Assembly: GCA_964016885.1 (NCBI GenBank)
Contig: OZ024743.1
Span: forward strand, 281,852,001-281,916,000
Direction: 5' to 3'
DNA: 64,000 bases
Source of the DNA: Eledone cirrhosa
Lineage: Eukaryota
Shown here: one piece after another, positions 1-64,000 of the stretch
Layout of the letters: each line of letters opens with the position of its first letter
How positions within the stretch are numbered: the first letter of the stretch is position 1
Notes under the pieces: generated by a model
Database searches by the model: none
What the model saw: the letters and a program-made list of their open reading frames with translations, nothing else
What the model was told of the DNA's origin: nothing
Made by a program: the position numbers and the translations under genes

Positions 1-50
1 ACCACCTTGGATTGGTACTTTATTTTTATCAATCCTTACTTGCCAAGCTG

Positions 51-3000
51 TTAAGTTATAGGAGGCTGCACAACATAAACAAAACCCAGGCTAATTAGAC
101 TGTCTTTTTCGAACTCAACTGAGGTACGTTCATATCTTTTAGCTTCTGATAAAGCTAGGTGTGAAAATTGGATTGCCTTCTGAACACGTCCTGGTTTTCC
201 ATCTGATGTACACCCAAAGCTACATGCTGCAGCTTCTTTAAACCGCAACTCAGCACAACATAAAAGCTTCAGCCTACGTGATGATGGGCAGATTTCGAAT
301 TTATTAAGGCTGGTGAAACATGGAAAAGAGATACCAGCTGGTCTGAAAACACTGTACCCACAACAACTGGCAATAAAAAACTGAAAAAACTCTGAGAAAC
401 TAAATAAGAACAACCGGCCATTCCCTGCACATCATCATAGACTGAAATCAAGGTACAAATTGTTGTCCTTAAATGCACATAGGCTATGCAATAAGATATA
501 TCTTTTTGATTCCTACATCAAAAGTATCAACCCTGATTTCATTACAGTCATGGAAACATGGGCACATTCCTTACTCTGTGATGGGGTTTTCAGCATAACT
601 GGCTACAACTTGTTTCGTAAAGACCACATTAATCGTGGTGGTGTAATGGTCTACATTCGTTCAAACTTTTCAGCAATTCCTTGTGTTGATTTGAACCAAT
701 CGCAGCAAGAAGTATTTTTCTGCGATGTACGTATGACCATGTCAACACTGCTACTTGGAGTTGTTTACCGTCCCCCAAATTACCATCATTACACTCAACT
801 TTATGATATTCTCAGAGCTGCTGCCAGGAAAAGAGCCACTTATGTTTTTATTGCAGGGGACTTCAATCACCCTGAGATTGACTGGGAAACCTTTTGTTGG
901 CTGCAAAGTGCAAATGATTTCCTTGAGCTAGTGCTGAAAGTAGTCACCTCCCCAACAAGAGGTAACAACATTTTGGATCTACTCTTCACCACTACTCCTG
1001 AAATGGTCATTAGTGTTACTACTGAGAAACCTTTACGTGACTCTGATCACAACCATCTCCAAACTGCTCACTTTGACTGGAATAAAGCCGACTGGAACTG
1101 TTACTGCACCAAGCTGCAACGTCCAAACTGGCTTGAATTTTATGACTCTGGAGATGTCAACACTGTACTCCAGAACATCCTGAACTCAATATCGACAGCA
1201 TGTGCAGCAACGGTGCCACGTAAGCAGAAAAAACATCCCAAAAGTGAAATTTGGGAGACTGCAGCAGTTCGTCTTACCAGGAAAGAACATTGTAATGCTG
1301 AAAGTGAGTACAAATTGCATAAATCAGATATCTATAGGAAAAAAAGCGAAATAAATCATCCAACCATCTCAAGCAGGTGACAAAAATAGCAGTGCTTGAC
1401 AGTAAGGTGTTCTGGAAATATGTACACTCAAAGCAGAGGCCTCACTTTCCAGTTAGTCCTCTTTGCAATCCCCACACAAGCCAGATTACTGACGACCCCA
1501 AAGAATGCGCAGAACTCATTGCTGAATGCTATGCAGGCATTTTCACTGTTGAAAACCAAAATGTACTATCTCCACCACCTCTAAGATCAAATTCTATTAC
1601 AACTATGGAATTTACACCTGCAATGCTGCGACATCACCTTAAAAATAAACGCAACCATGCCTCTCCTGGTCTTGATGGTGTTACTCACCTGCTTCTTAAA
1701 TGTGGTGGGTACTTCCTTCTGCACCAGCTATCACTCTTCTTTCAATTCTGTCTGAACGGTGCTACTCCGGAGCAGTGGAAAACTGCCAGTGTCATTCCTC
1801 TGTTCAAAAAGGGTAACCGCACATCACCTGTGAAATATGTCCAGTCAGTCTTACTAGCTGCATTGCCAAACTGATGGAATCCTGTGTCAGAGAAATACTT
1901 TGGAACTTCTGTAACTCTCACAGTCTTATCTGGCCCTCACAATTTGGATTTATCCCTAACTCCAGCTGCTGTCATCAACTTATAGAGTTTCTTGAAGACA
2001 TCACCCGGATCACTAATGGTGGCTCATGGGTGGATGTTGTTTACCTTGACTTTGCTAAAGCTTTCAATTCTGTGCCACACAAAAGACTTATGGCAAAACT
2101 CTCTGCAATGGGTGTGTAGGGTGATCTTTTTAACTGGTTGAAGTCCTTCATTCTCAGTCGAAGAGAGGTAGTCATGGTTCTAGGATAGCATTCATCACCA
2201 TATGAGATGTCATCTGGTATACCACAGGGATCTGTTCTTGGTTCCCTTTTGTTTGTGGCATATATTAATGACATAGATGCCAACTTAAAGAATGCCACAG
2301 TACTGAAATATGCAGATGACATCAAGCTGTACCTTGAGATAAAAAGGACAGATCCTGAACACTATAGATCTTTCCTGCAATCAGACCTGGACACAATGCA
2401 ACAATGGATCATGGACTGGCAACTCAAGTTGGCTGTTGACAAGTGTACCACCATGCAAGTGTACCACCATGTACTCCCTTTACAACACTAATATCAAGAA
2501 GTCTTCTTGTGAACGTGACCTGGGCATTATTGTCAGCAGTGATTTGCGTTGGATGAAGCACATCTCTAAAATTGTCAAGAAGGCCGAGGGTGTCTTAGCA
2601 TCACTCAGCAAGACCTTTGTCAACCGCTCCAGCTATCTATTTAAGGCTGTACATAGCTATGGTGCGGCCACACTTAGAATGTGCATCACCAGTATGAAAC
2701 CCCAATCTTGCTCAGAACATTGACCTCCTGGAAACTGTTCAGAGACATGCAGCCAAGCGAATAGCCTCCATCAGGCATCTACCATACTCTCAACGCCTTG
2801 TTTCCCTGGGCATGGATACATTGAAACTCCGACGTCTGGCAACTGACTTGGTAAACACCCACAAGATTATTAACCATCTTGCCAACAACAACCCTGAGCA
2901 CCTTTTTGATTTCCATGTGTCTAACACATGTGGACAAGCATGGAACAAACTACCTGCATCAGTTGTTAGCTGTCGAGACACTGCATCCTTTAAAACCTCC

Positions 3001-3192
3001 ATGCTTCCTGAGATTCGCTAACACTGCACCTGATGTCCACCCTCCATACACACGCACACATGTATTTCCTGACTCATACTCTGTTCATTTTCCTGACATT
3101 TGAACATTATTCTATGTACTATACATGCACCTTTGATGAGTTGTAGTGCACCTGAGCACTGTACACAATAATTTCATTATTATTATTATTAT
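51..3192 (+). mobile_element. CR1-clade LINE, degenerate; 5' boundary uncertain; ends in (ATT)n tail
   Basis: Endonuclease and RT motifs at 460-3021, then a 3' UTR and the tail 'caataatttcattattattattatt' ending at ~3192. Confidence 0.85.
460..3021 (+). pseudogene. CR1-type ORF2 (AP endonuclease + reverse transcriptase), broken by frameshifts and stops
   Basis: Motifs across ORF fragments: METW, GVVYRPPN, AGDFNHPEIDW, PTRGNNILDLLFT, SPGLDG, QFGF, YLDFAKAF, GIPQGSVLG, KYADD, ERDLGIIVSSDL. Confidence 0.9.
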
Positions 3193-4335
3193 TCTGTCTA
3201 CACCCGCTACGCGGAGAGCTGGGCATGCCGTGGCTGATGATGCACAGACATGCGCTCAGGCTACGACATATCCACCTCTTCCTCGACAGTGATCAGGTGT
3301 AGTCGCCCTTTGCTAGACACATGTTTCCCCAGCTTGTCTCCTTGACGGAGCTGCAGTCCTGGGTCAAGCGAAGACCGAGAGGAAGTGCTTGATGACTGGA
3401 ATGTCTTACAGCCCTCGACCAGTCGGGCAATACGATCGCTGGAAGATCCACCTTGGCATTCTATAGAGTTCTCCAGAAGAGATTGGCTAGTTGGTTTTCG
3501 TTGATGCCTAGAGTCTCCCCAAGGACGTCGTCACTCTTTCCCTCCACTAAGGAGAACTTTCAGGCTGGGGCACATGGACAACTTCCAGATATCCCTGGCT
3601 TAGCAGTGCTACCGAGGAGCCTTGCCAGTTCGGGATAAACTCTACAGGCATGGAAATGTCATCAGCTGGGCCTGTCCAAGATGCGCGCAGGGCGATGAAA
3701 CCGTCCTGCATGCACATGTCCAGTGTCCGTGCATTGCTGACTTGTGGGTTTATACCGAACACCTGCTGTCACGTGTAGAACGGATCGGGCTATCAGCTGA
3801 ATCCATCATGAGAATTGCCCCATCGCCTTCCTTTAGCCGAGAAGAACAGACAGTTTTTATCTGCCTGGTGGCCATGGTAAAAGAGATCGTATGGTGGACA
3901 CGTCGGAAAGGGTTGAAGACAGGTACACTCCTCTTTGGTCACGCCCTCATTAACTTTTTCAGGTTTCACCTGAAAAGGAAAATCAGAGTGGCGAGGGAAG
4001 TGCTGCCTTCCAGCCTGTTTGTTGAAAGGTGGGTGAGAGAGGCAAGAATGGCCTGTGTGAATGGGCCTACCCTGAGCGTGTGCCTGTAGCATCATAGGAG
4101 GAAAACTGGAAGAGGGAATTTGCCCTAGCAGTCAGGGTAATCGTGGCTGTTCTTGTGGGCTTTCTCCATGAGCGACCCTCGGAGGTCTCCTCCCTATTGG
4201 GGAATTTTTTCATTGTTTCCTTTTTTGTCACATACTCTGTTTTTGTTTTTACATGCAGAAATGCCCATTTGTATTGTCCTGTGTTGTCCTTAATGTTATA
4301 CTTTGTGTAAACCCTTGTGGTTAATAAAGAAAGCC
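3193..4335 (+). mobile_element. 5'-truncated Tx1/L1-clade LINE (ORF2 C-terminus + 3' UTR)
   Basis: LGMPWLMM and the zf-RVT motif CPRCAQGDETVLHAHVQCP; 3' end 'aacccttgtggttaataaagaaagcc' then ATT repeats; starts directly after the CR1 (ATT)n tail. Confidence 0.9.
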
Positions 4336-4555
4336 TTATTATTATTATTGGTCTAAGCGGACGTATTTTGCTCGCTCACAGTAAGTCGCTTTATTTGCCT
4401 GTTTAAATTATTTGTTGTAAAATATTTCTTGTTGTGTAAGGGATATAAGCCCTTAGACTTTGCCCCGTGAAGGGAAAAGTATAATATTTGGGCCTTTTGG
4501 CCCAAATATTTGAACTTTTTTTTACATGTTAAAAAATTTACGAAGAAAAAAAAAC

Positions 4556-6546
4556 ATGGCTGAGCCACGCCCCCCCCCCCCCCCCGCGATATGTCGGCTG
4601 TCGTGCGACAACGACGTAGAAGTTGAGAGGAGCGCTACAGCGAAATTAACACACATTGATAACACAAACACCACCACAAACAAGGTAAACAAAGACACCA
4701 ATGATACCAATAAGAACACTAATTTTGAAAAAAATGACAGTAACAGCGACAACGAAAATACAGATAACAAAAAAAAAAATAACAAATACAACAATTATAT
4801 CGACACCACTAACATGAAAACAAATAGCGACAACATCAACAGCAACAATACCAACTGCACCGAGAACAACGGTGGCAACAAAGACAACAATGATAACAGC
4901 GACAGTGCTAACAACAACACCAACAAGAACAACGTCAACAACACCCCCAACGAAAACAATACCACTTTCGCTGCGGCAGCAGCAAAAAAGAGGCCATGCT
5001 TCAACATGGACCTCTCAAACAAAGATGAAAAGTTGGCCCAGGCATGGAAGCTCATCAAGCAAGAGCAAACTTGGGCCAACTTAACTGTCCCGGTAGAAGC
5101 TATTGAGGCAGTGGAGCACAAAACGGTGTATTATAGATGCATCTCAGCACAAACCAAAAGGGTAGCGTTAATCCCACAAGAAGATATCGAAGTCGCGCTG
5201 AGGTGCATCAGAGAAGACACCCAGTACATAGAGAGAGGCAGACAGTACGGCACCATTTCGGTGTTGTTCAAGTCAGAAGCCCTCGCGATGAAACACGCCA
5301 TGACTCCTTGCAAAACCAGCAAGGTCATAATGTACCCCTCCCACATGGGAAAAAGAACGGCCCGTCTCCGCATTCCCAGAATCCCACCAGGACTTGACAT
5401 GTGGTGGCTTCTGCGATGTGTGATTGTGGAGGGGACGGATACAGTCCCTATAGAAGTGACCAGAACGGCCAGAGAGGACTGGTCCGGAGTTGACCTGGAG
5501 ATCCTTCTCCAGATCAGGCCCGAGAATGTGAAGACAATCCCAGACCATATCCAACTTCAGAATGGGACTGTCATTCACATTATGACCGAAGGCAAAAGGC
5601 CGCAGTGTTTTGTTTGTGGGGAAAAAACCCATTTGCGAGCCTTCTGCCCTCAACTGCTGAAAGAGGCAAGAGGTCGAAAGGCTCCACTGCTGCCGACGCC
5701 GGGGCGAGGACCACAACCAACACCTGCACCGGCAAAACCACCAACAACAACACCAATAGAAAAGACACCACCAACATTGACAACCCAGGGGGGAAACGAG
5801 GAAAGCTGTCAACCCCCCCCCCCCCAAAAAAAAATACACACACACCAATAAAACCTTAAACATACATACAAACACACTTACAGACACAGACCGCTCATCT
5901 ACCAGTAGTGAAGATGAGGGAAATCCCAAATCCCCCAAAATACAAAAAAGGAAACAAAAAGAAAATAAAAAAACTCAACAAAGCACAAAAGCACCCACAA
6001 TAAAAAAACGCAGACACCACCCACGCAAACATCTCTCCAATAACACCAACATCAACACCACCATCACCATCACCAGAATCCCCCACACGCAAACAACCGA
6101 AACAGACGGAAGAACAAATATACACACAAACATCTGAAACCACAGACATCGCACTCACAACAAACACAGATACAACCGAAACAACACCACCAAAACCATC
6201 ACCACCACATCCACGCAAACAAATAAAATCACACCAACAAAACATACAAAACTTCGTGCTCGTCAGGAGGGCCAACAAGGAACTGATGGCCCTCGTAGCA
6301 CGAAGTGAAAATATACAAAAAGAGGGGGAAATGTTTAAATCGAGCACATTTCGCGTGCCGGAAGATTAGGTTCTGGTGCGAATGTCGCTCGACATATTCA
6401 AAGAAATACGAGACAGCTTTCCTCGGGACGTGGGAAACCCGAACGTAAAACCCACTTCAAGACTTTTAAAGGGGTTCCCAAAAGAAACCCCACTAACTAT
6501 GGAGGTCGAACAACTCGACCTTCACAAGAGCCCGGAAGGTAAGTAA
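4556..6546 (+). pseudogene. Tx1 ORF1 (Asn/Thr-rich N-terminus, putative RRM-like region, CCHC zinc knuckle, Pro/Thr-rich tail), frameshifted near the C-run at ~5815
   Basis: CFVCGEKTHLRAFC fits CX2CX4HX4C; a downstream frame continues to ...HKSPEGK* at 6546. Confidence 0.8.
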
Positions 6547-6577
6547 ACCTTCCTCTCTCTCTGTTTAACCTGCCAAC

Positions 6578-9500
6578 ATGGCCGTATTAAGAGTAGGATG
6601 TTTAAATGTTCGAGGCCTGGGATCGTCCTGGAAGCAGGGTCACCTGCTCAACGACCTCAGGTTTATAGAAATGGATGTAATTGCAGTCAGCGAGACCAGG
6701 ATTTCCGACACGCGCGCACTAGCCCCCATTTTCGACGACTATCAGATCTTTGCATCTGTTAGCCATCCGGGAATGGGAGGCGGGGTGGAAGTGCTGTTTA
6801 GGAAAGGCCTGGATCTCGAGGTAAGGTAGATGTTCCGGGACCCGGACGGGAAGTTGGTGGTCCTGGACGTGAACAATAATGAAGGTGGTGCCTTTAGACT
6901 GGTGGCCGTCTATGCTCCTACTGGGGCAGGAGGGCCGGACTTCTTTAGACGCCTGGAAGCCTTTCTGGGTACGTCTCGCCCTTTACTGTTAGCGGGGGAC
7001 TGGAACGGCATCTTAGACGCACGCTGGGACTGTGTGGGAGTATCCGATAGGAGCGGGGGGTGCAAAAGCCTCAAGAACCTGATCAGCCAGTTCCAACTGT
7101 CTGACAGGTACCGACTAGATTTCCCTAATGCGCCAGTGTGGACCTGGGCTAACCGCATAGGGTCATCTAGATCGTATATAGACAGGATATTCATTAGGAA
7201 AATAGACAGAAATAGTGTAAGCTGTCCACGTTTTGAAACGGTCGCCTATTCAGATCACAAGTTTGTGATCTGTATGGTCGACCTAGATAAGACGCGTAGG
7301 TTAGGACCTGGTTACTGGAAGCTAAACATGTCATTTCCGGCACGTAAGGCTTACAGGGACCAGGTCAACAATTTAGTTAAGAAAAAGTTGACAGGGGGAG
7401 TCGTCAACAATAGATGGTGGGGGGCTCTCAAAAGAGAGATTAGAGTAATGTCGATAGAGTTTAGCAAAGAAGTAGCATTAGAGAAAAATAGAAAGGAGGG
7501 AGAGTTGGTAGATAAGTTAGACGAGGCTATTCGTAGTGGCATTGCAACTGATGTGCTAGCGGCGAGAATGGCATTAGACCATTTCTTCAATGCGAAACAC
7601 GAAGGTTGCATTGTCAGAGCTAAGGCGCGTGCTCTGAGAAACAAGGGAACCAAAGCTGTTCGATGGGCCCGCGTGGTAGAGGCGCAGCTTGGTAATAAAA
7701 CCACGATTCGGTCTTTGACGGACCGAGACGGGCTCGAGCTGAGCGATTCCAAGAGGATGTGTGAGGCCTTTCGCCAGCATTTTGCTCGGTTGTTCGGGGG
7801 AAGTGGCGGGTCAGAGATGGTGGGCCACTTCAGTCCCTACCTCGATGGCTTGCCGCAACTCTCGACGGCTGACGCTGGGCGCTGCGAAAGGCCAATTACT
7901 TCAGCCGAGATTCAGGATGCCCTTGTAGGCTGCATGAGGCGCAAGTCACTCGGTTTTGATGGTCTGCCCTACGAGCTTTACGTAAATATGCCAGACTTGT
8001 TCTCCAATCTCCTCGAAGCGCTCTACTGCAACTGGCAGCAAAACGGGAGTATTCCCAGTTCTGTGAGCCGGGGCGTAGTGACGCTGATAAGGAAAGACGA
8101 GAACAAGAGGGACACATTAGATAATTTCAGGCCCATAACACTGCTCAACACAGAGTTTAATATTTTGGCCAGGGTGTTAGCGAAGAGGTTGGCGCTTGTC
8201 GTCGGGGATTTGGTTGGTGAGGCGCAAACTTGCGCAATCTCAACCAGGTCCATACACGACAACCTCCACCTAATGCGATACATCATAGAGAGGGTAGGGT
8301 GTAAACCTGGCTTCGGTGGGGCTCTGATCAATTTAGATCAATCGAAAGCATTCGATAGGGTCGACTATCGGTACCTGGAGGCTGTCCTCAAGGTGGCTGG
8401 CTTCGGCCCCGTCTTCAGAAGCTGGATCGCTGCAATGCACAGCGGCACCTGCTCGATGGTCAAAATTAATGGCCACCTCTCGGAACCGTTTCAGGTCTCC
8501 CGATCGGTCCGTCAAGGGTGCCCTCTCTCCTCCTTTCTGTACGTATTGACTCTCGAGCCTTTACTGCGGAAGCTGGAGCTGTTGCAGGCATCCCGCTCGA
8601 ACCAGGACGCGGAAAGGCTGTGTCGGCTTATGCGGACGACATCACCGTGATGGTGTTGGACACCTCAGAAATCGAGGTGGTCGGCAACTTATTGGAGGAA
8701 TATGAAAGGTTGACGGGAGCAAAACTTAACCCGGAAAAGTCAGTGGGCTTGCAGCTCGGCACCTGGAGAGGCAAGTCCATGCCGTCCAACAGCGTCGTTA
8801 GGATGAGGACGGACGGACCGCTAAAGTTGCTAGGGGTTTGGTTCGGGCCAGACCTCCAGGTGGATAAGAATTGGGACGAGGTGACGGGCAGGGTAGTCAG
8901 TCTCACCCAGAAATGGGCTGGGATGAAGCTATCACTGAAAGGTCGTCCGTCATCTACTACCGTCTGACTGTCGTCGCTTGCCCCGTTCGCGCCTCGCCAT
9001 CTTGGAGCGGCTCCTCTTCAAATTCTTGTGGAGGGCTCAGGTTCCGCTGGTGAGGCGGTCCATCTGCTGCCAGCACCCTCTACGTGGAGGGCTGGGCATG
9101 CTGTGGCTAATGATGCGCAGGCACGCGCTGAGGCTGCGGCATCTCCAGATATTCTGCCTAAACGGTGAACAGGTGTGATCGCCGTTTGTCAGACGGGCCT
9201 TTCCGCAGCTCGTTTCTTTGACTGAGTTGCAGTCCTGGGTCCAGAAGAGACCGAAACTGGGTGACTGGCATCTGGAATGTTGTCAGGCACTCACTGCCCT
9301 CTACCAGGCGGGAAATGCGGTCAGTGGAACTTCCACTCTCGAGTTCTATAGAGGATTAGTGGTGGGCAAGTGCGACGTCGCACTCGGAGAGGCTCTGGGA
9401 GTCAACGAAGTCGAACTAACCAGTCTGTACCGGAGGACTTTCGAGCCGGGGACGATGGATAATTTCCAAAAATCCCTCGCTTGGCAGTGCTACCGGGGGG

Positions 9501-9970
9501 CACTACCGGTTCGAGATAAACTCTACAGGAACGGAAGTGCTGTCAGACGGACCTGCCCGAGATGCGCGCAGAGCGACGAAACCGTTCTGCATGCACTCGT
9601 CCAGTGTCCGTGCATTCCTGACTTGTGGAGTTATGCTGAACAGCTGTTGTCGCGTGTAGAACGGATCCGGCTATCGGCCGAGTCCATAGTGAAGATCGAC
9701 TCGCCGCCTTCTTTTGGCCAGGAAGGGCAGGCAATTTTCCTCTGTCTGGTGGCAGTAGCGAAAGAGGTTGTATGGTGGACGAGGTTGAAAGGACTGAAGA
9801 CAGACACTTTTCTCTTCGGCCAATCCCTCATCAACTTTTTCAAGTTTCACTTGGAAAGGAAGGTGAGGGTGGAGAGAGAAGTGCTGCCCCCCAGTACATT
9901 TGCTGAAAGGTGGGCGAATGTGGCGAGAATGGCCCGTGTGAGTGGGCCTACTCTGGTCATGCGGCTGTAG
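6578..9970 (+). pseudogene. Tx1 ORF2 (EN + RT + zf-RVT) with a few stops and frameshifts
   Basis: CLNVRGL, AVSET, AVYAP, AGDWN, SDH, GPGYWKLN, NFRPITLLN, LDQSKAFDRV, VRQGCPLS, AYADD, CPRC..H..C. Confidence 0.93.
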
Positions 9971-10266
9971 GTAGGTAAATTTGAAGAGGAGAGGGGTGCC
10001 CTTCCAAGGTTCTCTCGAAGCGTCGGGTCGTTCAGGACTGGTGGGGTACCTGAGCGAACCCTAGGTGGTCATCCCCCCTATTGGGGAATGTTTTCTTGTT
10101 GTAATTTTCTTGTTACTTTATTGTTACTTTGTTATTGTTACTTTGTTTATTCATATTGTTTACTCGATTTTTCTGTAAAACCCCACTGTCCCAGTCTTTT
10201 GTATTGTCCCCTATATGTCGGCCCTTGTGGCCAATAAATGAAATCATTATTATTATTATTATTATT

Positions 10267-12351
10267 CGTACATGCCAGACTTGTTCGGCGACCTCTTGGC
10301 AGATGTCTACTGCAACTGGCAGCAGAACGGGAGCATTCCCAGTTTTGTGAGCCGGGGAGCGGTGGCGCTTCTGAGAAAAGACCTGAACAAAGGGGACATT
10401 ATAGACAACTTCAGGCCCATAACTCTGCTAAACACAGAGTTCAAGATTTTGGCCAAGGTGTTAGCAAAGAGATTGGCGTTTGTCGTCGGTAATTTGGTGG
10501 GAGATGCGCAGACATGCGCCATTCCAGACAGATCCATCCACAACAACCTCCTTCTAAATGAGATACATCATAGAGAGGGTGGTTAAAGAACCTGGCACGG
10601 GTGGGGCTCTGATCAACTTGGATCAATCTAAAGTATTTGATAGAGTCAACCATCGGTACCTGGCTGCGGTCCTCGAGGTGGCCGGCTTTGGGCCCATTTT
10701 TAGAGGCTGAATTGCTGCAATGCACAGCGACATCTGCACGATTGTGAGGGTGAATGGTCACCTGTCGCATCATGTGATCAATGGTCACCGTTCAGCATCA
10801 TGCGCTCAGTCCGCCAGGGTTGTCCCCTCTCGTCCCTCTTGTACGTACTGGCTCTCGAGCCATTACTGCACAAATTGGAGACCATGAGGGGGGTACCTCG
10901 CGAACTGGGATGCAGAAGATCCGTGTTGGCTTACGCTGACGACGTCACCATGGTGGTGTCGAGCACCAAACATGTCCAGATGCTCGGCCCTGTTCTCAAG
11001 GAATACGAAGCGGTGACAGGAGCAAAGATAAACCAGAAAAAGTCGGTAGGCTTGCAACTCGGCACCTGGAGAGGCAAGTCCATGCCGCCTGACAGCGTCG
11101 TGGGGCGCTGGACGGACGGGCCGGTTAAATTGCTTGGGGTCTGGTTCGGTCCGGACCTCCAGATGGAGAAAAACTGGAGCGAGGTGACGAGAAGAGTGGC
11201 TTCTCTCACCCAGAAATGGGCTGAGAGGAGGCTGTCTCTGAAAGGTTGGGCGGAGGTGGCGAATGCGTACATCGCGTCTGTCATCTGTTACCGCTTAACC
11301 GTCGTACCTTGCCCCCATCCAACTCTGACCAAAATGGAGTACCTTCTCTTCCGCTTTTTGTGGAAGGGACATGGTCAAACGATCCATCTGCTGTCAGCAC
11401 CTGTTGCATGGAGGACTGGGCATGCCATGGCTAATGATGCCTAAACATGCGCTGAGGCTGCGACCTCTCTGGTGCTTCCTTGACGGTGAACAGGTATGGT
11501 CGCCGTTTGCCAGACTCGCTTTTCCCAAGCTCGTCTCCTTGACGGAGCTGCAGTCCTGGATCAGAAAAAGACCGAGGGATAGCACTTGGAAGCTAGAATG
11601 TCTCCAGGCGTTCACTGCCCTCTACCAGCTGGGCACTGACATTGGTGGAACATCCACCTTGGCATTCTATAGAGGGCTAGTGGAGGGGAAGAGCGACGAC
11701 GTTCTTGGGGAGACCCTGGGCGTCGAAGACGATCAGCTGTTTGCTCTCTTCAAGAGAACTTTCAGCCCCGGACCTATGGACAATTTCCAGAAATCCCTGG
11801 CCTGGCAGTGCTACTGGGGAGCGTTGCTGGTTCGGGATAAGCTCTACAGACACGGGGTGCCATCAGCCGAGCCTGTCTGAGAGGCGCGCAGGACGACGAA
11901 ACCGTCCTGCACGCACTCGTTCAGTGCCCGAGAATTCCTGACTTGTGGAGCTATGTCGAACAGCTGCTGTCGCGTGTAGGACGGATCCAGTTATCGACTG
12001 AGTCCATTGTGCAAATAGCCCCACCATCCTCCTTTAAAGAGTAGGAAGGACAAGCAATCTTCATCTGCCTGGTGGCCATGACGAAAGAGATTGTGTGGTG
12101 GACAAGTTTCACTTGTAGCGGAAAATCAGGGTGGAAAGGCAAGTGCTGTCTTCTAGTAAGTTTGTTGAAAGGTGGGTGAAAGTGGCGAATCTGATCCGAG
12201 TGAACTCTGAGTATGCACCTGTAGACTGAGGAGTGGGAAAACTGAGAGAGGGCACTTGCCCTGGTGGTCAGGGTGGCCGTGGTCTTTTGTGTGGTTTTCG
12301 CCATGAGTGACCCTCGGAAGCTCCCTCCTTATTGGGGAATTTTTGTTATTT
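10267..12351 (+). mobile_element. 5'-truncated Tx1 LINE (third variant); 3' UTR cut off at the junction with the R4-like fragment
   Basis: RT motifs NFRPITLLN, RQGCPLS, AYADD; begins right after (ATT)n at 10246-10266; 3' UTR 'cctattggggaa'-type motif near 12326-12340. Confidence 0.88.
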
Positions 12352-12707
12352 GAATTTTGTGTTTCAGGAAGATTGAGATCACAGGTGAGATTTTGAAGAT
12401 GTCCAGTGATTTCAGAATCAGAATGTGGTATGCTGTCAAAGGCTTTTTTATAATCAATCCATGCAGAACTGAGATCTGTGTTTATTATGACAGTTCTCAA
12501 GGATCATATGATTAATCAAAAGTTGATCTTTCCAACCATATGAACCTCGTCGGCACCCTTTTTGTTCACCTCCAAAAACACGTATGGTTTTTCCATGAGA
12601 ATAGAGGTTAATAGTTTATAAGTTGTGAACAAGCAGGTTATCGGGCGATAGTTTTTTGGATCTTTGGTTTCGTTGTTCTTTGATAGAAGGTAGGTAATGC
12701 CTCTTGT
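12352..12707 (-). mobile_element. R4/Dong-like non-LTR RT fragment
   Basis: Minus-strand translation gives GITYLLSKNNETKDPKNYRPITCL, RRGSYGWKDQLLIN and AWIDYKKAFDSIPH; 5' side abuts (TAA)n. Confidence 0.75.
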
Positions 12708-12727
12708 TGTTATTATTATTATTATTA

Positions 12728-13884
12728 TCTGCTGTCAAAACCCACTACGTGGGGGGATGGGCAAGCCATGGCTGATGATGCACAGACACGTGCTCAGGCT
12801 ACGACATCTCCACCTCTTCCTCGACGGTGATCAGGTGTGGTCGACATTTGCTAGACGCGTCTTTCCCCAGCTCATCACCTTGATGGAGCTGCAGTCCTGG
12901 GTCAAGCGAAGACCGAGGGGGAGCGCTTGGAGACTGGAATGACTTCAGGTGCTCACAGTCCTCGACCAGTCAGGCAATATAATCAATAGAAACTCCACCT
13001 TGGCGTTCTATAGAGGATTAGTGGAGAGGAAAAGCGACGACGTACTTGGGGAAACTCTAGGCGTCGACGAAAATCAACTAGTCAATCTTTTCGGAAGAAC
13101 TTTCGAGCCGGGGCCTATGGACAATTTCCAGAAATCCCTGGCCTGGCAGTGCTACCGAGGAGCTTTGCCAGTTCGGGATAAACTCTACAGGCATAGAAGT
13201 GCTGTCAGCCGGGCAGGTCCGAGATGCGCGCAGGGCGACGAAACCGTCCTGCATGCACTTGTCCAGTGTCCGAGATTTGCTGACTTGTGGGTTTATGTCG
13301 AACACCTGCTGTCGCGTGTAGAACGGATTCGGCTATCAGCTGAGTCCATCGTGAAGATTGCCCTGCTCTCTTCCTTTAGCCGGAAAGGACAGGCAGTTTT
13401 ATCTGTCTGGTGGCCATGCGAAAGAGATAGTATGGTGGACGCGTCTGAAAGGGCGGAAGACAAGCACTTGCCTCTTCGGTGATGCCCTGATTAACTTTTT
13501 AAAATTTCATTTGAAAAGGAAAATCAGGGTAAAGAGGCAAGTGCTCTCTTCCCAGCATTTTGTTGAAAGATGGGTGAGAGAGGCAAGAATGGCCCGAGTG
13601 AATGGGCCTACTCTGAGTATATTCCTGTAAATTGAAGGTGGAAAACTGGGAGAGGGCACTTGCCCTGGTGGTCAGGGTCACCGTGGCTTTTTTAATGGGC
13701 TTTCTCCACGATGGCCCTCGGAAGTCTCCCCCCTATTGGGGAATTTTTCAATGTTCTTTTTTGTTACATCCTCTGTTTTTTTGGTTTTTTTTACACGCAG
13801 AAATGCCCATTTGTACCGTCCTGTATTGTCCTGTACTGTCCTTAATGTCTACTTTGTGTAAACCCTTGTGGTTAATAAAGAAAG
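12728..13884 (+). mobile_element. 5'-truncated Tx1 LINE, subfamily A
   Basis: CCQNPLRGGMG through the zf-RVT region; 3' end 'aacccttgtggttaataaagaaag'; starts in an ATT tract. Confidence 0.9.
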
Positions 13885-14071
13885 GGCGGTGGATTGGCAG
13901 TATCGGTAGAGGGTCTGACGCCATGCTTTGCAGCAAAGAGTTACGGCCCTTTATGGTCTGAGTTCAAATCCCGCCGAGGTTAACTTTGCTTTTCATCCTT
14001 ACGGGGTCGATAAAATAAAATACCAGTAATACACTGGGATAATTGCTGGCCTTGTGCCAAAGGTAGAAACA

Positions 14072-14073
<2 letters not shown>
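13884..14073 (+). mobile_element. tRNA-headed SINE (family S1) with (ATT)n tail
   Basis: A-box-like TGGCAGTATCGG, B-box GAGTTCAAATCC, central 'tttcatccttacggggtcgataaaataaa', 3' 'tggccttgtgccaaaggtagaaacaattatt'; ~15 copies in the window. Confidence 0.9.
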
Positions 14074-14125
<52 letters not shown>

Positions 14126-17100
14126 GGCGACCTGCGTAGGAAATCGTATTATCGTGAGCTCAGCAAAGGTTTGTTGTTTTCAGATGTTTCAAATTGCCAG
14201 TTATGGAAAATTTTTGTTGTTAAGTGTTTATAAGTTCACATATATTGCTTTCTGAAAAGTACACAAAAAAATATTGGGGCCTTGAGCCCAAAACTTAAAC
14301 TTTTTATTTATCAAACAAAATATTTCTTTGAATAAAAAACATGGACAACAAATTTATTGTTTTAACAGACCCCCTCCCCCCACACACACCACCACCACCA
14401 CCACCAACACCAACACCATTGTAAGACTTGCTACGGTTGCCGACACTGAAAATATAATTAATAGCAGTTTGAATTATTTAGATTTGCCGCATAAAGACAT
14501 GGATTTCCCGCCATTACCAATAACTGCAGGTGTTAAAGCCGCCACCCCCACCACCACAATGTCAAAAAGAACAACGAACACCACTGATACCACCACCACC
14601 ACCACAGCGACAACAGAAACCCCCAAAAATTAATTATTATCTCGTGACATCGAAATGGATTCACCCAGAATCGACTCTTCCACACCGAACACCACTGACA
14701 TCACCACCACCTCCACCACAACTGAAACTAAAAATAACAATAACAACAACAGCAACAACAACAATGAGAATAACAACAACAACATCAACACCACCGCAAA
14801 ACAAAATGTGTCATTTGCCAAAGCAGCCAAGAAAAGCGAAACAATCGAGGTAAGCCAGGATGAATTAAATGAAGCCAAGCGAATGGTAAAAAAAGATGGG
14901 TACAGGGTCAGCCTTACCCCCCACCCCCACACACCTTATAGAATGGACCATCGGCGCCTATGCACCGTGTCATATCGGACGATAAACACAAAATCACACC
15001 GAGTGGAACGGGCATCCGAGTCCCCAAAACAAAAATCTTTGGGACATGTGTGGGCGAAAAAAACCCACATCAGACGTGGGCAGAAATATGGAACTGTGGA
15101 CGTGTTCTTTGGAACACCACAGGAAGCCAGAGAGCACTCAATGGCCCCATTAAGAAGTGACGACTTCACACTCGTCCCAAGCTATTGTGGTCAGAGAGAG
15201 ACTCGTGAAGATCAGGGTGACCCACGTTCCACCGGCCATCGAAATTCCCTGGCTAATGGCTGCCGTCCTTGCCGGCATCGAGGCCAACACGAAAATAATT
15301 GAAGTAACAAAAGAAAAGCAGGAGAACTGGTCCGGATCTGGGATGGAGCTTCTGCGGACCAAAAAAACATTGAGGAAATTCCAGAGGTGATAGACCTCAC
15401 TGACGGCAGCCACCTCACCATAATCGTTGAGGGTAGAAGGCCTAGGTGTGTCGTTTGTGGTGAAGGAAAAGCTTTCTGCCCTCAGGCTAAAAAGTTGAGG
15501 ACACCTCTCTTACCCACCTCAGTGACTCAACCATCAACACCACCAGCAGCAGAAATGGCAGCAACAACTGTAGCAGCAACAACAGAAGCAACTGTAGTAG
15601 CAACAACCCCAGCAACAATAGCAAAACCAACACCACCACCAACCACCGCGCCAGAACTATCACCAGCGCCTCCACCATCCACCACGCCACAACCAAAACC
15701 AACGCCTGTGGAGGATTTTCCACTCCCCAACCTATCGCAACTGGAGACAGATTGTGACGACGAGGAGTGGGAAACGGTATTAGGAAAAAAGAAAAAAAGA
15801 AAAAGAAGCCAAAAAGGAAAAAATATCTTCTTCCTTCCCCCTTCAAAAACAAAATACAGGGGGAAACAAATAAACTAACAAACAAAAAAGTTAGGACAGC
15901 TATGCCACCATCCACACCAGTATCACTAACCCCATCACCACAAACACCAACCCCATCACCACAAACACCAACCCCATCACCATCATTAATCCCAACACCA
16001 TCATCACCAACACCACAAAAGTCACCAAAAAGCGAAACGGAAACAAACCCACAACAAACGCAAACAAAACAAAACAACCAAAACGATACACACTACACAG
16101 CATTACATTTGAACAACTAACTATTACACTACATCCAACACAACACCAGCATCACAGAAAAAGACTACACAACAACCCAAAAGTTCACACCACCTCCACA
16201 CATACAAATCACTCGCATCACACAGAAAACGTACGCGACACTAAAACAAAAATTCCCCAAAGACATCGGAGACTTCCGACAAACACTCTCCGGAGGAGGC
16301 CACAAGCAGTGAGAAGGATGGAAAAACCATCCTCCCCCTACGAAAAGTGAAGTAAGTGGTCTTTCCCATCTTTTTCCACTCCTTTTCAACATGACCTCAC
16401 TCAGAATGGGCAGCATAAATGCACGTGGCCTGGGGTCGTCATGGAAGCAGAGCCACCTGCTCAACGACCTCAGGTCACTAAACATAGATATGGTGGCTAT
16501 CAGCGAGATCTGAATCTCTGATGCATGGGCCTTTGCACCGATCTTCGGTGGCTACAATGTGTACGCATCTCCCAGCCGTCCTGGATCGGGGTAAGGAGTT
16601 GCTGTGCTTTTTCGGAGAGGTATGGATCTCGCCATACGGGCCATCTTCCTGGACCCAGAAGGTAAGTTGGTGGTGATGGACGTGACCAGCGGAGACGGGC
16701 AAGCTTTCAGGCTAGTGGCCGTCTATACCCCGACAGGAGCAAGGCGGCCTGATTTCTTCTGGCGTCTGGAGACCTTTCTTGGAACGTCCCGCTCTTTAGT
16801 GTTAGTGGGCGAACTGGATCTTAGATGCACGCTGGGACTGTGTGGAATTAGCAGATAGGGGAGGAGGGTGCAAGAGCCTCACCAATTTGCTCAGGCGTTT
16901 TGAACTGTCTGACAGGTACCGATTGGATTTCCCGAATGTGCCAATGTGGACTTGGACAAACCGCGTCGGGTCATCCAGATCATATCTAGATAGAGTATTT
17001 TGTAGGGAAATAGATAGGTCTAGCATAGGCTGTCCACAATTCAAGATAGTCAGCTACACGGACCACAAATTCGTGATCTGAGTGGTTGACTTAGATAGGC

Positions 17101-19923
17101 TTCATAGACAAGGATCCGGCTACTCGAGCTAAACGCGACCTTACCAGCACGCAAGGCCTACAGAGACCGGATTAGCGAACTAGTTAAGCGGGCATTGACG
17201 GGGGCCATCGTCAACAACATGTGGTGGTTTGCTCTGAAAAGAGCAATTAGAATAGAGTCCATTAGGTTTAGTAAGGCTTTAGCAATAGAGAAAAATAGAG
17301 CAGAGGGAGAATTAGTTAGAAAATTAGACGAGGCGCTTAGCAAAGGCATCGCGACCGACGTACTTGCGGCGAAATTGGCCTTTGACCAATTCTTCAATGC
17401 AAAGCACGAATGCAGCGTTGTCAGGGTTAGGGTGCGTGCTCTCAGACGCGAGGGGACGAAAGCGGTTCAATGGGCCCGAGTGGCGGAGGCGCGTCGTGGC
17501 AACAAAGCCATGATCCGGTCTTTGGTGGACCACGACGGGCGCATGCTACTCGATCCCGGGCAAATGTGTAAAGCTTTTCAGCAACACTTCGCTCAGCTGT
17601 TCGGGGGCAGCGGCGGGCCGGATCGAGGGATGGCCTTTAGTGTCTACCTCGACGGACTGCCGTGGCTCTCGGCCACTGAGGCGGAGTGTTGCGAAAAGCC
17701 GATAACAGCCGCTGAAGTACGGGAGGCAATGACTGGCTGCACAAGGGGTAAATCGCCTGGTTTGGATGGTCTGCCCTATGAACTTTACGTACAGATGCCA
17801 GACTTGTTTGGAGGCCTCTTGGCGGACATCTACTGCAACTGGCAACAGAACGGGAGAATTCCCAGTTCTGTGAGCCGAGGAGCAGTGGCGCTGCTGAGAA
17901 AGGATCCGAACAAGGGGGATAACATAGATAATTTCAGGCCCATAACTCTGCTAAACACAGAGTTCAAGATTTTGGCCAAGGTGCTAGCAAAGAGGTTGGC
18001 ACTTGCTGTTGGTGACATGTGCCATTCCCGACAGATCCATCCACGACAACCTCCACCTCATGCGATACATTCTGGAGAGGGTAGCTAGGGAACCTGGCAT
18101 TGGTGGGTCCTTGATCAATTTAAATCAGTCGAAAGCTTTCGATAGGGTCGACCATCGTTACCTAGCGGCAGTCCTGAGGGCGGCTGGCTTTGGGCCCATC
18201 TTCAGAGGCTGGATCGCTGCCATGCACAGTGACATCTGTTCTGTGGTGAGAGTGAACGGTCACTTTTCGGAACCGTTCAACATCATGCGCTCGGTCCACC
18301 AAGGATGTCCCCTCTCGTCCCTCTTGTAGTGGTGTCGAACGCCAAACATATCGAGGCGATCGGCATTACACTAAGAGAATACAAAGCGATGACAGGAGCA
18401 ATGATGAACCAGGAAAAGTCAGTGGGCCTGCAGCTCGGCACCTGGAGAGGCAGGTCCATGCCATCCAAAAGCGTCGTCAGGCGCTGCACGGACGGTCCGG
18501 TTAAATTGCTAGGGGTATGGTTCAGTCTGGACCTCCAGACGGACAAAAACTGGGACGAGGTGATGAGCAGGGTGGCTTCTCTCATCTAGAAATGGGCGGA
18601 GAGGAAGCTATCCCTGAAAGGTCAAGTGGAGGTGGCTAACGCGTACATCGCGTCCATCATCTACTACCGCTTGACCGACGTACCTTGTCCTAAGCCCCGC
18701 CTCACTGCGCTGGAGCGTTTGCTCTTTCGCATTTTGTGGAAGGGACGCGCTCCGATGGTCAGGCGGTCCATCTGCTGTCAACACCCGCTACGTGGAGGCC
18801 TGGGCATGCCATGGCTGATGATGCGCAGACACACGCTCAGGCTACGACATCTCCACCTCTTCCTCGACGGTGATCAGGTGTGGTCGACATTTGCTAGACG
18901 CATCTTTCCCCAGCATGTCTCCTTGGCGGAGCTGCAGTCCTTGGTCAAGCAAAGACTGAGAGGGAGCGCTTGGAGACTGGAATGTTTTCAGGCGCTCACA
19001 GCCCTTGACCAATCGGACAATGTGATCGGTGGAAACTCCACCTTGGCGTTCTATAGAGGATTAGTGGAGGGGAAAAGCGACGACGTACTTACGGAAACTC
19101 AAAGCGTCGACGAAAATCAACGAGCCAATCTCTTCAGAAGAACTTTCGGGCCGGGCCTACGGACAATTTCCAGAAATCCCTGGCCTGGCAGTGCTACCGA
19201 GGAGCTTTGCCAGTTCGGGATAAACTCTACAGGCATGGAGGTGCCATCAGCCAGGCATGTCCGAGATGCGCGCAGGGCGACGAAACCGTCCTGCACGCAC
19301 TCGTTCAGTGTCCGAGAATTGCTGACTTGTGGGTTTATGTCGAACACCTGCAGTCGCGTGTAGGACGGATCCGGCTATCAGCTGAGTCCATCGTGAGGAT
19401 TGCGCCGCCCTCTTCCTTTAGCTGGGAAGGACAGGCAGTTTTTATCTGTCTGGTGGCCATGGCGAAAGAGATAGTATGGTGGACACATTTGAAAGGGCTG
19501 AAGATGAGCACTTACCTCTTCGGTGATGCCCTGATTAACTTTTTAAAATTTCATTTGAAAAGGAAAATCAGGGTAGAAAGGGAAGTGCTCTCTTCCCAGC
19601 ATTTTGTTGAAAGATGGGTGAGAGAAGCAAGAATGGCCCGAGTGAATGGGCCTACTCTGAGTATGTGTCTGTAAATTAAAGGTGAAAAACTGGGAGAGGG
19701 CACTTGCCCTGGTGGTTAGGGTCACTGTGGCCTTTTAATGGGCTTTCTCCACAAATGTCCCTCCAAGTCTCCCCCCTATTGGGGAATTTTTCATTGTTAT
19801 TTTTTATTACATCCTCTGTTTTTGTTTTTTTACACGCAGAAATGCCCATTTGTACCGTCCTGTATTGTCCTGTACTGTCTTTAATGTCTACTTTATGTAA
19901 ACCCTTGTGGTTAATAAAGAAAG
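14126..19923 (+). mobile_element. Near full-length Tx1 LINE, subfamily A, copy 1 (ORF1 ~14341-16355, ORF2 16391-19674, both disrupted)
   Basis: ORF1 knuckle remnant RPRCVVCGEG..; ORF2 EN/RT/zf motifs; an internal deletion near 18327 removes the YADD segment; flanked by ATT. Confidence 0.92.
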
Positions 19924-19930
19924 TATTATT

Positions 19931-20462
19931 CTTTGAGTCTCAGTCATTGATGTTAGTTAACTGGAAAGTTTGTTGAAATGAATATCAAGCCACTACCTGC
20001 AGCCTCATATATTCAGGACGTATCGGAGGGTTCTTGCTGTCCCAGTAAGCATGCCTTCTGAAGCGTTCCAAAAAGCGTGAAGGGGCCAATTTTCTTTAAC
20101 CATCCCTGGAAACTTTTTGAGATAGTCCCTAGTGCGCCTATGACAATCGGGATCACTTTGACTTCATGGCAGTTCCAAATCCTTTTTACCTCCCACTTTA
20201 AGTCCTGGTACCAGTTAATTTTCTCCCTCTCCTTCTCTTGCACTCTCGTGTCGAATGGGCAGGCCACATCCACAATCAGGCACGATCTTTTTTCTTTGTC
20301 CACAACCACCAGGTCAGGTCTATTGTGTTCCAGTTTCTTGTCCGTCTGTATCCTAAAATCCCACAGCACCTTCACCTGATCGTTTTCTATCACCGCCTCT
20401 GGCTTATGCTCATACCACTTCTCAGAATGTGGTAAATTGTTTACTTTGCATAGGTGCCAGTG

Positions 20463-20463
<1 letters not shown>
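19931..20463 (-). mobile_element. 3' end of R4/Dong-like retrotransposon with restriction-like endonuclease (RLE) domain
   Basis: LWDFRIQTDKKLEHNRPDLVVVDK...IVDVACP...EKINWYQDL...VIPIVIGALG; flanked by TAA repeats on both sides. Confidence 0.85.
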
Positions 20464-20518
<55 letters not shown>

Positions 20519-20699
20519 CTGGTGTAAATATAACACACACACAAACACACATATTTCTTTTTAATAGTGACTGTTTACATTCAAGTTTCCTCAAAGCCAC
20601 TGGCTTTTCAATATATATATATGTATATATACATATATATATTTACACACACACATACAATGTGGGTGTAGAGACTCTGCTAAGGGTACATATTGTCAT

Positions 20700-21713
20700 C
20701 TCTCCTGTTCATAATCTTCATGGACAAGATTGACATGCACAGCCTAGCAACTGCAGGTATTTGCAGATGATAGGGTACTACTTAACTCATCAGAAGGTGA
20801 TCTACGACATGCACTTGATAGGTTTGCTGCCAAGTGCTGCATAGCAGGAATGAAATCTGTATTGCAAAGACTGAGACACTCATCCTCTCAAGGACGCCTG
20901 TGTAATGCACTCTACAGTGGAGTTCCACTGAAGCAGATAGAGAAGTCCAAGTATTTTAGGGCCAAATTCATGAGTGATGGATGGCAAGAGGGTGAATTAA
21001 GTGCAAGAATTACAGGAACTGGTGCAGTAATGTGTCAGATTCCACATTTGGTAATCAGAAGAAAGGAGGCAGTTGTAAAATCCAAACTCACTATCTTCAA
21101 TTCAGTATTCATGCCAATCCTTACCTATGGTTGTGAATGATCAAAAGAATATAATTGTGAGTACAAGTGACTGAAATAGAGGGTGGATTGGCAGTATCAG
21201 TAGAGGGTCTGACGCCATGCTTTGCAGCAAAGAGTTACGGCCCTTTATGGTCTGAGTTCAAATCCCGCCAAGGTTAACTTTGCCTTTCATTGTTACGGGG
21301 TCGATAAAATAAAGCACCAGTAATACACTGGGATAATTGCTGGCCTTGTGCCAAAAATAGAAACAATTATTACTCGCTTGAGTGCATAGCCCAGAGATCA
21401 GAGAGTCACTCCAGGTAGAGATGCTACTTCACTGAGAGATCACAGCTTCGACACAATAGACATGTTGCTAGAATGCCTAAGGAAAGAATCACTAGACAGG
21501 TTTTACAGGCAAAACCAACAGGCAGGAGACCCAGAGGTAGACACTGAGCAAGATGGTTGGATAACATTCATTAGCTTGACTTGAAGCTCCAGCCAGATCA
21601 ATTGGAGATGGTTGCTTCTGACGGGACCCACAGGAAGGAGTATTTCTGCCCCCAGGACCTTCTCAGGAAGAAGAAGAAGAAGAAGAAGAAGAAGAAGAAG
21701 AAGAAGAAGAAGA
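20700..21713 (+). mobile_element. Degenerate RTE-clade LINE 3' part with (GAA)n tail, interrupted by an S1 SINE
   Basis: KYF..KFMSDG..ELSARI..IFNSVFMPILTYGCE; (GAA)n at 21667-21713; a related 3' end lies inverted at ~25419-25675. Confidence 0.65.
21180..21371 (+). mobile_element. SINE S1 copy
   Basis: Near-identical to 13884-14073. Confidence 0.9.
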
Positions 21714-22719
21714 AATTCCACTCAGAATATATCGGTCAACTCTGGGATACAGTAAAAGAAAGTTGTCTAATGCACTATGATGAGGGATCAAACTGAAAAC
21801 CACATGATTGCAAAGTGATCTTCTTAACCCCACAGCCAACAAATATAACTTTTTGTTAATAACCTGATGCTGTTGTTAACAATAACCACTCAGCTGTGAG
21901 GATTGAGGTAGTGCCTATTTTCATCAAGTTGGCTACAGTTGTTGTTTGATCCAGGTCAGACCTGCTCCAGGATATTTATGATTAAAGGTATTCCAGTCAT
22001 GACCATCCTGTTTTATTTTATTCAGATATTGTTTTTAGAGCTATATTATACAACTTGAGAGAGATTTGACTGTTATTTGTTAAAAACATAATATACACTT
22101 TATTGGATATGCCTCTTCTCTAAAGAAAAACATTCCTCTTTCCCAATTGTTATTCTCACTACATAACAATCTGGGAGGTCTGTTGGAAAATTCATTTAAA
22201 TAATAGGGTTCTTTGGTAGTGAAAAGGTTAGGGACCACTGATACAGAGGTTTCTCTCATTGGTTCATTGACTGAGGTAAACAGTGTAAGTGAAGTACAAT
22301 GTCTGTTACAAAAACCCAATTAATTTAGTTCAGAAATTATTGCTGACAGGAGCCAAAATGGGGGTGGGATGGGAGTGAGAAGAGAGCTGATGAACCCCTT
22401 CTCTGTGGAAAACAAAATAATAAAACTAATAAGAAAATCAAAAAGACCAAAAATAAAAAGACCTCCAACCCACCATCTTTCCCTGCTGAACAAGATATGT
22501 AAGAATTATAAGAGGCGCCATAGTTTAGCATATATCTTTGTAGTATCAAGTGTGATGACTTCTATTCTAATTGAAGTCTCTTTCTAAACCCTGCCTTTGT
22601 TTAACAGTAGAGAAGAGAAATCAAAAGAAAGTTTCCTTTTGTGGAATCTATGGAAATAATTACAAAATAAAAGACAAAACCACATAAATTGTCAGTTTGT
22701 CGAGGGATTTCACAATATT

Positions 22720-22797
22720 CAGGGTGTCCCCCAAAAATGTATATACACTTTGATTAGAATTCTGTTGAAGTGTGTATACATTTTTGGGGGCACCCTG
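22720..22797. mobile_element. ~78-bp Tc1/mariner-type MITE
   Basis: Inverted termini 'cagggtgtcccccaaaaatgtata' and 'tatacatttttgggggcaccctg'. Confidence 0.7.
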
Positions 22798-23224
22798 CAT
22801 ATATATTCATATATGATGATATATATTACCACAATTTGATGAGATGTGACAGAACATTAATATGGTGGGTATGGGGAGTTTGTCTAGAAGAGAAAAATGG
22901 GTCAAAGAAGAAAAAGAACAAAACTTTTCTTCACAGTGTATGATAATAAACAGTCCGATTAACACTAAAAAAGTGTTTTTAAAAAGAAAGCTAAGACAAA
23001 ACTAAGGAGCCATATCAAGTTAAAAATAAAAAGAAAGTCCAAGACAGAAATATAAGATTTTGTAGCAGTATTTATCATCTTATATTAATAAGCTATAATA
23101 ATTGAGGTATACAGTTTATTTTGAATGTTGGACCATTATTCTACAATACTGAACACATTGCTATTCAAATATTTACCCAGTCAGTATAAAATATGTAAGA
23201 CAATTTATATGCTAAGTGAATTAA

Positions 23225-23484
23225 TATTAATTTTTCATGACTATATTTCTAATAAAAGACACTGCCTATGTTTTCAAATCATTTTGAAAATAACTAAGAA
23301 TTTGGAAGGATTTAATGATATAACTAACTTTCTTATTATTAAGCTGGTAGTTTTGAATATAACTTAACAAAGGTTCTAATATAAAATTATGATAGAAAAT
23401 GTTTATATTAATATGAATACTTTAAAACAATCAGTTTTGTAGAACCAAGGGTGGTTTCAGGCAGTTGGGTAATGAAAGGGTTAA
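23225..23484. mobile_element. Old ~270-bp piggyBac-like non-autonomous element; related copies at ~23862-24135, ~25190-25385 and ~50075-51074
   Basis: Shared internal motifs 'ttttgaaaataa', 'aagctg.tgtttggaaca' and 'agttttgtatcatagaaccaaggg'; ends of the form TTAA(A)CC...AAAGGGTTAA. Confidence 0.5.
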
Positions 23485-23646
23485 GAATAACTCTTTAAAT
23501 ACATGCAATGAAATTTCATTTCACCATTATTTATTTTTAAACTTATAAATTAAAAGTAATAAAAAGAGGTGCATTGTCTATTTCCACCTTTACAAGAAGT
23601 GAATGAATTTGGATGAGTTAATAATAATTGATTAACATTATTTCCA

Positions 23647-23838
23647 GGGCGGTGGATTGGCAGTATCGGTAGAGGGTCGGACGCCATGCTTTGACGCATA
23701 GAGTTACGACCCTTGCCATTCTGAGTTCAAATGCCGCCGAGGTAAACTTTGCCTTTCATCCTTACGGGGTCGATAAAATAAAGTACCAGTAATGTACTGG
23801 GTAATTGTGGCCTTGTGCCAAAAGTAGAAACAATTATT
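23647..23838 (+). mobile_element. SINE S1 copy with TSD ATTATTTCCAG
   Basis: Direct repeats at 23637-23647 and 23833-23843. Confidence 0.9.
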
Positions 23839-24814
23839 TCCAGTTCATTACATGAAGTATGTTAAACCTTTTGTTACCTATATTTCTAATTAAATATACT
23901 GTGTATGTATACGATGATGTGTTTCAATAAATTTTGAAAATAATCAAAATTCGGTGGGAATTTAATGGAATAATTAACCACTTCATTTGTAAACTGATGT
24001 TTGGAACATTGCTTGACAAAAATTCTTAACCAAAATTTTGGTTGATGTTTTTAATACAAGTATGAACACCTTAAAATGGGTAGTTTTGTATCATAAAACA
24101 AGGGTGCTTTTTGGCAGTGGTATAAAAAAAATTAACCACCAGTTCATGCAAAGTTTAAAACTCTCAGATGTATTTAGAATTAGAGTGACAAACAAAATTG
24201 AACTGATAGCTCTTTAACCCTTTAAGAACTGATCAAGAGATAAAAGAAAAATACCATTGTACCCTGATAACAAGATATCTTGTAAAAGAATCCTCCTCCC
24301 TGTGTTTACTGAAAGCTTATTCCAAATAGTTCATGCTTGTACCCCCTTCCTTATAAACATTTATTTCATTTAGTTGTCATGGTAATTTTATATATTGACC
24401 AATAAAAAATCATTTTAAAATTGTTATTATTAACCATAAATTGCACTTGTGTTGTTATGCAAATTTGACTATAAGCTATTACTATCTCTATTAACAGAAG
24501 ATGGATATTCTTTCTTGGACGAAGGGCAGATTGATTTCATTTTTTTTCTTCCTTTACTTTTTCTACAATACTTTGGTTACCTTCACCTAGCTTATCAAAC
24601 TCATAATAAAGATGATGCAGAAATTTTATAATAGGCTTAGAGAACTCCTGTTTTTTTTCTTTTTTTAAGCACCCATTGTTTTGGGATCTCACATTATCCA
24701 TAATCGTTTCCTGTGTTTTGATGAAACACATGGTCCCTAGTTATTTTGAATGGACCACTAGCAATACCTTCGATATAGCTGTAATACTGCCCCATCAAAA
24801 AATATAAATAAAAA

Positions 24815-24989
24815 TAATAATTGTTTCTACTTTTGGCACAAGGCGAGCAATTACCCCAGTGTATTACTGGTACTTTATCAACCCCGTAGGGCAAAGTTAA
24901 CTTAGGTGGGATTTGAACTCAGATCATAAAGGGGGTAACTCTATGCTGCAAAGCATGGCGTCCGAGCCTCTACCGATACTGCCAATCCA
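24815..24989 (-). mobile_element. SINE S1 copy
   Basis: Reverse complement of S1. Confidence 0.85.
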
Positions 24990-25040
24990 ATAATATTGTC
25001 TTCTGTGGACCACTATGTTCATCATTATCTCTCATATTTT

Positions 25041-25152
25041 CAAATCCTGCCGAGGTTAACTTTGCCTTTCATCCTTACAGGGTCGATAAAATAAAGTACC
25101 AGTAATGCACTGGAATAATTGCTGGCCTTGTGCCAAAAGTAGAAACAATTAT
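25041..25152 (+). mobile_element. 5'-truncated SINE S1 with 18-bp TSD
   Basis: ATTATCTCTCATATTTTC at 25024-25041 and 25148-25165. Confidence 0.88.
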
Positions 25153-26312
25153 CTCTCATATTTTCTTCTAGTGGCAACTGCAAAACATCTGAACCCTCTC
25201 ATTATGATATTTCTATATAAAGTCATTATTTGAAAATAATCAGGAATTTTGGGGCATTTAGTAATATAAATATTTTCATTATTAAGCTGATGTTTGGAAC
25301 TTAACAAAAATTCTTGCATAAAATTATGGTGGAAAGTTTTTAGATAAATATAAACACTTTAAAATAAATAGTTTTGTATTGTATTTTCTGGCATTGAAGA
25401 TACTCTGATGCCTTTATTCTTCTTCTTCTTGGGAGGGTCGTGGGGACAGAGTCCTCATGTACACCTTCCAGCGGGTCCTGTCAGAAGCAATCATTTCCAA
25501 TTGATCTGGCTGAGCCCCCAAGTGAGACCAGCCAAGCTCATGGATGTTATCCAACCATCTTGCTCAGTGTCTACACCTGGATCTCCTGTTAGTTGGTTTT
25601 ACTCATAAAATCTGTCCAATGATTATTTCCTGAGACATTCTAACCATATGTTTGTAATATTGGAGCTGTGATTCATAGATGTATATCAATTTTGAATTGC
25701 TGAATTAACATAAGGTTTGGCCCCCAAGATGTTGAGTAAGTTTTACAGACTTATGTCAGGTAAAAAAACAACTCATGTCTTCCATGCTTGGACATGCAAT
25801 ACTTTTATTAAGCAATAACTGTCTGTAGTTTAGTACTTGAGTAGTTTAGTGACTGTGTTTAAATTTTGTATTTTATTAACTCTTAACATCCTGAAATGAT
25901 TTAACAGAAAATATTTAAATATGGGTTTGTTAATTAAAATTTTGAATCACCCTGATATTACCATCAGTTTAATTCCTTGGTATTAAACCCCATTGTGAAT
26001 TGGATGTTGCTGTTAAGGTTATTAATCCAATATATTCGAACTGCTCTCAGAATATATGAAAAACATTTTTTTTTAAATATTTAATATTTAATATGTAGTA
26101 TTTGATCAGATTGTTATACTAATCGAAACTTGTTATATTTAATGCAACATTTATAAAATTATTCATTCTGTTGGATTAAAGAAAAAATAATCTTTAAATA
26201 TACTTCTGTGCATTTTCCCCTTTACTTTTTAACTATACCCTTGTTTTGTATGGGACTTTACCCCATTTTTCTAATATATATATATATTGAGAAACATGAT
26301 CATCATATGTAT

Positions 26313-26758
26313 TAAATTTAAATATGTATTGATACATTAGCATAGTATTATATATATATTATCATCGTTTAACGTCGGTCTTCCACACTAGCATGAGTTA
26401 GACGGGAGTTGTCCCACTTGAGACAAGATTGGTCGGGTGACCGTGTCTCGCTCGATATATATATATATATATATATAGGAACCAGTAAGACCCCGACAGC
26501 TGAGCTCAAGCCGTTTCGACGGCTAATTCTGTCCAGAATTAGCCGTCGAAACAGCTTGAGCTCAGCTGTCGGGGTCTTACTGGTTCCTATATATATATAT
26601 ATATATATATCGAGCGAGACACGGTCACCCGACCAATCTTGTCTCAAGTGGGACAACTCCCGTCTAACTCATGCTAGTGTGGAAGACCGACGTTAAACGA
26701 TGATGATGATAATATATATATAATACTATGCTAATGTATCAATACATATTTAAATTTA
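26313..26758. repeat. ~446-bp near-perfect palindrome
   Basis: Arms are reverse-complementary around the centre at 26532/26533, with one mismatch and one 6-bp (TGA)2 indel. Confidence 0.95.
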
Positions 26759-26797
26759 TATATGTGTTATATATTTGAGTTGTGGCTGTTGATATAC

Positions 26798-26900
26798 TAC
26801 AGGGTGACACAAAACCAAAACCACAAAAACACTCCGAGCTTGATTATCGTATTGATGTTTGCCGAGCAATAAAAGAGGCACACATCGAGTGTTTATGATA
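26798..26900 (+). mobile_element. Tc1/mariner (maT/DD37D-like) deletion remnant
   Basis: TA-CAGGGTG terminus followed by a transposase-like C-terminus ELDYRIDVCRAIKEAHIECL*. Confidence 0.55.
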
Positions 26901-27350
26901 TCAAACTTTTTTACTTAATGCAACTGTAGCCACCAATATTGTAAGAACATTCATTTAAGTTTTCATATTATAAGTATTTGAAGTCAACTTTGCCTTTCAT
27001 CCATTCACGGTCGATAAAAAAATACCAGTCAAATAATGTGGTTGATTCTTTCTATATATCTTTCTCACTTCCTTTCTCTCACTCTCTCTATCCTTCTCTG
27101 CAAAAAATCTTTTTTTTTTTAGGCCCTCAGAGAAGATGGCCTCCACCAGATTTCTAAAAAATTCCCTAGAAAGGCTGTATGTGAATATGGTACCCCTACG
27201 ACTCTCACAGGAGTTGCGACTCCATACCATACAATACCATGACATTTATATTCAGATCACGGACTGATTGCCAGAACCAATATCAATGTACGGATTTTCC
27301 AGTATATCCTTAAAAATACAACTGTATTCATTATCATAATATTAATAAAA

Positions 27351-27545
27351 AGGGCCGTAGTTTGACAGTATTGGTAGAGAGTCGGGCACAATTCTTGGCG
27401 GCATTCAGTTATGGCCCTATAAATTCTGAGTTCAAATCCCACCGATGTCGATAAAAGAAAGCACTAGGAATGCACTGGGGTTGATTTAATCGATTTGCCC
27501 TTCAGCCAAATTGCTGGCCATGTGCCTATAGTAGAAATTATTATC
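27351..27545 (+). mobile_element. Diverged S1-family SINE with 16-bp TSD; a truncated minus-strand copy follows at ~27557-27680
   Basis: B-box GAGTTCAAATCC; TSD ATTATCATAATATTAA at 27330-27345 and 27540-27555. Confidence 0.8.
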
Positions 27546-28289
27546 ATAATATTAAGCGTTTCTACTTTTGGCACAAGGCCAACATTACTGGTGCTTTAGT
27601 TTATCGACCCCGTAAGGATGAAAACCAAAGTTAACCTCGGCGGGATTTGAACTCACAACCTAAGGGGCCAAAACTCTAAGCTGATTAATACGGAGCAATA
27701 TCAGCTCACATATATAATATATAACCTTAAAATTGAACCAAAACGCAAAATTATTCTTTTGTATTAAGAAAGAAGTTATATCATTCTTACTATAAACATA
27801 ATACATTTGAAATGTTCTTTTTCTTTTCTTTTTTTTCTTTTCCATTTTCTTTTTTGTTTTAGTTTTTAATTATTTTTATTTTATATTACTTGTCTCACGA
27901 ACTCTTTTTGATTACCAACTGTAAGGGGTACTCGATATTTGCCCTATTTCTGTCATGGCTTACAAGCTCTATACGGACGTTTAAATTGAATGTATAAATA
28001 AATAAATAGAGAAATAAAGAAATATTTTTTATAATTTGGAAGGGTCATGCTGCCAATAAAAACATACGCACGAAGATGTTGTAGGACAGAACAAAGGAGA
28101 AACAAAATAAAGGAGGTGGTCACAGAATGTATGACGAAAGAACTTTGACAATAAATAAACAACCATTCGCTTATCAACAGCTTATCGCTGTCGGGGGTCT
28201 TACTGGTTCCTATTACCCACTCTACTACCTCAAGTATTGAGTACTTTGGTGCGTTATGGTCCACCTGGTTCCTTACCACATTTCCTTCG

Positions 28290-28367
<78 letters not shown>

Positions 28368-29469
28368 TATATAGGCATGTGTAACAAGGTTTTTAAGAGT
28401 TTGTATGGGTGTAAATGTTAGTAAAGGCAAGTTTGTGTTTGTCATTTTGTATATTTGTGAATAAATTATTGTATATACATCATCATCATCATCATCATTT
28501 TAAAAGCAGACGTAAAATAATGATGATGATGATGATGATTTATTTGTGAGTGTATGTAGATGTGTATGGGTGTGTATGGGTGAATGTGTATCTGCAAATA
28601 CTGGTTTGTTAGTATGTATACGTGCACATATGTTTGTGTTGGTATGTTTATGCATACATGTGTGTGTTTGATGGAAGCATGTGTGCATCTGTTCATATGA
28701 ATATGTTTGAGCTTTTGTAAGTGCGTACATGTGCACATGTTTGTGTGGGTGTGTTTATGTAAGCATTTATAGAATTGCGTATGAATTTTTGCAAGCCTAT
28801 GTGTCTGTGTATATGTATGTACGCACATATATGTATGTAAGTATGTATGTATGTATGTATGTATGCATTTAAGTATGTATGTGAGTGATTAAGTGTTATG
28901 TGAATATATATATATATATGGAGGTGCCACGGAAAAAAAAGCACCCAGCACTCACTGTAAATGAGGTTGGTGTTAGGAAGGGCATCCAGCTGTAGAAATC
29001 AAGCCAGAATCAGTTCCCGTCCCACCCTTGCAAGCAGGGAAAAAGTGGACTTAAAAACGAAATGATGATGATGATGAAATGATGATATATATACAAAATT
29101 AAATTAAGGGTGTCATGTCTGAGAGACATGCGCCATATCCAATATATTTCTTTATTTAATGAAATATATACAAAGGAGATTAATCATTTTAAAAGGTATC
29201 TATATTTGAAATTCTAGTTAAACTTTAATTAGTTACCTACCTAGCTGTGTGTTCTTGCACACTTTACAAATTATTCCCTGTGATTGTTTCATATGTTTAT
29301 TTTATATATATGTCAATCAATTTCTAGTTGATATATATATATATATCCCTGTCTCTCTCCTGTTTAGAAAAGGTACTCCACACCATATCACTACATATCA
29401 TAAGCAGCAACTAATCCATACAAATACACCTCAACAACATATGTACTTGTCTATACCATACTAATTCAA

Positions 29470-29524
29470 ACTGCCTGAAGAGGTCACAGCCAAAGATGGC
29501 TGTCACTGAAATATATATAGCAGT
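29470..29524 (+). ncRNA. Type I hammerhead ribozyme motif (Penelope/retrozyme-like)
   Basis: ACTGC-CTGAAGA-[GGT C ACAGCCA aaga TGGCTGT C ACT]-GAAA-tatata-TA-GCAGT; stems I and II pair; AATAAA follows. Confidence 0.7.
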
Positions 29525-29612
29525 AATAAACGAAGCTAAATTTTAATCATTTGACTTTTTATTTAACTTTATTTTATATATATATATATATATATACATA
29601 CACACACACGTG

Positions 29613-29769
29613 TGACTTTGAAGGAGTGATACTAGAGCTGTGAAATGTTGCATGCATTAATTTCAACTCTTCTTATTAATAACTGCATTGTTTCTTTCCA
29701 GGGACTATTTTGAAAAATAAACCTCATTTGGTGATTCCATAAGACTATCTTGGTCAGCCGACCCTCGTA
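29613..29769. mobile_element. Partial mariner-type MITE; fuller copy at ~50812-51011
   Basis: Shared body 'gaaggagtgat.ctagagct.tgaaat.ttgcatgcattaatttcaactc'; TIR-like 'tgaaaagttcataggctgac' / 'gtcagcctatgaacttttca' in the second copy. Confidence 0.65.
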
Positions 29770-29784
29770 TATATGTATATACAT

Positions 29785-30225
29785 ATGGTCATGTACGCCA
29801 AAAGTTCCCAGCCCACACTGTAAAGTGGTCATGTAGGTGTCACAACAAAAAGCACTCAGTCCACACTGTAAAGTGGTTATGTAGGTGTTATGACAAAAAA
29901 CACCCAGTCTACACAGTAAAGTGATTATGTAGGTGTCACAACAAATAGCACCCAGTTCACACTGTAAGGTGGTCATGCTGGTCATATGACAAAAAGCACC
30001 CAGTCCACACTGTAAAGTGATTGAGTTGGGGACATGACAAAATGCACCCAGTACTCATTGTAAATAAGGTTGTCATTAGGAAGGACATCCAGCTATAGAA
30101 ACCAAGCCCAAATCAGTTCTGTATGAGCAAGACATGGTCACCTGACCTAGCATTGCCCACAACAGGACAACTTGTTTAACCCATGCTAGCATTGAAAAAT
30201 GGACATAAAACCGGTGATGATGATA
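29785..30225 (+). repeat. RTE-type 3' UTR with ~5 tandem ~47-bp units, ending in (GAT)n
   Basis: Unit 'cacccagtccacactgtaaagtggtcatgtaggtgtcacaacaaaaag' repeated; the same 3' UTR follows RTE ORF ends at 34310-34686 and 63570-63945. Confidence 0.75.
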
Positions 30226-30813
30226 CTATATATATATATCATCATTATCAACATCATCATCGTTTAACGTCTATCTTCCAAGCTAGTATGGGTTAGACGG
30301 GAGTTGTCCCAATTTGAGACAAGATTGGTCGGGTGACTGTGTCTCGCTCGTATAGGACTATCTGGCAAGTTTTCTATGGCTGGATGCCCTTCCTAACACC
30401 AACCACATTTACAGTGTGGACTGGGAACTTTTTACCACATTACAGCATGGACTGTGTTTTTTTTTTGTCGTGACACCTACACGATCTCGATCTCGATCTC
30501 ATTATCATTTGGACTGGATGTTGTGGTACCAACTTTACAGAGAAAGGGTGGTGTTGGTGGGAGTGGGAGGATGGAGTAGGGGTAGTGGGTTGGAGTGTAT
30601 ATTTGGTTAAGAGATATATATATATATATGTTAGGTAATTCCAAAGGAAAAGCAAAGGAAAAAAGAGTGCTCTATGTATAGAACAGAGTTATTTATTTTT
30701 TCTATATTGCTATATATTTTTATTTTTCTATTTTTATCCCCTTATTTTGCCAGCTTCACTTCCAATTTTTAACAGATTATAAATTTCATTTCATATCTTT
30801 TATCTATAACATA

Positions 30814-30881
30814 TCTATCTGACGACTGATCCAGACATATATATTGTTATCGTCTGTGATCCAGAAACCTTTGGTAATGGA
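30814..30881 (+). ncRNA. Hammerhead ribozyme-like motif with long stem II
   Basis: TCTAT-CTGACGA-c-[tGATC CAGAC..GTCTG t GATC ca]-GAAA-CC ttt GG-TA-ATGGA. Confidence 0.55.
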
Positions 30882-30941
30882 ATAGTTATAATTTGTGTTG
30901 TTCACTTTCTAATTAAATATATATATATGTATATATACAGT

Positions 30942-31083
30942 GGAGGCACATGGCTTAGTGGTTAGAACATTGGCCTTGCAATTGAAAGGTTGTGAGTTCA
31001 ATTCTCAGACCGGGTGATGTGTTGTTTCCTTGAGCAAGACACTTTATTTCATATTGCTCCAGTTTACTCAGCTGTAGAAATGG
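30942..31083 (+). mobile_element. Second tRNA-derived SINE family; degenerate copy at ~56390-56530
   Basis: A-box TGGCTTAGTGG, B-box GAGTTCAATTC, core 'tccttgagcaagacacttta'. Confidence 0.7.
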
Positions 31084-31479
31084 TGGAGGTGCCACGGCAA
31101 AAAAGCACCCAGCCCACACTGTAAAGTGGATGTGTAGGAGCCACGGAAAAAAAGCACCCAACACTCACTGTAAACGAGGTTGGTGTTAGGAAGGGCATCC
31201 AGCTGTAGAAATCAAGCCAGAATCAGTTCCCGTCCCACCCTTGCAAGCAGGGAAAAGCGGACGTAAAATGAAATGATGATACAGAGAAAGAGAGCGCGAG
31301 GAGATGCCTATTCATGTTATGTTCCCCATATGTATCACTGTATATACATCTGTTTGAATGTATGCTTGTATATGCATCTTGTGAGTGTTTGTGCATGCGT
31401 GTGCATCTGAATGGTTAAAAGTTTCTTTTGGTGGATACTTGAGTTTGTATTCATGCATGCTCTATGAAGATTTAATATG

Positions 31480-31516
31480 GATATATGTATATATACATAT
31501 ATACATATATACAAAC

Positions 31517-31563
<47 letters not shown>

Positions 31564-31616
31564 CATATATACAAACATATATATATATATATATATATAC
31601 ATATATACTAACATAT

Positions 31617-31647
<31 letters not shown>

Positions 31648-31660
31648 CATATATACTAAC

Positions 31661-31697
<37 letters not shown>

Positions 31698-31711
31698 TAT
31701 ACATATATACA

Positions 31712-31758
<47 letters not shown>
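31480..31758. repeat. (TA)n-based compound microsatellite; many other (TA)n tracts, e.g. 28291-28372, 32080-32310, 34686-34805 and 47535-47770
   Basis: Seen directly. Confidence 0.95.
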
Positions 31759-31762
<4 letters not shown>

Positions 31763-31816
31763 GGAAAAAATGAAACGAAATTTCATTTCTCACTCTTAGT
31801 ATGGCTGTTACTTAAA

Positions 31817-32073
31817 TATAAGTATGTATACGTACATACATATATGTATACAGACGTATAGTAGTATGTATATATATATATATACATACATGCACACATA
31901 TATATATATGTACGTATGGATTCACCGAACATTTATTATAATCAGTATTGAACAAATGAGCAACGATGGTTGCTAGACACTGTACGGCTTAATTCGGGAT
32001 GTTTGTTTACAAACACACCGAACATTATAATAAATGTTCGGTGAATCCATACGTACATATATATATGTGTGCA

Positions 32074-32151
<78 letters not shown>

Positions 32152-32200
32152 CTACTGTACGTCTGTATAGATATATGTATGTACGTATACATACTTATAT
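31817..32200. repeat. Inverted repeat centred on a small TIR element
   Basis: 31817-31942 is the reverse complement of ~32025-32200 apart from (TA)n length and a few substitutions. Confidence 0.85.
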
Positions 32201-32216
32201 ATATACATATATACAA

Positions 32217-32312
<96 letters not shown>

Positions 32313-32422
32313 ATAATAATAATAATAATAATAATAGTAATAATAATAAAATTGAAGACTAAAATCCAAAGAGGGCTCGATAAGGAAAATATATATCAAA
32401 TATATAAGAACCGTAGAGCAAA

Positions 32423-34006
32423 TATTTATTAAAATAACAGATTAAAGTTTAAGCAAAGAATCGCTGCTTTCACCCTTAACGGGATCTTCTGAAACTAACA
32501 AAGTCAATCTGTAAACGCAGAACTGGATATTTCAAAAAACGTTGCAACCGGGGGAAGACAGGAAGACGATACTTTGGTTCGTGGTAACGTTCGCTGGCAA
32601 AGAACGGGATAAAACGAATAATACGTCATTAATAGGAGCGGTGAAAAACAATTACGCGCAAAGACAAAACCACGTTTATGGTATAAAAGAGGTCGTAGAC
32701 TAATGTTCTCTTAGGTGGTGCATAGAGACGTTCTCCGGCAATGAACGAAAAAACGAAGATAATAAGTCATATGTGGAGCGTGGAGAACAATAGCACGCAA
32801 AGACAAAACCACGTAAATGGTATAGCAGAAATCGTAGACTAAAATTCTAACTAGGAGACCAAATGAATCTCCGCTACAGAGTTAAGAACAAAGTAAATAA
32901 ATACAATACAGAAGTAATAGAAACAAATAAATACATACACGCAAACAGATACTTACATACACAAGCATACGCAAAACCTTACCATGGGTATACAAAACCA
33001 CTCACATATAAATATGTGTGTGTGTGTATGCTTGTGTTCAAATAAATAAATAATTATATAAACGTATATAAGTAAATAAATACGTATATAACAAGCGCAC
33101 ACGCATACCTACATATAAATACACGAATGTTCGGAGACATAAGTCAACTAAAACAAGAAGTACACATATACACACACCCACCATACGTACGAACCTGCAC
33201 ACTCACGCGGACGCAACACTCCCGTATACACATAGCCAAACCTTAAATACCAGAATATGTAAAAATTATACGCTATAACAGTCAAATATACGTACGAGAA
33301 GGTATACATACCTTCACAAAACATAGGTATGCGTGTGCGCTTGTTATATACGTATTTATTTACTTATATACGTTTATATAATTATTTATTTATTTGTACA
33401 CAAGCATACACACACACACATATTTATATGTGAGTGGTTTTGTAAGGTAAGGTTTTGCGTATGCTTGTGTATGTACGTATCTGTTTGCGTGTATGTATTT
33501 ATTTGTTTCTATTACTTCTGTATTGTATTTATTTACTTTGTTCTTAACTCTGTAGCGGAGATTCATTTGGTCTCCTAGTTAGAATTTTAGTCTACGATTT
33601 CTGCTATACCATTTACGTGGTTTTGTCTTTGCGTGCTATTGTTCTCCACGCTCCACATATGACTTATTATCTTCGTTTTTTCGTTCATTGCCGGAGAACG
33701 TCTCTATGCACCACCTAAGAGAACATTAGTCTACTACCTCTTTTATACCATAAACGTGGTTTTGTCTTTGCGCGTAATTGTTTTTCACCGCTCCTATTAA
33801 TGACGTATTATTCGTTTTTTCCCGTTCTTTGCCAGCGAACGTTACCACGAACCAAAGTATCGTCTTCCTGTCTTCCCCCGGTTGCAACGTTTTTTGAAAT
33901 ATCCAGTTCTGCGTTTACAGATTGACTTTGTTAGTTTCAGAAGATCCCGTTAAGGGTGAAAGCAGCGATTCTTTGCTTAAACTTTAATCTGTTATTTTAA
34001 TAAATA
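32423..34006. mobile_element. Foldback-like element or inverted duplication with ~690-bp arms and ~210-bp spacer
   Basis: 32423-33111 vs 33324-34006 are reverse-complementary with only a few substitutions and indels; no coding capacity. Confidence 0.8.
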
Positions 34007-34139
34007 ATTAATAAATATATATATATATATATATATGTATGTATATTATAGTTAAAACAGAAAACAAAAACAATAGCGAAGAGTGCAGTACAAAGTGTTA
34101 GTATTAGGTTCACGCTTATATATATATATATATATATAA

Positions 34140-34686
34140 CAAAGTGCAGGGCAATAAAGATAGACGGTAGCCACGGAATAGGCAGACCTAGAAAAACCTG
34201 GGACGAGCTGATAAACTCCGACCTCACACACTTACACCTCTCCAAGACAATGTCACTGGACCGAGACCTTTGGCGGTACTCAGTAATAGAGAAGACCCGC
34301 CTTACCTAAATACATAGTAAAACCTACTACAATCAGTAGGCATCTCTAACAAAATACACCCCCGTCCCACCCCATCCACACCGCCCCCTTCTATGTAAAG
34401 TTATGTTGGTGCCACACTATTCAGGCCAAAACAAATGAGATCGTGTAGGTGTCATGACAAAAAAACACACAGTCCACGCTGTAATGTGGCCGTGTAGGCA
34501 ACACGGTAAAAACCTCCCAGACCCACACTGTAAATGTGGTTGGTGTTAGGAAGGGCATCCAACTGTAGAAAACCTGCCAGACAGTCCTATGCGAGCAAGA
34601 CAATCACTCTTGCCTCAAGTGGGAAAACCCCCGTCCAAACCCATGCAAGCGTGGAACACGGACGTTAAACGTTGATGATGATGATG
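34140..34686 (+). mobile_element. RTE-clade LINE 3' end with (GAT)n tail
   Basis: KCRAIKIDGSHGIGRPRKTWDELI...; near-identical to 63410-63945. Confidence 0.85.
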
Positions 34687-34710
34687 ATATATATATATAT
34701 ATATATATAC

Positions 34711-34785
<75 letters not shown>

Positions 34786-35312
34786 TATATATATAAATAT
34801 ATATACATACACACACACCCATGTATATATGCATGCATATGTGTGTTTATATATGTATGTGCATGCAGGCACACATGTGTATATTAGGTTCTGCATTTTT
34901 TTTAGTTATTTTATTGTTTACATGTGTTTGGTTTGTCTTTTTTTTTAATATAAATTCTTTACTTTGCTTTCTGACATAGTTTTCTTTATTTTCCCTCTTT
35001 TTCTAGCTCATTTTTTTTCTTCTCATTTTGGGGGGTTTTTTTCCACATTTCATTTATTTTTATTTTTTCATGAGGAATAGTGTAAAAAAAAAAAAAAAAA
35101 ATACTAAGACAAACTGATGGAATGTCCTTTTGTTTTTGTTTGATTTTTAGATTTAAAAAAAAACTTTAAGGTATGAGGAGTGTAAAAGAAGCACAGCAAG
35201 CAAGAATAAGAGCTAAAAGACCAAACTGTAAATCTATCCAAACCACTTATATGTAACTCATTCCTATGGAATGAAACAAGCAAAACAAGTTCAAATCTCT
35301 GAGAGAGGATTT

Positions 35313-35348
35313 ACAGAGAGAGAGATAGAAAACATATAGAGGAGAGAA

Positions 35349-35412
<64 letters not shown>

Positions 35413-35525
35413 GAGAGAGAGAGAGAGATGAGAGAGAAGAGAGAAGAAAAGAAAAAAATAAAGAGAAAGGGAGAGAGAATAAAATATATGTGTATATAAA
35501 TATATATATATAGAGAGAGAGAGAA

Positions 35526-35557
<32 letters not shown>

Positions 35558-35622
35558 GGAGAGAGAGAGTGTGTATGTGTGTGTGAGAGAGAGTGTGTAT
35601 GTGTGTGGTTGAGATAGAGAGA

Positions 35623-35658
<36 letters not shown>

Positions 35659-35699
35659 GTGTGTGTGTATGTGTGTGAGAGAGAGAGAGAGTGTGTGTA

Positions 35700-35740
<41 letters not shown>

Positions 35741-35767
35741 GTGTGTGTGAATGTGTGTGTGAGAGAG

Positions 35768-35865
<98 letters not shown>

Positions 35866-35884
35866 TGTGTGTATGTGTGTGTGA

Positions 35885-35915
<31 letters not shown>

Positions 35916-35997
35916 TGTGTGTGTATGTGTGTGTGTGTGTGTGAGAGAGAGAGAGTGTGTGTATGTGTGTGTGAGTGTATGTGTGTGTGTGAGAGAG

Positions 35998-36028
<31 letters not shown>

Positions 36029-36040
36029 GAAAAGAGAGAG
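35313..36040. repeat. Compound (GA)n/(GT)n microsatellite
   Basis: Seen directly. Confidence 0.95.
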
Positions 36041-36312
36041 GGATTATCAAATAAACATGTTACAAGATCTTTAGATACAATCCAAACAAAATTGTAGTTT
36101 AACACATTTAAAACAGTTTAAACAAACTGGTGGAGACAAGAAAAATTAGACATTACATTTTGTTTACCGTTTTTGTTGTTATTTGTGTTTAGTTGTTCAC
36201 ACACACACACTCTCTCTCCATATCTCTATATCTATCTGTCTGTCAGTATAACTGCACAGCTGGTTGGCTATCTAACTAGCGATAGTTCTTCATTTTCTTT
36301 CTTCATATAATT

Positions 36313-36555
36313 ATCATCACCATCATCATCATCATCATTTTACATCCACTTTTCCCTGCTTGCAAGGGTTGGATGGGTCCTATTCAGCACAGCAACTTTC
36401 CACTTGTCACGGTCCTTCGTCATCTCCTCGGTGAGTTTCAGCGATCTGAGGTCTGCTCTCACCACCTCTGCCCATGTTTTACGTGGTCTACCTCTACTGC
36501 ATCTTCCTTCTACTGGGATTTCTTGGCACTTCTTTACCCAGCAGTCATCCTCCAT
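36313..36555 (-). mobile_element. Short RTE 3' end
   Basis: KKCQEIPVEGRCSRGRPRKTWAEVV; (GAT)n tail. Confidence 0.8.
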
Positions 36556-37084
36556 ATACACACACACATTTATATATACACACACACACATATATACATA
36601 AATATATATACCATTTATGTTGGATGGTTTAACTAATGGGTAGATCTTGTCCTTTCCATTAGCCAACCATGATGCAATAAGCAAAAGCACTTAATGTTGT
36701 GCATAACATCCATCATAGATTTGGTGTAGGAACAGAATTAAATACTTCAATGAAAAACGAGGTGAAATTCTAATATATTCCTTTAATGTTTCATAAAAAC
36801 ACAATACATATCTCTATGGCCAGCAGCTTACATCATCATATCATTAGTTACACCTAACAACATTACAAGATGCCTTGCATTATATGCAAGGCATCTTGTG
36901 ACGTTGTTAGGTGTAACTAAGAATAAAGGTTTAGTAATCAACTTCTGGGTTAGGTCAAATATGAGAATTGATACAGGTGTCAATAAATGCGAATGCTGTA
37001 TAAAGTAAATGAAAACAACAAAGCAAACAACACATTACAATGAAAAAATATATTAGTTTAACACTTGATATAGGTGGAAAAGAG

Positions 37085-37120
37085 TCTTTACGTTTCGGAG
37101 ACTAGTCCTTCATCAGAAGA
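37085..37120 (-). ncRNA. Minimal hammerhead ribozyme motif (Penelope-type)
   Basis: Minus strand: TCTT-CTGATGA-a-GGA ctagtc TCC-GAAA-CG-TA-AAGA. Confidence 0.6.
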
Positions 37121-37530
37121 TAGAATAAAAAATAAAAGCTGGAATAGAAAGATAAAGAATGAGAAGAAAAATTTGGGGGGAAAAAACACATGTGAAGCAG
37201 AATAGAGAGAAATGCACAATCTTGATGAGGGCCAATGACGCCAAGTCAATTGTAGATTGCTTTTCTCTCTGCAACCACTTGAACAAAAGGATGACGTTAG
37301 TTGTCTAGAAAACACATAGCGTTATGCGGCTGTTTGCTTGCAAATGAATCCAATATTAATAATATTATTATAATATTATTATTCTTCAATCACGAATGCA
37401 TTTACATATCCGCTATGTTAGAGCGAAAACAAATTTTATATATATATATATATATTTGTTTTGCGAGGTTTTTGATATGAAATCGTGTGTCGAAGCAAAT
37501 ATTTCTGGCAATATTATTACAACAATATGA

Positions 37531-37756
37531 GGGCGGTAGATTGGCAGTATCAGTAGAGGGTCGGACACCATGCTTTGCAGCATAGAGTTACGGTCCTTTA
37601 TGATCTGAGTTCAAATCCCGCCGAGGTTGACTTTGCCTTTCATCCTTACGGGGGTCGATAAAATAAAGTACCAGTCACGCACTGGTGTCGATTTTATCGA
37701 CTTTCCTCGTCCCCCCAAAATTGCTGGCCTTGTGCCTATATAAGAAACCATTATTA
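37531..37756 (+). mobile_element. SINE S1 (longer variant) with 18-bp TSD; a minus-strand degenerate copy lies at ~37930-38085
   Basis: TSD ATTATTACAACAATATGA at 37513-37530 and 37750-37767. Confidence 0.88.
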
Positions 37757-37785
37757 CAACAATATGACCCTCTTCAAGTATAACA

Positions 37786-37816
<31 letters not shown>

Positions 37817-38109
37817 CATTTTGCATTTGGTGTTCCACACTTACATTTGTTAGATGGGTTTTTCTCAATACAGTATCTTTCCACCTGTCGTGTTCCATTG
37901 TCAACAATTTTGGAGGAGGAGAATGTCAATTAACCCCAGTGTGTTACTGGCACTATTTTGTTGACCCTGTAAGGATGAAAGGCAATGCTAATCTTGACGG
38001 GATTTGAGTTCAGAACATAAGGGCATATAGCTATATGCTGCAAAGCATGTGGCCCGACACTCTACCAATTCTGCCAATCTACTACTCTTGAATGCTATGA
38101 TCTAGTACA

Positions 38110-39545
38110 AGAATGCCACAAAACATCGCTTGATGCAGTGGCCATACAAGAACATAGATGGAAATTATCTCTCGAGACTGCTACAATCACAGGCCCATCA
38201 TCGCCCTATGCCCTGATTTACTCATCTGTGGATGAAAGAGAAGTTGGTGGCATCGGAATGCTGGTTACATTATCCATTGTGAAAGCAAACAACATTAACA
38301 CCACAACACAACCTAATAGTAGTGATGGGTGGCTTTAATGCTAAAATTAGTCAAGACTTTTTGATACCTCCCCATGTGTCTGTGGCAGACACATATAACA
38401 CAAAGGGACAAATAACAATGAGGAAAGACTCATCAGTTTCTGTGAATCATCTTAAATAGCAACCACTTTAAAGCCCCACAAAAATAGACATTAGTGGATC
38501 TGGCAACACCCAAATGGATGCAGGGCACAACCAGACCATATCTTAATCAAAGGCAAATGGATAACCTCACTTAAATATTGTAGATGTTACTCAAGTTTAG
38601 ATTTGAATTCAGATCGTCAAACGGTGATAGTAAAAATAAAGAACAGCTACAGAATAGCAAAAATAAAGAGCACCTACAGAATAGCAAAACTTAAGAGTGG
38701 GAGCCAAAATGTTGATTGTGCAACCCTGAAAAAAACAGAAGTACAAGAACAATATGCTATTGAAATATCAAATCACTTCCAAGCTCTTACCAGGCTGAAT
38801 AATGACAATGGTGGTGTACAAGAGCATTATGACATAATCATAAATGCTACAAATGAGAAATTCCTAGCAAAGAAAAGAAAAATAACACAATGGACCAGTG
38901 TAAATATTGGAAGGTTTGGTGTAGCTAGCTCCATCAGAATCCAACAAACTATCAAAAATGGACACATGCTACAGAAGAGGCAGAAAAATCAATAGCTTCA
39001 GACAAGCAGAATTACCTAACCTCTATAGGTGAACAAGCAAATGAAGTAGCTAGAATAGGTTGGATTGCTGAAGTCTACAGACTGATTAAAAGAGTTTGCA
39101 ACAAGCAAGAGATATGCTCTGCTTTACTTGTCAACAAAATGGATGGTACAACCCGCTTCAGAAAGAGTGAACTATTAAGTTAGTAGGCTAAATACTTCTC
39201 TAAACTCCTAAATCTGTGTTGACCTGTTGAAACAACAGACATATCACCAGCTGCAGTACTCCACAAATGACTTTACCATGGAAGAGCTGAACAAAGCTCT
39301 CTCCAGTCTCAAACTTGGAAAAGCTAGTTAGACCAGAAGTTCTGAAGTTTGGTGGTTAAGCCCTTCATCAGCCTTTCCTGGACATATACAACAGTGTCTA
39401 CAATGATCATTAACCACCACTGCAATGGAAGCAGAATATCATCATTCCGATACCAAAAAAGCCATCCAGAAGAATGTTGAACTTTAGAGAGATCTCTCTG
39501 ATGCAGCAAAAAACTTACAACAGAATGCTGTTAAACCACATGTTA
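38110..39545 (+). pseudogene. Heavily decayed LINE ORF2 (EN + start of RT), RTE/RTE-X-like
   Basis: AVAIQEHRW, VMGGFNAK, WIWQHPNG..AQPDHILI, LNSDRQTV, EISNHFQAL, IIPIPKK. Confidence 0.6.
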
Positions 39546-40288
39546 AACCAGCTGTGAATGATAACATGGACAGTCAAACACATGGCAACACTAAGAACTT
39601 TAGGACATTCACTAAGAGTAAACAACAGCCAGTATCATGATTTGCTCTCTACCATTCAGTGAATGGTAAGAACAAGTGAGGCTGCCCAAGAAAAAGGACA
39701 TTATATATATATACGTACATACACACCTGTTCTACAGGTGTGTATGTACGTATATATATAACCAACTATTTGCTGTTACCGCTGGCTATAGTATTTATTC
39801 TACTAACATAACTTCACCCTATTCTCCACCCTCACTTTTCACATACATGTTTCTTCTACTTACAATTTCAACCTACCTACAATATAAGAAGACAAAGAAG
39901 AAGTCAAGCTATGGCACAGCTAAAATCAGCAGCCTAATCTTCCTAAAATTGCACTCTATTACATATTAACTTTCATCAAGCTTGAAGATCCTGCAAGGGC
40001 CATGTCTCTCTCTCCTTCTTTTACTTTTGATTACTCCACAAAAACGATTTTCTCACAAATATTTCTAATATAAGTAAAAGGAATAGTCTTTAACAAGAAA
40101 TTAGAGCCAGTTTGGTGGATTTACTACTTGAAAATGTTTACCAAATTAAAAGAAAAACATAAGCAACAAATTTCAAACATGAACATTGTTTTTCTTTTAA
40201 ATTCATTATTTATTTTTAATGAAGATTAAATTGTATGTTTTATCATCATCATCATCATCATGATCATCGCCATCATCATCACCATCAC

Positions 40289-40331
<43 letters not shown>

Positions 40332-40334
40332 GTT

Positions 40335-40680
40335 ATTTGAAAAAGGAAAATCAGGGTAGAGAGGGAAGTGCTTTCTTCACAGCATTTTGTTGAAAGATGG
40401 GTGAGAGAGGCTAGAATGGCCCAAGTGAATGAGCCTACTCTGAGTATATGCCTGTAAACTGAAGGTGGAAAACTGGGAGAGGGCACTTTCCCTGGTGGTC
40501 AGGGTCACCGTGGATTTTTTTAATGGGCTTTCTCCATTTGGGAAATTTTTCATTGTTCTTTTTGTTACATCCTCTGTTTTTTTTTTTTACACGCAGAAAT
40601 GCCCATTTGTACCGTCCTGTATTGTCCTGTACTGTCCTTAATGTCTACTTTGTGTAAACCCTTGTGGTTAATAAAGAATG

Positions 40681-40681
<1 letters not shown>
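40335..40681 (+). mobile_element. Short 3' fragment of Tx1 subfamily A
   Basis: LKRKIRVEREVLSSQHFVERW plus 3' UTR; lies between two (ATT)n tracts. Confidence 0.9.
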
Positions 40682-40735
<54 letters not shown>

Positions 40736-43700
40736 GGCGACCTACGTAGTAAATCGTATCATCGTAAGCTCCGCAAAGGTTTGTTATTTTCAGTTGTTTA
40801 AAATTGCCATTCATGGAAAATTTTTATTGTTAACTGTATATAAGTGCACATACATTGTTATCTGAAAAGGACACCCAAAAAGATTGGGGTATTGAGCCCA
40901 AAATTTAAACTTTTATAATTATCAAACAAAACTTTTTCTTTGAAAAATCATGGATGACAAAGTGTCACTCCTTCCTCACAAACTAACACCTCACACTGAC
41001 ACCACCATTGTAAATATTACTACGTTTGCTAACACTAAAAATATAAGCAGTAGCAATATTTTAAATTTGTCTCAGGCAGACATTCATTTCCCGCCATTAC
41101 CAATGACTGCAGGTGTTAAAGCCGCCACCACCACCACCACCGCGACAACCCCCACCCCTACCACCACCGCGACAACAGAAACAAAAGAAAAAAATAAATT
41201 AACTCGTGATGTCGAAATGAATTCAACCAAAATGAACTCTTCCACACCGAACACCACTGACGCCACCACCACCACAACTGAAACTAAAATTAATAATAAC
41301 AAAAATGACGATAACAACAACAGCAACAATGACATTAAGAAAACCACCCTGAGTTTTGCCAGAGTAGCAAAAGAGTGCGAAGCATTTCAGGTAACTCAGG
41401 AGGAATTAGAAGAAGCCTAAAAAATGGTAAAGAAAGATGGGTACATGGTCAGCCTCACCCCCCACCTAATAAAATGGAGCATCGGCGCCTATGCACCGTG
41501 TCTTATCGAACAATTAATATAAATTCGCGCCGAGTGGAACGGGCATCCGAGTCCCAAATCCAAAAAGCTTTGCGACATGTGTGGGCAAAAAAAACCCATA
41601 TCAGACGTGGGCAAAAATATGGAACCGTGGACGTGTTCTTTGAAACACCACAGGAGGCTAGAGAACACTCCATGGCCCCATTAAGAAGTGACGACTTCAC
41701 ACTCGTCCCAAGCTATTGTGGCCAGAGACTCGTAAAGATCAGGGTGACCCACGTTCCACCGGCCATCGAAATTCCCTGCCTAATAGCTGCCGTCCTCGCC
41801 GGCATCGAAGCCAACACCAAGATAATAGCAATAGCGAAAGAAAAGCAGGAGAACTGGTCCGGATCAGGGATGGAGCTCCTGATCCAAGCGGACCGAAAAA
41901 GCATTGAGGAGATCCCAGAGGTAATAGACCTCACTGACGGCAGCCACCTCACCGTAATTGTCGAGGGCAGAAGGCCTAGCTGTGTCGTTTGTGGTGAAGG
42001 AACCCACCTAAGGGCTTTCTGCCCTCAGGCTAAAAGGTTGAGGCCACTTCTCCTACCCACCCCAGTGACTCAACCATCAACACCACCAGCAGCAGAGATG
42101 GCAGCAACAACTGTAGCAGCAACAACAGAAGCAACTGTAACAGCAACAACCCCAGCAAAAGTAGCAAAACCAACACCACCACCACCCAACGCGTCAGAAC
42201 TAGCACTAGCGCCTACACCATCCACCATGCCACAACCAAAACCAACGCCTGTGGAGGATTTTCCACTCCCCGGCCTATCACAACTGGAGACAGATTGTGA
42301 CGGCGAGGAGTGGGAAACGGTATCAGGAAAAAAGAAAAAAGAAACCAAAAAAGAAAAAATTCTCTTCCCTCCCCCTCCAAAAACAAAATACAGAGGGAAA
42401 CAAATAAACTATCAAACAAAAAAGTTAGGACAGATATGCCACCATCCACACCAGCATCACCAACCCCATCACCACAAACACCAACACCATCACCATCATT
42501 AACCCCAACACCATCATCACCAACACCACAAAAGTCACCAAAAAGCGAAACAGAAACAAACCCACAACAAACGCAAACAAAACAAAACAACCAAAACGAT
42601 ACACACTACACAGCATTACATTTGAACAACTAACTATTACACTACATCCAACACAACACCAGCATCACAGAAAAAGACTACACAACAACCCAAAAGTTCA
42701 CACCACCTCCACACATACAAATCACTCGCATCACACAGAAAACGTACACGACACTAAAACAAAAGTTCCCCTAAGACATTGGAGACTTCCGACAAACACT
42801 CTCCAGGAGGATTTATAAGGACATCCTTCCGGAGGAGGCCACAAGCAGTGAAAAGGATGGACAAACCGTCCTTCCTCTACGAGAAGTAAGGTAAGTGGTC
42901 TTTCCCATCTTTTCCACTCCATTTCAACATGACCTCACTTAGAATAGGCAGCATAAATGCGCGTGGCTTGGGGTCGTCATGGAAGCAGGGCCACCTGCTC
43001 AACGACCTCAGGTCACTAAACATAGATGTAGTGGCCATCAGCGAGACCAAAATCTCCGAAGCACGGGCCTTCGCACCGATCTTCGGCGGCTACGATGTGT
43101 ACGCATCTCCCAGCTGTCCGGGATCGGGGTAAGGAGTTGCTGTGCTTTTTCGGAGAGGTTTGGTTCTTGCCATACGAGCCATCTTCCTGGACCCAGAAGG
43201 TAAGTTGGTGGTGCTAGACGTGACCAGCGGAGATGGGCAAGCTTTCAGGCTAGTGGCCGTCTATGACCCGACAGGATCAGGGCGGCCTGATTTCTTCCGG
43301 CGTCTGGAGACCTTTCTTGGAACGTCCCGCTCTTTAGTGTTAGTGGGCGACTGGAACGGAATCTTAGATGCACGCTGGGACTGTGTGGAATTAGCAGATA
43401 GGGGAGGAGGGTGCAAGAGCCTCACCAACCTGCTCAGGCGTTTTGAACTGTCTGACAGGTACCGATTGGATTTCCCGAATGTGCCAATGTGGACTTGGAC
43501 AAATCGCATAGGGTCATCCAGATCATATCTAGATAGAGTATTTTGTAGGGAAATAGATAGGTCTAAAGACCGGATTAGCGAACTAGCTAAGCGGGCATTG
43601 ACGGGGGCCATCGTCAACAACATGTGGTGGTTTGCTCTGAAAAGAGCAATTAGAATAGAGTCCATTAGGTTTAGTAATGCTTTAGCAATAGAGAAAAATA

Positions 43701-46404
43701 GAGCAGAAGGAGAATTAGTTAGAAAATTAGACGAGGCGCTTAGCAAAGGCATCGCGACCGACGTACTTGCGGCGAAATTGGCCCTTGATCAATTCTTCAA
43801 TGCAAAGCACGAAGGCTGTGTTGTCAGAGCTAGGGTGCGTGCTCTCAGGCACGAGGGGACGAAAGCCGTTCAATGGGCTCGAGTGGCGGAGGCGCGCCGT
43901 GGCAACAAAGCCACGATCCGGTTTGGTGGACCACGACGGGTGCATGCTACTCAATCCCGAGCAAATGTGTGAAGCTTTTCAGCGACACTTCGCACAGCTG
44001 TACGGGGGCAGCGGCGGGCCGGATCGAGGGATGGACTTTAATGTCTACCTCGACGGACTGCCGCGGCTCTCGCCCACTGAGGCCGAGTGTTGTGAAAAGC
44101 CGATAACAGCCGCTGAAGTACGGGAGGCAATGACTGGCTGCACAAGGGGTAAATCGCCTGGTTTGGATGGTCTGTCCTATGAACTTTACGTACAGATGCC
44201 AGACTTGTTCGGAGGCCTCTTGGTGGACGTCTACTGCAACTGGCAACAGAACGGGAGAATTCCCAGCTCTGTGAGCCGAGGAGCTGTGGCGTTGCTTAGA
44301 AAGGATCCGAACAAGTTGGATAACATAGATAATTTCAGGCCCATAACTCTACTAAACACAGAGTTCAAGATTTTGGCCAAGGTGCTAGCAAAGAGGTTGG
44401 CGCTTGTCGTTGGTGGTCTGGTGGGAGAGGCGCAAACGTGCGCCATTCCCGAAAGATCCATCCACGTCAACCTCCACCTCATGCGATACATCGTAGAGAG
44501 GGGTAGCTAGGGAACCTGGCACGGGTGGGTCCTTGATCAATTTAGATCAGTCGAAAGCTTTCGCAGGGTCGACCATCGTTACCTAGCGGAAGTCCTGAGG
44601 GCGGCTGGCTTTGGACCCGTCTTCAGAGGCTGGATCGCTGCAATGCACAGCGACATCTGCTCTGTGGTGAGAGTGAACGGTCACCTTTCGGAACCGTTCA
44701 ACATCATGCGCTCGGTCCGCCAAGGATGTCCCCTCTCGTCCCTCTTGTACGTATTGACTCTCGAGCCATTATTGCACAAACTGGAGACGTTGAGGGGGAT
44801 CCCGCGCGAACTAGGATGCGGAAGATCCGTGTCAGCATATGCAGACGATGTCACCGTAGTGGTGTCGAACGCCAAACACATCGAGGCGATCGGCACTACA
44901 CTAAGAGAAGACGAAGCGGTGACAGGAGCAATGATCAACCAGGAAAAGTCAGTGGGCCTGCAACTCGGCACCTGGAGAGGCAGGTCCATGCTATCCAACC
45001 ACGTCGTCGGGCGCTGGACGGACGGACCGGTTAAATTGCTAGGGGTCTGGTTCGGTCCGGACCTCCAGACGGACAAAAACTGGGACGAGGTGACGAGCAG
45101 GGTGGCTTCTCTCACCCAGAAATGGGCGGAGAGGAAGCTATCCCTGAAAGGTCGAGCGGAGGAGGCCAACGCATACATCGCGTCCGTCATCTACTACCGC
45201 CTGACCGTCGTACCTTGTCCTAAGCCCCGCCTGACTGCGCTAGAGCGTTTTCTCTTTCGCTTTTTGTGGAAGGGACGCGCTCCGATGGTCAGGCGGTCCA
45301 TCTGCTGTCAACACCCGCTACGTGGAGGGCTAGGCATGCCATGGCTGATGATGCGCAGACATGCACTCAGACTACGACTGTGATCAGGTGTGGTCGCTGT
45401 TTGCTAGACACGTCTTTCCCCAGCTCGTCTCCTTGACGGAGCTGCAGTCCTGGGTCAAGCGAAGACTGAGAGGGAGCGCTTGGAGACTGGAATGTCTTCA
45501 GGCGCTCACAGCCCTCGACCAATCGGGCAATGTGATCGGTGGAAACTCCACCTTGGCGTTCTATAGAGTGGAGGGGAAGAGCGACGATGTACTTGGAGAA
45601 ACTCTAGGCGTCGACGAAAATCAACTAGCCAATCTCTTCGGAAGGACTTTCGGGCCGGAGCCTATGGACAACTTCCAGAAATCCCTGGCCTGGCAGTGCT
45701 ACCGAGGAGCTTTGCCAGTTCGGGATAAACTCTACAGGCATGGAGGTGCCGTCAGTCGGGCATGTCCGAGATGTGCGCAGGGTGACGAAACCGTCCTGCA
45801 CGCACTCGTGCCGTGTCCGAGCATTGCTGACTTGTGGGTTTATGTCGAACACCTGCTGTCACGTGTAAGACAAATCCAGCTATCAGCTGAGTCCATCGTG
45901 AGAATTGCCCCGCCCTCTTCCTTCAGCCGGGAAGGGCAGGCAGTTTTTATCTGTCTGGTGGCCATGGCGAAAGAGATAGTATGGTGGACACGTTTGAAAG
46001 GGCTGAAGAGGAGCACTTACCTCTTCGGTGATGCCCTGATTAACTTTTTAAAATTTCATTTGAAAAGGAAAATCAGGGTAGAGAGGGAAGTGCTCTCTTC
46101 CCAGCATTTTGTTGAAAGATGGGTGAGAGAAGCAAGTACGGCCCGAGTGAATGGGCCTACTCTGAGTATGTGTCTTTAAATTAAAGGTGGAAAACTGGGA
46201 GAGGGCACTTGCCCTGGTGGTCAGGGTCACTGTGGCCTTTTAATGGGCTTTCTCCACAAATGTCCTTCGGAAGTCTCCCCCTTATTGGGGAATTTTTCAT
46301 TGTTATTTTTATTACATCCTCTGTTTTTTTTACACGCAGAAATGCCAATTTGTACCGTCCTTAATGTCTACTTTGTGTAAACCCTTGTGGTTAATAAAGA
46401 AAGC
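40736..46404 (+). mobile_element. Near full-length Tx1 LINE, subfamily A, copy 2 (ORF1 ~40950-42894, ORF2 42929-46179, disrupted)
   Basis: CVVCGEGTHLRAFC knuckle; SINARGL, AISET, GDWN, RQGCPLS, AYADD, CPRC..H..C; ATT on both sides. Confidence 0.93.
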
Positions 46405-46435
46405 ATTATTATTATTATTATTATCATTATTATTA

Positions 46436-46608
46436 TAGGGTCGGACGCCATGCTTTGACGCATAGAGTTTCAGCCCTTGCCATTCTGAGTTCAAATCCCG
46501 CCGAGGTTAACTTTGCCTTTCATCCTTACAAGGTCGATAAAATAAAGTACCAGTAATGCACTGGGTAATTGCTGGCCTTGTGCAAAAAGTAGAAACAATT
46601 ATTATTAT
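46436..46608 (+). mobile_element. 5'-truncated SINE S1 in the Tx1 (ATT)n tail
   Basis: S1 body flanked by ATT repeats. Confidence 0.88.
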
Positions 46609-46889
46609 TTTTATTCCTTGATGTTTTCCTAAAACGAAGTAGTCTTGAAAGAAACCATTTACATTTCACAGTCACTCCCATAAAAAAATGAGGTTCAGAA
46701 TCTGATACTGATATTGAAGTTTTGAGCAATGTTAAGAGATTAACTATTTAACAGCATTGAAGACATTCTGTCAATAGTTATGGTGGTGTTGATGTTGGGG
46801 GTGATGGTGGTGCCAATAAAACTAAGGATGGTAGCAGTAATTGTATATGTATATGTATATGTATATCTATCTATCTATCTATCTATCTA

Positions 46890-46929
<40 letters not shown>

Positions 46930-47057
46930 GTAATAAGAATATTTATATTATATATGTTTTATATAACTATAAATATGTAGGATAGTACTAAGTAGTAGCT
47001 GGTTACCGTACAACAAAAGGCTCAATGCAAATTTTCAAGTGTTTTACAGAGCCGAGA

Positions 47058-47534
47058 TACAAAGTGTTAAAACGATCAAATTTTAGTTTAGAACATTTAT
47101 TTGCTGACAATTGTTTCTGGAATCATCGGAGCATAAGGAATGTCGAAACATGTAACTAAAATCCTAGTCATTTAGAACATTTAGGGTACATAATTGTTAT
47201 TAGTGTCAAAGGCATCATGTGGAGAGTCAGGAGTTAAAAATCTTTCCTCATACATGCCTTATTGACTGTATTGACTCCTGCATTGTACACCAATTGTCTT
47301 TGCTTATAACTTCTTTCCCTGTGTTTTTTTTGCTTGTGATTTTTTTTGCTTGTGCTTTTTACTTTTACTTATACCTATTACACTTCCAACCAGTGCTGCC
47401 TGTAATTGTGTTATTTCAAGCAGAACATCTTTTTAACTCCTGACTCTCCGATGATTCCAGACTTCCCTCTGGAAGAAACAATTGTCAGCAAATAAATGTT
47501 CTAAACTAAAATTTGATCGTTTTAAAACTTTGTA
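47058..47534. mobile_element. ~475-bp MITE with ~70-bp TIRs and TA ends (Tc1/mariner-like)
   Basis: 'tacaaagtgttaaaacgatcaaattttagtttagaacatttatttgctgacaattgtttc' is inverted at 47474-47534. Confidence 0.75.
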
Positions 47535-47627
47535 TATATATATATATATATATAATGAAGGAAAAGTGGTAAGGAACCAGGTGGACCATAACACACCAGA
47601 GTACTTGATACTTTGGGTAGTAGAGTG

Positions 47628-47673
<46 letters not shown>

Positions 47674-47674
47674 T

Positions 47675-47717
<43 letters not shown>

Positions 47718-47718
47718 T

Positions 47719-47759
<41 letters not shown>

Positions 47760-47774
47760 TATATATATATATCA

Positions 47775-48859
47775 CTATCATCATCATCGTTGTTTAACTT
47801 CCACGTTTAACTTCCGTCTATCTTCCACGCTAGTATGGGTTAGACGGATTTGTGGCACTTGAGGCAAGTTGGGTCGGGTGACCATGTCTTGCTTGTATAG
47901 GACTGTTTCTGGCTGGTTTTCTATGGCTGAATGCTCTTCCTAACGCCAACCACTTTTACAGTGTGGACTGGGTGCTTTTAGTCATCACACCTACACAACC
48001 ACTTTACAGTGTGGGCTAGATGTTTTGTGGTATCAACATAAATTTACAAAGAAAGGGTGGTGTGAGCCGAAGTGGGAGGAAGGTATAGAGGGTGTGGCAT
48101 GTATATTGGATTAAGTGCCTACTGAGTGTAGGTTTAAGTTTGTATGCAAGGGAAGGTGGGTTTTATGTATTACTGCATAGTGCCAAAGATCTCGATCCTG
48201 TGACATTGTCTTAGAGAGGTACAAGTGTGTAAGGTCAGCTTTTATCACCTCATTCCAGGTCCTTCTGGGTCTACCTACTCCATAGCTTCCATCAATTTTG
48301 ATCGTCCTGCACTTTTTATACAGCTGTCATCCTTCATACGCATCACATGACCATACCAACGTAATCTCCTCTCTAGTAAACTGCATCTGATCCCTCTTAT
48401 GCCTAATTTCTCACTTAGTTTATGCTTTGCTGTTCATGTATATTACTATTACACAGCCATCAGAGCATGCATGCTTCATTCCTTTCCAATCTGCACAGAT
48501 CCTCTGCACACAATGCCCAGGTCTCACTACCATGTAACATTGTTGTTCATATACAAGCATCATACAATCTGCCTCTCACTTTTAGAGATAAACTTTTGGT
48601 GGCCAACAGCGGTATTAGCTCTCTGAACTTTTCCATCCATTCTAACTCTGGCTACTGTACTTTCAGAACACCCTCCTCCACTGCTGATTTTGTCACCCAG
48701 GTAACGGAAAGTGTCTACTATTTCTATAGAACCATCTGGGCAGTTGAAGGAGCTAGTATCCAGTGTGCACTTGCTACTTACTGCACCTGAGCATCGGCCA
48801 CATATATAACCTACATTCTTTGATAGTTTACCTGTGATCCCACTACATCTTTTATGTAC

Positions 48860-48862
<3 letters not shown>
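47775..48862 (-). mobile_element. RTE LINE 3' portion
   Basis: WVHKRCSGITGKL..YICGRC, FRYLGDKISSGGGC; RTE 3' UTR and (GAT)n. Confidence 0.85.
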
Positions 48863-48910
<48 letters not shown>

Positions 48911-49299
48911 TATATTTATAAAATGACAACAGAAGGCAGGACTGGAAAATATGCTGTAGAATTTTAATTCTGTGAAATCACTATACATATTACAATAGCA
49001 CAGCTCTACCATTTATTTACGATGTAAGACAGGACAATCTCATCAGGTAACATTGACAGAATCACAAAACAGTGTTATGTTGAACCCAAACTCATTGTTC
49101 AAGATAGAGAAAAGAGAATAGGAAAATGAAAAACGAAAAATGAAAATTAGAATTATGGTAGTGGTGGAGGCTAGGGTGTATGTATATCTTACATTTGAGT
49201 CTCTTGTTCAATATGCCCCTGTTAAGTTTCCATCTATCCCCACTCCATTTCTCTGATACCCTCTTAATTCTATGTCACTCAACTCTAGTTTTCAAAGAT

Positions 49300-49890
49300 C
49301 CCATTAGATTACAGAGGTGGATACTCTATCAAGAGCTTTCTTCAGATCAATGAATGCTAGATAAAGAGAGGCTTGCTTTTAACTAAGTACCTTACTTGCA
49401 GTTGTCTCACAAGGAAGATAGCATTGGTAGTCAAAACTAAACTGCATCTCATCCAGATTAATCCTATCTCCAATCAGTTGTTACCCTTTACAGTAACTTT
49501 CATGACTTAGTCCATTAATTTGATGCCTCTATAGTTTTCTCTGTCCAATGTATTTCCTTTGCCCTTGTAACAGTTGACAATGCTACTGTTACACCAATCA
49601 TTGTGTGTGACTCCATTCTGAATGCCTGGTTTAATATTTGTGTAACAAGCATGTGAAACCCCACCCCCACCCCCACCCATCCTAGATGGTTTCAGCATCT
49701 CAGCAACTATATCAGATGGTCCAGCTGCCTTGCCCATCTTCACATCCTTCATTGCCTTATCTACCAAAATGATGTTAACCTGGATAGCCAGTCTCTCTGT
49801 TGGATCTACTTGGAGTAGTCAATTCTCTCCTCCCATGTATTTTCTTTAGTCCACTGTCTCTCATAATGGCACTTCCATGTTCCTTTCTTT
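49300..49890 (-). mobile_element. RTE RT-domain fragment
   Basis: KMGKAAGPSDIVAEML, YKGKGNTLDRENYRGIKL, LAFIDLKKALDRV. Confidence 0.8.
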
Positions 49891-50093
49891 TCAGCTGACT
49901 GCCTCAAGGTGTCAGGTATTGTCAATGATTTTTCAAAGATAAAGGAAGTACTACAATGTTTGCCTATAGGAAGAATGCTTGCATCCTTTTACATAACCAA
50001 CCTCCAATAAGCAGATATACACGAGGGTTTCCAACTCTAGAAATCACGTACCTGAAATGAAAATCAAAGAATCTTTAAACCTTTCATTATCAT

Positions 50094-50601
50094 GTGGATT
50101 GGTAGTATCGGTAGAGGGTCGGACGCCATGCTTTCCAGCATAGTTACGTCCCTTTACGATCTGAGTTCAAATCCCGCCGAGGTTGACTTTGCCTTTCATC
50201 CTTACGGGGTCGATAAAATAAAGTACCAGTAATGCACTGGGTAATTGCTGGCCTTGTGCCAAAAAGTAGAAACAATTATCATATTTCTAATGAAAGACAC
50301 TACCTATGATTTTCAAATAATTTTGAAAATATTAATTCTGAACACCATGTATCACACAAAACCACATTAGCAAAACTTTCAAAAGTACAAAACAGTATTA
50401 TGACTGCATCATATTAAGCGGTGAATTGGCGGTATCAGTAGAGGGTCGGACATGCTTTCCAGCATAGTTACGTCCCTTTACGATCTGAGTTCAAATCCCG
50501 CCGAGGTTAACTTTGCCTTTCATCCTTATGGGGTCGATAAAATAAAGTACCAGTAATGTACTGGGTAATTGCTGGCCTTGTGCCAAAAAGTAGAAACAAT
50601 T
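50094..50601 (+). mobile_element. Two SINE S1 copies (50094-50279, 50417-50601) nested in a piggyBac-like element
   Basis: S1 consensus; first copy has TSD ATTATCAT (50086-50093 / 50275-50282). Confidence 0.85.
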
Positions 50602-51414
50602 AAAAATTAAAGCCCTTAGTTTACTGCAAATTCTCATAACAAACTGTGAACTATTAACATTTGGATTAAGAAACTTATTTTTAGATATTTTCTGCTAAAT
50701 CAGCACAGGATGTTAAAAGTTATAGAATTTGCAAGGATTTAGTAATATAATTATATAATTAATTTTCCCATTATGAAGCTGGTGTTTGGAACATAAGGTT
50801 TTTAGATAATTACAATGATAGGTTGAAAAGTTCATAGGCTGACTATGAAGGAGTGATGCTAGAGCTATGAAATCTTGCATGCATTAATTTCAACTCTTCC
50901 TATTAATAAATACATTGTTTCTTACCAGGGATTGTGTTGACAAATAAACCTCATATGGTCATTCCATGAGAGTATCTTGGTCAGCCTATGAACTTTTCAG
51001 CTAACCCTCATATAAAAAGTTTTGTATCATAGAACCAAGGGTAGTTTCAGGTATTTTGTTATCAAAAGTGTTAATTAAGTTTATCACTGTAACTGTCATG
51101 TGTTCCTGAAAAATATGACGGTTATAAGGATCCAATTTAACTCACCAATAATTATTAATTTTTAGAATAAATTCATTAAGAATGATTAATTGAAAATGCA
51201 TATGGTTTTGTTGAAAGAGAAGAAGAAACATTATTTATGAGTAAGTTAAATTAAAAAAATTTCAACAAAATTAAAATAAATATAAAATAAAATTTAATTA
51301 AATATTACAATTTTTTTTATAAATTAAGAAAATTTCCCTGCTGTGCCCCACTTCCAGTTGAAGAAATATTTTCTGACAAATGGGTAAAACGCAAGTCTTC
51401 AGTATTGTTCTCTC

Positions 51415-52082
51415 ATACATGTACGCACACACATGCACATGCACATATGTACAGATGCATCCACATACATATGCACGCATACACATCAACACACATATAT
51501 GCACTCACATACACATACACATAGATGTATGCACACGCCTACACACTCACATACACATGTACATATATACAGATGCGTGCACATACACACACACATGCAC
51601 ACAGATATATGTACTCACAAATACATATGCACATGCATATATGTACAGATGCATCCTTATATATATGCACGCATACATATATGCATTCACACATGCACAC
51701 ACATAAATGCACTCACATACACATACACATGCACGCACGCACATTCTCTGACATACATGTACATGTACACACTCACATATACATACACACACATGTATGC
51801 ACTCACATATACATACACACAGGCAAGCGCACACACACACATAAAGATATGCACATTATTGATATATATATAGATATTAGATACCAAGTAAACAATTATG
51901 GAGACACCATCCATGCATTAAGCTGATTTTTTTTTTTTAATAACTGTGTTTTTACTACTAACAATAGTTCCCTGGTGTGAGAACATGAAAATTGTAAATT
52001 TGCAACTGACACATACACATACACATACACATGCACACACACACAAACATATATATGTGTATCATATTCATATATACATATT

Positions 52083-52114
<32 letters not shown>

Positions 52115-52122
52115 CACATACA
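51415..52122. repeat. Degenerate (CA/TA)n microsatellite
   Basis: Seen directly. Confidence 0.9.
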
Positions 52123-52959
52123 TGATTACAATATGATGGCTGCAACTCGATTTCAACTAATGCCATTGTTTGATACTTAAGCATGAGCATCATGGACATG
52201 GCCTTTTAGTCCTGTTAGGGACTTGTCTATGGCCAACCATGTGATGCATCACAAAAAAATGTCACATATCCAGCGATGCCTTTCCTAATAGCTTTTTTAA
52301 GTGAGGAAAGGCTTTGCATGGGGCCAGTCCCACTCTCTGACCATGGAATGCATTTACCCAAAAAGTAGAACTGATCCACATCATTGGATGCAAATGAAGT
52401 CGCAGGTTTTATAGAGTGACCTTCTCCAAGAGAGATATCTTAAGGAAGACTAGAAGTCTCTCGCCCCACAAAAAAAAGAATCTTTATTGGATGGCTGTTG
52501 ACTCTCCTGAGTTCCTCCATCAAAGGGTGGACATACATACATATATACATCATTTTATGTACATTTTCCATAACAAAGGTTGGACGGGTCATTATGGTCC
52601 AGGACTTGGTGGGTCAGAGATCCACATCTTGCTCATACATTCTATATTTTATCATTACAGTGTGCTAGATGCATTTTAATGTCATGGCACACATATATAT
52701 GTCATCATCATCATCATAGTCGTTTTAATGTCCGATTTCCCTGCTAGCAAGGGTTGGACAGGTCTACATAGACCAAGTCAGTGCTGAAGCAGAGTCACTG
52801 ATCTTGCAGACAGGCCAGGGATCTTTGTCTTGCATCTGTACAGCCAGCATTATGCCAAGTGCACAAGAGAGGTTGTCATGTCTTTGACAGAACTGAGGGT
52901 CCTCCCAAACCTTTGTTTAACAGGATTTCAATGGCTGGAACCCCTTCCTATCACTAACC

Positions 52960-53548
52960 AAAATGGCCTATATACAGAATGAAATCTCCCGGATATGCAC
53001 AGATGCAGTGAGTGTAGTGACAAACATACCAGCATGGTGGAATTCCAAAGAGTTCTCACCAAAAACAGCTACCCTACTTCTCTCACCAAACACTAAAATG
53101 CCAAGGCAGCAACACATAAAAGAAGAAGGAAGATATGTACCCCTAAGGATAACATATGCTACCTAAAGCTGCCACACTTCAATGAAAAGGTGACAGCTGC
53201 CATCACACAAGCCATCTGTAGGGAGGGACTGAATATATGGCTAGCACATTCTGGACCCTCTTTGAGGAGACTGCTCCACAGACACCAACCCACATAGAGC
53301 GATATAGGCATGCTTCCTAATTGTCCCTTCAACATTGCAGAAATGTGCATGGGAGCATATGTGGTCTAAAAAATGCAGCTCCTCATACATTGGAAGTACC
53401 ATTAAGAGACTACATACATGGATCAAGGAACGCATGACAATGAGAGCCTCTTCCATCAATAAACATTTTGACAGATGCCACAACCAAGACATTAAGGTCA
53501 CCATAGAAGTGAATGAAAGGAATACTGGAAATTTAAGAACTTTCGACA
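52960..53548 (+). mobile_element. Penelope-like element remnant (GIY-YIG endonuclease C-terminus)
   Basis: KKCSSSYIGSTIKRLHTWIKE...SINKHFDRC..DIKVTIEVNERNTGNLR. Confidence 0.65.
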
Positions 53549-53569
53549 TTATATATATGTATCATCATA

Positions 53570-54805
53570 ATCATCATCATCATTATTTTATGTCCGCTTT
53601 TCCCTGCTTGCAAGGGTTGGACGGGTCCTATTCAGCACAGCATCTCTCCACTTGTCACGGTCCTTCGTCATCTCCTCGGTGAGGTCTGCTCTCACCACCT
53701 CCGCTCATGTTTTTTTGTGGTCTACCTCTACTGCGTCTTCCTTCTACTGGGATTTCTTGGCACTTCTTTACCCAGCGGTCATCTTCCATGCGTATCACAT
53801 GTCCATACCATCTTAGTCTTCTCTCCTGTACACCACAACTTATCTCTCTTATACCCAGTTTCTATGCTTGGTCGTTCACGCACGTTGACATTGCACATCC
53901 AACGGAGCATGCTTGCTTCATTTCTCTCCAGCCGTCGCATATCCTCTGCAGTTGCTGTCCATGTCTCACTACCATGTAGCATCATGCATCTCACACAGGC
54001 ATCATATAACCGTCCTTTCGTACGCAGGGAGAAACCCTTCTTTGTCAACAGAGGAAGCAGCTCCCTAAACGTCTTCCAACCTGTCCTTATTCTAGACACT
54101 ATGGCCTCGGAACACTCCCCTCCCATGCTAATCTGATCACCTAGGTACCAGAAGCTATCAACCACTTCTATAGAACCCACCTGCATTAGAAAAATGTGTC
54201 TATCACTGTGATTACTACTGCCAACTTTCCCTGTACATCTACTGCATACGTATTTCTCCCTACCTGTTAGTTTGCCTGCTATCCCACTACATCTTTTGTG
54301 TACCCAAGTCTTGCAGAGGCACCTCTCTATCTCACCTCTTGCACACAGCACACATCCACATGCCTTCTATCCAGCATCTGCGCTATCTCACCAGATCTAC
54401 CTGTTAGAGTGCCAACATTAAGTGTGGCAACTCTGAGATGCGACGTCTCGTTCTTTTTTCCTGTTGTGCGATTGCTTGATGACGGCCGTGGGATTCTCAC
54501 ACATGGCCTCACTAGCCACTCCACTACCGTGCGCAGCCCTAACATGGTTAGTGTTATTGCTGTTTATACAGTTGTTGTTGTGCGATTGCTTGATGACGGT
54601 CAGGGGGTTCTCGCACATGGCTGCACCAGCCACCCCACTACCGTGCGCAGCCCTTACATGGTTAGTGTTATTGCTGATTACGCAGTTGTTTTTGTGCGAT
54701 TGCTTGATGACGGTCAGGGGGTTCTCGCACATGGCTGCACCAGCCACCCCACTACCGTGCGCAGCCCTTACATGGTTAGTGTTATTGCTGATTACGCAGT
54801 TGTTA
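53570..54805 (-). mobile_element. Internally deleted (bipartite) RTE element with three 114-bp tandem units upstream
   Basis: EN start HLRVATLNVGTLTGRSGE..DVCCVQEVR joined at ~54320 directly to post-RT CKTWVHKRCSG...MLHGSETW; repeat units start at 54466, 54580 and 54694. Confidence 0.8.
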
Positions 54806-55083
54806 CAAATCTCATTCGTTGTGCTCATAGTTTTTGGCAGAAGTATATATACTGGTTGGATGCCCTTCCTAACACCAGCACCACTTTACAGCATGGACTG
54901 GGTGCTTTCATTCGTGCCACCAGCACTAGAGAGCTTGTCTTACTGGACTCAGGGCCCTCTGTATCCTTCCATTTTACAGCATGGACTAGGTGCTTTTATT
55001 TGTGCCACCAGCACTAGAGAGGTCGTCTTACTGGACTCAGTATATATATATATATATCATTATCATTATTATTATTATTATTA

Positions 55084-55289
55084 GGGTGGTGGATTGGCAG
55101 TATTGGTAGAGGGTCGGACGCCATGCTTTGACGCATAGAGTTACGTCTCTTGCCATTCTGAGTTCAAATCCCGCCGAGGTTAACTTTGCTTTTCATCCTT
55201 ACGAGGTCGATAAAATAAAGTACCAGTAATACACTGGGTAATTGCTGGCCTTGTTCCAAAAGTATAAACAATTATTATTATTATTATTA
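55084..55289 (+). mobile_element. SINE S1 between ATT tracts
   Basis: S1 consensus. Confidence 0.9.
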
Positions 55290-55692
55290 CCACAATCAGA
55301 AAAACCACCCGAAGGGTGGTTTTTGCTAGCATGTGTAGTAAGCATATTGATATTATACGCAAGTATATATACATGTAGATATGATACATAAAAAAAATCG
55401 TAATTGACAATATACACAGAAACGAAGACTGTGGTACACTCTCTTATGTAATCAGTAACGTAATTCATGATACATTAAAAAAAGACGATATTATATATAA
55501 ACTACATTAGGAGAAAATTAGTGATGGAAATATATGAATATTTATTTAAGTGATCACTAACCGGAAGTGTTGACATTTGAAAATTTTAAAGAAGTGAATC
55601 TTTAAATAAGCAATAAAATATATTTAATCAACAGCTACGAAATTTAGCAGATAGATTATGTAATATTCATTCATTATTTATTCAAAGTAAAT

Positions 55693-55881
55693 GGCGGTGG
55701 ATTGGCAGTATCGGTAGAGGGTCGGACGCCATGCTTTCCAGCATAGTTACGTCCCTTTACGATCTGAGTTCAAATCCCGCCGAGGTTGACTTTGCCTTTC
55801 ATCCTTATGGGGTCGATAAAATAAAGTACCAGTAATGCACTGGGTATTTGCTCGCCTTGTGCCTAAAGTAGAAACAATTAT
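55693..55881 (+). mobile_element. SINE S1 with 18-bp TSD
   Basis: ATTATTTATTCAAAGTAA at 55673-55690 and 55877-55894. Confidence 0.9.
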
Positions 55882-56144
55882 TTATTCAAAGTAATCGAAC
55901 TTATTTTACTAACTGGATTAAAAGAAATAAACTGTATGCAGTCCGGCACTCCTTACTTTATTATAGTTTAGATTTTTATTTTTCCCCTTATATCAGCAAA
56001 CTACCAACAGACAGAACCAAAACCCTTAGATAATATATTATCTCCTAAGGAGGTAGTGGAGTGCAGTTATCTCAGAGTTTCAGGAGAGAAGGTGACATAA
56101 TTATGGTTCTTTTGTTTGTTCCTTAATTAAACCACAGGTGTAAT

Positions 56145-56347
56145 GTGTATTGTGGGTAGGTGTGTGTGTGTGTGTATTGGGAGCAAGTGACTGTGTTTTG
56201 GAAGTAGGTGTGTGTGTGTATTGGGAGCAGGTGTGAGTGTGTATTGGGAGCAGGTGTGAGTGTGTATTAGAGCAGGTGCGTATGTGTGTATTAGAGCAGA
56301 TGGTATGTATTGGGAGCAGGTGTGCGTGTATGTGTGTGTAGGGAGCG
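56145..56347. repeat. ~22-25-bp minisatellite (gtgtattgggagcaggtgtg..)
   Basis: About 8 imperfect units. Confidence 0.8.
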
Positions 56348-56631
56348 TTAACTGTATTCACATTCCTGAGAAATGGTGATGACAATCCCCTTAAATCTCA
56401 GTTGTAAGCTTGTGAGTGGGGTTGTGAGTTTGAATCCTGGAACAAGCAGTGTGTTGTATCCCAGAGCAAGACATTTTACTTTTACAATGCTCATAATCCA
56501 CTCAGCTGGAAAATATAATGGGCTGCAACAACAATGGTGCCAAGTTTTATCAGCTTTTGCCTTTCCCTTGAACAATATTAGTAGTGTGGAGAAAGCTAAG
56601 CTAAGCCAAGCTAAGCTAGACACAGCTGTAT

Positions 56632-57344
56632 CAATCTGATCCCAGATCAGATCTGATAATACAGGCAGAGTCAGATCATGTTGACTAATAATACAAATAT
56701 CAGATCTGATCTGATGCTGGATCAGTGCCAGATCAGATCTGATAATACAGGCAGTCTGATAGTGTTGACTAATAATACAGACATCAGATCTGATCCCGGA
56801 TCAGATCCAATAATACAGGTAGTCGGATAGTGTTGATTAATAATACAGACATCAAATCCGATTCCAGATCAGATCAGAACCAATTCCAGATCGGAACAGA
56901 TCCGATAATACAGGCAGTCTGATAGTGTTGACTAATAGTACAGACATCAGATCCAATGCTGGATCAGATTCGATTCCAGATCGCTCCGATCCTGGATTAG
57001 ATCAGATCTGATAATACAGGCAGTCTGATAATGTTGAATAATAATACAGACATCAGATCCGATGCCAGATCCAATCTGATCAAGGATCAGACCTGATGTC
57101 AGATCAGATCTGATAATACAGGCAGTCAGATAGTGTTGATTAATAATACAGACATCAGATCCAATGCCAGATCAGATCAGATCCTGGATCAGATTTAATT
57201 CCAGATCGTTCAGATCTTGGATTAGATAAGATCCTATAATACAGACAGTCTGATAGTGTTGACTAATAATACAAACATCAGATCCGATTCCAGATTAGGT
57301 CCGATGCCAGATCAGACCTGATAATACAGGCAGTCTAATAGTGT
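56632..57344. repeat. Satellite: conserved ~50-bp core with variable GATC-rich linkers, 8 units
   Basis: Core 'gataatacaggcagtctgatagtgttgactaataatacagacatcagatc' starts at ~56655, 56741, 56809, 56904, 57010, 57112, 57236 and 57320. Confidence 0.9.
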
Positions 57345-57514
57345 ATATACATATATGTGTGTGTGTGTGAGTGGTGTTGTAGTTCGCTTGAAGCCTTGTG
57401 GGATATGAGATAGAAATACGACTAAGAAATAAATTTGGTTATCTGGAAGCCTGACAATGCATGTTTGGTAAAAAATGCCATGGTAATAAGAAAGTAGAAG
57501 GATAAAAAGAACAC

Positions 57515-58690
57515 ATCATCATCATCATCATGATCATCGTTTTACGTCCGTTCTTCCACGCTAGCATGGGTTAGACGGGTTGTCCTGTTGTGGGCAGTGT
57601 CTGGTCGGCTGACCATGCCTTGCTCATACAGGAACTGATTTGGCTTGATTTCTACAGCTGGATGCCCTTCCTAACACCAACCTCATTTACAGTGAGTGCT
57701 GGGTGCTTTTTCGTGGCGCCTAGACGTCCACTTTACAGTGTGGGCTGGGTGCTTTTTTGCCGTGGCACCTCCACGACCACCTTGCAGTGGGGGGTGTGGG
57801 GGCATATTGTCTATATGCTTCAGCTTGTACCCATGGGAGGTCGGGTACTCTGTATTACTGCGTGACGCCAGAGGTCACGGTCGTGTGTCATCGCCTTTGA
57901 GAGGTGTAATTGGGTAAGGTCGGCTTTTATCACCTCATCCCAGGTCATCTTGGGTCTCCCCACTCCGCGGTTTCCATCGACTTCTAGTGCTCTGCACCTT
58001 TTTATGTAGCTGTCATCCTTCATACGTATCACATGTCCATACCAACGCAACCGCCTCTCCTGCACACAGCATTTGATTCCTCTTATGCTCAGTCTCTCTC
58101 TCAATTCATTTATGCTGTGTCGTTCGCGTATATTACTGTTTCACATGCATCGGAGCATGCAGGCTTTGTTTCTCTCTAATCTACGTAAGTCTTCCACCTT
58201 CAGCGCCCAGGTCTCACTACCATGCAACATCGCTGTTCGGATACACGCATCATACAGTCTGCCTTTCATTTTGAGGGAGAAGCCTTTTGCAGCTAGCAAT
58301 GGTAGTAGTTCCCTAAACTTCTTCCATCCCGTTCTTACCCTAGTTATTGTACTTTCTGAACACCCACCTCCGCTGCTAATTCGGTCACCTAGGTAGCAGA
58401 AGCTGTCTACTGTTTCTACAGAGCCCTCCCAGAGATTGGTGGTACTTGTTTCCTGTGGCTGTTTGCTGCTTGCTGTCCCAGCACAGCTGCTGCATGTGAA
58501 GCCTACATTCTTAATTAAGCTTCCTGAGATCCTGCTACATCTCTTGTGTACCCATTGTTTGAATTTGGGGCAAAGAATGGAGTTCCTACCTACACCTTTC
58601 CTACATACTGAGCAAGGCCATTTCCCTGAGGGGATCTGGGTTCTGTTTTCTCGTCTGCTTACAAGGACCTTAGTCTTATAAGGACCTTAG
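57515..58690 (-). mobile_element. RTE LINE 3' portion
   Basis: PCSVCRKGVGRNSILC..WVHKRC, MLHGSETW, ERRLRWYGHVIRM, GRPKMTW; 3' UTR and (GAT)n. Confidence 0.88.
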
Positions 58691-60184
58691 TGAAGTGAAA
58701 TAAAAGAGTGAGGATGATAGAAAGTTACCTTATGAATTTTTAATGGTCCCAAAATATAAGGTGGCCACTGAAAGACTGAATGATATAAAACAAAAATAAC
58801 TTTTACAAACACATGGTTTTTTATTTGGAAATTTAAGTAATAGATTTTTTTCAGTATTATGCGTGAAAAACAAGGGATGCTCTATAACCTGCAAAAAAAA
58901 AGAAAATAAAAAAGATTGAAAACGAACAAGTTTTTCAATGGCCACCCTGTATTTTCGGATTTTCCATCCAATATCATGGGGAGTCCGTATGTATGTGGGG
59001 AGGGAGTGACCTCAGAGAGAAACCTGAGAAATGTCATGGGCAGATATTTAATAAAATACATTAACGTTTAATGTTGTTTGTGCATGTGTATAAGGAGAAT
59101 GTGTGTATGTGTTTGATATATGTGCATGTGTGGTGGGTTAAGTGTGCATGTGTAGGGAAGAACAGATTGTTAAGAGATAAAGGAGTAAAGGTGTGTGAGC
59201 GTAGTTGTAAAAAGTGAGTTGTATCTGTAATTCAAAGGGAAAGCCTCAATACACTCTGTATCATGCTGTATCTTCTTGAGAATAATGTTATGGGTACATG
59301 TGTCTGTGGAATACTCAACCACTTGCATGTTAGTTTCACAAGCAGGTTGTTCCATTACTCAAAGAACTGGAACACTTGTCAGCAGAATCAGCAGAGGTTC
59401 AACACACACATACACACATTTGTGTATGTATGTGTGTGTATACATATAAGTATACTGTAGTGTACATTGCTTTATATTCTTTATCACTCACAATCTCAAA
59501 GAAAAGCTGGATATTGTTACTGCCAAGACATGCTTAGGCACGAGCATTATAGTATGATCTTCCGATCATACAAGAAAATTTACTTCTTAGTTGAAGCCCC
59601 ATAGGAGCACATTACAAATCCCATAGCATTTTGAATTTATTTTAAAATCCCACAGATTTTCTAGATTTTATTAAATCTGCTTAATTGATAACAGGGAAAA
59701 GGGTGTGACATAGATAAATGTTATTGAGATGAAGAATTTTCATAGATCTTTGTGTCAGTAAAAGTAGATGGAAATCTGAAGACAATTTTTAATCTCTTGA
59801 CAATGGATTTCTGAGAGATATGCATTTTTATTTGCATTCCTGGTGTACATTTTCATTTGGAATGCATTCCCTCATTCCTCTAGTGATTTAATTTTAAAAA
59901 AAAAATTCTTTCATTTTAATAGATTAGATTTTATATCAGTAAGTGGTGACAATGAACAATGTAGGATTTTTTCTTTAGACATGTTTTAGGATGAGGATTG
60001 GGGTAACCCCTTCCCCTCCTCCCTCTCACCATCAGTTTTATGTTTGGTTTGCAAACATATAGTTCCAGCTTCAATTCCATTGTACAGTACCTTCAACTAA
60101 TGACTTCTATAAAAACCTTCAAATTTTTCAATGCCTTCTGAGTGGAATTAGGTAGCTGAAAACTGAGTGAAAGCTGGTTATATA

Positions 60185-61355
60185 TATATCAAGTAGTCAG
60201 GATGGTGTCATACACAATGACTGGTGCAGTAGTATCATTGGAAATTGTTACCAGGGCAAAGGAGATGTACTAGAGAAGTAACCACAAAAGCATCAAGCTG
60301 ATGGGCCAGGTCATGAAAGTTGCTGAAAGGGTCATAGCACATTGAATTAGAGAAAGAACCAAGTTAGATGGGATGCAGTTTGGATTTATGCCAGGTAGGG
60401 GTACTATTGATGCCATCCCTCTGGTGAGACAACTGAAGGAGAGGTACTTAACTAAGAGTAAGCCACTGTATCTAGCATTTGTAGATCTGAGAAGGTCTTT
60501 GACAGGGTTCCATTCTCTATAATCTGGTGAGCACTTAGCCTGCATGGCCCTCACAAGCCATTCATCTACACCTAGCTTCCTGTGTGTAGAGGAGCAGCCA
60601 GTAGAGTGAGAGTTTGCAATAAGTAAAAATGATGAATTTGAAGTGCAAGTGGGGTTCCACCAAGGATCAGTTCTCAATCCACTTCTGTTTATCATTGTCC
60701 TTCAGGCCATCACTGAGGAGTTTAAAACTGGCACTCCATGGGAGCTCCTAAATGCTGACCACCTAGTCCTCATAGTGAAATCCATAGAAGAGTTAAAGGC
60801 AGAATTTCAAACATGGAAGAAGAACCTAGTGTTGAAAGGCCTAAAAATAAACAAAAATCTTAATAAGTAGTAAAGAGGACAGCAAAGTAATACCATTAGG
60901 AAAGTGGCAAAAATGCCATAAGGTACACACAGTAGAATCTATAAACACACAGAGATGTAGTGGGATTGCAGGCAGAGAGAAATGAAGAAACCATGCTTAA
61001 TTGGATATGCAATGTAAATGTGAGAGAAAGACAGAGCTTGGATGAGCTGAGGGAGAAGCTGGGTTTATGAGGAATCTGAAGCAGTGTGCAGGAGAGAAGA
61101 CTGCGTTGGTGCAGAGATGTGATACACATGGATGGGTGAAGAAGTGCCAGGAAATACCAGTGAAAGGAAGCTGCAGTAGAGGTAGACCAAGAAAGACTTT
61201 GGCAGAGATGATAAATAAGAGCTGATTTTAAATCACTGAGAATCACAGATGTGATGACAAAGGAACGCAATGAGTAGGGAGATGCTGTACTGGAAAGGAC
61301 CCATCCAACTCATGCAAGCAGAGAAAGGCAGATGTAAAAATGATGATTATGATGA
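60185..61355 (+). mobile_element. Decayed RTE RT to 3' end
   Basis: MQFGFMPGRGTIDAI, VGFHQGSVLNPLLF, LLNADHLVL, GRPRKT. Confidence 0.8.
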
Positions 61356-61489
61356 TCATGATCACAGAATTTGTTATGCCAAACATGTTAGAATCACTAA
61401 TCACAATAAATATTCAGAAAATATATCAAGTTTTCAATGAAATTTGATTATTTTCTTTAACGTGGGCAACCCTGGGTACTTCTGCTAGT

Positions 61490-63098
61490 ATATATATAAA
61501 ATAGCTTGTTTGTTTGTCTGTTTGTCTTCTATACAGTTACAAACCAGGGGACCAATCATGTTTAAACTTGGCATGTGAGTTCCTTGCACTCGGGAATTGC
61601 TTTCCCTCACACTTGGATCTATATTTATTTGTTCATATGTTGTTTGTATGTTTGTCAATTTGTGGTAATGGGGGCCGTCATTAGTTATTGTCTTCACTAC
61701 AACAGAATGTAATGGAAAATAGACAGAACGAAGTGAGAATTTGAGAGAAAGTCAGTACACATGAAATTAAATAGAGTACTGAAAGCCAAAGATGGAACTA
61801 AGCAAGTAAGTTCACAATGCATAAATGAAGAGAGATAAAAAAAGAAGAAAGTGAGTGACATATGTTCAACATATTAGTTGACACAAAAGCAACAAACACA
61901 TGCTTGCTTCAGTATTGAATGTCTTCCTTTCTCGCCTGCATGAAAGGAGGTATGACTAAAACATAAAGTAACAACACATGCCTGCTTTAATATCAAAACA
62001 TGTTCTCTCTTCTATCAGCTGCTGCACATTTTGTCATACATTCTTTATATCTCTTCTGTGTGTATGTCATATCTAGTTCATATTGAGCCCATGAACAAAA
62101 ACGACCTCCATAGCATTCGAGGGCATTGTGTTTGTATTTTAATGCATGATAAGGGAAGTAACTTTGAGGAAGTTGTAGTTGATGATAGTGGTGACACTGT
62201 TGACATCTCACTGTTACCAGGACTACCAACATTATTTTTCCAAGCTCAAGAAAGCTTCTATATATAAATTTGAAAGCAGAGGCAATGAAGCAGAGTTCCA
62301 GCTAGATCCTGTCAATAAAGTCTCCATTCAAGTCTCAACAAGTCTCTGATATCTAAATGCCTAAATGCCAGCAAAATGGCACCCAGGAGTCATGACCGGG
62401 AAGCAGCCCAGTCCCCTTAGAGTGTAAGAGGTTAAGGACCAAAACACTTGGGGATTTCTTCTCTGAAAACCTGCTGTCCAGCACTCTTAAGAATTTCATC
62501 CCACTATCTTCTTATCTTATCCTTCCTGTGTGTGTATATATGACACATCATCATATATAGCTCCATGTGTATATGTGTGTGTATCAGCCTCTCATTAAAT
62601 TTTGATTTCTTTATTTGATTTATGGAAACACTACTAAAAATAACATTTTTTTGACACCTGTAATATCTTTTTGCATATTCATATCCGTTAGTTTTTGGTT
62701 GTTATTTCTCAAAAATTACTGAAAGTTAATGCAGTGAGTCCTGTTTCAACAAAATTCGACTCAATTGAGATCCATCATTAACAAAAAAATTCAAATTTTT
62801 AGATAAACAATAGTCTCAAGATCCAAGGGCAAGTGTACCACAGAATTTAACCACTTCAGCCACTTTCAGAAGAAGAACCAAAATATTTATGTTTGTATTT
62901 CATCAGTGATATGAAAACCCAAGCATAGACGAGGCATGAAGGAAATAAAAAAACAAAGTACGAGATCATATTGCATCTACAAGATATGTTACATACAAGA
63001 AACAGCTATATTAGAAATTGCAAATATGCCATAGTAAAAGTTTTGAATGAAATTCCATTATTATTTTTAACCTGGGCAACATCGGGTATTTCTGCTAG
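61490..63098 (+). mobile_element. Putative non-autonomous Helitron, preceded by another Helitron 3' end at 61459-61488
   Basis: 5' 'tatatataaaa..gtttgtttgtctgtttgtc..aaacttggcatg'; 3' ends '..gggcaac..gggta.ttctgCTAG|t' at 61488 and 63098. Confidence 0.55.
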
Positions 63099-63113
63099 TA
63101 TATATATCTATAT

Positions 63114-63945
63114 AAAGGGTTCTCTCTAAAAATGAAAGGCAGGCTGTATGATGCCTGCATAGGAACAGCAATGTTACATGGCAGTGAGACCTGGGCATTG
63201 TGTGCAGAGGATATACGTAGACTGGAGAGGAACGAAGCTTGCATGCTCCGCTGGATGTGTAATAGTAATATACGTGAACGGCAAAGCATAAACGAACTAA
63301 GGGAAAAATTAGAAATAAGAGGGATCAGATGTTGTTTACTCGAGAGAAGACTACGTTGGTATGGTCACGTGATGCGCATGAAAGACGACAGCTGTATAAA
63401 AAAGTACAGGGCAATAAAAATAGACGGTAGCCACGGAGTAGGCAGACCCAGAAAAACTTGGGACGACTTGATAAAATCCGACCTCACACACTTACACCTC
63501 TCCAAGACAATGTCACTGGACCGAGATCTTTGGCGCTACACAGTAATACAGAAGACCCGCCTTACCTAAGTACGAAGTGAAACCTACTACAGTCAGTAGG
63601 TACCTCTAACAAAAATACACCCCTGTCCACACCACCCCTTTCAATGTAAAGTTATGTTGGTACCACAACATCCAGTCCGAAACAAATGAAATCGTGTAGG
63701 TGTCATGACAAAAAATACACAGTCCACGCTGTAATGTGGCTGTGTAGGTAACACGGTAAAAACCTCCCAGTCCATACTGTAAACGTGGTTGGTGTTAGGA
63801 AGGGCATCCAGCCGTAGAAAACCCGCCAGACAGTCCTATGCGAGCAAGACAACCACTCTTGCCTCAAGTGGGAAAACTCCCGTCCAAACCCATGCAAGCG
63901 TGAAAGATGGATGTTAAACGATGATGATGATGATGATGATGATGA
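63114..63945 (+). mobile_element. 5'-truncated RTE LINE with open C-terminal ORF (63132-63569) and (GAT)n tail
   Basis: KGRLYDACIGTAMLHGSETW..RRLRWYGHVMRM..GRPRKTW. Confidence 0.9.
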
Positions 63946-64000
63946 TATATATATATATATACTTGTTTTGCAAGATTCTTGATGTAAAATCGTGTGTTGA

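What the first reader, a model, noticed from the sequence alone, without database searches (positions are those of the whole stretch)
3172..20516. 17-kb train of retrotransposons chained through (ATT)n: microsatellite-targeted, self-stacking Tx1 family
Seen: every Tx1 5' junction, whether full-length (4350, 14126, 40736) or truncated (3193, 10267, 12728, 40335), directly follows an ATT tract. Nearly all intact 3' ends run into ATT; the one at 13884 runs directly into an ATT-tailed SINE. All seven copies share orientation relative to the ATT strand. No Tx1 sits in the far more abundant (TA)n, (GA)n or (CA)n tracts. Known: some Tx1-clade families are target-specific for microsatellites (Kibi (TC)n, Koshi (TTC)n). 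Inference: an (ATT)n-specific lineage whose insertions regenerate the target and use the ATT tails of CR1 and SINE copies as landing pads, producing tandem arrays.
Basis: partly seen in the sequence, partly recalled or inferred. Interest (0 to 1): 0.75.

Follow-up and report, generated by a model that had tools for sequence, protein, structure and literature searches.

The report
Retrotransposon chain targeting ATT repeats
In an octopus-like genome, one family of jumping genes keeps landing in short ATT repeats and copies the landing site each time, so the copies pile up head to tail, joined by a small passenger element that seems to borrow its enzymes and by an unrelated family that enters the same repeats from the other strand.

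Summary
Observation confirmed. Seven decayed L1-group (Tx1-type) LINE copies lie on the + strand at two loci. 7 of 7 5' junctions follow an ATT tract (background 0.37% of site-strands), and 5 of 6 intact 3' ends run into ATT with no poly(A). The copies are 70-95% identical with synonymous excess, so they are separate insertions from at least four subfamilies, not duplication or misassembly. Closest named relatives come from Argonauta hians.

Two additions. (1) Two R4/Dong-like fragments sit in the same tracts on the opposite strand; Dong is a known (TAA)n targeter. (2) The abundant SINE shares the LINE's terminal stem-loop (CTTGT loop, three compensatory stems). Its target duplications (10 of 13 copies, 5-19 bp) start at Y|ATTA with no added tail.

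Likely mechanism: a nick at Y|ATTAT, priming, then target duplication that regenerates ATT on both sides. Limits: only two independent loci, a short-motif preference explains part of the pattern, and Tx1 placement lacked named references. No ATT-targeting Tx1 appeared in ten searches; Repbase was unseen. New variant of a known kind.

The parts
385..3175 (+). 5' limit approximate
   Evidence: Pfam Exo_endo_phos and Exo_endo_phos_2; RT match at 1925-2368; junction
3176..3193 (+). (ATT)6, left end of the train
3194..4335 (+). Copy A, 5'-truncated, with an internal inversion at about 3467-3550
4336..4349 (+). ATT spacer A|B
4350..10245 (+). Copy B, full length, divergent subfamily; starts GG; ORF1 from 4556 (two RRM-like folds plus CCHC knuckle), ORF2 6578-9970 (APE, RT, zf-RVT), broken by stops and frameshifts
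10220..10232 (+). Terminal stem-loop of B (GGCC/CTTGT/GGCC); equivalents with AACC/GGTT stems have their loops at 4314, 13865, 19904, 40661, 46384
10246..10266 (+). (ATT)7 spacer B|C
10267..12346 (+). Copy C, 5'-truncated in RT; 3' end lost and fused to the R4/Dong-like fragment (end approximate)
12347..12709 (-). R4/Dong-like RT fragment, 5'-truncated; its 5' junction follows (AAT)n on its own strand; 3' part deleted
12710..12727 (+). ATT tract shared by the R4/Dong-like fragment (minus strand) and copy D (plus strand)
12728..13884 (+). Copy D, 5'-truncated within about 5 nt of the same element position as copy A; 3' end joins the SINE with no ATT
13885..14071 (+). Full-length SINE with the LINE-type terminal stem-loop (TGGC/CTTGT/GCCA, loop at 14051)
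14072..14125 (+). (ATT)18 spacer SINE|E
14126..19923 (+). Copy E, full length, starts GG; ORF1 from 14341, ORF2 from 16391; broken, with an in-frame stop at 16592 shared with H
19931..20463 (-). R4/Dong-like 3' fragment with the restriction-like endonuclease (PD..D motif) and 3' UTR; (AAT)n on both sides
20464..20517 (+). (ATT)18, right end of the train
40290..40334 (+). Second locus: (ATT)14 at the end of a compound (ATC)n/(ATT)n microsatellite
40335..40681 (+). Copy G, 5'-truncated (347 bp)
40682..40735 (+). (ATT)18 spacer G|H
40736..46404 (+). Copy H, full length, starts GG; ORF1 from 40950, ORF2 42929-46179; broken
46405..46609 (+). ATT tract, 5'-truncated SINE (about 46439-46597), ATT tract
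55065..55288 (+). Third ATT locus: SINE (55085-55270) with ATT on both sides and no LINE

Best explanation
A lineage of Tx1-type (L1-group) LINEs in an octopod genome inserts preferentially into (ATT)n, and the train grew by many separate insertions. Shown: exact 3' ends at ...GAAAGC|ATT or GAAATC|ATT without poly(A); ATT before every 5' end; a conserved terminal stem-loop shared with a SINE; SINE target duplications of 5-19 bp starting at Y|ATTA. Inferred steps: (1) ORF2p binds the CUUGU-loop hairpin 12-13 nt from the RNA end; (2) its APE endonuclease nicks the AAT strand at 5'-ATAAT^R; (3) the freed ...ATAAT end pairs with AUU in the RNA and primes reverse transcription at a fixed position; (4) second-strand nicking 5-19 nt downstream duplicates the target, so in a tract each insertion leaves ATT on both sides, and the element's own end (C|ATTAT) is itself a perfect site. 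The LINE is more confined to tracts than the SINE, probably because AATAAA lies only 6-7 nt before its end, so its RNA would be cut inside the downstream tract and carry (AUU)n for longer pairing (usual 10-30 nt cleavage distance recalled). R4/Dong-like elements enter the same tracts from the other strand with an unrelated nuclease. I put about 0.8 on real ATT targeting and about 0.5 on the nick-plus-RNA-pairing detail.
For: 7 of 7 5' junctions follow ATT, 4 of them truncations, against 0.37% background; 0 of 92 other tracts are hit. Copies are 70-95% identical in at least four subfamilies (B; C; A; D/E/G/H) in the ORF2-containing comparisons, and ORF1 of B and H is only 37% identical, yet all keep the habit. 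Synonymous excess: H vs E ORF2 80 observed against 56.7 neutral, H vs B 370 against 214, H vs C 108 against 60, H vs A 59 against 41 (all p = 0.0005), H vs D 30 against 22 (p = 0.04). The stem-loop pattern hits 13 sites, 6 of 6 intact LINE ends and 7 SINE ends, against 0.15 expected per window; covariation 0.546, 0 of 500 shuffles, best slid control 0.214. 10 of 13 SINE copies have a duplication from the first base after the end, all starting ATTA and preceded by a pyrimidine. Upstream ATT tract: LINE 7 of 7, SINE 2 of 15, Fisher p = 2e-4. The endonuclease loop equivalent to the L1 beta-hairpin is near identical in B, E and H (8 residues) and mostly longer in sister lineages; that loop affects nicking specificity in L1-EN (PMC1950540, passages). 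An independent (TAA)n-type element uses the same tracts (PMC7998251).
Against: Only two independent loci; 5 of the 7 junctions lie inside a cluster. A short motif null (WWY|ATTAT) puts 101 of 155 sites (65%) in ATT tracts, giving P = 0.05 for 7 of 7 and 0.42 for 2 of 2 (today's tracts are inflated by the insertions themselves). If one enzyme moves both elements, most SINE copies (10 of 13) lie outside tracts, so the nuclease alone is not tract-specific. The stem-loop pattern was drawn from these same sequences, and plain local alignment of the last 45 nt gave only weak support (p 0.006-0.034 for B; 0.012-0.81 for the other five LINE ends). One AAT tract (32311-32349) is empty. Target duplications cannot be read for the LINE copies themselves. 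Two of five H-vs-E segments were not significant alone (p 0.14 and 0.08), and E and H share a stop codon, which fits a shared defective source or conversion.
Confidence: 0.7

Rival explanations
1. Short-motif preference only. The enzyme nicks any WWY|ATTAT; ATT tracts are simply dense in such sites, and one permissive locus collected the copies. Genome-wide the family would often sit outside microsatellites.
For: 65% of such sites lie in ATT tracts, so 2 of 2 seed loci has P = 0.42; the SINE with the same 3' end mostly lands at isolated ATTA sites.
Against: One preference should give LINE and SINE the same tract fraction, but they differ, 7 of 7 versus 2 of 15 (p = 2e-4; 4 of 4 versus 2 of 15 gives p = 0.004). 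No solitary LINE fragment was found elsewhere in the 64 kb.
Confidence: 0.17
2. ATT is a self-encoded tail, and the head-to-tail chains were made by the reverse transcriptase jumping from one RNA to the next in single events.
For: The D|SINE junction at 13884 has no ATT, as a template switch would give; 5 of 6 intact ends carry ATT.
Against: Neighbours belong to subfamilies 18-30% apart; 3 of 7 5' junctions (3194, 12728, 40335) follow ATT that is not downstream of one of these LINEs or the SINE; the SINE deposits no ATT tail at 8 of 8 unique-site duplications; minus-strand elements sit between the copies.
Confidence: 0.07
3. DNA-level tandem duplication, conversion, or a misassembly joined at microsatellites.
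For: E and H share an in-frame stop at the same endonuclease codon (16592, 43130); A and D are truncated at almost the same point.
Against: Synonymous excess in all five pairs tested; D is closer to E and H (92%) than to A (81.5%); spacers are only 7-57 bp; the window has no N; junctions fall at exact element ends.
Confidence: 0.04

Closest known systems
Kibi (TC)n, Koshi (TTC)n and crocodilian (TTCC)n/(TTTC)n Tx1 families (PMC4494074, passages and sections 15-16; PMC3812793, passages)
   Same: APE-type L1-group LINE confined to one microsatellite in one orientation.
   Different: Target is (ATT)n, the host is a mollusc, and there is a conserved terminal stem-loop with no poly(A). Kinship to Kibi/Koshi could not be tested.
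Dong / R4 clade (PMC7998251, PMC1635306, PMC3812793; passages)
   Same: Targets (TAA)n, the same microsatellite, in insects, molluscs and cnidarians; abundant in Octopus vulgaris (PMC13282606); two such fragments lie in this train.
   Different: Restriction-like endonuclease, single ORF and opposite strand; the main family here has an APE endonuclease and two ORFs.
Keno (Tx1) and Utopia (RLE) on U2 snRNA genes (PMC4640811, passages)
   Same: An APE and an RLE family converge on one target; Utopia is sometimes inserted in tandem.
   Different: Their target is a gene and both use the same site; here it is a microsatellite entered from opposite strands.
Tx1-Mar and SINEU of crocodilians (PMC4494074)
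   Same: A Tx1 family inferred to mobilise a SINE; tandem insertions sandwiching a duplication; weaker target preference in some SINEs.
   Different: SINEU ends in poly(A), and no LINE sharing the SINEU-1 3' end was found; here LINE and SINE share a structured 3' end.
Stringent-type L1-clade pairs LINE1-1_ZM/ZmSINE2-3 and L1-1_CR/SINEX-3_CR (PMC3472496, passages)
   Same: L1-group LINE sharing a 3' hairpin, with compensatory changes, with a SINE; only three such SINEs were known in that 2012 survey.
   Different: Those are plant and algal; this one is animal, ends without poly(A) and is microsatellite-targeted.

Membership tests
Tx1 clade (L1 group) | ORF2 with APE endonuclease, RT and C-terminal zinc knuckle | tested here: met
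   Pfam Exo_endo_phos, RVT_1 and zf-RVT in copies B and H
Tx1 clade (L1 group) | ORF2 belongs to the L1 group | tested here: met
   Best solved relatives are LINE-1 ORF2p (E 3e-28, 102 bits) ahead of R2 (53 bits); only these two families are in that library's hits
Tx1 clade (L1 group) | Separate ORF1 with RRM and CCHC knuckle (feature recalled) | tested here: met
   CX2CX4HX4C in B and H; model pLDDT 73.8 from a 2-sequence alignment; Foldseek best hits are tandem RRMs, E 2e-5, low global TM 0.26; VIA best Z 8.4 over 82 residues, rmsd 3.0, a common fold
Tx1 clade (L1 group) | RT phylogeny groups it with named Tx1 families (the formal definition) | tested here: inconclusive
   Window copies form a 100/99 clade with Argonauta hians P0039 and unnamed P0030, but no named Tx1, Keno, Kibi or Koshi protein was returned
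Tx1 clade (L1 group) | Target preference (common, not universal) | tested here: met
   7 of 7 junctions at two loci
Kibi/Koshi lineage | Inserts in (TC)n or (TTC)n | tested here: not met
   0 of 7 copies adjoin such tracts; 15 AG/CT and 2 AAG/CTT tracts are empty
Kibi/Koshi lineage | RT sister to Kibi/Koshi | not testable with these tools
   No named reference sequence available
R4/Dong clade (minus-strand fragments) | Single ORF with RT, C-terminal CCHC and restriction-like endonuclease, no APE | tested here: met
   The 149-aa fragment matches the R2 RLE domain (E 0.003) and the C-termini of 1,100-1,300 aa proteins; 7 of 7 such relatives scanned have RVT_1 and no APE; the RT fragment scores 50-62 bits with them against 40 with a LINE relative
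R4/Dong clade (minus-strand fragments) | No N-terminal zinc fingers (PMC7998251) | tested here: met
   Pattern search found only the C-terminal knuckle in 7 of 7 full-length relatives; tested on relatives, as the window fragments lack the N-terminus
R4/Dong clade (minus-strand fragments) | (TAA)n target | tested here: met
   2 of 2 5' junctions and 1 of 1 intact 3' junction abut (AAT)n
R4/Dong clade (minus-strand fragments) | RT phylogeny with named Dong/R4 | not testable with these tools
   No named reference available
Stringent SINE-LINE partner pair | Shared 3' stem-loop with compensatory changes | tested here: met
   3 of 4 pairs change on both sides, 88.9% of cells paired; pattern at 13 sites against 0.15 expected
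Stringent SINE-LINE partner pair | Same target signature | tested here: met
   12 of 13 SINE ends and 5 of 6 LINE ends run into ATTA-type sequence
Stringent SINE-LINE partner pair | No other LINE in the genome has a better-matching tail | not testable with these tools
   Five other LINE ends in the window (CR1-like, RLE, three RTE-like) lack the hairpin pattern; the rest of the genome is unseen
Stringent SINE-LINE partner pair | Small-RNA-derived SINE head | tested here: inconclusive
   No Rfam hit at gathering threshold and no ARAGORN gene; SINE status rests on length, copy number and duplications

The most novel reading that the evidence does not exclude
Octopods carry an old, diversified Tx1 lineage that is strictly (ATT)n-targeted, recognises its RNA by a terminal stem-loop instead of poly(A), inherits its target specificity partly through co-transcribed AUU repeats, and is the engine of a major octopus SINE family. 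With Dong entering the same tracts from the other strand, ATT microsatellites act as self-renewing sinks that grow multi-clade retrotransposon arrays across the genome.
Probability: 0.35. Interest if true: 0.7.

Novelty: new variant of a known kind. Interest (0 to 1): 0.55.

Why it matters
It adds (ATT)n to the known Tx1 targets and gives a second case, after Keno and Utopia, of an APE and an RLE retrotransposon converging on one target. It offers a partner LINE for an abundant octopod SINE; SINEs cover 11.6% and L1-Tx1 about 56 Mb of the O. vulgaris assembly (PMC13282606), and L1-group LINEs with a shared structured tail are rare (PMC3472496). One enzyme with two cargoes that differ in tract restriction makes an open question testable: how much of microsatellite targeting comes from the endonuclease and how much from RNA-DNA pairing (described as not well understood in PMC3812793). 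Self-renewing targets could also explain some TE hotspots in cephalopod genomes.

Tried and rejected
Misassembly and DNA duplication were rejected on divergence, synonymous excess and short spacers. A self-encoded SINE tail was rejected on the duplication census. Three homology searches, a cluster look-up and an Atlas search gave no named Tx1 family; the Atlas gave only unnamed eukaryotic clusters for the RLE fragment. Pfam found nothing in ORF1 or in either R4/Dong-like fragment. No LINE-1 ORF1p was among the listed fold matches, which does not exclude kinship. Rfam and ARAGORN found nothing in the window. Plain local alignment of SINE and LINE tails was weak. The first pair count used misplaced columns and is superseded. 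No order of age along the train was evident, and no cause was found for the shared truncation point of A and D. Ten literature searches returned no (ATT)n-targeting Tx1 and no Tx1 partner for an octopus SINE; brackets cannot be searched, Repbase and Dfam are not held, Kojima and Fujiwara 2004 was not read, and Figure 3 and the supplements of PMC4494074, which list Tx1 targets, could not be seen, so the target may already be catalogued.
Full report

2. What the LINE is. ORF2 carries an APE endonuclease, RT and zf-RVT, and its best solved relative is LINE-1 ORF2p. ORF1 has a CCHC knuckle and, in a model of mean pLDDT 73.8, two RRM-like folds. All copies are broken by stops, frameshifts, truncations or deletions. 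The closest named proteins are from Argonauta hians (59% and 69% identity). In a 40-row RT tree (35 of the 214 proteins then held, plus 5 window pieces) the four copies tested form a 100/99 clade with P0039 and P0030. The host is therefore probably an octopod (inference). L1-Tx1 is a large class in Octopus vulgaris (PMC13282606). No named Tx1 family was returned, so L1-group membership is shown and Tx1 membership is inferred.

3. Separate insertions, not duplication. Over the shared 3' kilobase the copies are 70-95% identical (G vs B 59% over 3' end only), in at least four subfamilies: B; C; A; D/E/G/H. ORF1 of B and H is 37% identical. All five pairs tested show more synonymous change than a context-matched neutral simulation (p 0.0005 to 0.04), so they diverged as working elements. 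Against this, two of five H-vs-E segments are not significant alone, and E and H share a stop at the same endonuclease codon, which I cannot explain. Spacers are 7-57 bp, too short to be likely misjoin points; reads were not available.

4. First addition: a second clade in the same tracts. Two minus-strand fragments lie in the train, 12347-12709 (RT) and 19931-20463 (C-terminus). The second matches the R2 restriction-like endonuclease and the C-termini of 1,100-1,300 aa proteins. Seven such relatives have RT, a C-terminal knuckle, a PD..D nuclease motif, no APE and no N-terminal zinc finger; the RT fragment scores better with them than with the LINE relatives. This is the R4/Dong architecture described in PMC7998251 (passages), where the target is (TAA)n in most insects, molluscs and cnidarians. 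Both 5' junctions and the one intact 3' junction abut (AAT)n. Copy C's missing 3' end is best read as a deletion that fused it to the first fragment (inference).

5. Second addition: the SINE. Fifteen BLAST hits of the 187-bp SINE were found; 13 with a recognisable 3' end were examined, and two without one were left out. In 12 of 13 the next bases are ATTA. In 10 of 13 a target duplication of 5-19 bp starts at the first base after the SINE end; all ten start ATTA and follow a pyrimidine. Eight are in unique DNA and show no extra ATT units. The SINE and the LINE end alike: a 4-bp stem, the loop CTTGT, then 12-13 nt to the junction, with three different stems (AACC/GGTT, GGCC/GGCC, TGGC/GCCA). 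The pattern hits 13 sites, all LINE or SINE ends, against 0.15 expected, and covariation exceeds 500 of 500 shuffles and all slid controls. The pattern was derived from these sequences, rows are related, and simple alignment of the tails was weak, so the partnership is probable, not proven. A shared hairpin with compensatory changes is the usual mark of a SINE-LINE pair (PMC4824008, PMC3472496; passages).

6. How it most likely works. ORF2p binds the terminal hairpin, nicks the AAT strand at ATAAT^R, primes on the freed end at a fixed position, and duplicates 5-19 bp of target. In a tract this leaves ATT on both sides, and the element's own end forms a new C|ATTAT site, so chains grow. The junctions and SINE duplications are shown; nicking and priming are inferred from the known target-primed mechanism (PMC3747384, passages). 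The LINE is more tract-bound than the SINE (7 of 7 versus 2 of 15, p = 2e-4). I attribute this to RNA pairing: AATAAA lies 6-7 nt before the LINE's end, so cleavage (distance recalled) would fall in the downstream tract and give an AUU-ended RNA. PMC1950540 (passages) raises such pairing as an extra filter and shows that the endonuclease hairpin loop alters nicking; that loop is conserved across B, E and H. The main rival is a short-motif preference: 65% of WWY|ATTAT sites lie in ATT tracts, which makes 2 of 2 seeds unremarkable. Template jumping and duplication fit worse.

7. Comparison with what is known. Microsatellite targets reported in the papers I read are (TC)n, (TTC)n, (TTCC)n and (TTTC)n for Tx1, ACAY and AC for Waldo and Mino, and (TAA)n for Dong (PMC4494074, PMC3812793, PMC1635306). 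Tandem insertions and convergence of two nuclease types on one target are known (PMC4640811, PMC4494074). Tx1-driven SINEs are known in crocodilians but end in poly(A). The element works like Kibi and Koshi but fails their target test. Ten searches found no ATT-targeting Tx1; Repbase, Kojima and Fujiwara 2004, and the figure and supplements of PMC4494074 were not seen and may already hold it. What I saw of each paper: PMC4494074, passages and sections 15-16; PMC13282606, the first of three parts, passages and a supplement search; passages only for PMC4640811, PMC7998251, PMC3747384, PMC1635306, PMC4758252, PMC3812793, PMC4824008, PMC10294476, PMC9115989, PMC1950540 and PMC3472496. The labels CR1-like and RTE-like are recalled from protein and tail features, not placed by a call.

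8. Verdict. It is a new variant of a known kind: a new target for a clade known to switch targets, with a probable partner SINE and a co-targeting Dong-like family. Interest 0.55. The boldest reading, a strictly ATT-specific stem-loop-recognising lineage that drives a major octopod SINE, has probability about 0.35 and would merit 0.7.

Noticed in passing
window 16592 and 43130: Copies E and H share an in-frame stop at the same endonuclease codon although their ORF2s differ with synonymous excess; a defective source moved in trans, or local conversion, could explain it.
   Followed up: partly
window 3194 and 12728: Copies A and D, 81.5% identical and not each other's closest relatives, are 5'-truncated within about 5 nt of the same element position: a possible truncation hotspot or short subfamily.
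   Followed up: partly
window 3467-3550: An 82-84 bp segment of copy A is inverted relative to all other copies.
   Followed up: no
window 26690-26721, 34662-34780, 30227-30270 (-), 57514-57547 (-), 63920-63960: RTE-like elements (label recalled) end in (GAT)n; three of the four found by the pattern run on into (AT)n, suggesting a second microsatellite-linked family.
   Followed up: partly
window 32420-33111 and 33324-34009: A 692-bp inverted repeat at 98% identity, with an internal 120-bp repeat; possibly a young foldback or DNA transposon. An empty (TAA)n tract lies just upstream (32311-32349).
   Followed up: no
window 26274-26767: A near-perfect palindrome centred near 26530, with nested (AT)n and RTE-like ends; similar short arms recur at about 28180-28290 and 47555-47630.
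   Followed up: no
window 27353-27683: Two SINE copies tail to tail; the plus-strand one is a longer variant with a 16-bp duplication, like the variant at 37532-37749.
   Followed up: partly
window 54462-54804 and 56630-57344: A 114-bp unit in three tandem copies, and a degenerate satellite built on CAGAT-type units.
   Followed up: no
window 21439-21714 and 25414-25672 (-): Two LINE 3' fragments ending in (GAA)n.
   Followed up: no
window 35315-36030: A 700-bp compound (GA)n/(GT)n microsatellite with no LINE insertion.
   Followed up: no

Follow-up and report, generated by a model that had tools for sequence, protein, structure and literature searches.

The SINE S1 of Eledone cirrhosa is very probably mobilised by LINEs of the Tx1 type. 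Because a hairpin motif near the 3′ end and the insertion footprint are common to the two elements, S1 is likely copied by the Tx1 enzyme. In the main explanation, which draws on sequence comparison, the ORF2 protein of Tx1 probably binds the common 3′ module in S1 RNA, and recognition of the stringent type, by way of the hairpin, appears reasonably probable. How the choice of RNA shifts between the stringent (structure) and relaxed (poly(A)) modes among L1-type reverse transcriptases is an open question. These animal Tx1 elements include copies with a near-intact ORF2 and offer a candidate signal of 13 nt, natural variants of stem and loop, two target repeats and a partner SINE; the question is therefore directly testable with this set of features. 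They are also a likely motor for the expansion of SINEs of the kind that form a large part of octopus genomes.

The elements and their 3′ module

The window, that is, the whole stretch of 64,000 nt analysed here, contains the features listed in Table 1. The Tx1-type LINEs have two ORFs, and ORF2 combines an APE endonuclease, a reverse transcriptase (RT) and a C-terminal zinc-binding domain, as the Tx1 clade of the L1 superfamily requires; Pfam PF03372, PF00078 and PF13966 were found on an ORF2 of 1150 aa. Its nearest solved structure is human L1 ORF2p (E 1e-56; R2 follows at 1e-21), and its nearest named relative is from Argonauta hians. In the RT tree, built without named Tx1 or L1 sequences, CR1, RTE and R4 are excluded from the Tx1 group with support of 97/96, and the U2-inserted, Keno-like loci L295 and L298 join at 80/96; the row labelled R4a_L037 in this tree is really a Tx1 RT. 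Tx1 ORF1 typically carries an RRM and CCHC knuckles. In the present ORF1, zf-CCHC_4 was matched only weakly (E 0.07-0.17), and the atlas neighbours at 0.91 include CCHC clusters. Tx1 copies form ~6-kb head-to-tail arrays and are found within long arrays more frequently than S1 copies (p=0.003); the ATCT motif adjoins 11 of the 20 type-D copies.

Table 1. Positions of the elements and motifs in the window
Feature	Position	Strand	Remark
CR1-type LINE	385..3172	+	ATT tail, different 3′ hairpin; rival partner, outside the pair
5′-truncated type-A Tx1	3194..4335	+	starts within the ATT tail of CR1; hairpin 4310-4322
Full-length type-B Tx1-type LINE	4350..10247	+	5′ end approximate; ORF1 ~4514-5848; ORF2 with APE endonuclease, RT and zf-RVT, in broken pieces
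Strong type-B 5′-UTR hairpin	4486..4507	+	~50 nt upstream of ORF1 start; z -6.5 for 4475-4525
Type-B 3′ hairpin	10220..10232	+	followed by poly(A)-signal hexamer, purine motif and ATT repeats
Tx1-type fragment	10266..12350	+	starts within type-B tail; own 3′ end missing
5′-truncated type-A Tx1	12725..13884	+	starts within ATT array; 3′ hairpin 13861-13873
SINE S1, full-length short form	13885..14071	+	187 nt; inserted at 3′ end of type-A Tx1 copy
A-box-like Pol III element, SINE head	13895..13906	+	by eye, against Pol III consensus
B-box-like Pol III element, SINE head	13960..13971	+	by eye, against Pol III consensus
SINE 3′ hairpin	14047..14059	+	three conserved pairs and a variable fourth
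Four-base purine motif of SINE	14066..14069	+	invariant alignment columns
(ATT)18 tail and target array	14072..14125	+	from SINE to next Tx1
Full-length type-A Tx1	14126..19915	+	starts directly after the ATT array of the SINE; 3′ hairpin 19900-19912
Type-A 5′-UTR hairpin	14277..14289	+	stem polarity SINE-like
Two type-A Tx1 copies, head to tail over ATT array	40335..46400	+	hairpins 40657-40669 and 46380-46392
Truncated SINE	46434-46598		after the two type-A copies

S1 is non-coding and dispersed, occurs in forms of about 190 and 220 nt, and has a simple-repeat tail and variable target-site duplications. Its abundance is estimated from a sample of random regions, in which 33 copies with an intact 3′ end were found in 500 kb. 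In the S1 head, ARAGORN found 0 tRNA genes and Rfam gave no tRNA match; the A- and B-box-like elements, seen by eye, are putative, as is a tRNA origin of the head. S1 may also resemble the octopus tRNA-derived SINEs (OR types, with a CORE/Deu central domain). Nesting is seen in both orders, with a SINE in a Tx1 end at 13885 and a Tx1 after a SINE at 14126. The identity of S1 copies to their consensus is 93.9% on average (90.0-96.7%, 10th-90th percentile); the sampled Tx1 copies stand at 96.5-96.8%, with samples biased to young copies, and S1 is on average older than these. The range of type A (91.1-97.6%, same percentiles) overlaps that of S1.

Several microsatellite-targeting Tx1-type families and S1 have in common a 3′ module in which a stem-loop is followed by an A-rich spacer, a purine motif of four bases and a tail repeat. 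The 3′ hairpins reported earlier for the window, each with a 5-nt loop and a 4-bp stem, are present at all their positions (Table 1), and the ATT repeat starts 16-17 nt from the loop end. The exception concerns the copy with the hairpin at 13861, which was said to end in ATT: it has no ATT tail of its own, and the SINE starts right after its purine motif. In the whole genome, exact end patterns were found for 7,158 type-A, 3,427 type-B and 5,711 type-D (ATCT-tailed) ends, with 0 matches in the reversed controls; the frequency of the hairpin end motif is far above chance. The purine motif, located 10-11 nt past the loop, is invariant in S1 and all the aligned Tx1 ends. The module is retained across Tx1 families with only 57-72% identity in the ORF2 C-terminus and with poorly alignable 3′ UTRs upstream of it, and it persists through the switch of tail and target to ATCT.

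The hairpin itself is small, and the earlier description of it needs some trimming. RNAalifold predicts three pairs for the aligned Tx1 and SINE tails; these inner pairs hold in 20/20 copies each, while the fourth pair of the claimed 4-bp stem is unpaired in 10 of the 20 aligned copies. Of the claimed covariation, two independent double changes remain. At pair 3, type A has A-U where the other ends have G-C; at pair 2, every Tx1 has C-G where the SINE has G-C. The latter change is also readable as a paired loss, in which a whole C-G pair was dropped from the type-B stem. The loop is the same at all the window hairpins, as claimed, but varies in the ATCT-tailed families, at its second base in type D and at its third base in another family. 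The pairs have probabilities of 0.79-1.0 in 9/9 Tx1 and SINE consensus tails, and compared with shuffled sequences the tails have no extra stability (z 0 to -1); one SINE copy in the window adopts a different fold. Among the SINE copies, no significant excess of compensated double mutants was found (OR 1.20, 95% CI 0.92-1.55). No Tx1 or SINE family whose second pair is A-U or U-A emerged from the 100 matches viewed out of 892, which looked like scattered mutated SINE or Tx1 copies. Metagenome relatives of Tx1, at 25-44% identity, are too distant for cross-species covariation; other relatives are at 45-52%, and the contigs of a second organism span neither of the two hairpins.

Insertion footprint and 3′-end similarity

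Non-repetitive duplications of at least 9 bp were found in 62 of the 171 S1 copies (median 14 bp), 55 of them beginning at the junction; the shuffled control gave a mean of 4.5 and a maximum of 9. For S1 from random regions, 15 of 33 copies have duplications, of 9-19 bp. Since the duplications, of ~14 bp, begin at the ATT motif, the ATT "tail" is partly target site. L1-clade duplications peak at 13-15 bp, according to an excerpt of PMC6007223, citing Ichiyanagi and Okada 2008. The ATT target motif occurs in the 5′ flank of 118/171 S1, 24/34 Tx1 (type A/B) and 2/18 CR1 copies, against a background of 5.4%, and this preference differs significantly between Tx1 and CR1 (p=8e-5) and between random-region S1 and CR1 (p=0.002). 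For Tx1, non-repetitive duplications were seen in 6 of 34 copies, only three being clean (13, 14 and 17 bp); for type B, the 2 counted are inside the shuffle range (max 3).

The 3′ ends give a corresponding contrast. Compared with the ends of seven Tx1 families, the final 30 nt of S1 score 18-30; against CR1, RTE and R4 the scores are 1, 8 and 6, respectively, where the null distribution has a mean of 4.6 and an sd of 4.8 (n=2010); CR1, RTE and R4 were rejected as partners of S1, the ends found not matching it. The stretch common to S1 and Tx1 is ~27 nt at ~55-67% identity; bivalve LINE/SINE pairs are reported to have more in common, 35-61 bp at 72-95% (PMC11481361). Of the 79 S1-like ends found when 500 kb of random regions were surveyed, a SINE body precedes 47 and Tx1 precedes 8; another 8 resemble SINE tails that are truncated or decayed, and the remaining 16 are weak. 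These 500 kb contained no further LINE family bearing an S1-like end. An R4-type family (L036) seemingly ending in ATT was also considered, and its motif turned out to be internal. The L2-type C-terminal domain PF09004 gave no match, but neither did its control, so this is no sign of absence. Thus, the earlier proposal that Tx1 mobilises S1 through the hairpin is well supported as regards the partnership, by two independent lines, the tail similarity to Tx1 but not to CR1, RTE or R4 and a common footprint that CR1 lacks, whereas the route through the hairpin stays at the strength given above. A LINE matching S1 better, which the earlier note named as contrary evidence, was sought in the random 500 kb and in targeted loci, and none was found.

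Candidate mechanism and other readings

Target-primed reverse transcription is an established process. In this process, the Tx1 ORF2 protein would likely bind the 3′ module in S1 RNA and copy S1 into the genome. Its endonuclease would nick at the ATT motif, the repeat tail of the RNA would pair with the DNA end so released, and a second nick ~14 bp away would give the duplication. The hairpin and the purine motif would together serve for recognition, in the way that L2-clade LINEs use their 3′ stem-loop. Capture from a Tx1 RNA is the likely origin of the module in S1; the poly(A) hexamer, which would be needless for a Pol III transcript, was likely lost.

It is conceivable, though rather unlikely, that Tx1 moves S1 by relaxed recognition, with annealing of the tail to the nicked target being decisive and the hairpin a relic of an old capture. 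The weak stem, the few compensatory events and the non-significant OR fit this reading, as does the known pair of SINEU and Tx1-Mar, which in the excerpts of PMC4494074 has no common 3′ sequence. Among the 21 of 80 metagenome loci inspected by eye, distant relatives with visible ends also have A-rich tails without the hairpin. In addition, hardly any S1 ends carry an ATCT tail (5 matches), and therefore the match between tail and target matters. However, the loop, the closing pair and the purine motif are constant while the spacer and the upstream UTR diverge, and CR1 RNA with the same repeat tail leaves no Tx1-type footprint; cis-preference could also explain the latter.

That S1 is instead moved by the ATT-tailed CR1 or by an unsampled LINE, its likeness to Tx1 reflecting common tail ancestry, seems quite improbable. 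In its favour, this CR1 is young and abundant (2,420 exact ends in the genome), its tail consists of ATT repeats, and a 3′ hairpin of its own agrees with that of S1 in the polarity of the two inner stem pairs. LINE ends were surveyed in 500 kb of random sequence and in targeted loci, and for one further CR1 family and one further RTE family no end was seen there. Nevertheless, the CR1 tail score is at chance, target-site duplications were found in 0 of the 18 CR1 copies and the target preference is missing; CR1 is, at 98.4% identity to its consensus, younger than most S1 copies. As for the SINE stem with foreign upstream sequence, the 30 of 58 genome matches examined (110 nt of flank, by eye) were truncated or deleted SINEs or belonged to one tandem array of a SINE tail. 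Least credible of all is the idea that the hairpin acts in 3′-end processing of the Tx1 message or in controlling its translation, and not in RT recognition. In every Tx1 family the poly(A) hexamer follows immediately on the hairpin, and a related hairpin occurs in the 5′ UTR ahead of ORF1, both of which suit such a role; S1, however, retains the hairpin and the purine motif of the module with the hexamer gone, and genomic Tx1 copies terminate in a microsatellite instead of poly(A). Mobilisation of S1 by Tx1 with probable recognition of the module is thus the reading we prefer.

Known LINE/SINE pairs and the 5′-UTR hairpin

The comparison with known systems draws on excerpts of the cited papers. 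ZfL2-1, ZfL2-2 and the eel UnaL2, with their partner SINEs, are stringent L2-clade LINEs (PMC4176376). As in S1/Tx1, a 3′ stem-loop lies just before a short-repeat tail that the SINE also has, and the stem is exchangeable while the loop is conserved; they differ in belonging to another clade and in having a longer stem-loop and ORF2p binding shown by assay, whereas the present case has 3 bp and is read from sequence. Closer in clade are LINE1-1_ZM of maize and sorghum with ZmSINE2/3, and L1-1_CR of Chlamydomonas with SINEX-3, in which an L1-clade LINE and a SINE have a common 3′ end (PMC3472496, PMC3747384). For ZmSINE2/3, the sequences alone pointed, as here, to a hairpin whose stem changes are compensatory, with conservation of the loop and of a 3′-flanking motif. 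These LINEs are plant or algal L1, not Tx1, with ~50-80 nt in common and no microsatellite targeting described in the excerpts. L1-tailed SINEs make up 3 of the 58 pairs in one review, all plant or algal, and assays are asked for there (PMC3747384).

Among Tx1-clade LINEs, movement of the crocodilian SINEU by Tx1-Mar was deduced from target preference, as here; unlike in S1, the heads of SINEU are of the snRNA type, its tails are poly(A), and in the excerpted account its 3′ end is not significantly similar to that of any LINE; its target is a Mariner transposon (PMC4494074). It is the only such pair found in the literature searched, within which the statement that SINEs with a Tx1-type 3′ tail are rarely described holds; no animal L1 or Tx1 LINE sharing a 3′ hairpin with a SINE was found described in this search, Repbase and Dfam being outside its scope. 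Kibi, Koshi and Keno are APE-type Tx1 elements, the first two with (TC)n and (TTC)n microsatellites as targets (PMC4494074). The Keno-like U2-inserted elements fall in a neighbouring branch of our tree, and the copies seen end A-rich without the hairpin; the targets here are ATT and ATCT repeats. The octopus tRNA-derived SINEs (OR2, "tRNA-Core/Deu") are, like S1, very abundant, and are of the tRNA type to which S1 putatively belongs; their partner LINE is not given in the excerpts (PMC4758252, PMC5804259, PMC8967140).

A more speculative idea, which we hold only tentatively and think doubtful, is that the Tx1 lineage reads a miniature hairpin at both RNA ends, that this signal stayed fixed through the microsatellite switches, and that S1 spread by mimicry, perhaps by capturing the 5′ copy. 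A hairpin akin to the 3′ one is indeed found in the Tx1 5′ UTR, before ORF1. In type A, its loop is one base off the 3′ loop in the window copy and identical to it in the loci L014, L088 and L263. The possibility that the Tx1 5′ UTR is a decayed SINE was dismissed, there being no similarity beyond the hairpin, and no ribozyme or other Rfam family was found in this UTR. The stem polarity of S1 matches that of the type-A 5′-UTR hairpin.

Tx1-type LINEs and their targets

Types A and B have ATT tails. One ORF2 of the Tx1-type LINEs (1150 aa, near-complete) has APE endonuclease, RT and zf-RVT domains; among solved structures it is closest to human L1 ORF2p. The named relative closest to these LINEs, a protein of Argonauta hians, has 69% identity across the RT region. 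In the RT tree, the elements form a single clade separate from CR1, RTE and R4 of the same genome and adjoin (support 80/96) metagenome elements that, as is the habit of Keno, lie within U2 snRNA genes. Their assignment to the Tx1 clade is well supported but short of proof, because the tree contains no named Tx1 or L1 sequence and one of its rows is mislabelled. Type C and ATCT-tailed types were also found, with 57–72% identity to type B at the ORF2 C-terminus. Exact-pattern searches of the 3.0-Gb genome gave 7,158 ends of type A, 3,427 of type B and 5,711 of the ATCT-tailed type D; reversed control patterns gave none. Arbitrarily selected regions totalling 500 kb contain 33 S1 copies with an intact 3′ end, which extrapolates, as a sample estimate only, to roughly 200,000 copies genome-wide.

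The Tx1-type elements are target-specific. Of 120 Tx1 loci, the junction check left 93; a 5′ boundary was present in 46 of them, and 34 were flanked by something other than a further Tx1. Among these 34 cleanly bounded copies of type A or B, 24 have the ATT motif in the 5′ flank, and the ATCT motif adjoins 11 of 20 bounded type-D copies. The ATCT lineage is a target switch in which the RNA motif was kept. Type A also occurs in head-to-tail arrays with a spacing of about 6 kb, likely full-length elements inserted into one another's tails. In the window, LINEs and SINEs are nested in one another in both orders (13885 and 14126), with ATT arrays at the junctions.

The common 3′ end

All seven hairpins that the earlier note had claimed for Tx1 and the SINE were located in place, with 16–17 nt from loop to tail repeat; the ATT tail ascribed to the type-A copy at 13861 was not, because a SINE begins directly after that copy. 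The 3′ ends of twenty copies, a pair per group for ten groups, were aligned. Among the columns without variation are the closing pair, the four-base purine motif and all but one of the loop's five bases. The second and third bases of the proposed common 5-nt loop vary in the ATCT families. Stem pairs 1–3 are intact in 20 of 20 copies, and pair 4 is unpaired in 10. Of the covariation proposed for the stems, two double-sided changes were seen, at pair 3 for type A and at pair 2 for the SINE. The covariation score exceeded all 500 shuffles, although relatedness inflates it and the compensatory events number two. An alternative reading of the SINE stem is a type-B stem that lacks one C-G pair. Pair probabilities were 0.79–1.0 across all nine consensus tails, whose stability did not exceed that of shuffles; one of the SINE copies in the window has a different fold. 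A 2 × 2 genome count of SINE double mutants (compensated, 428 and 152; uncompensated, 277 and 196) gave no clear excess of compensated ones (odds ratio 1.20, CI 0.92–1.55); this is as expected from neutral decay after insertion, and the hairpin reading gains no support from it.

Among the metagenome loci (21 of 80 inspected by eye), the visible ends, e.g. L286, L295, L296 and L323, are A-rich and lack the hairpin, and the motif therefore looks lineage-restricted as far as seen. In the open literature, Repbase and Dfam being outside this scope, no description of a Tx1 or animal L1-clade LINE with a 3′ hairpin common to a SINE was found; nor was an assay of a Tx1 3′-UTR found there, subscription papers (e.g. 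the 1994 octopus SINE paper) being likewise outside. The accessible parts of PMC3747384, PMC3472496, PMC4494074, PMC4176376, PMC6007223, PMC13282606, PMC8967140, PMC4758252, PMC5804259, PMC3531059 and PMC3787270 contain no such pair, and the accessible part of PMC11481361 gives CR1, CR1-Zenon, L2 and Nimb, Tx1 not among them, as partners of bivalve SINEs.

The probable partner of S1

It is well supported that S1 and Tx1 are a genuine SINE-LINE pair; such pairs are known, and the clade is unexpected. The rival partner is a young CR1 family (2,420 exact ends) with a hairpin of its own; because it likewise ends in ATT repeats, the tail by itself is not decisive. Scored against LINE ends, the terminal 30 nt of the short SINE reach 18–30 with Tx1, as against 1 with CR1, 8 with RTE and 6 with R4 (one further CR1 and one further RTE family not being included); a null of 2,010 genomic ends gave a mean of 4.6 (sd 4.8), 21 of them scoring at least 18 and five at least 24. 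Nor did the better-matching LINE that the earlier note had set against its own proposal emerge elsewhere: of 79 high-scoring S1-like ends in random regions, 47 are preceded by a SINE body and 8 by Tx1, 8 are apparently truncated or decayed SINE tails, 16 are weak, and none belongs to a further LINE. SINE stems with foreign upstream sequence (30 examined of 58 genome matches) came from SINEs with truncations or deletions, or from a single tandem array.

The insertion footprint separates CR1 from the other two. The target motif is equally frequent in S1 and Tx1 (p = 1.0) and differs from CR1 in both (S1, p = 0.002; Tx1, p = 8e-5), CR1 having it in 2 of 18 clean copies, close to the 5.4% background, and target-site duplications in none of the 18. 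Non-repetitive duplications of at least 9 bp flank 62 of 171 S1 copies (median 14 bp; control mean 4.5), 55 of them starting exactly at the 3′ junction; 18 of the 171 have purely repetitive ones, and in random regions alone the non-repetitive fraction is 15/33. The 34 Tx1 copies have 10 repetitive duplications and 6 non-repetitive ones. No more than three count as clean, with lengths of 13, 14 and 17 bp, and the number for type B falls inside its shuffle range. L1-clade duplications are reported to be 7–18 bp with a peak at 13–15 (PMC6007223). Location in long arrays is commoner for Tx1 than for S1 (p = 0.003). S1 copies match their consensus at 93.9%, Tx1 copies at 96.5–96.8% and CR1 copies at 98.4%, the LINE samples being biased young by exact-match selection. 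S1 and Tx1 have a common end, a common target, matching duplications and overlapping ages.

Probable mobilisation and the possible role of the hairpin

S1 is very probably mobilised by Tx1. As in established target-primed reverse transcription, the ATT motif would be nicked, the primer would anneal to the repeat tail of the RNA, and a second nick would fall about 14 bp away. The candidate signal that ORF2p would recognise is the hairpin with the purine motif. Such recognition of S1 through the hairpin is rather likely, since hairpin and purine motif are constant where the spacer, the remainder of the UTR and even the target differ, since S1 retained both and dropped the poly(A) hexamer, and since CR1 RNA, with the same tail, lacks the Tx1 footprint. 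The hairpin mechanism is plausible, a weaker standing than the earlier wording gave it. The near absence of ATCT-tailed S1 (5 matches) is consistent with a requirement that the tail pair with the target, or with specificity for the loop.

Full-length copies of every 5′ end type seen have another hairpin, 35–55 nt 5′ of the ORF1 start, often with a second one just 5′ of it. In the subfamily of L014, L088 and L263, its loop is that of the 3′ hairpin, its stem polarity is the SINE's, and 26 of 36 aligned positions are identical to the SINE end (raw p = 0.02 and 0.007 for the two SINE forms; 300 shuffles, five UTR types compared); its tail score of 26 is near the best 3′ ends (27–30). The loops differ in other subfamilies, and the rest of the 5′ UTR is unrelated to the SINE. 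This hairpin may offer a second site for protein binding or be where the SINE tail came from, or the resemblance may be chance on a conserved stem.

Locations of hairpins, other elements and repeats (L, numbered genome or metagenome loci; G000:C, genome contigs)
Feature	Window	Other loci	Observation
Tx1 5′-UTR hairpin	14277-14289; 4486-4507	L014, L088, L263, L146, L277	Position conserved
C-rich/G-rich hairpin-like block	e.g. 13728-13743; 10073-10087		~140 nt 5′ of Tx1 3′ ends; conserved in all aligned Tx1 3′ UTRs
Abundant ATCT Tx1 lineage		L221-L250	3′ module unchanged; target and tail ATCT, not ATT
Type-A ends ~6 kb apart		G000:C1:55423673-55435811; 56169677-56181802	
Tx1-like metagenome elements		L295, L298, L286	Adjoin U2 snRNA sequence (Keno-like)
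CR1	385-3172	L161-L220	Very young; many open 945-aa frames; ATT tail
R4-type RT fragments	about 12404-12734, minus strand	L037, L036	L037 family ends in TAA repeat, complementary; L036 family 3′ region tandemly repeated
48-bp tandem array		L075-L080 (G000:C6:31611253-31617840)	SINE 3′ end and its duplicated target
Tandem repeats, 114-bp and 48-bp	54462-54804; 29800-30064		48-bp unit similar to 3′ UTR repeats of RTE family in L042 and L048
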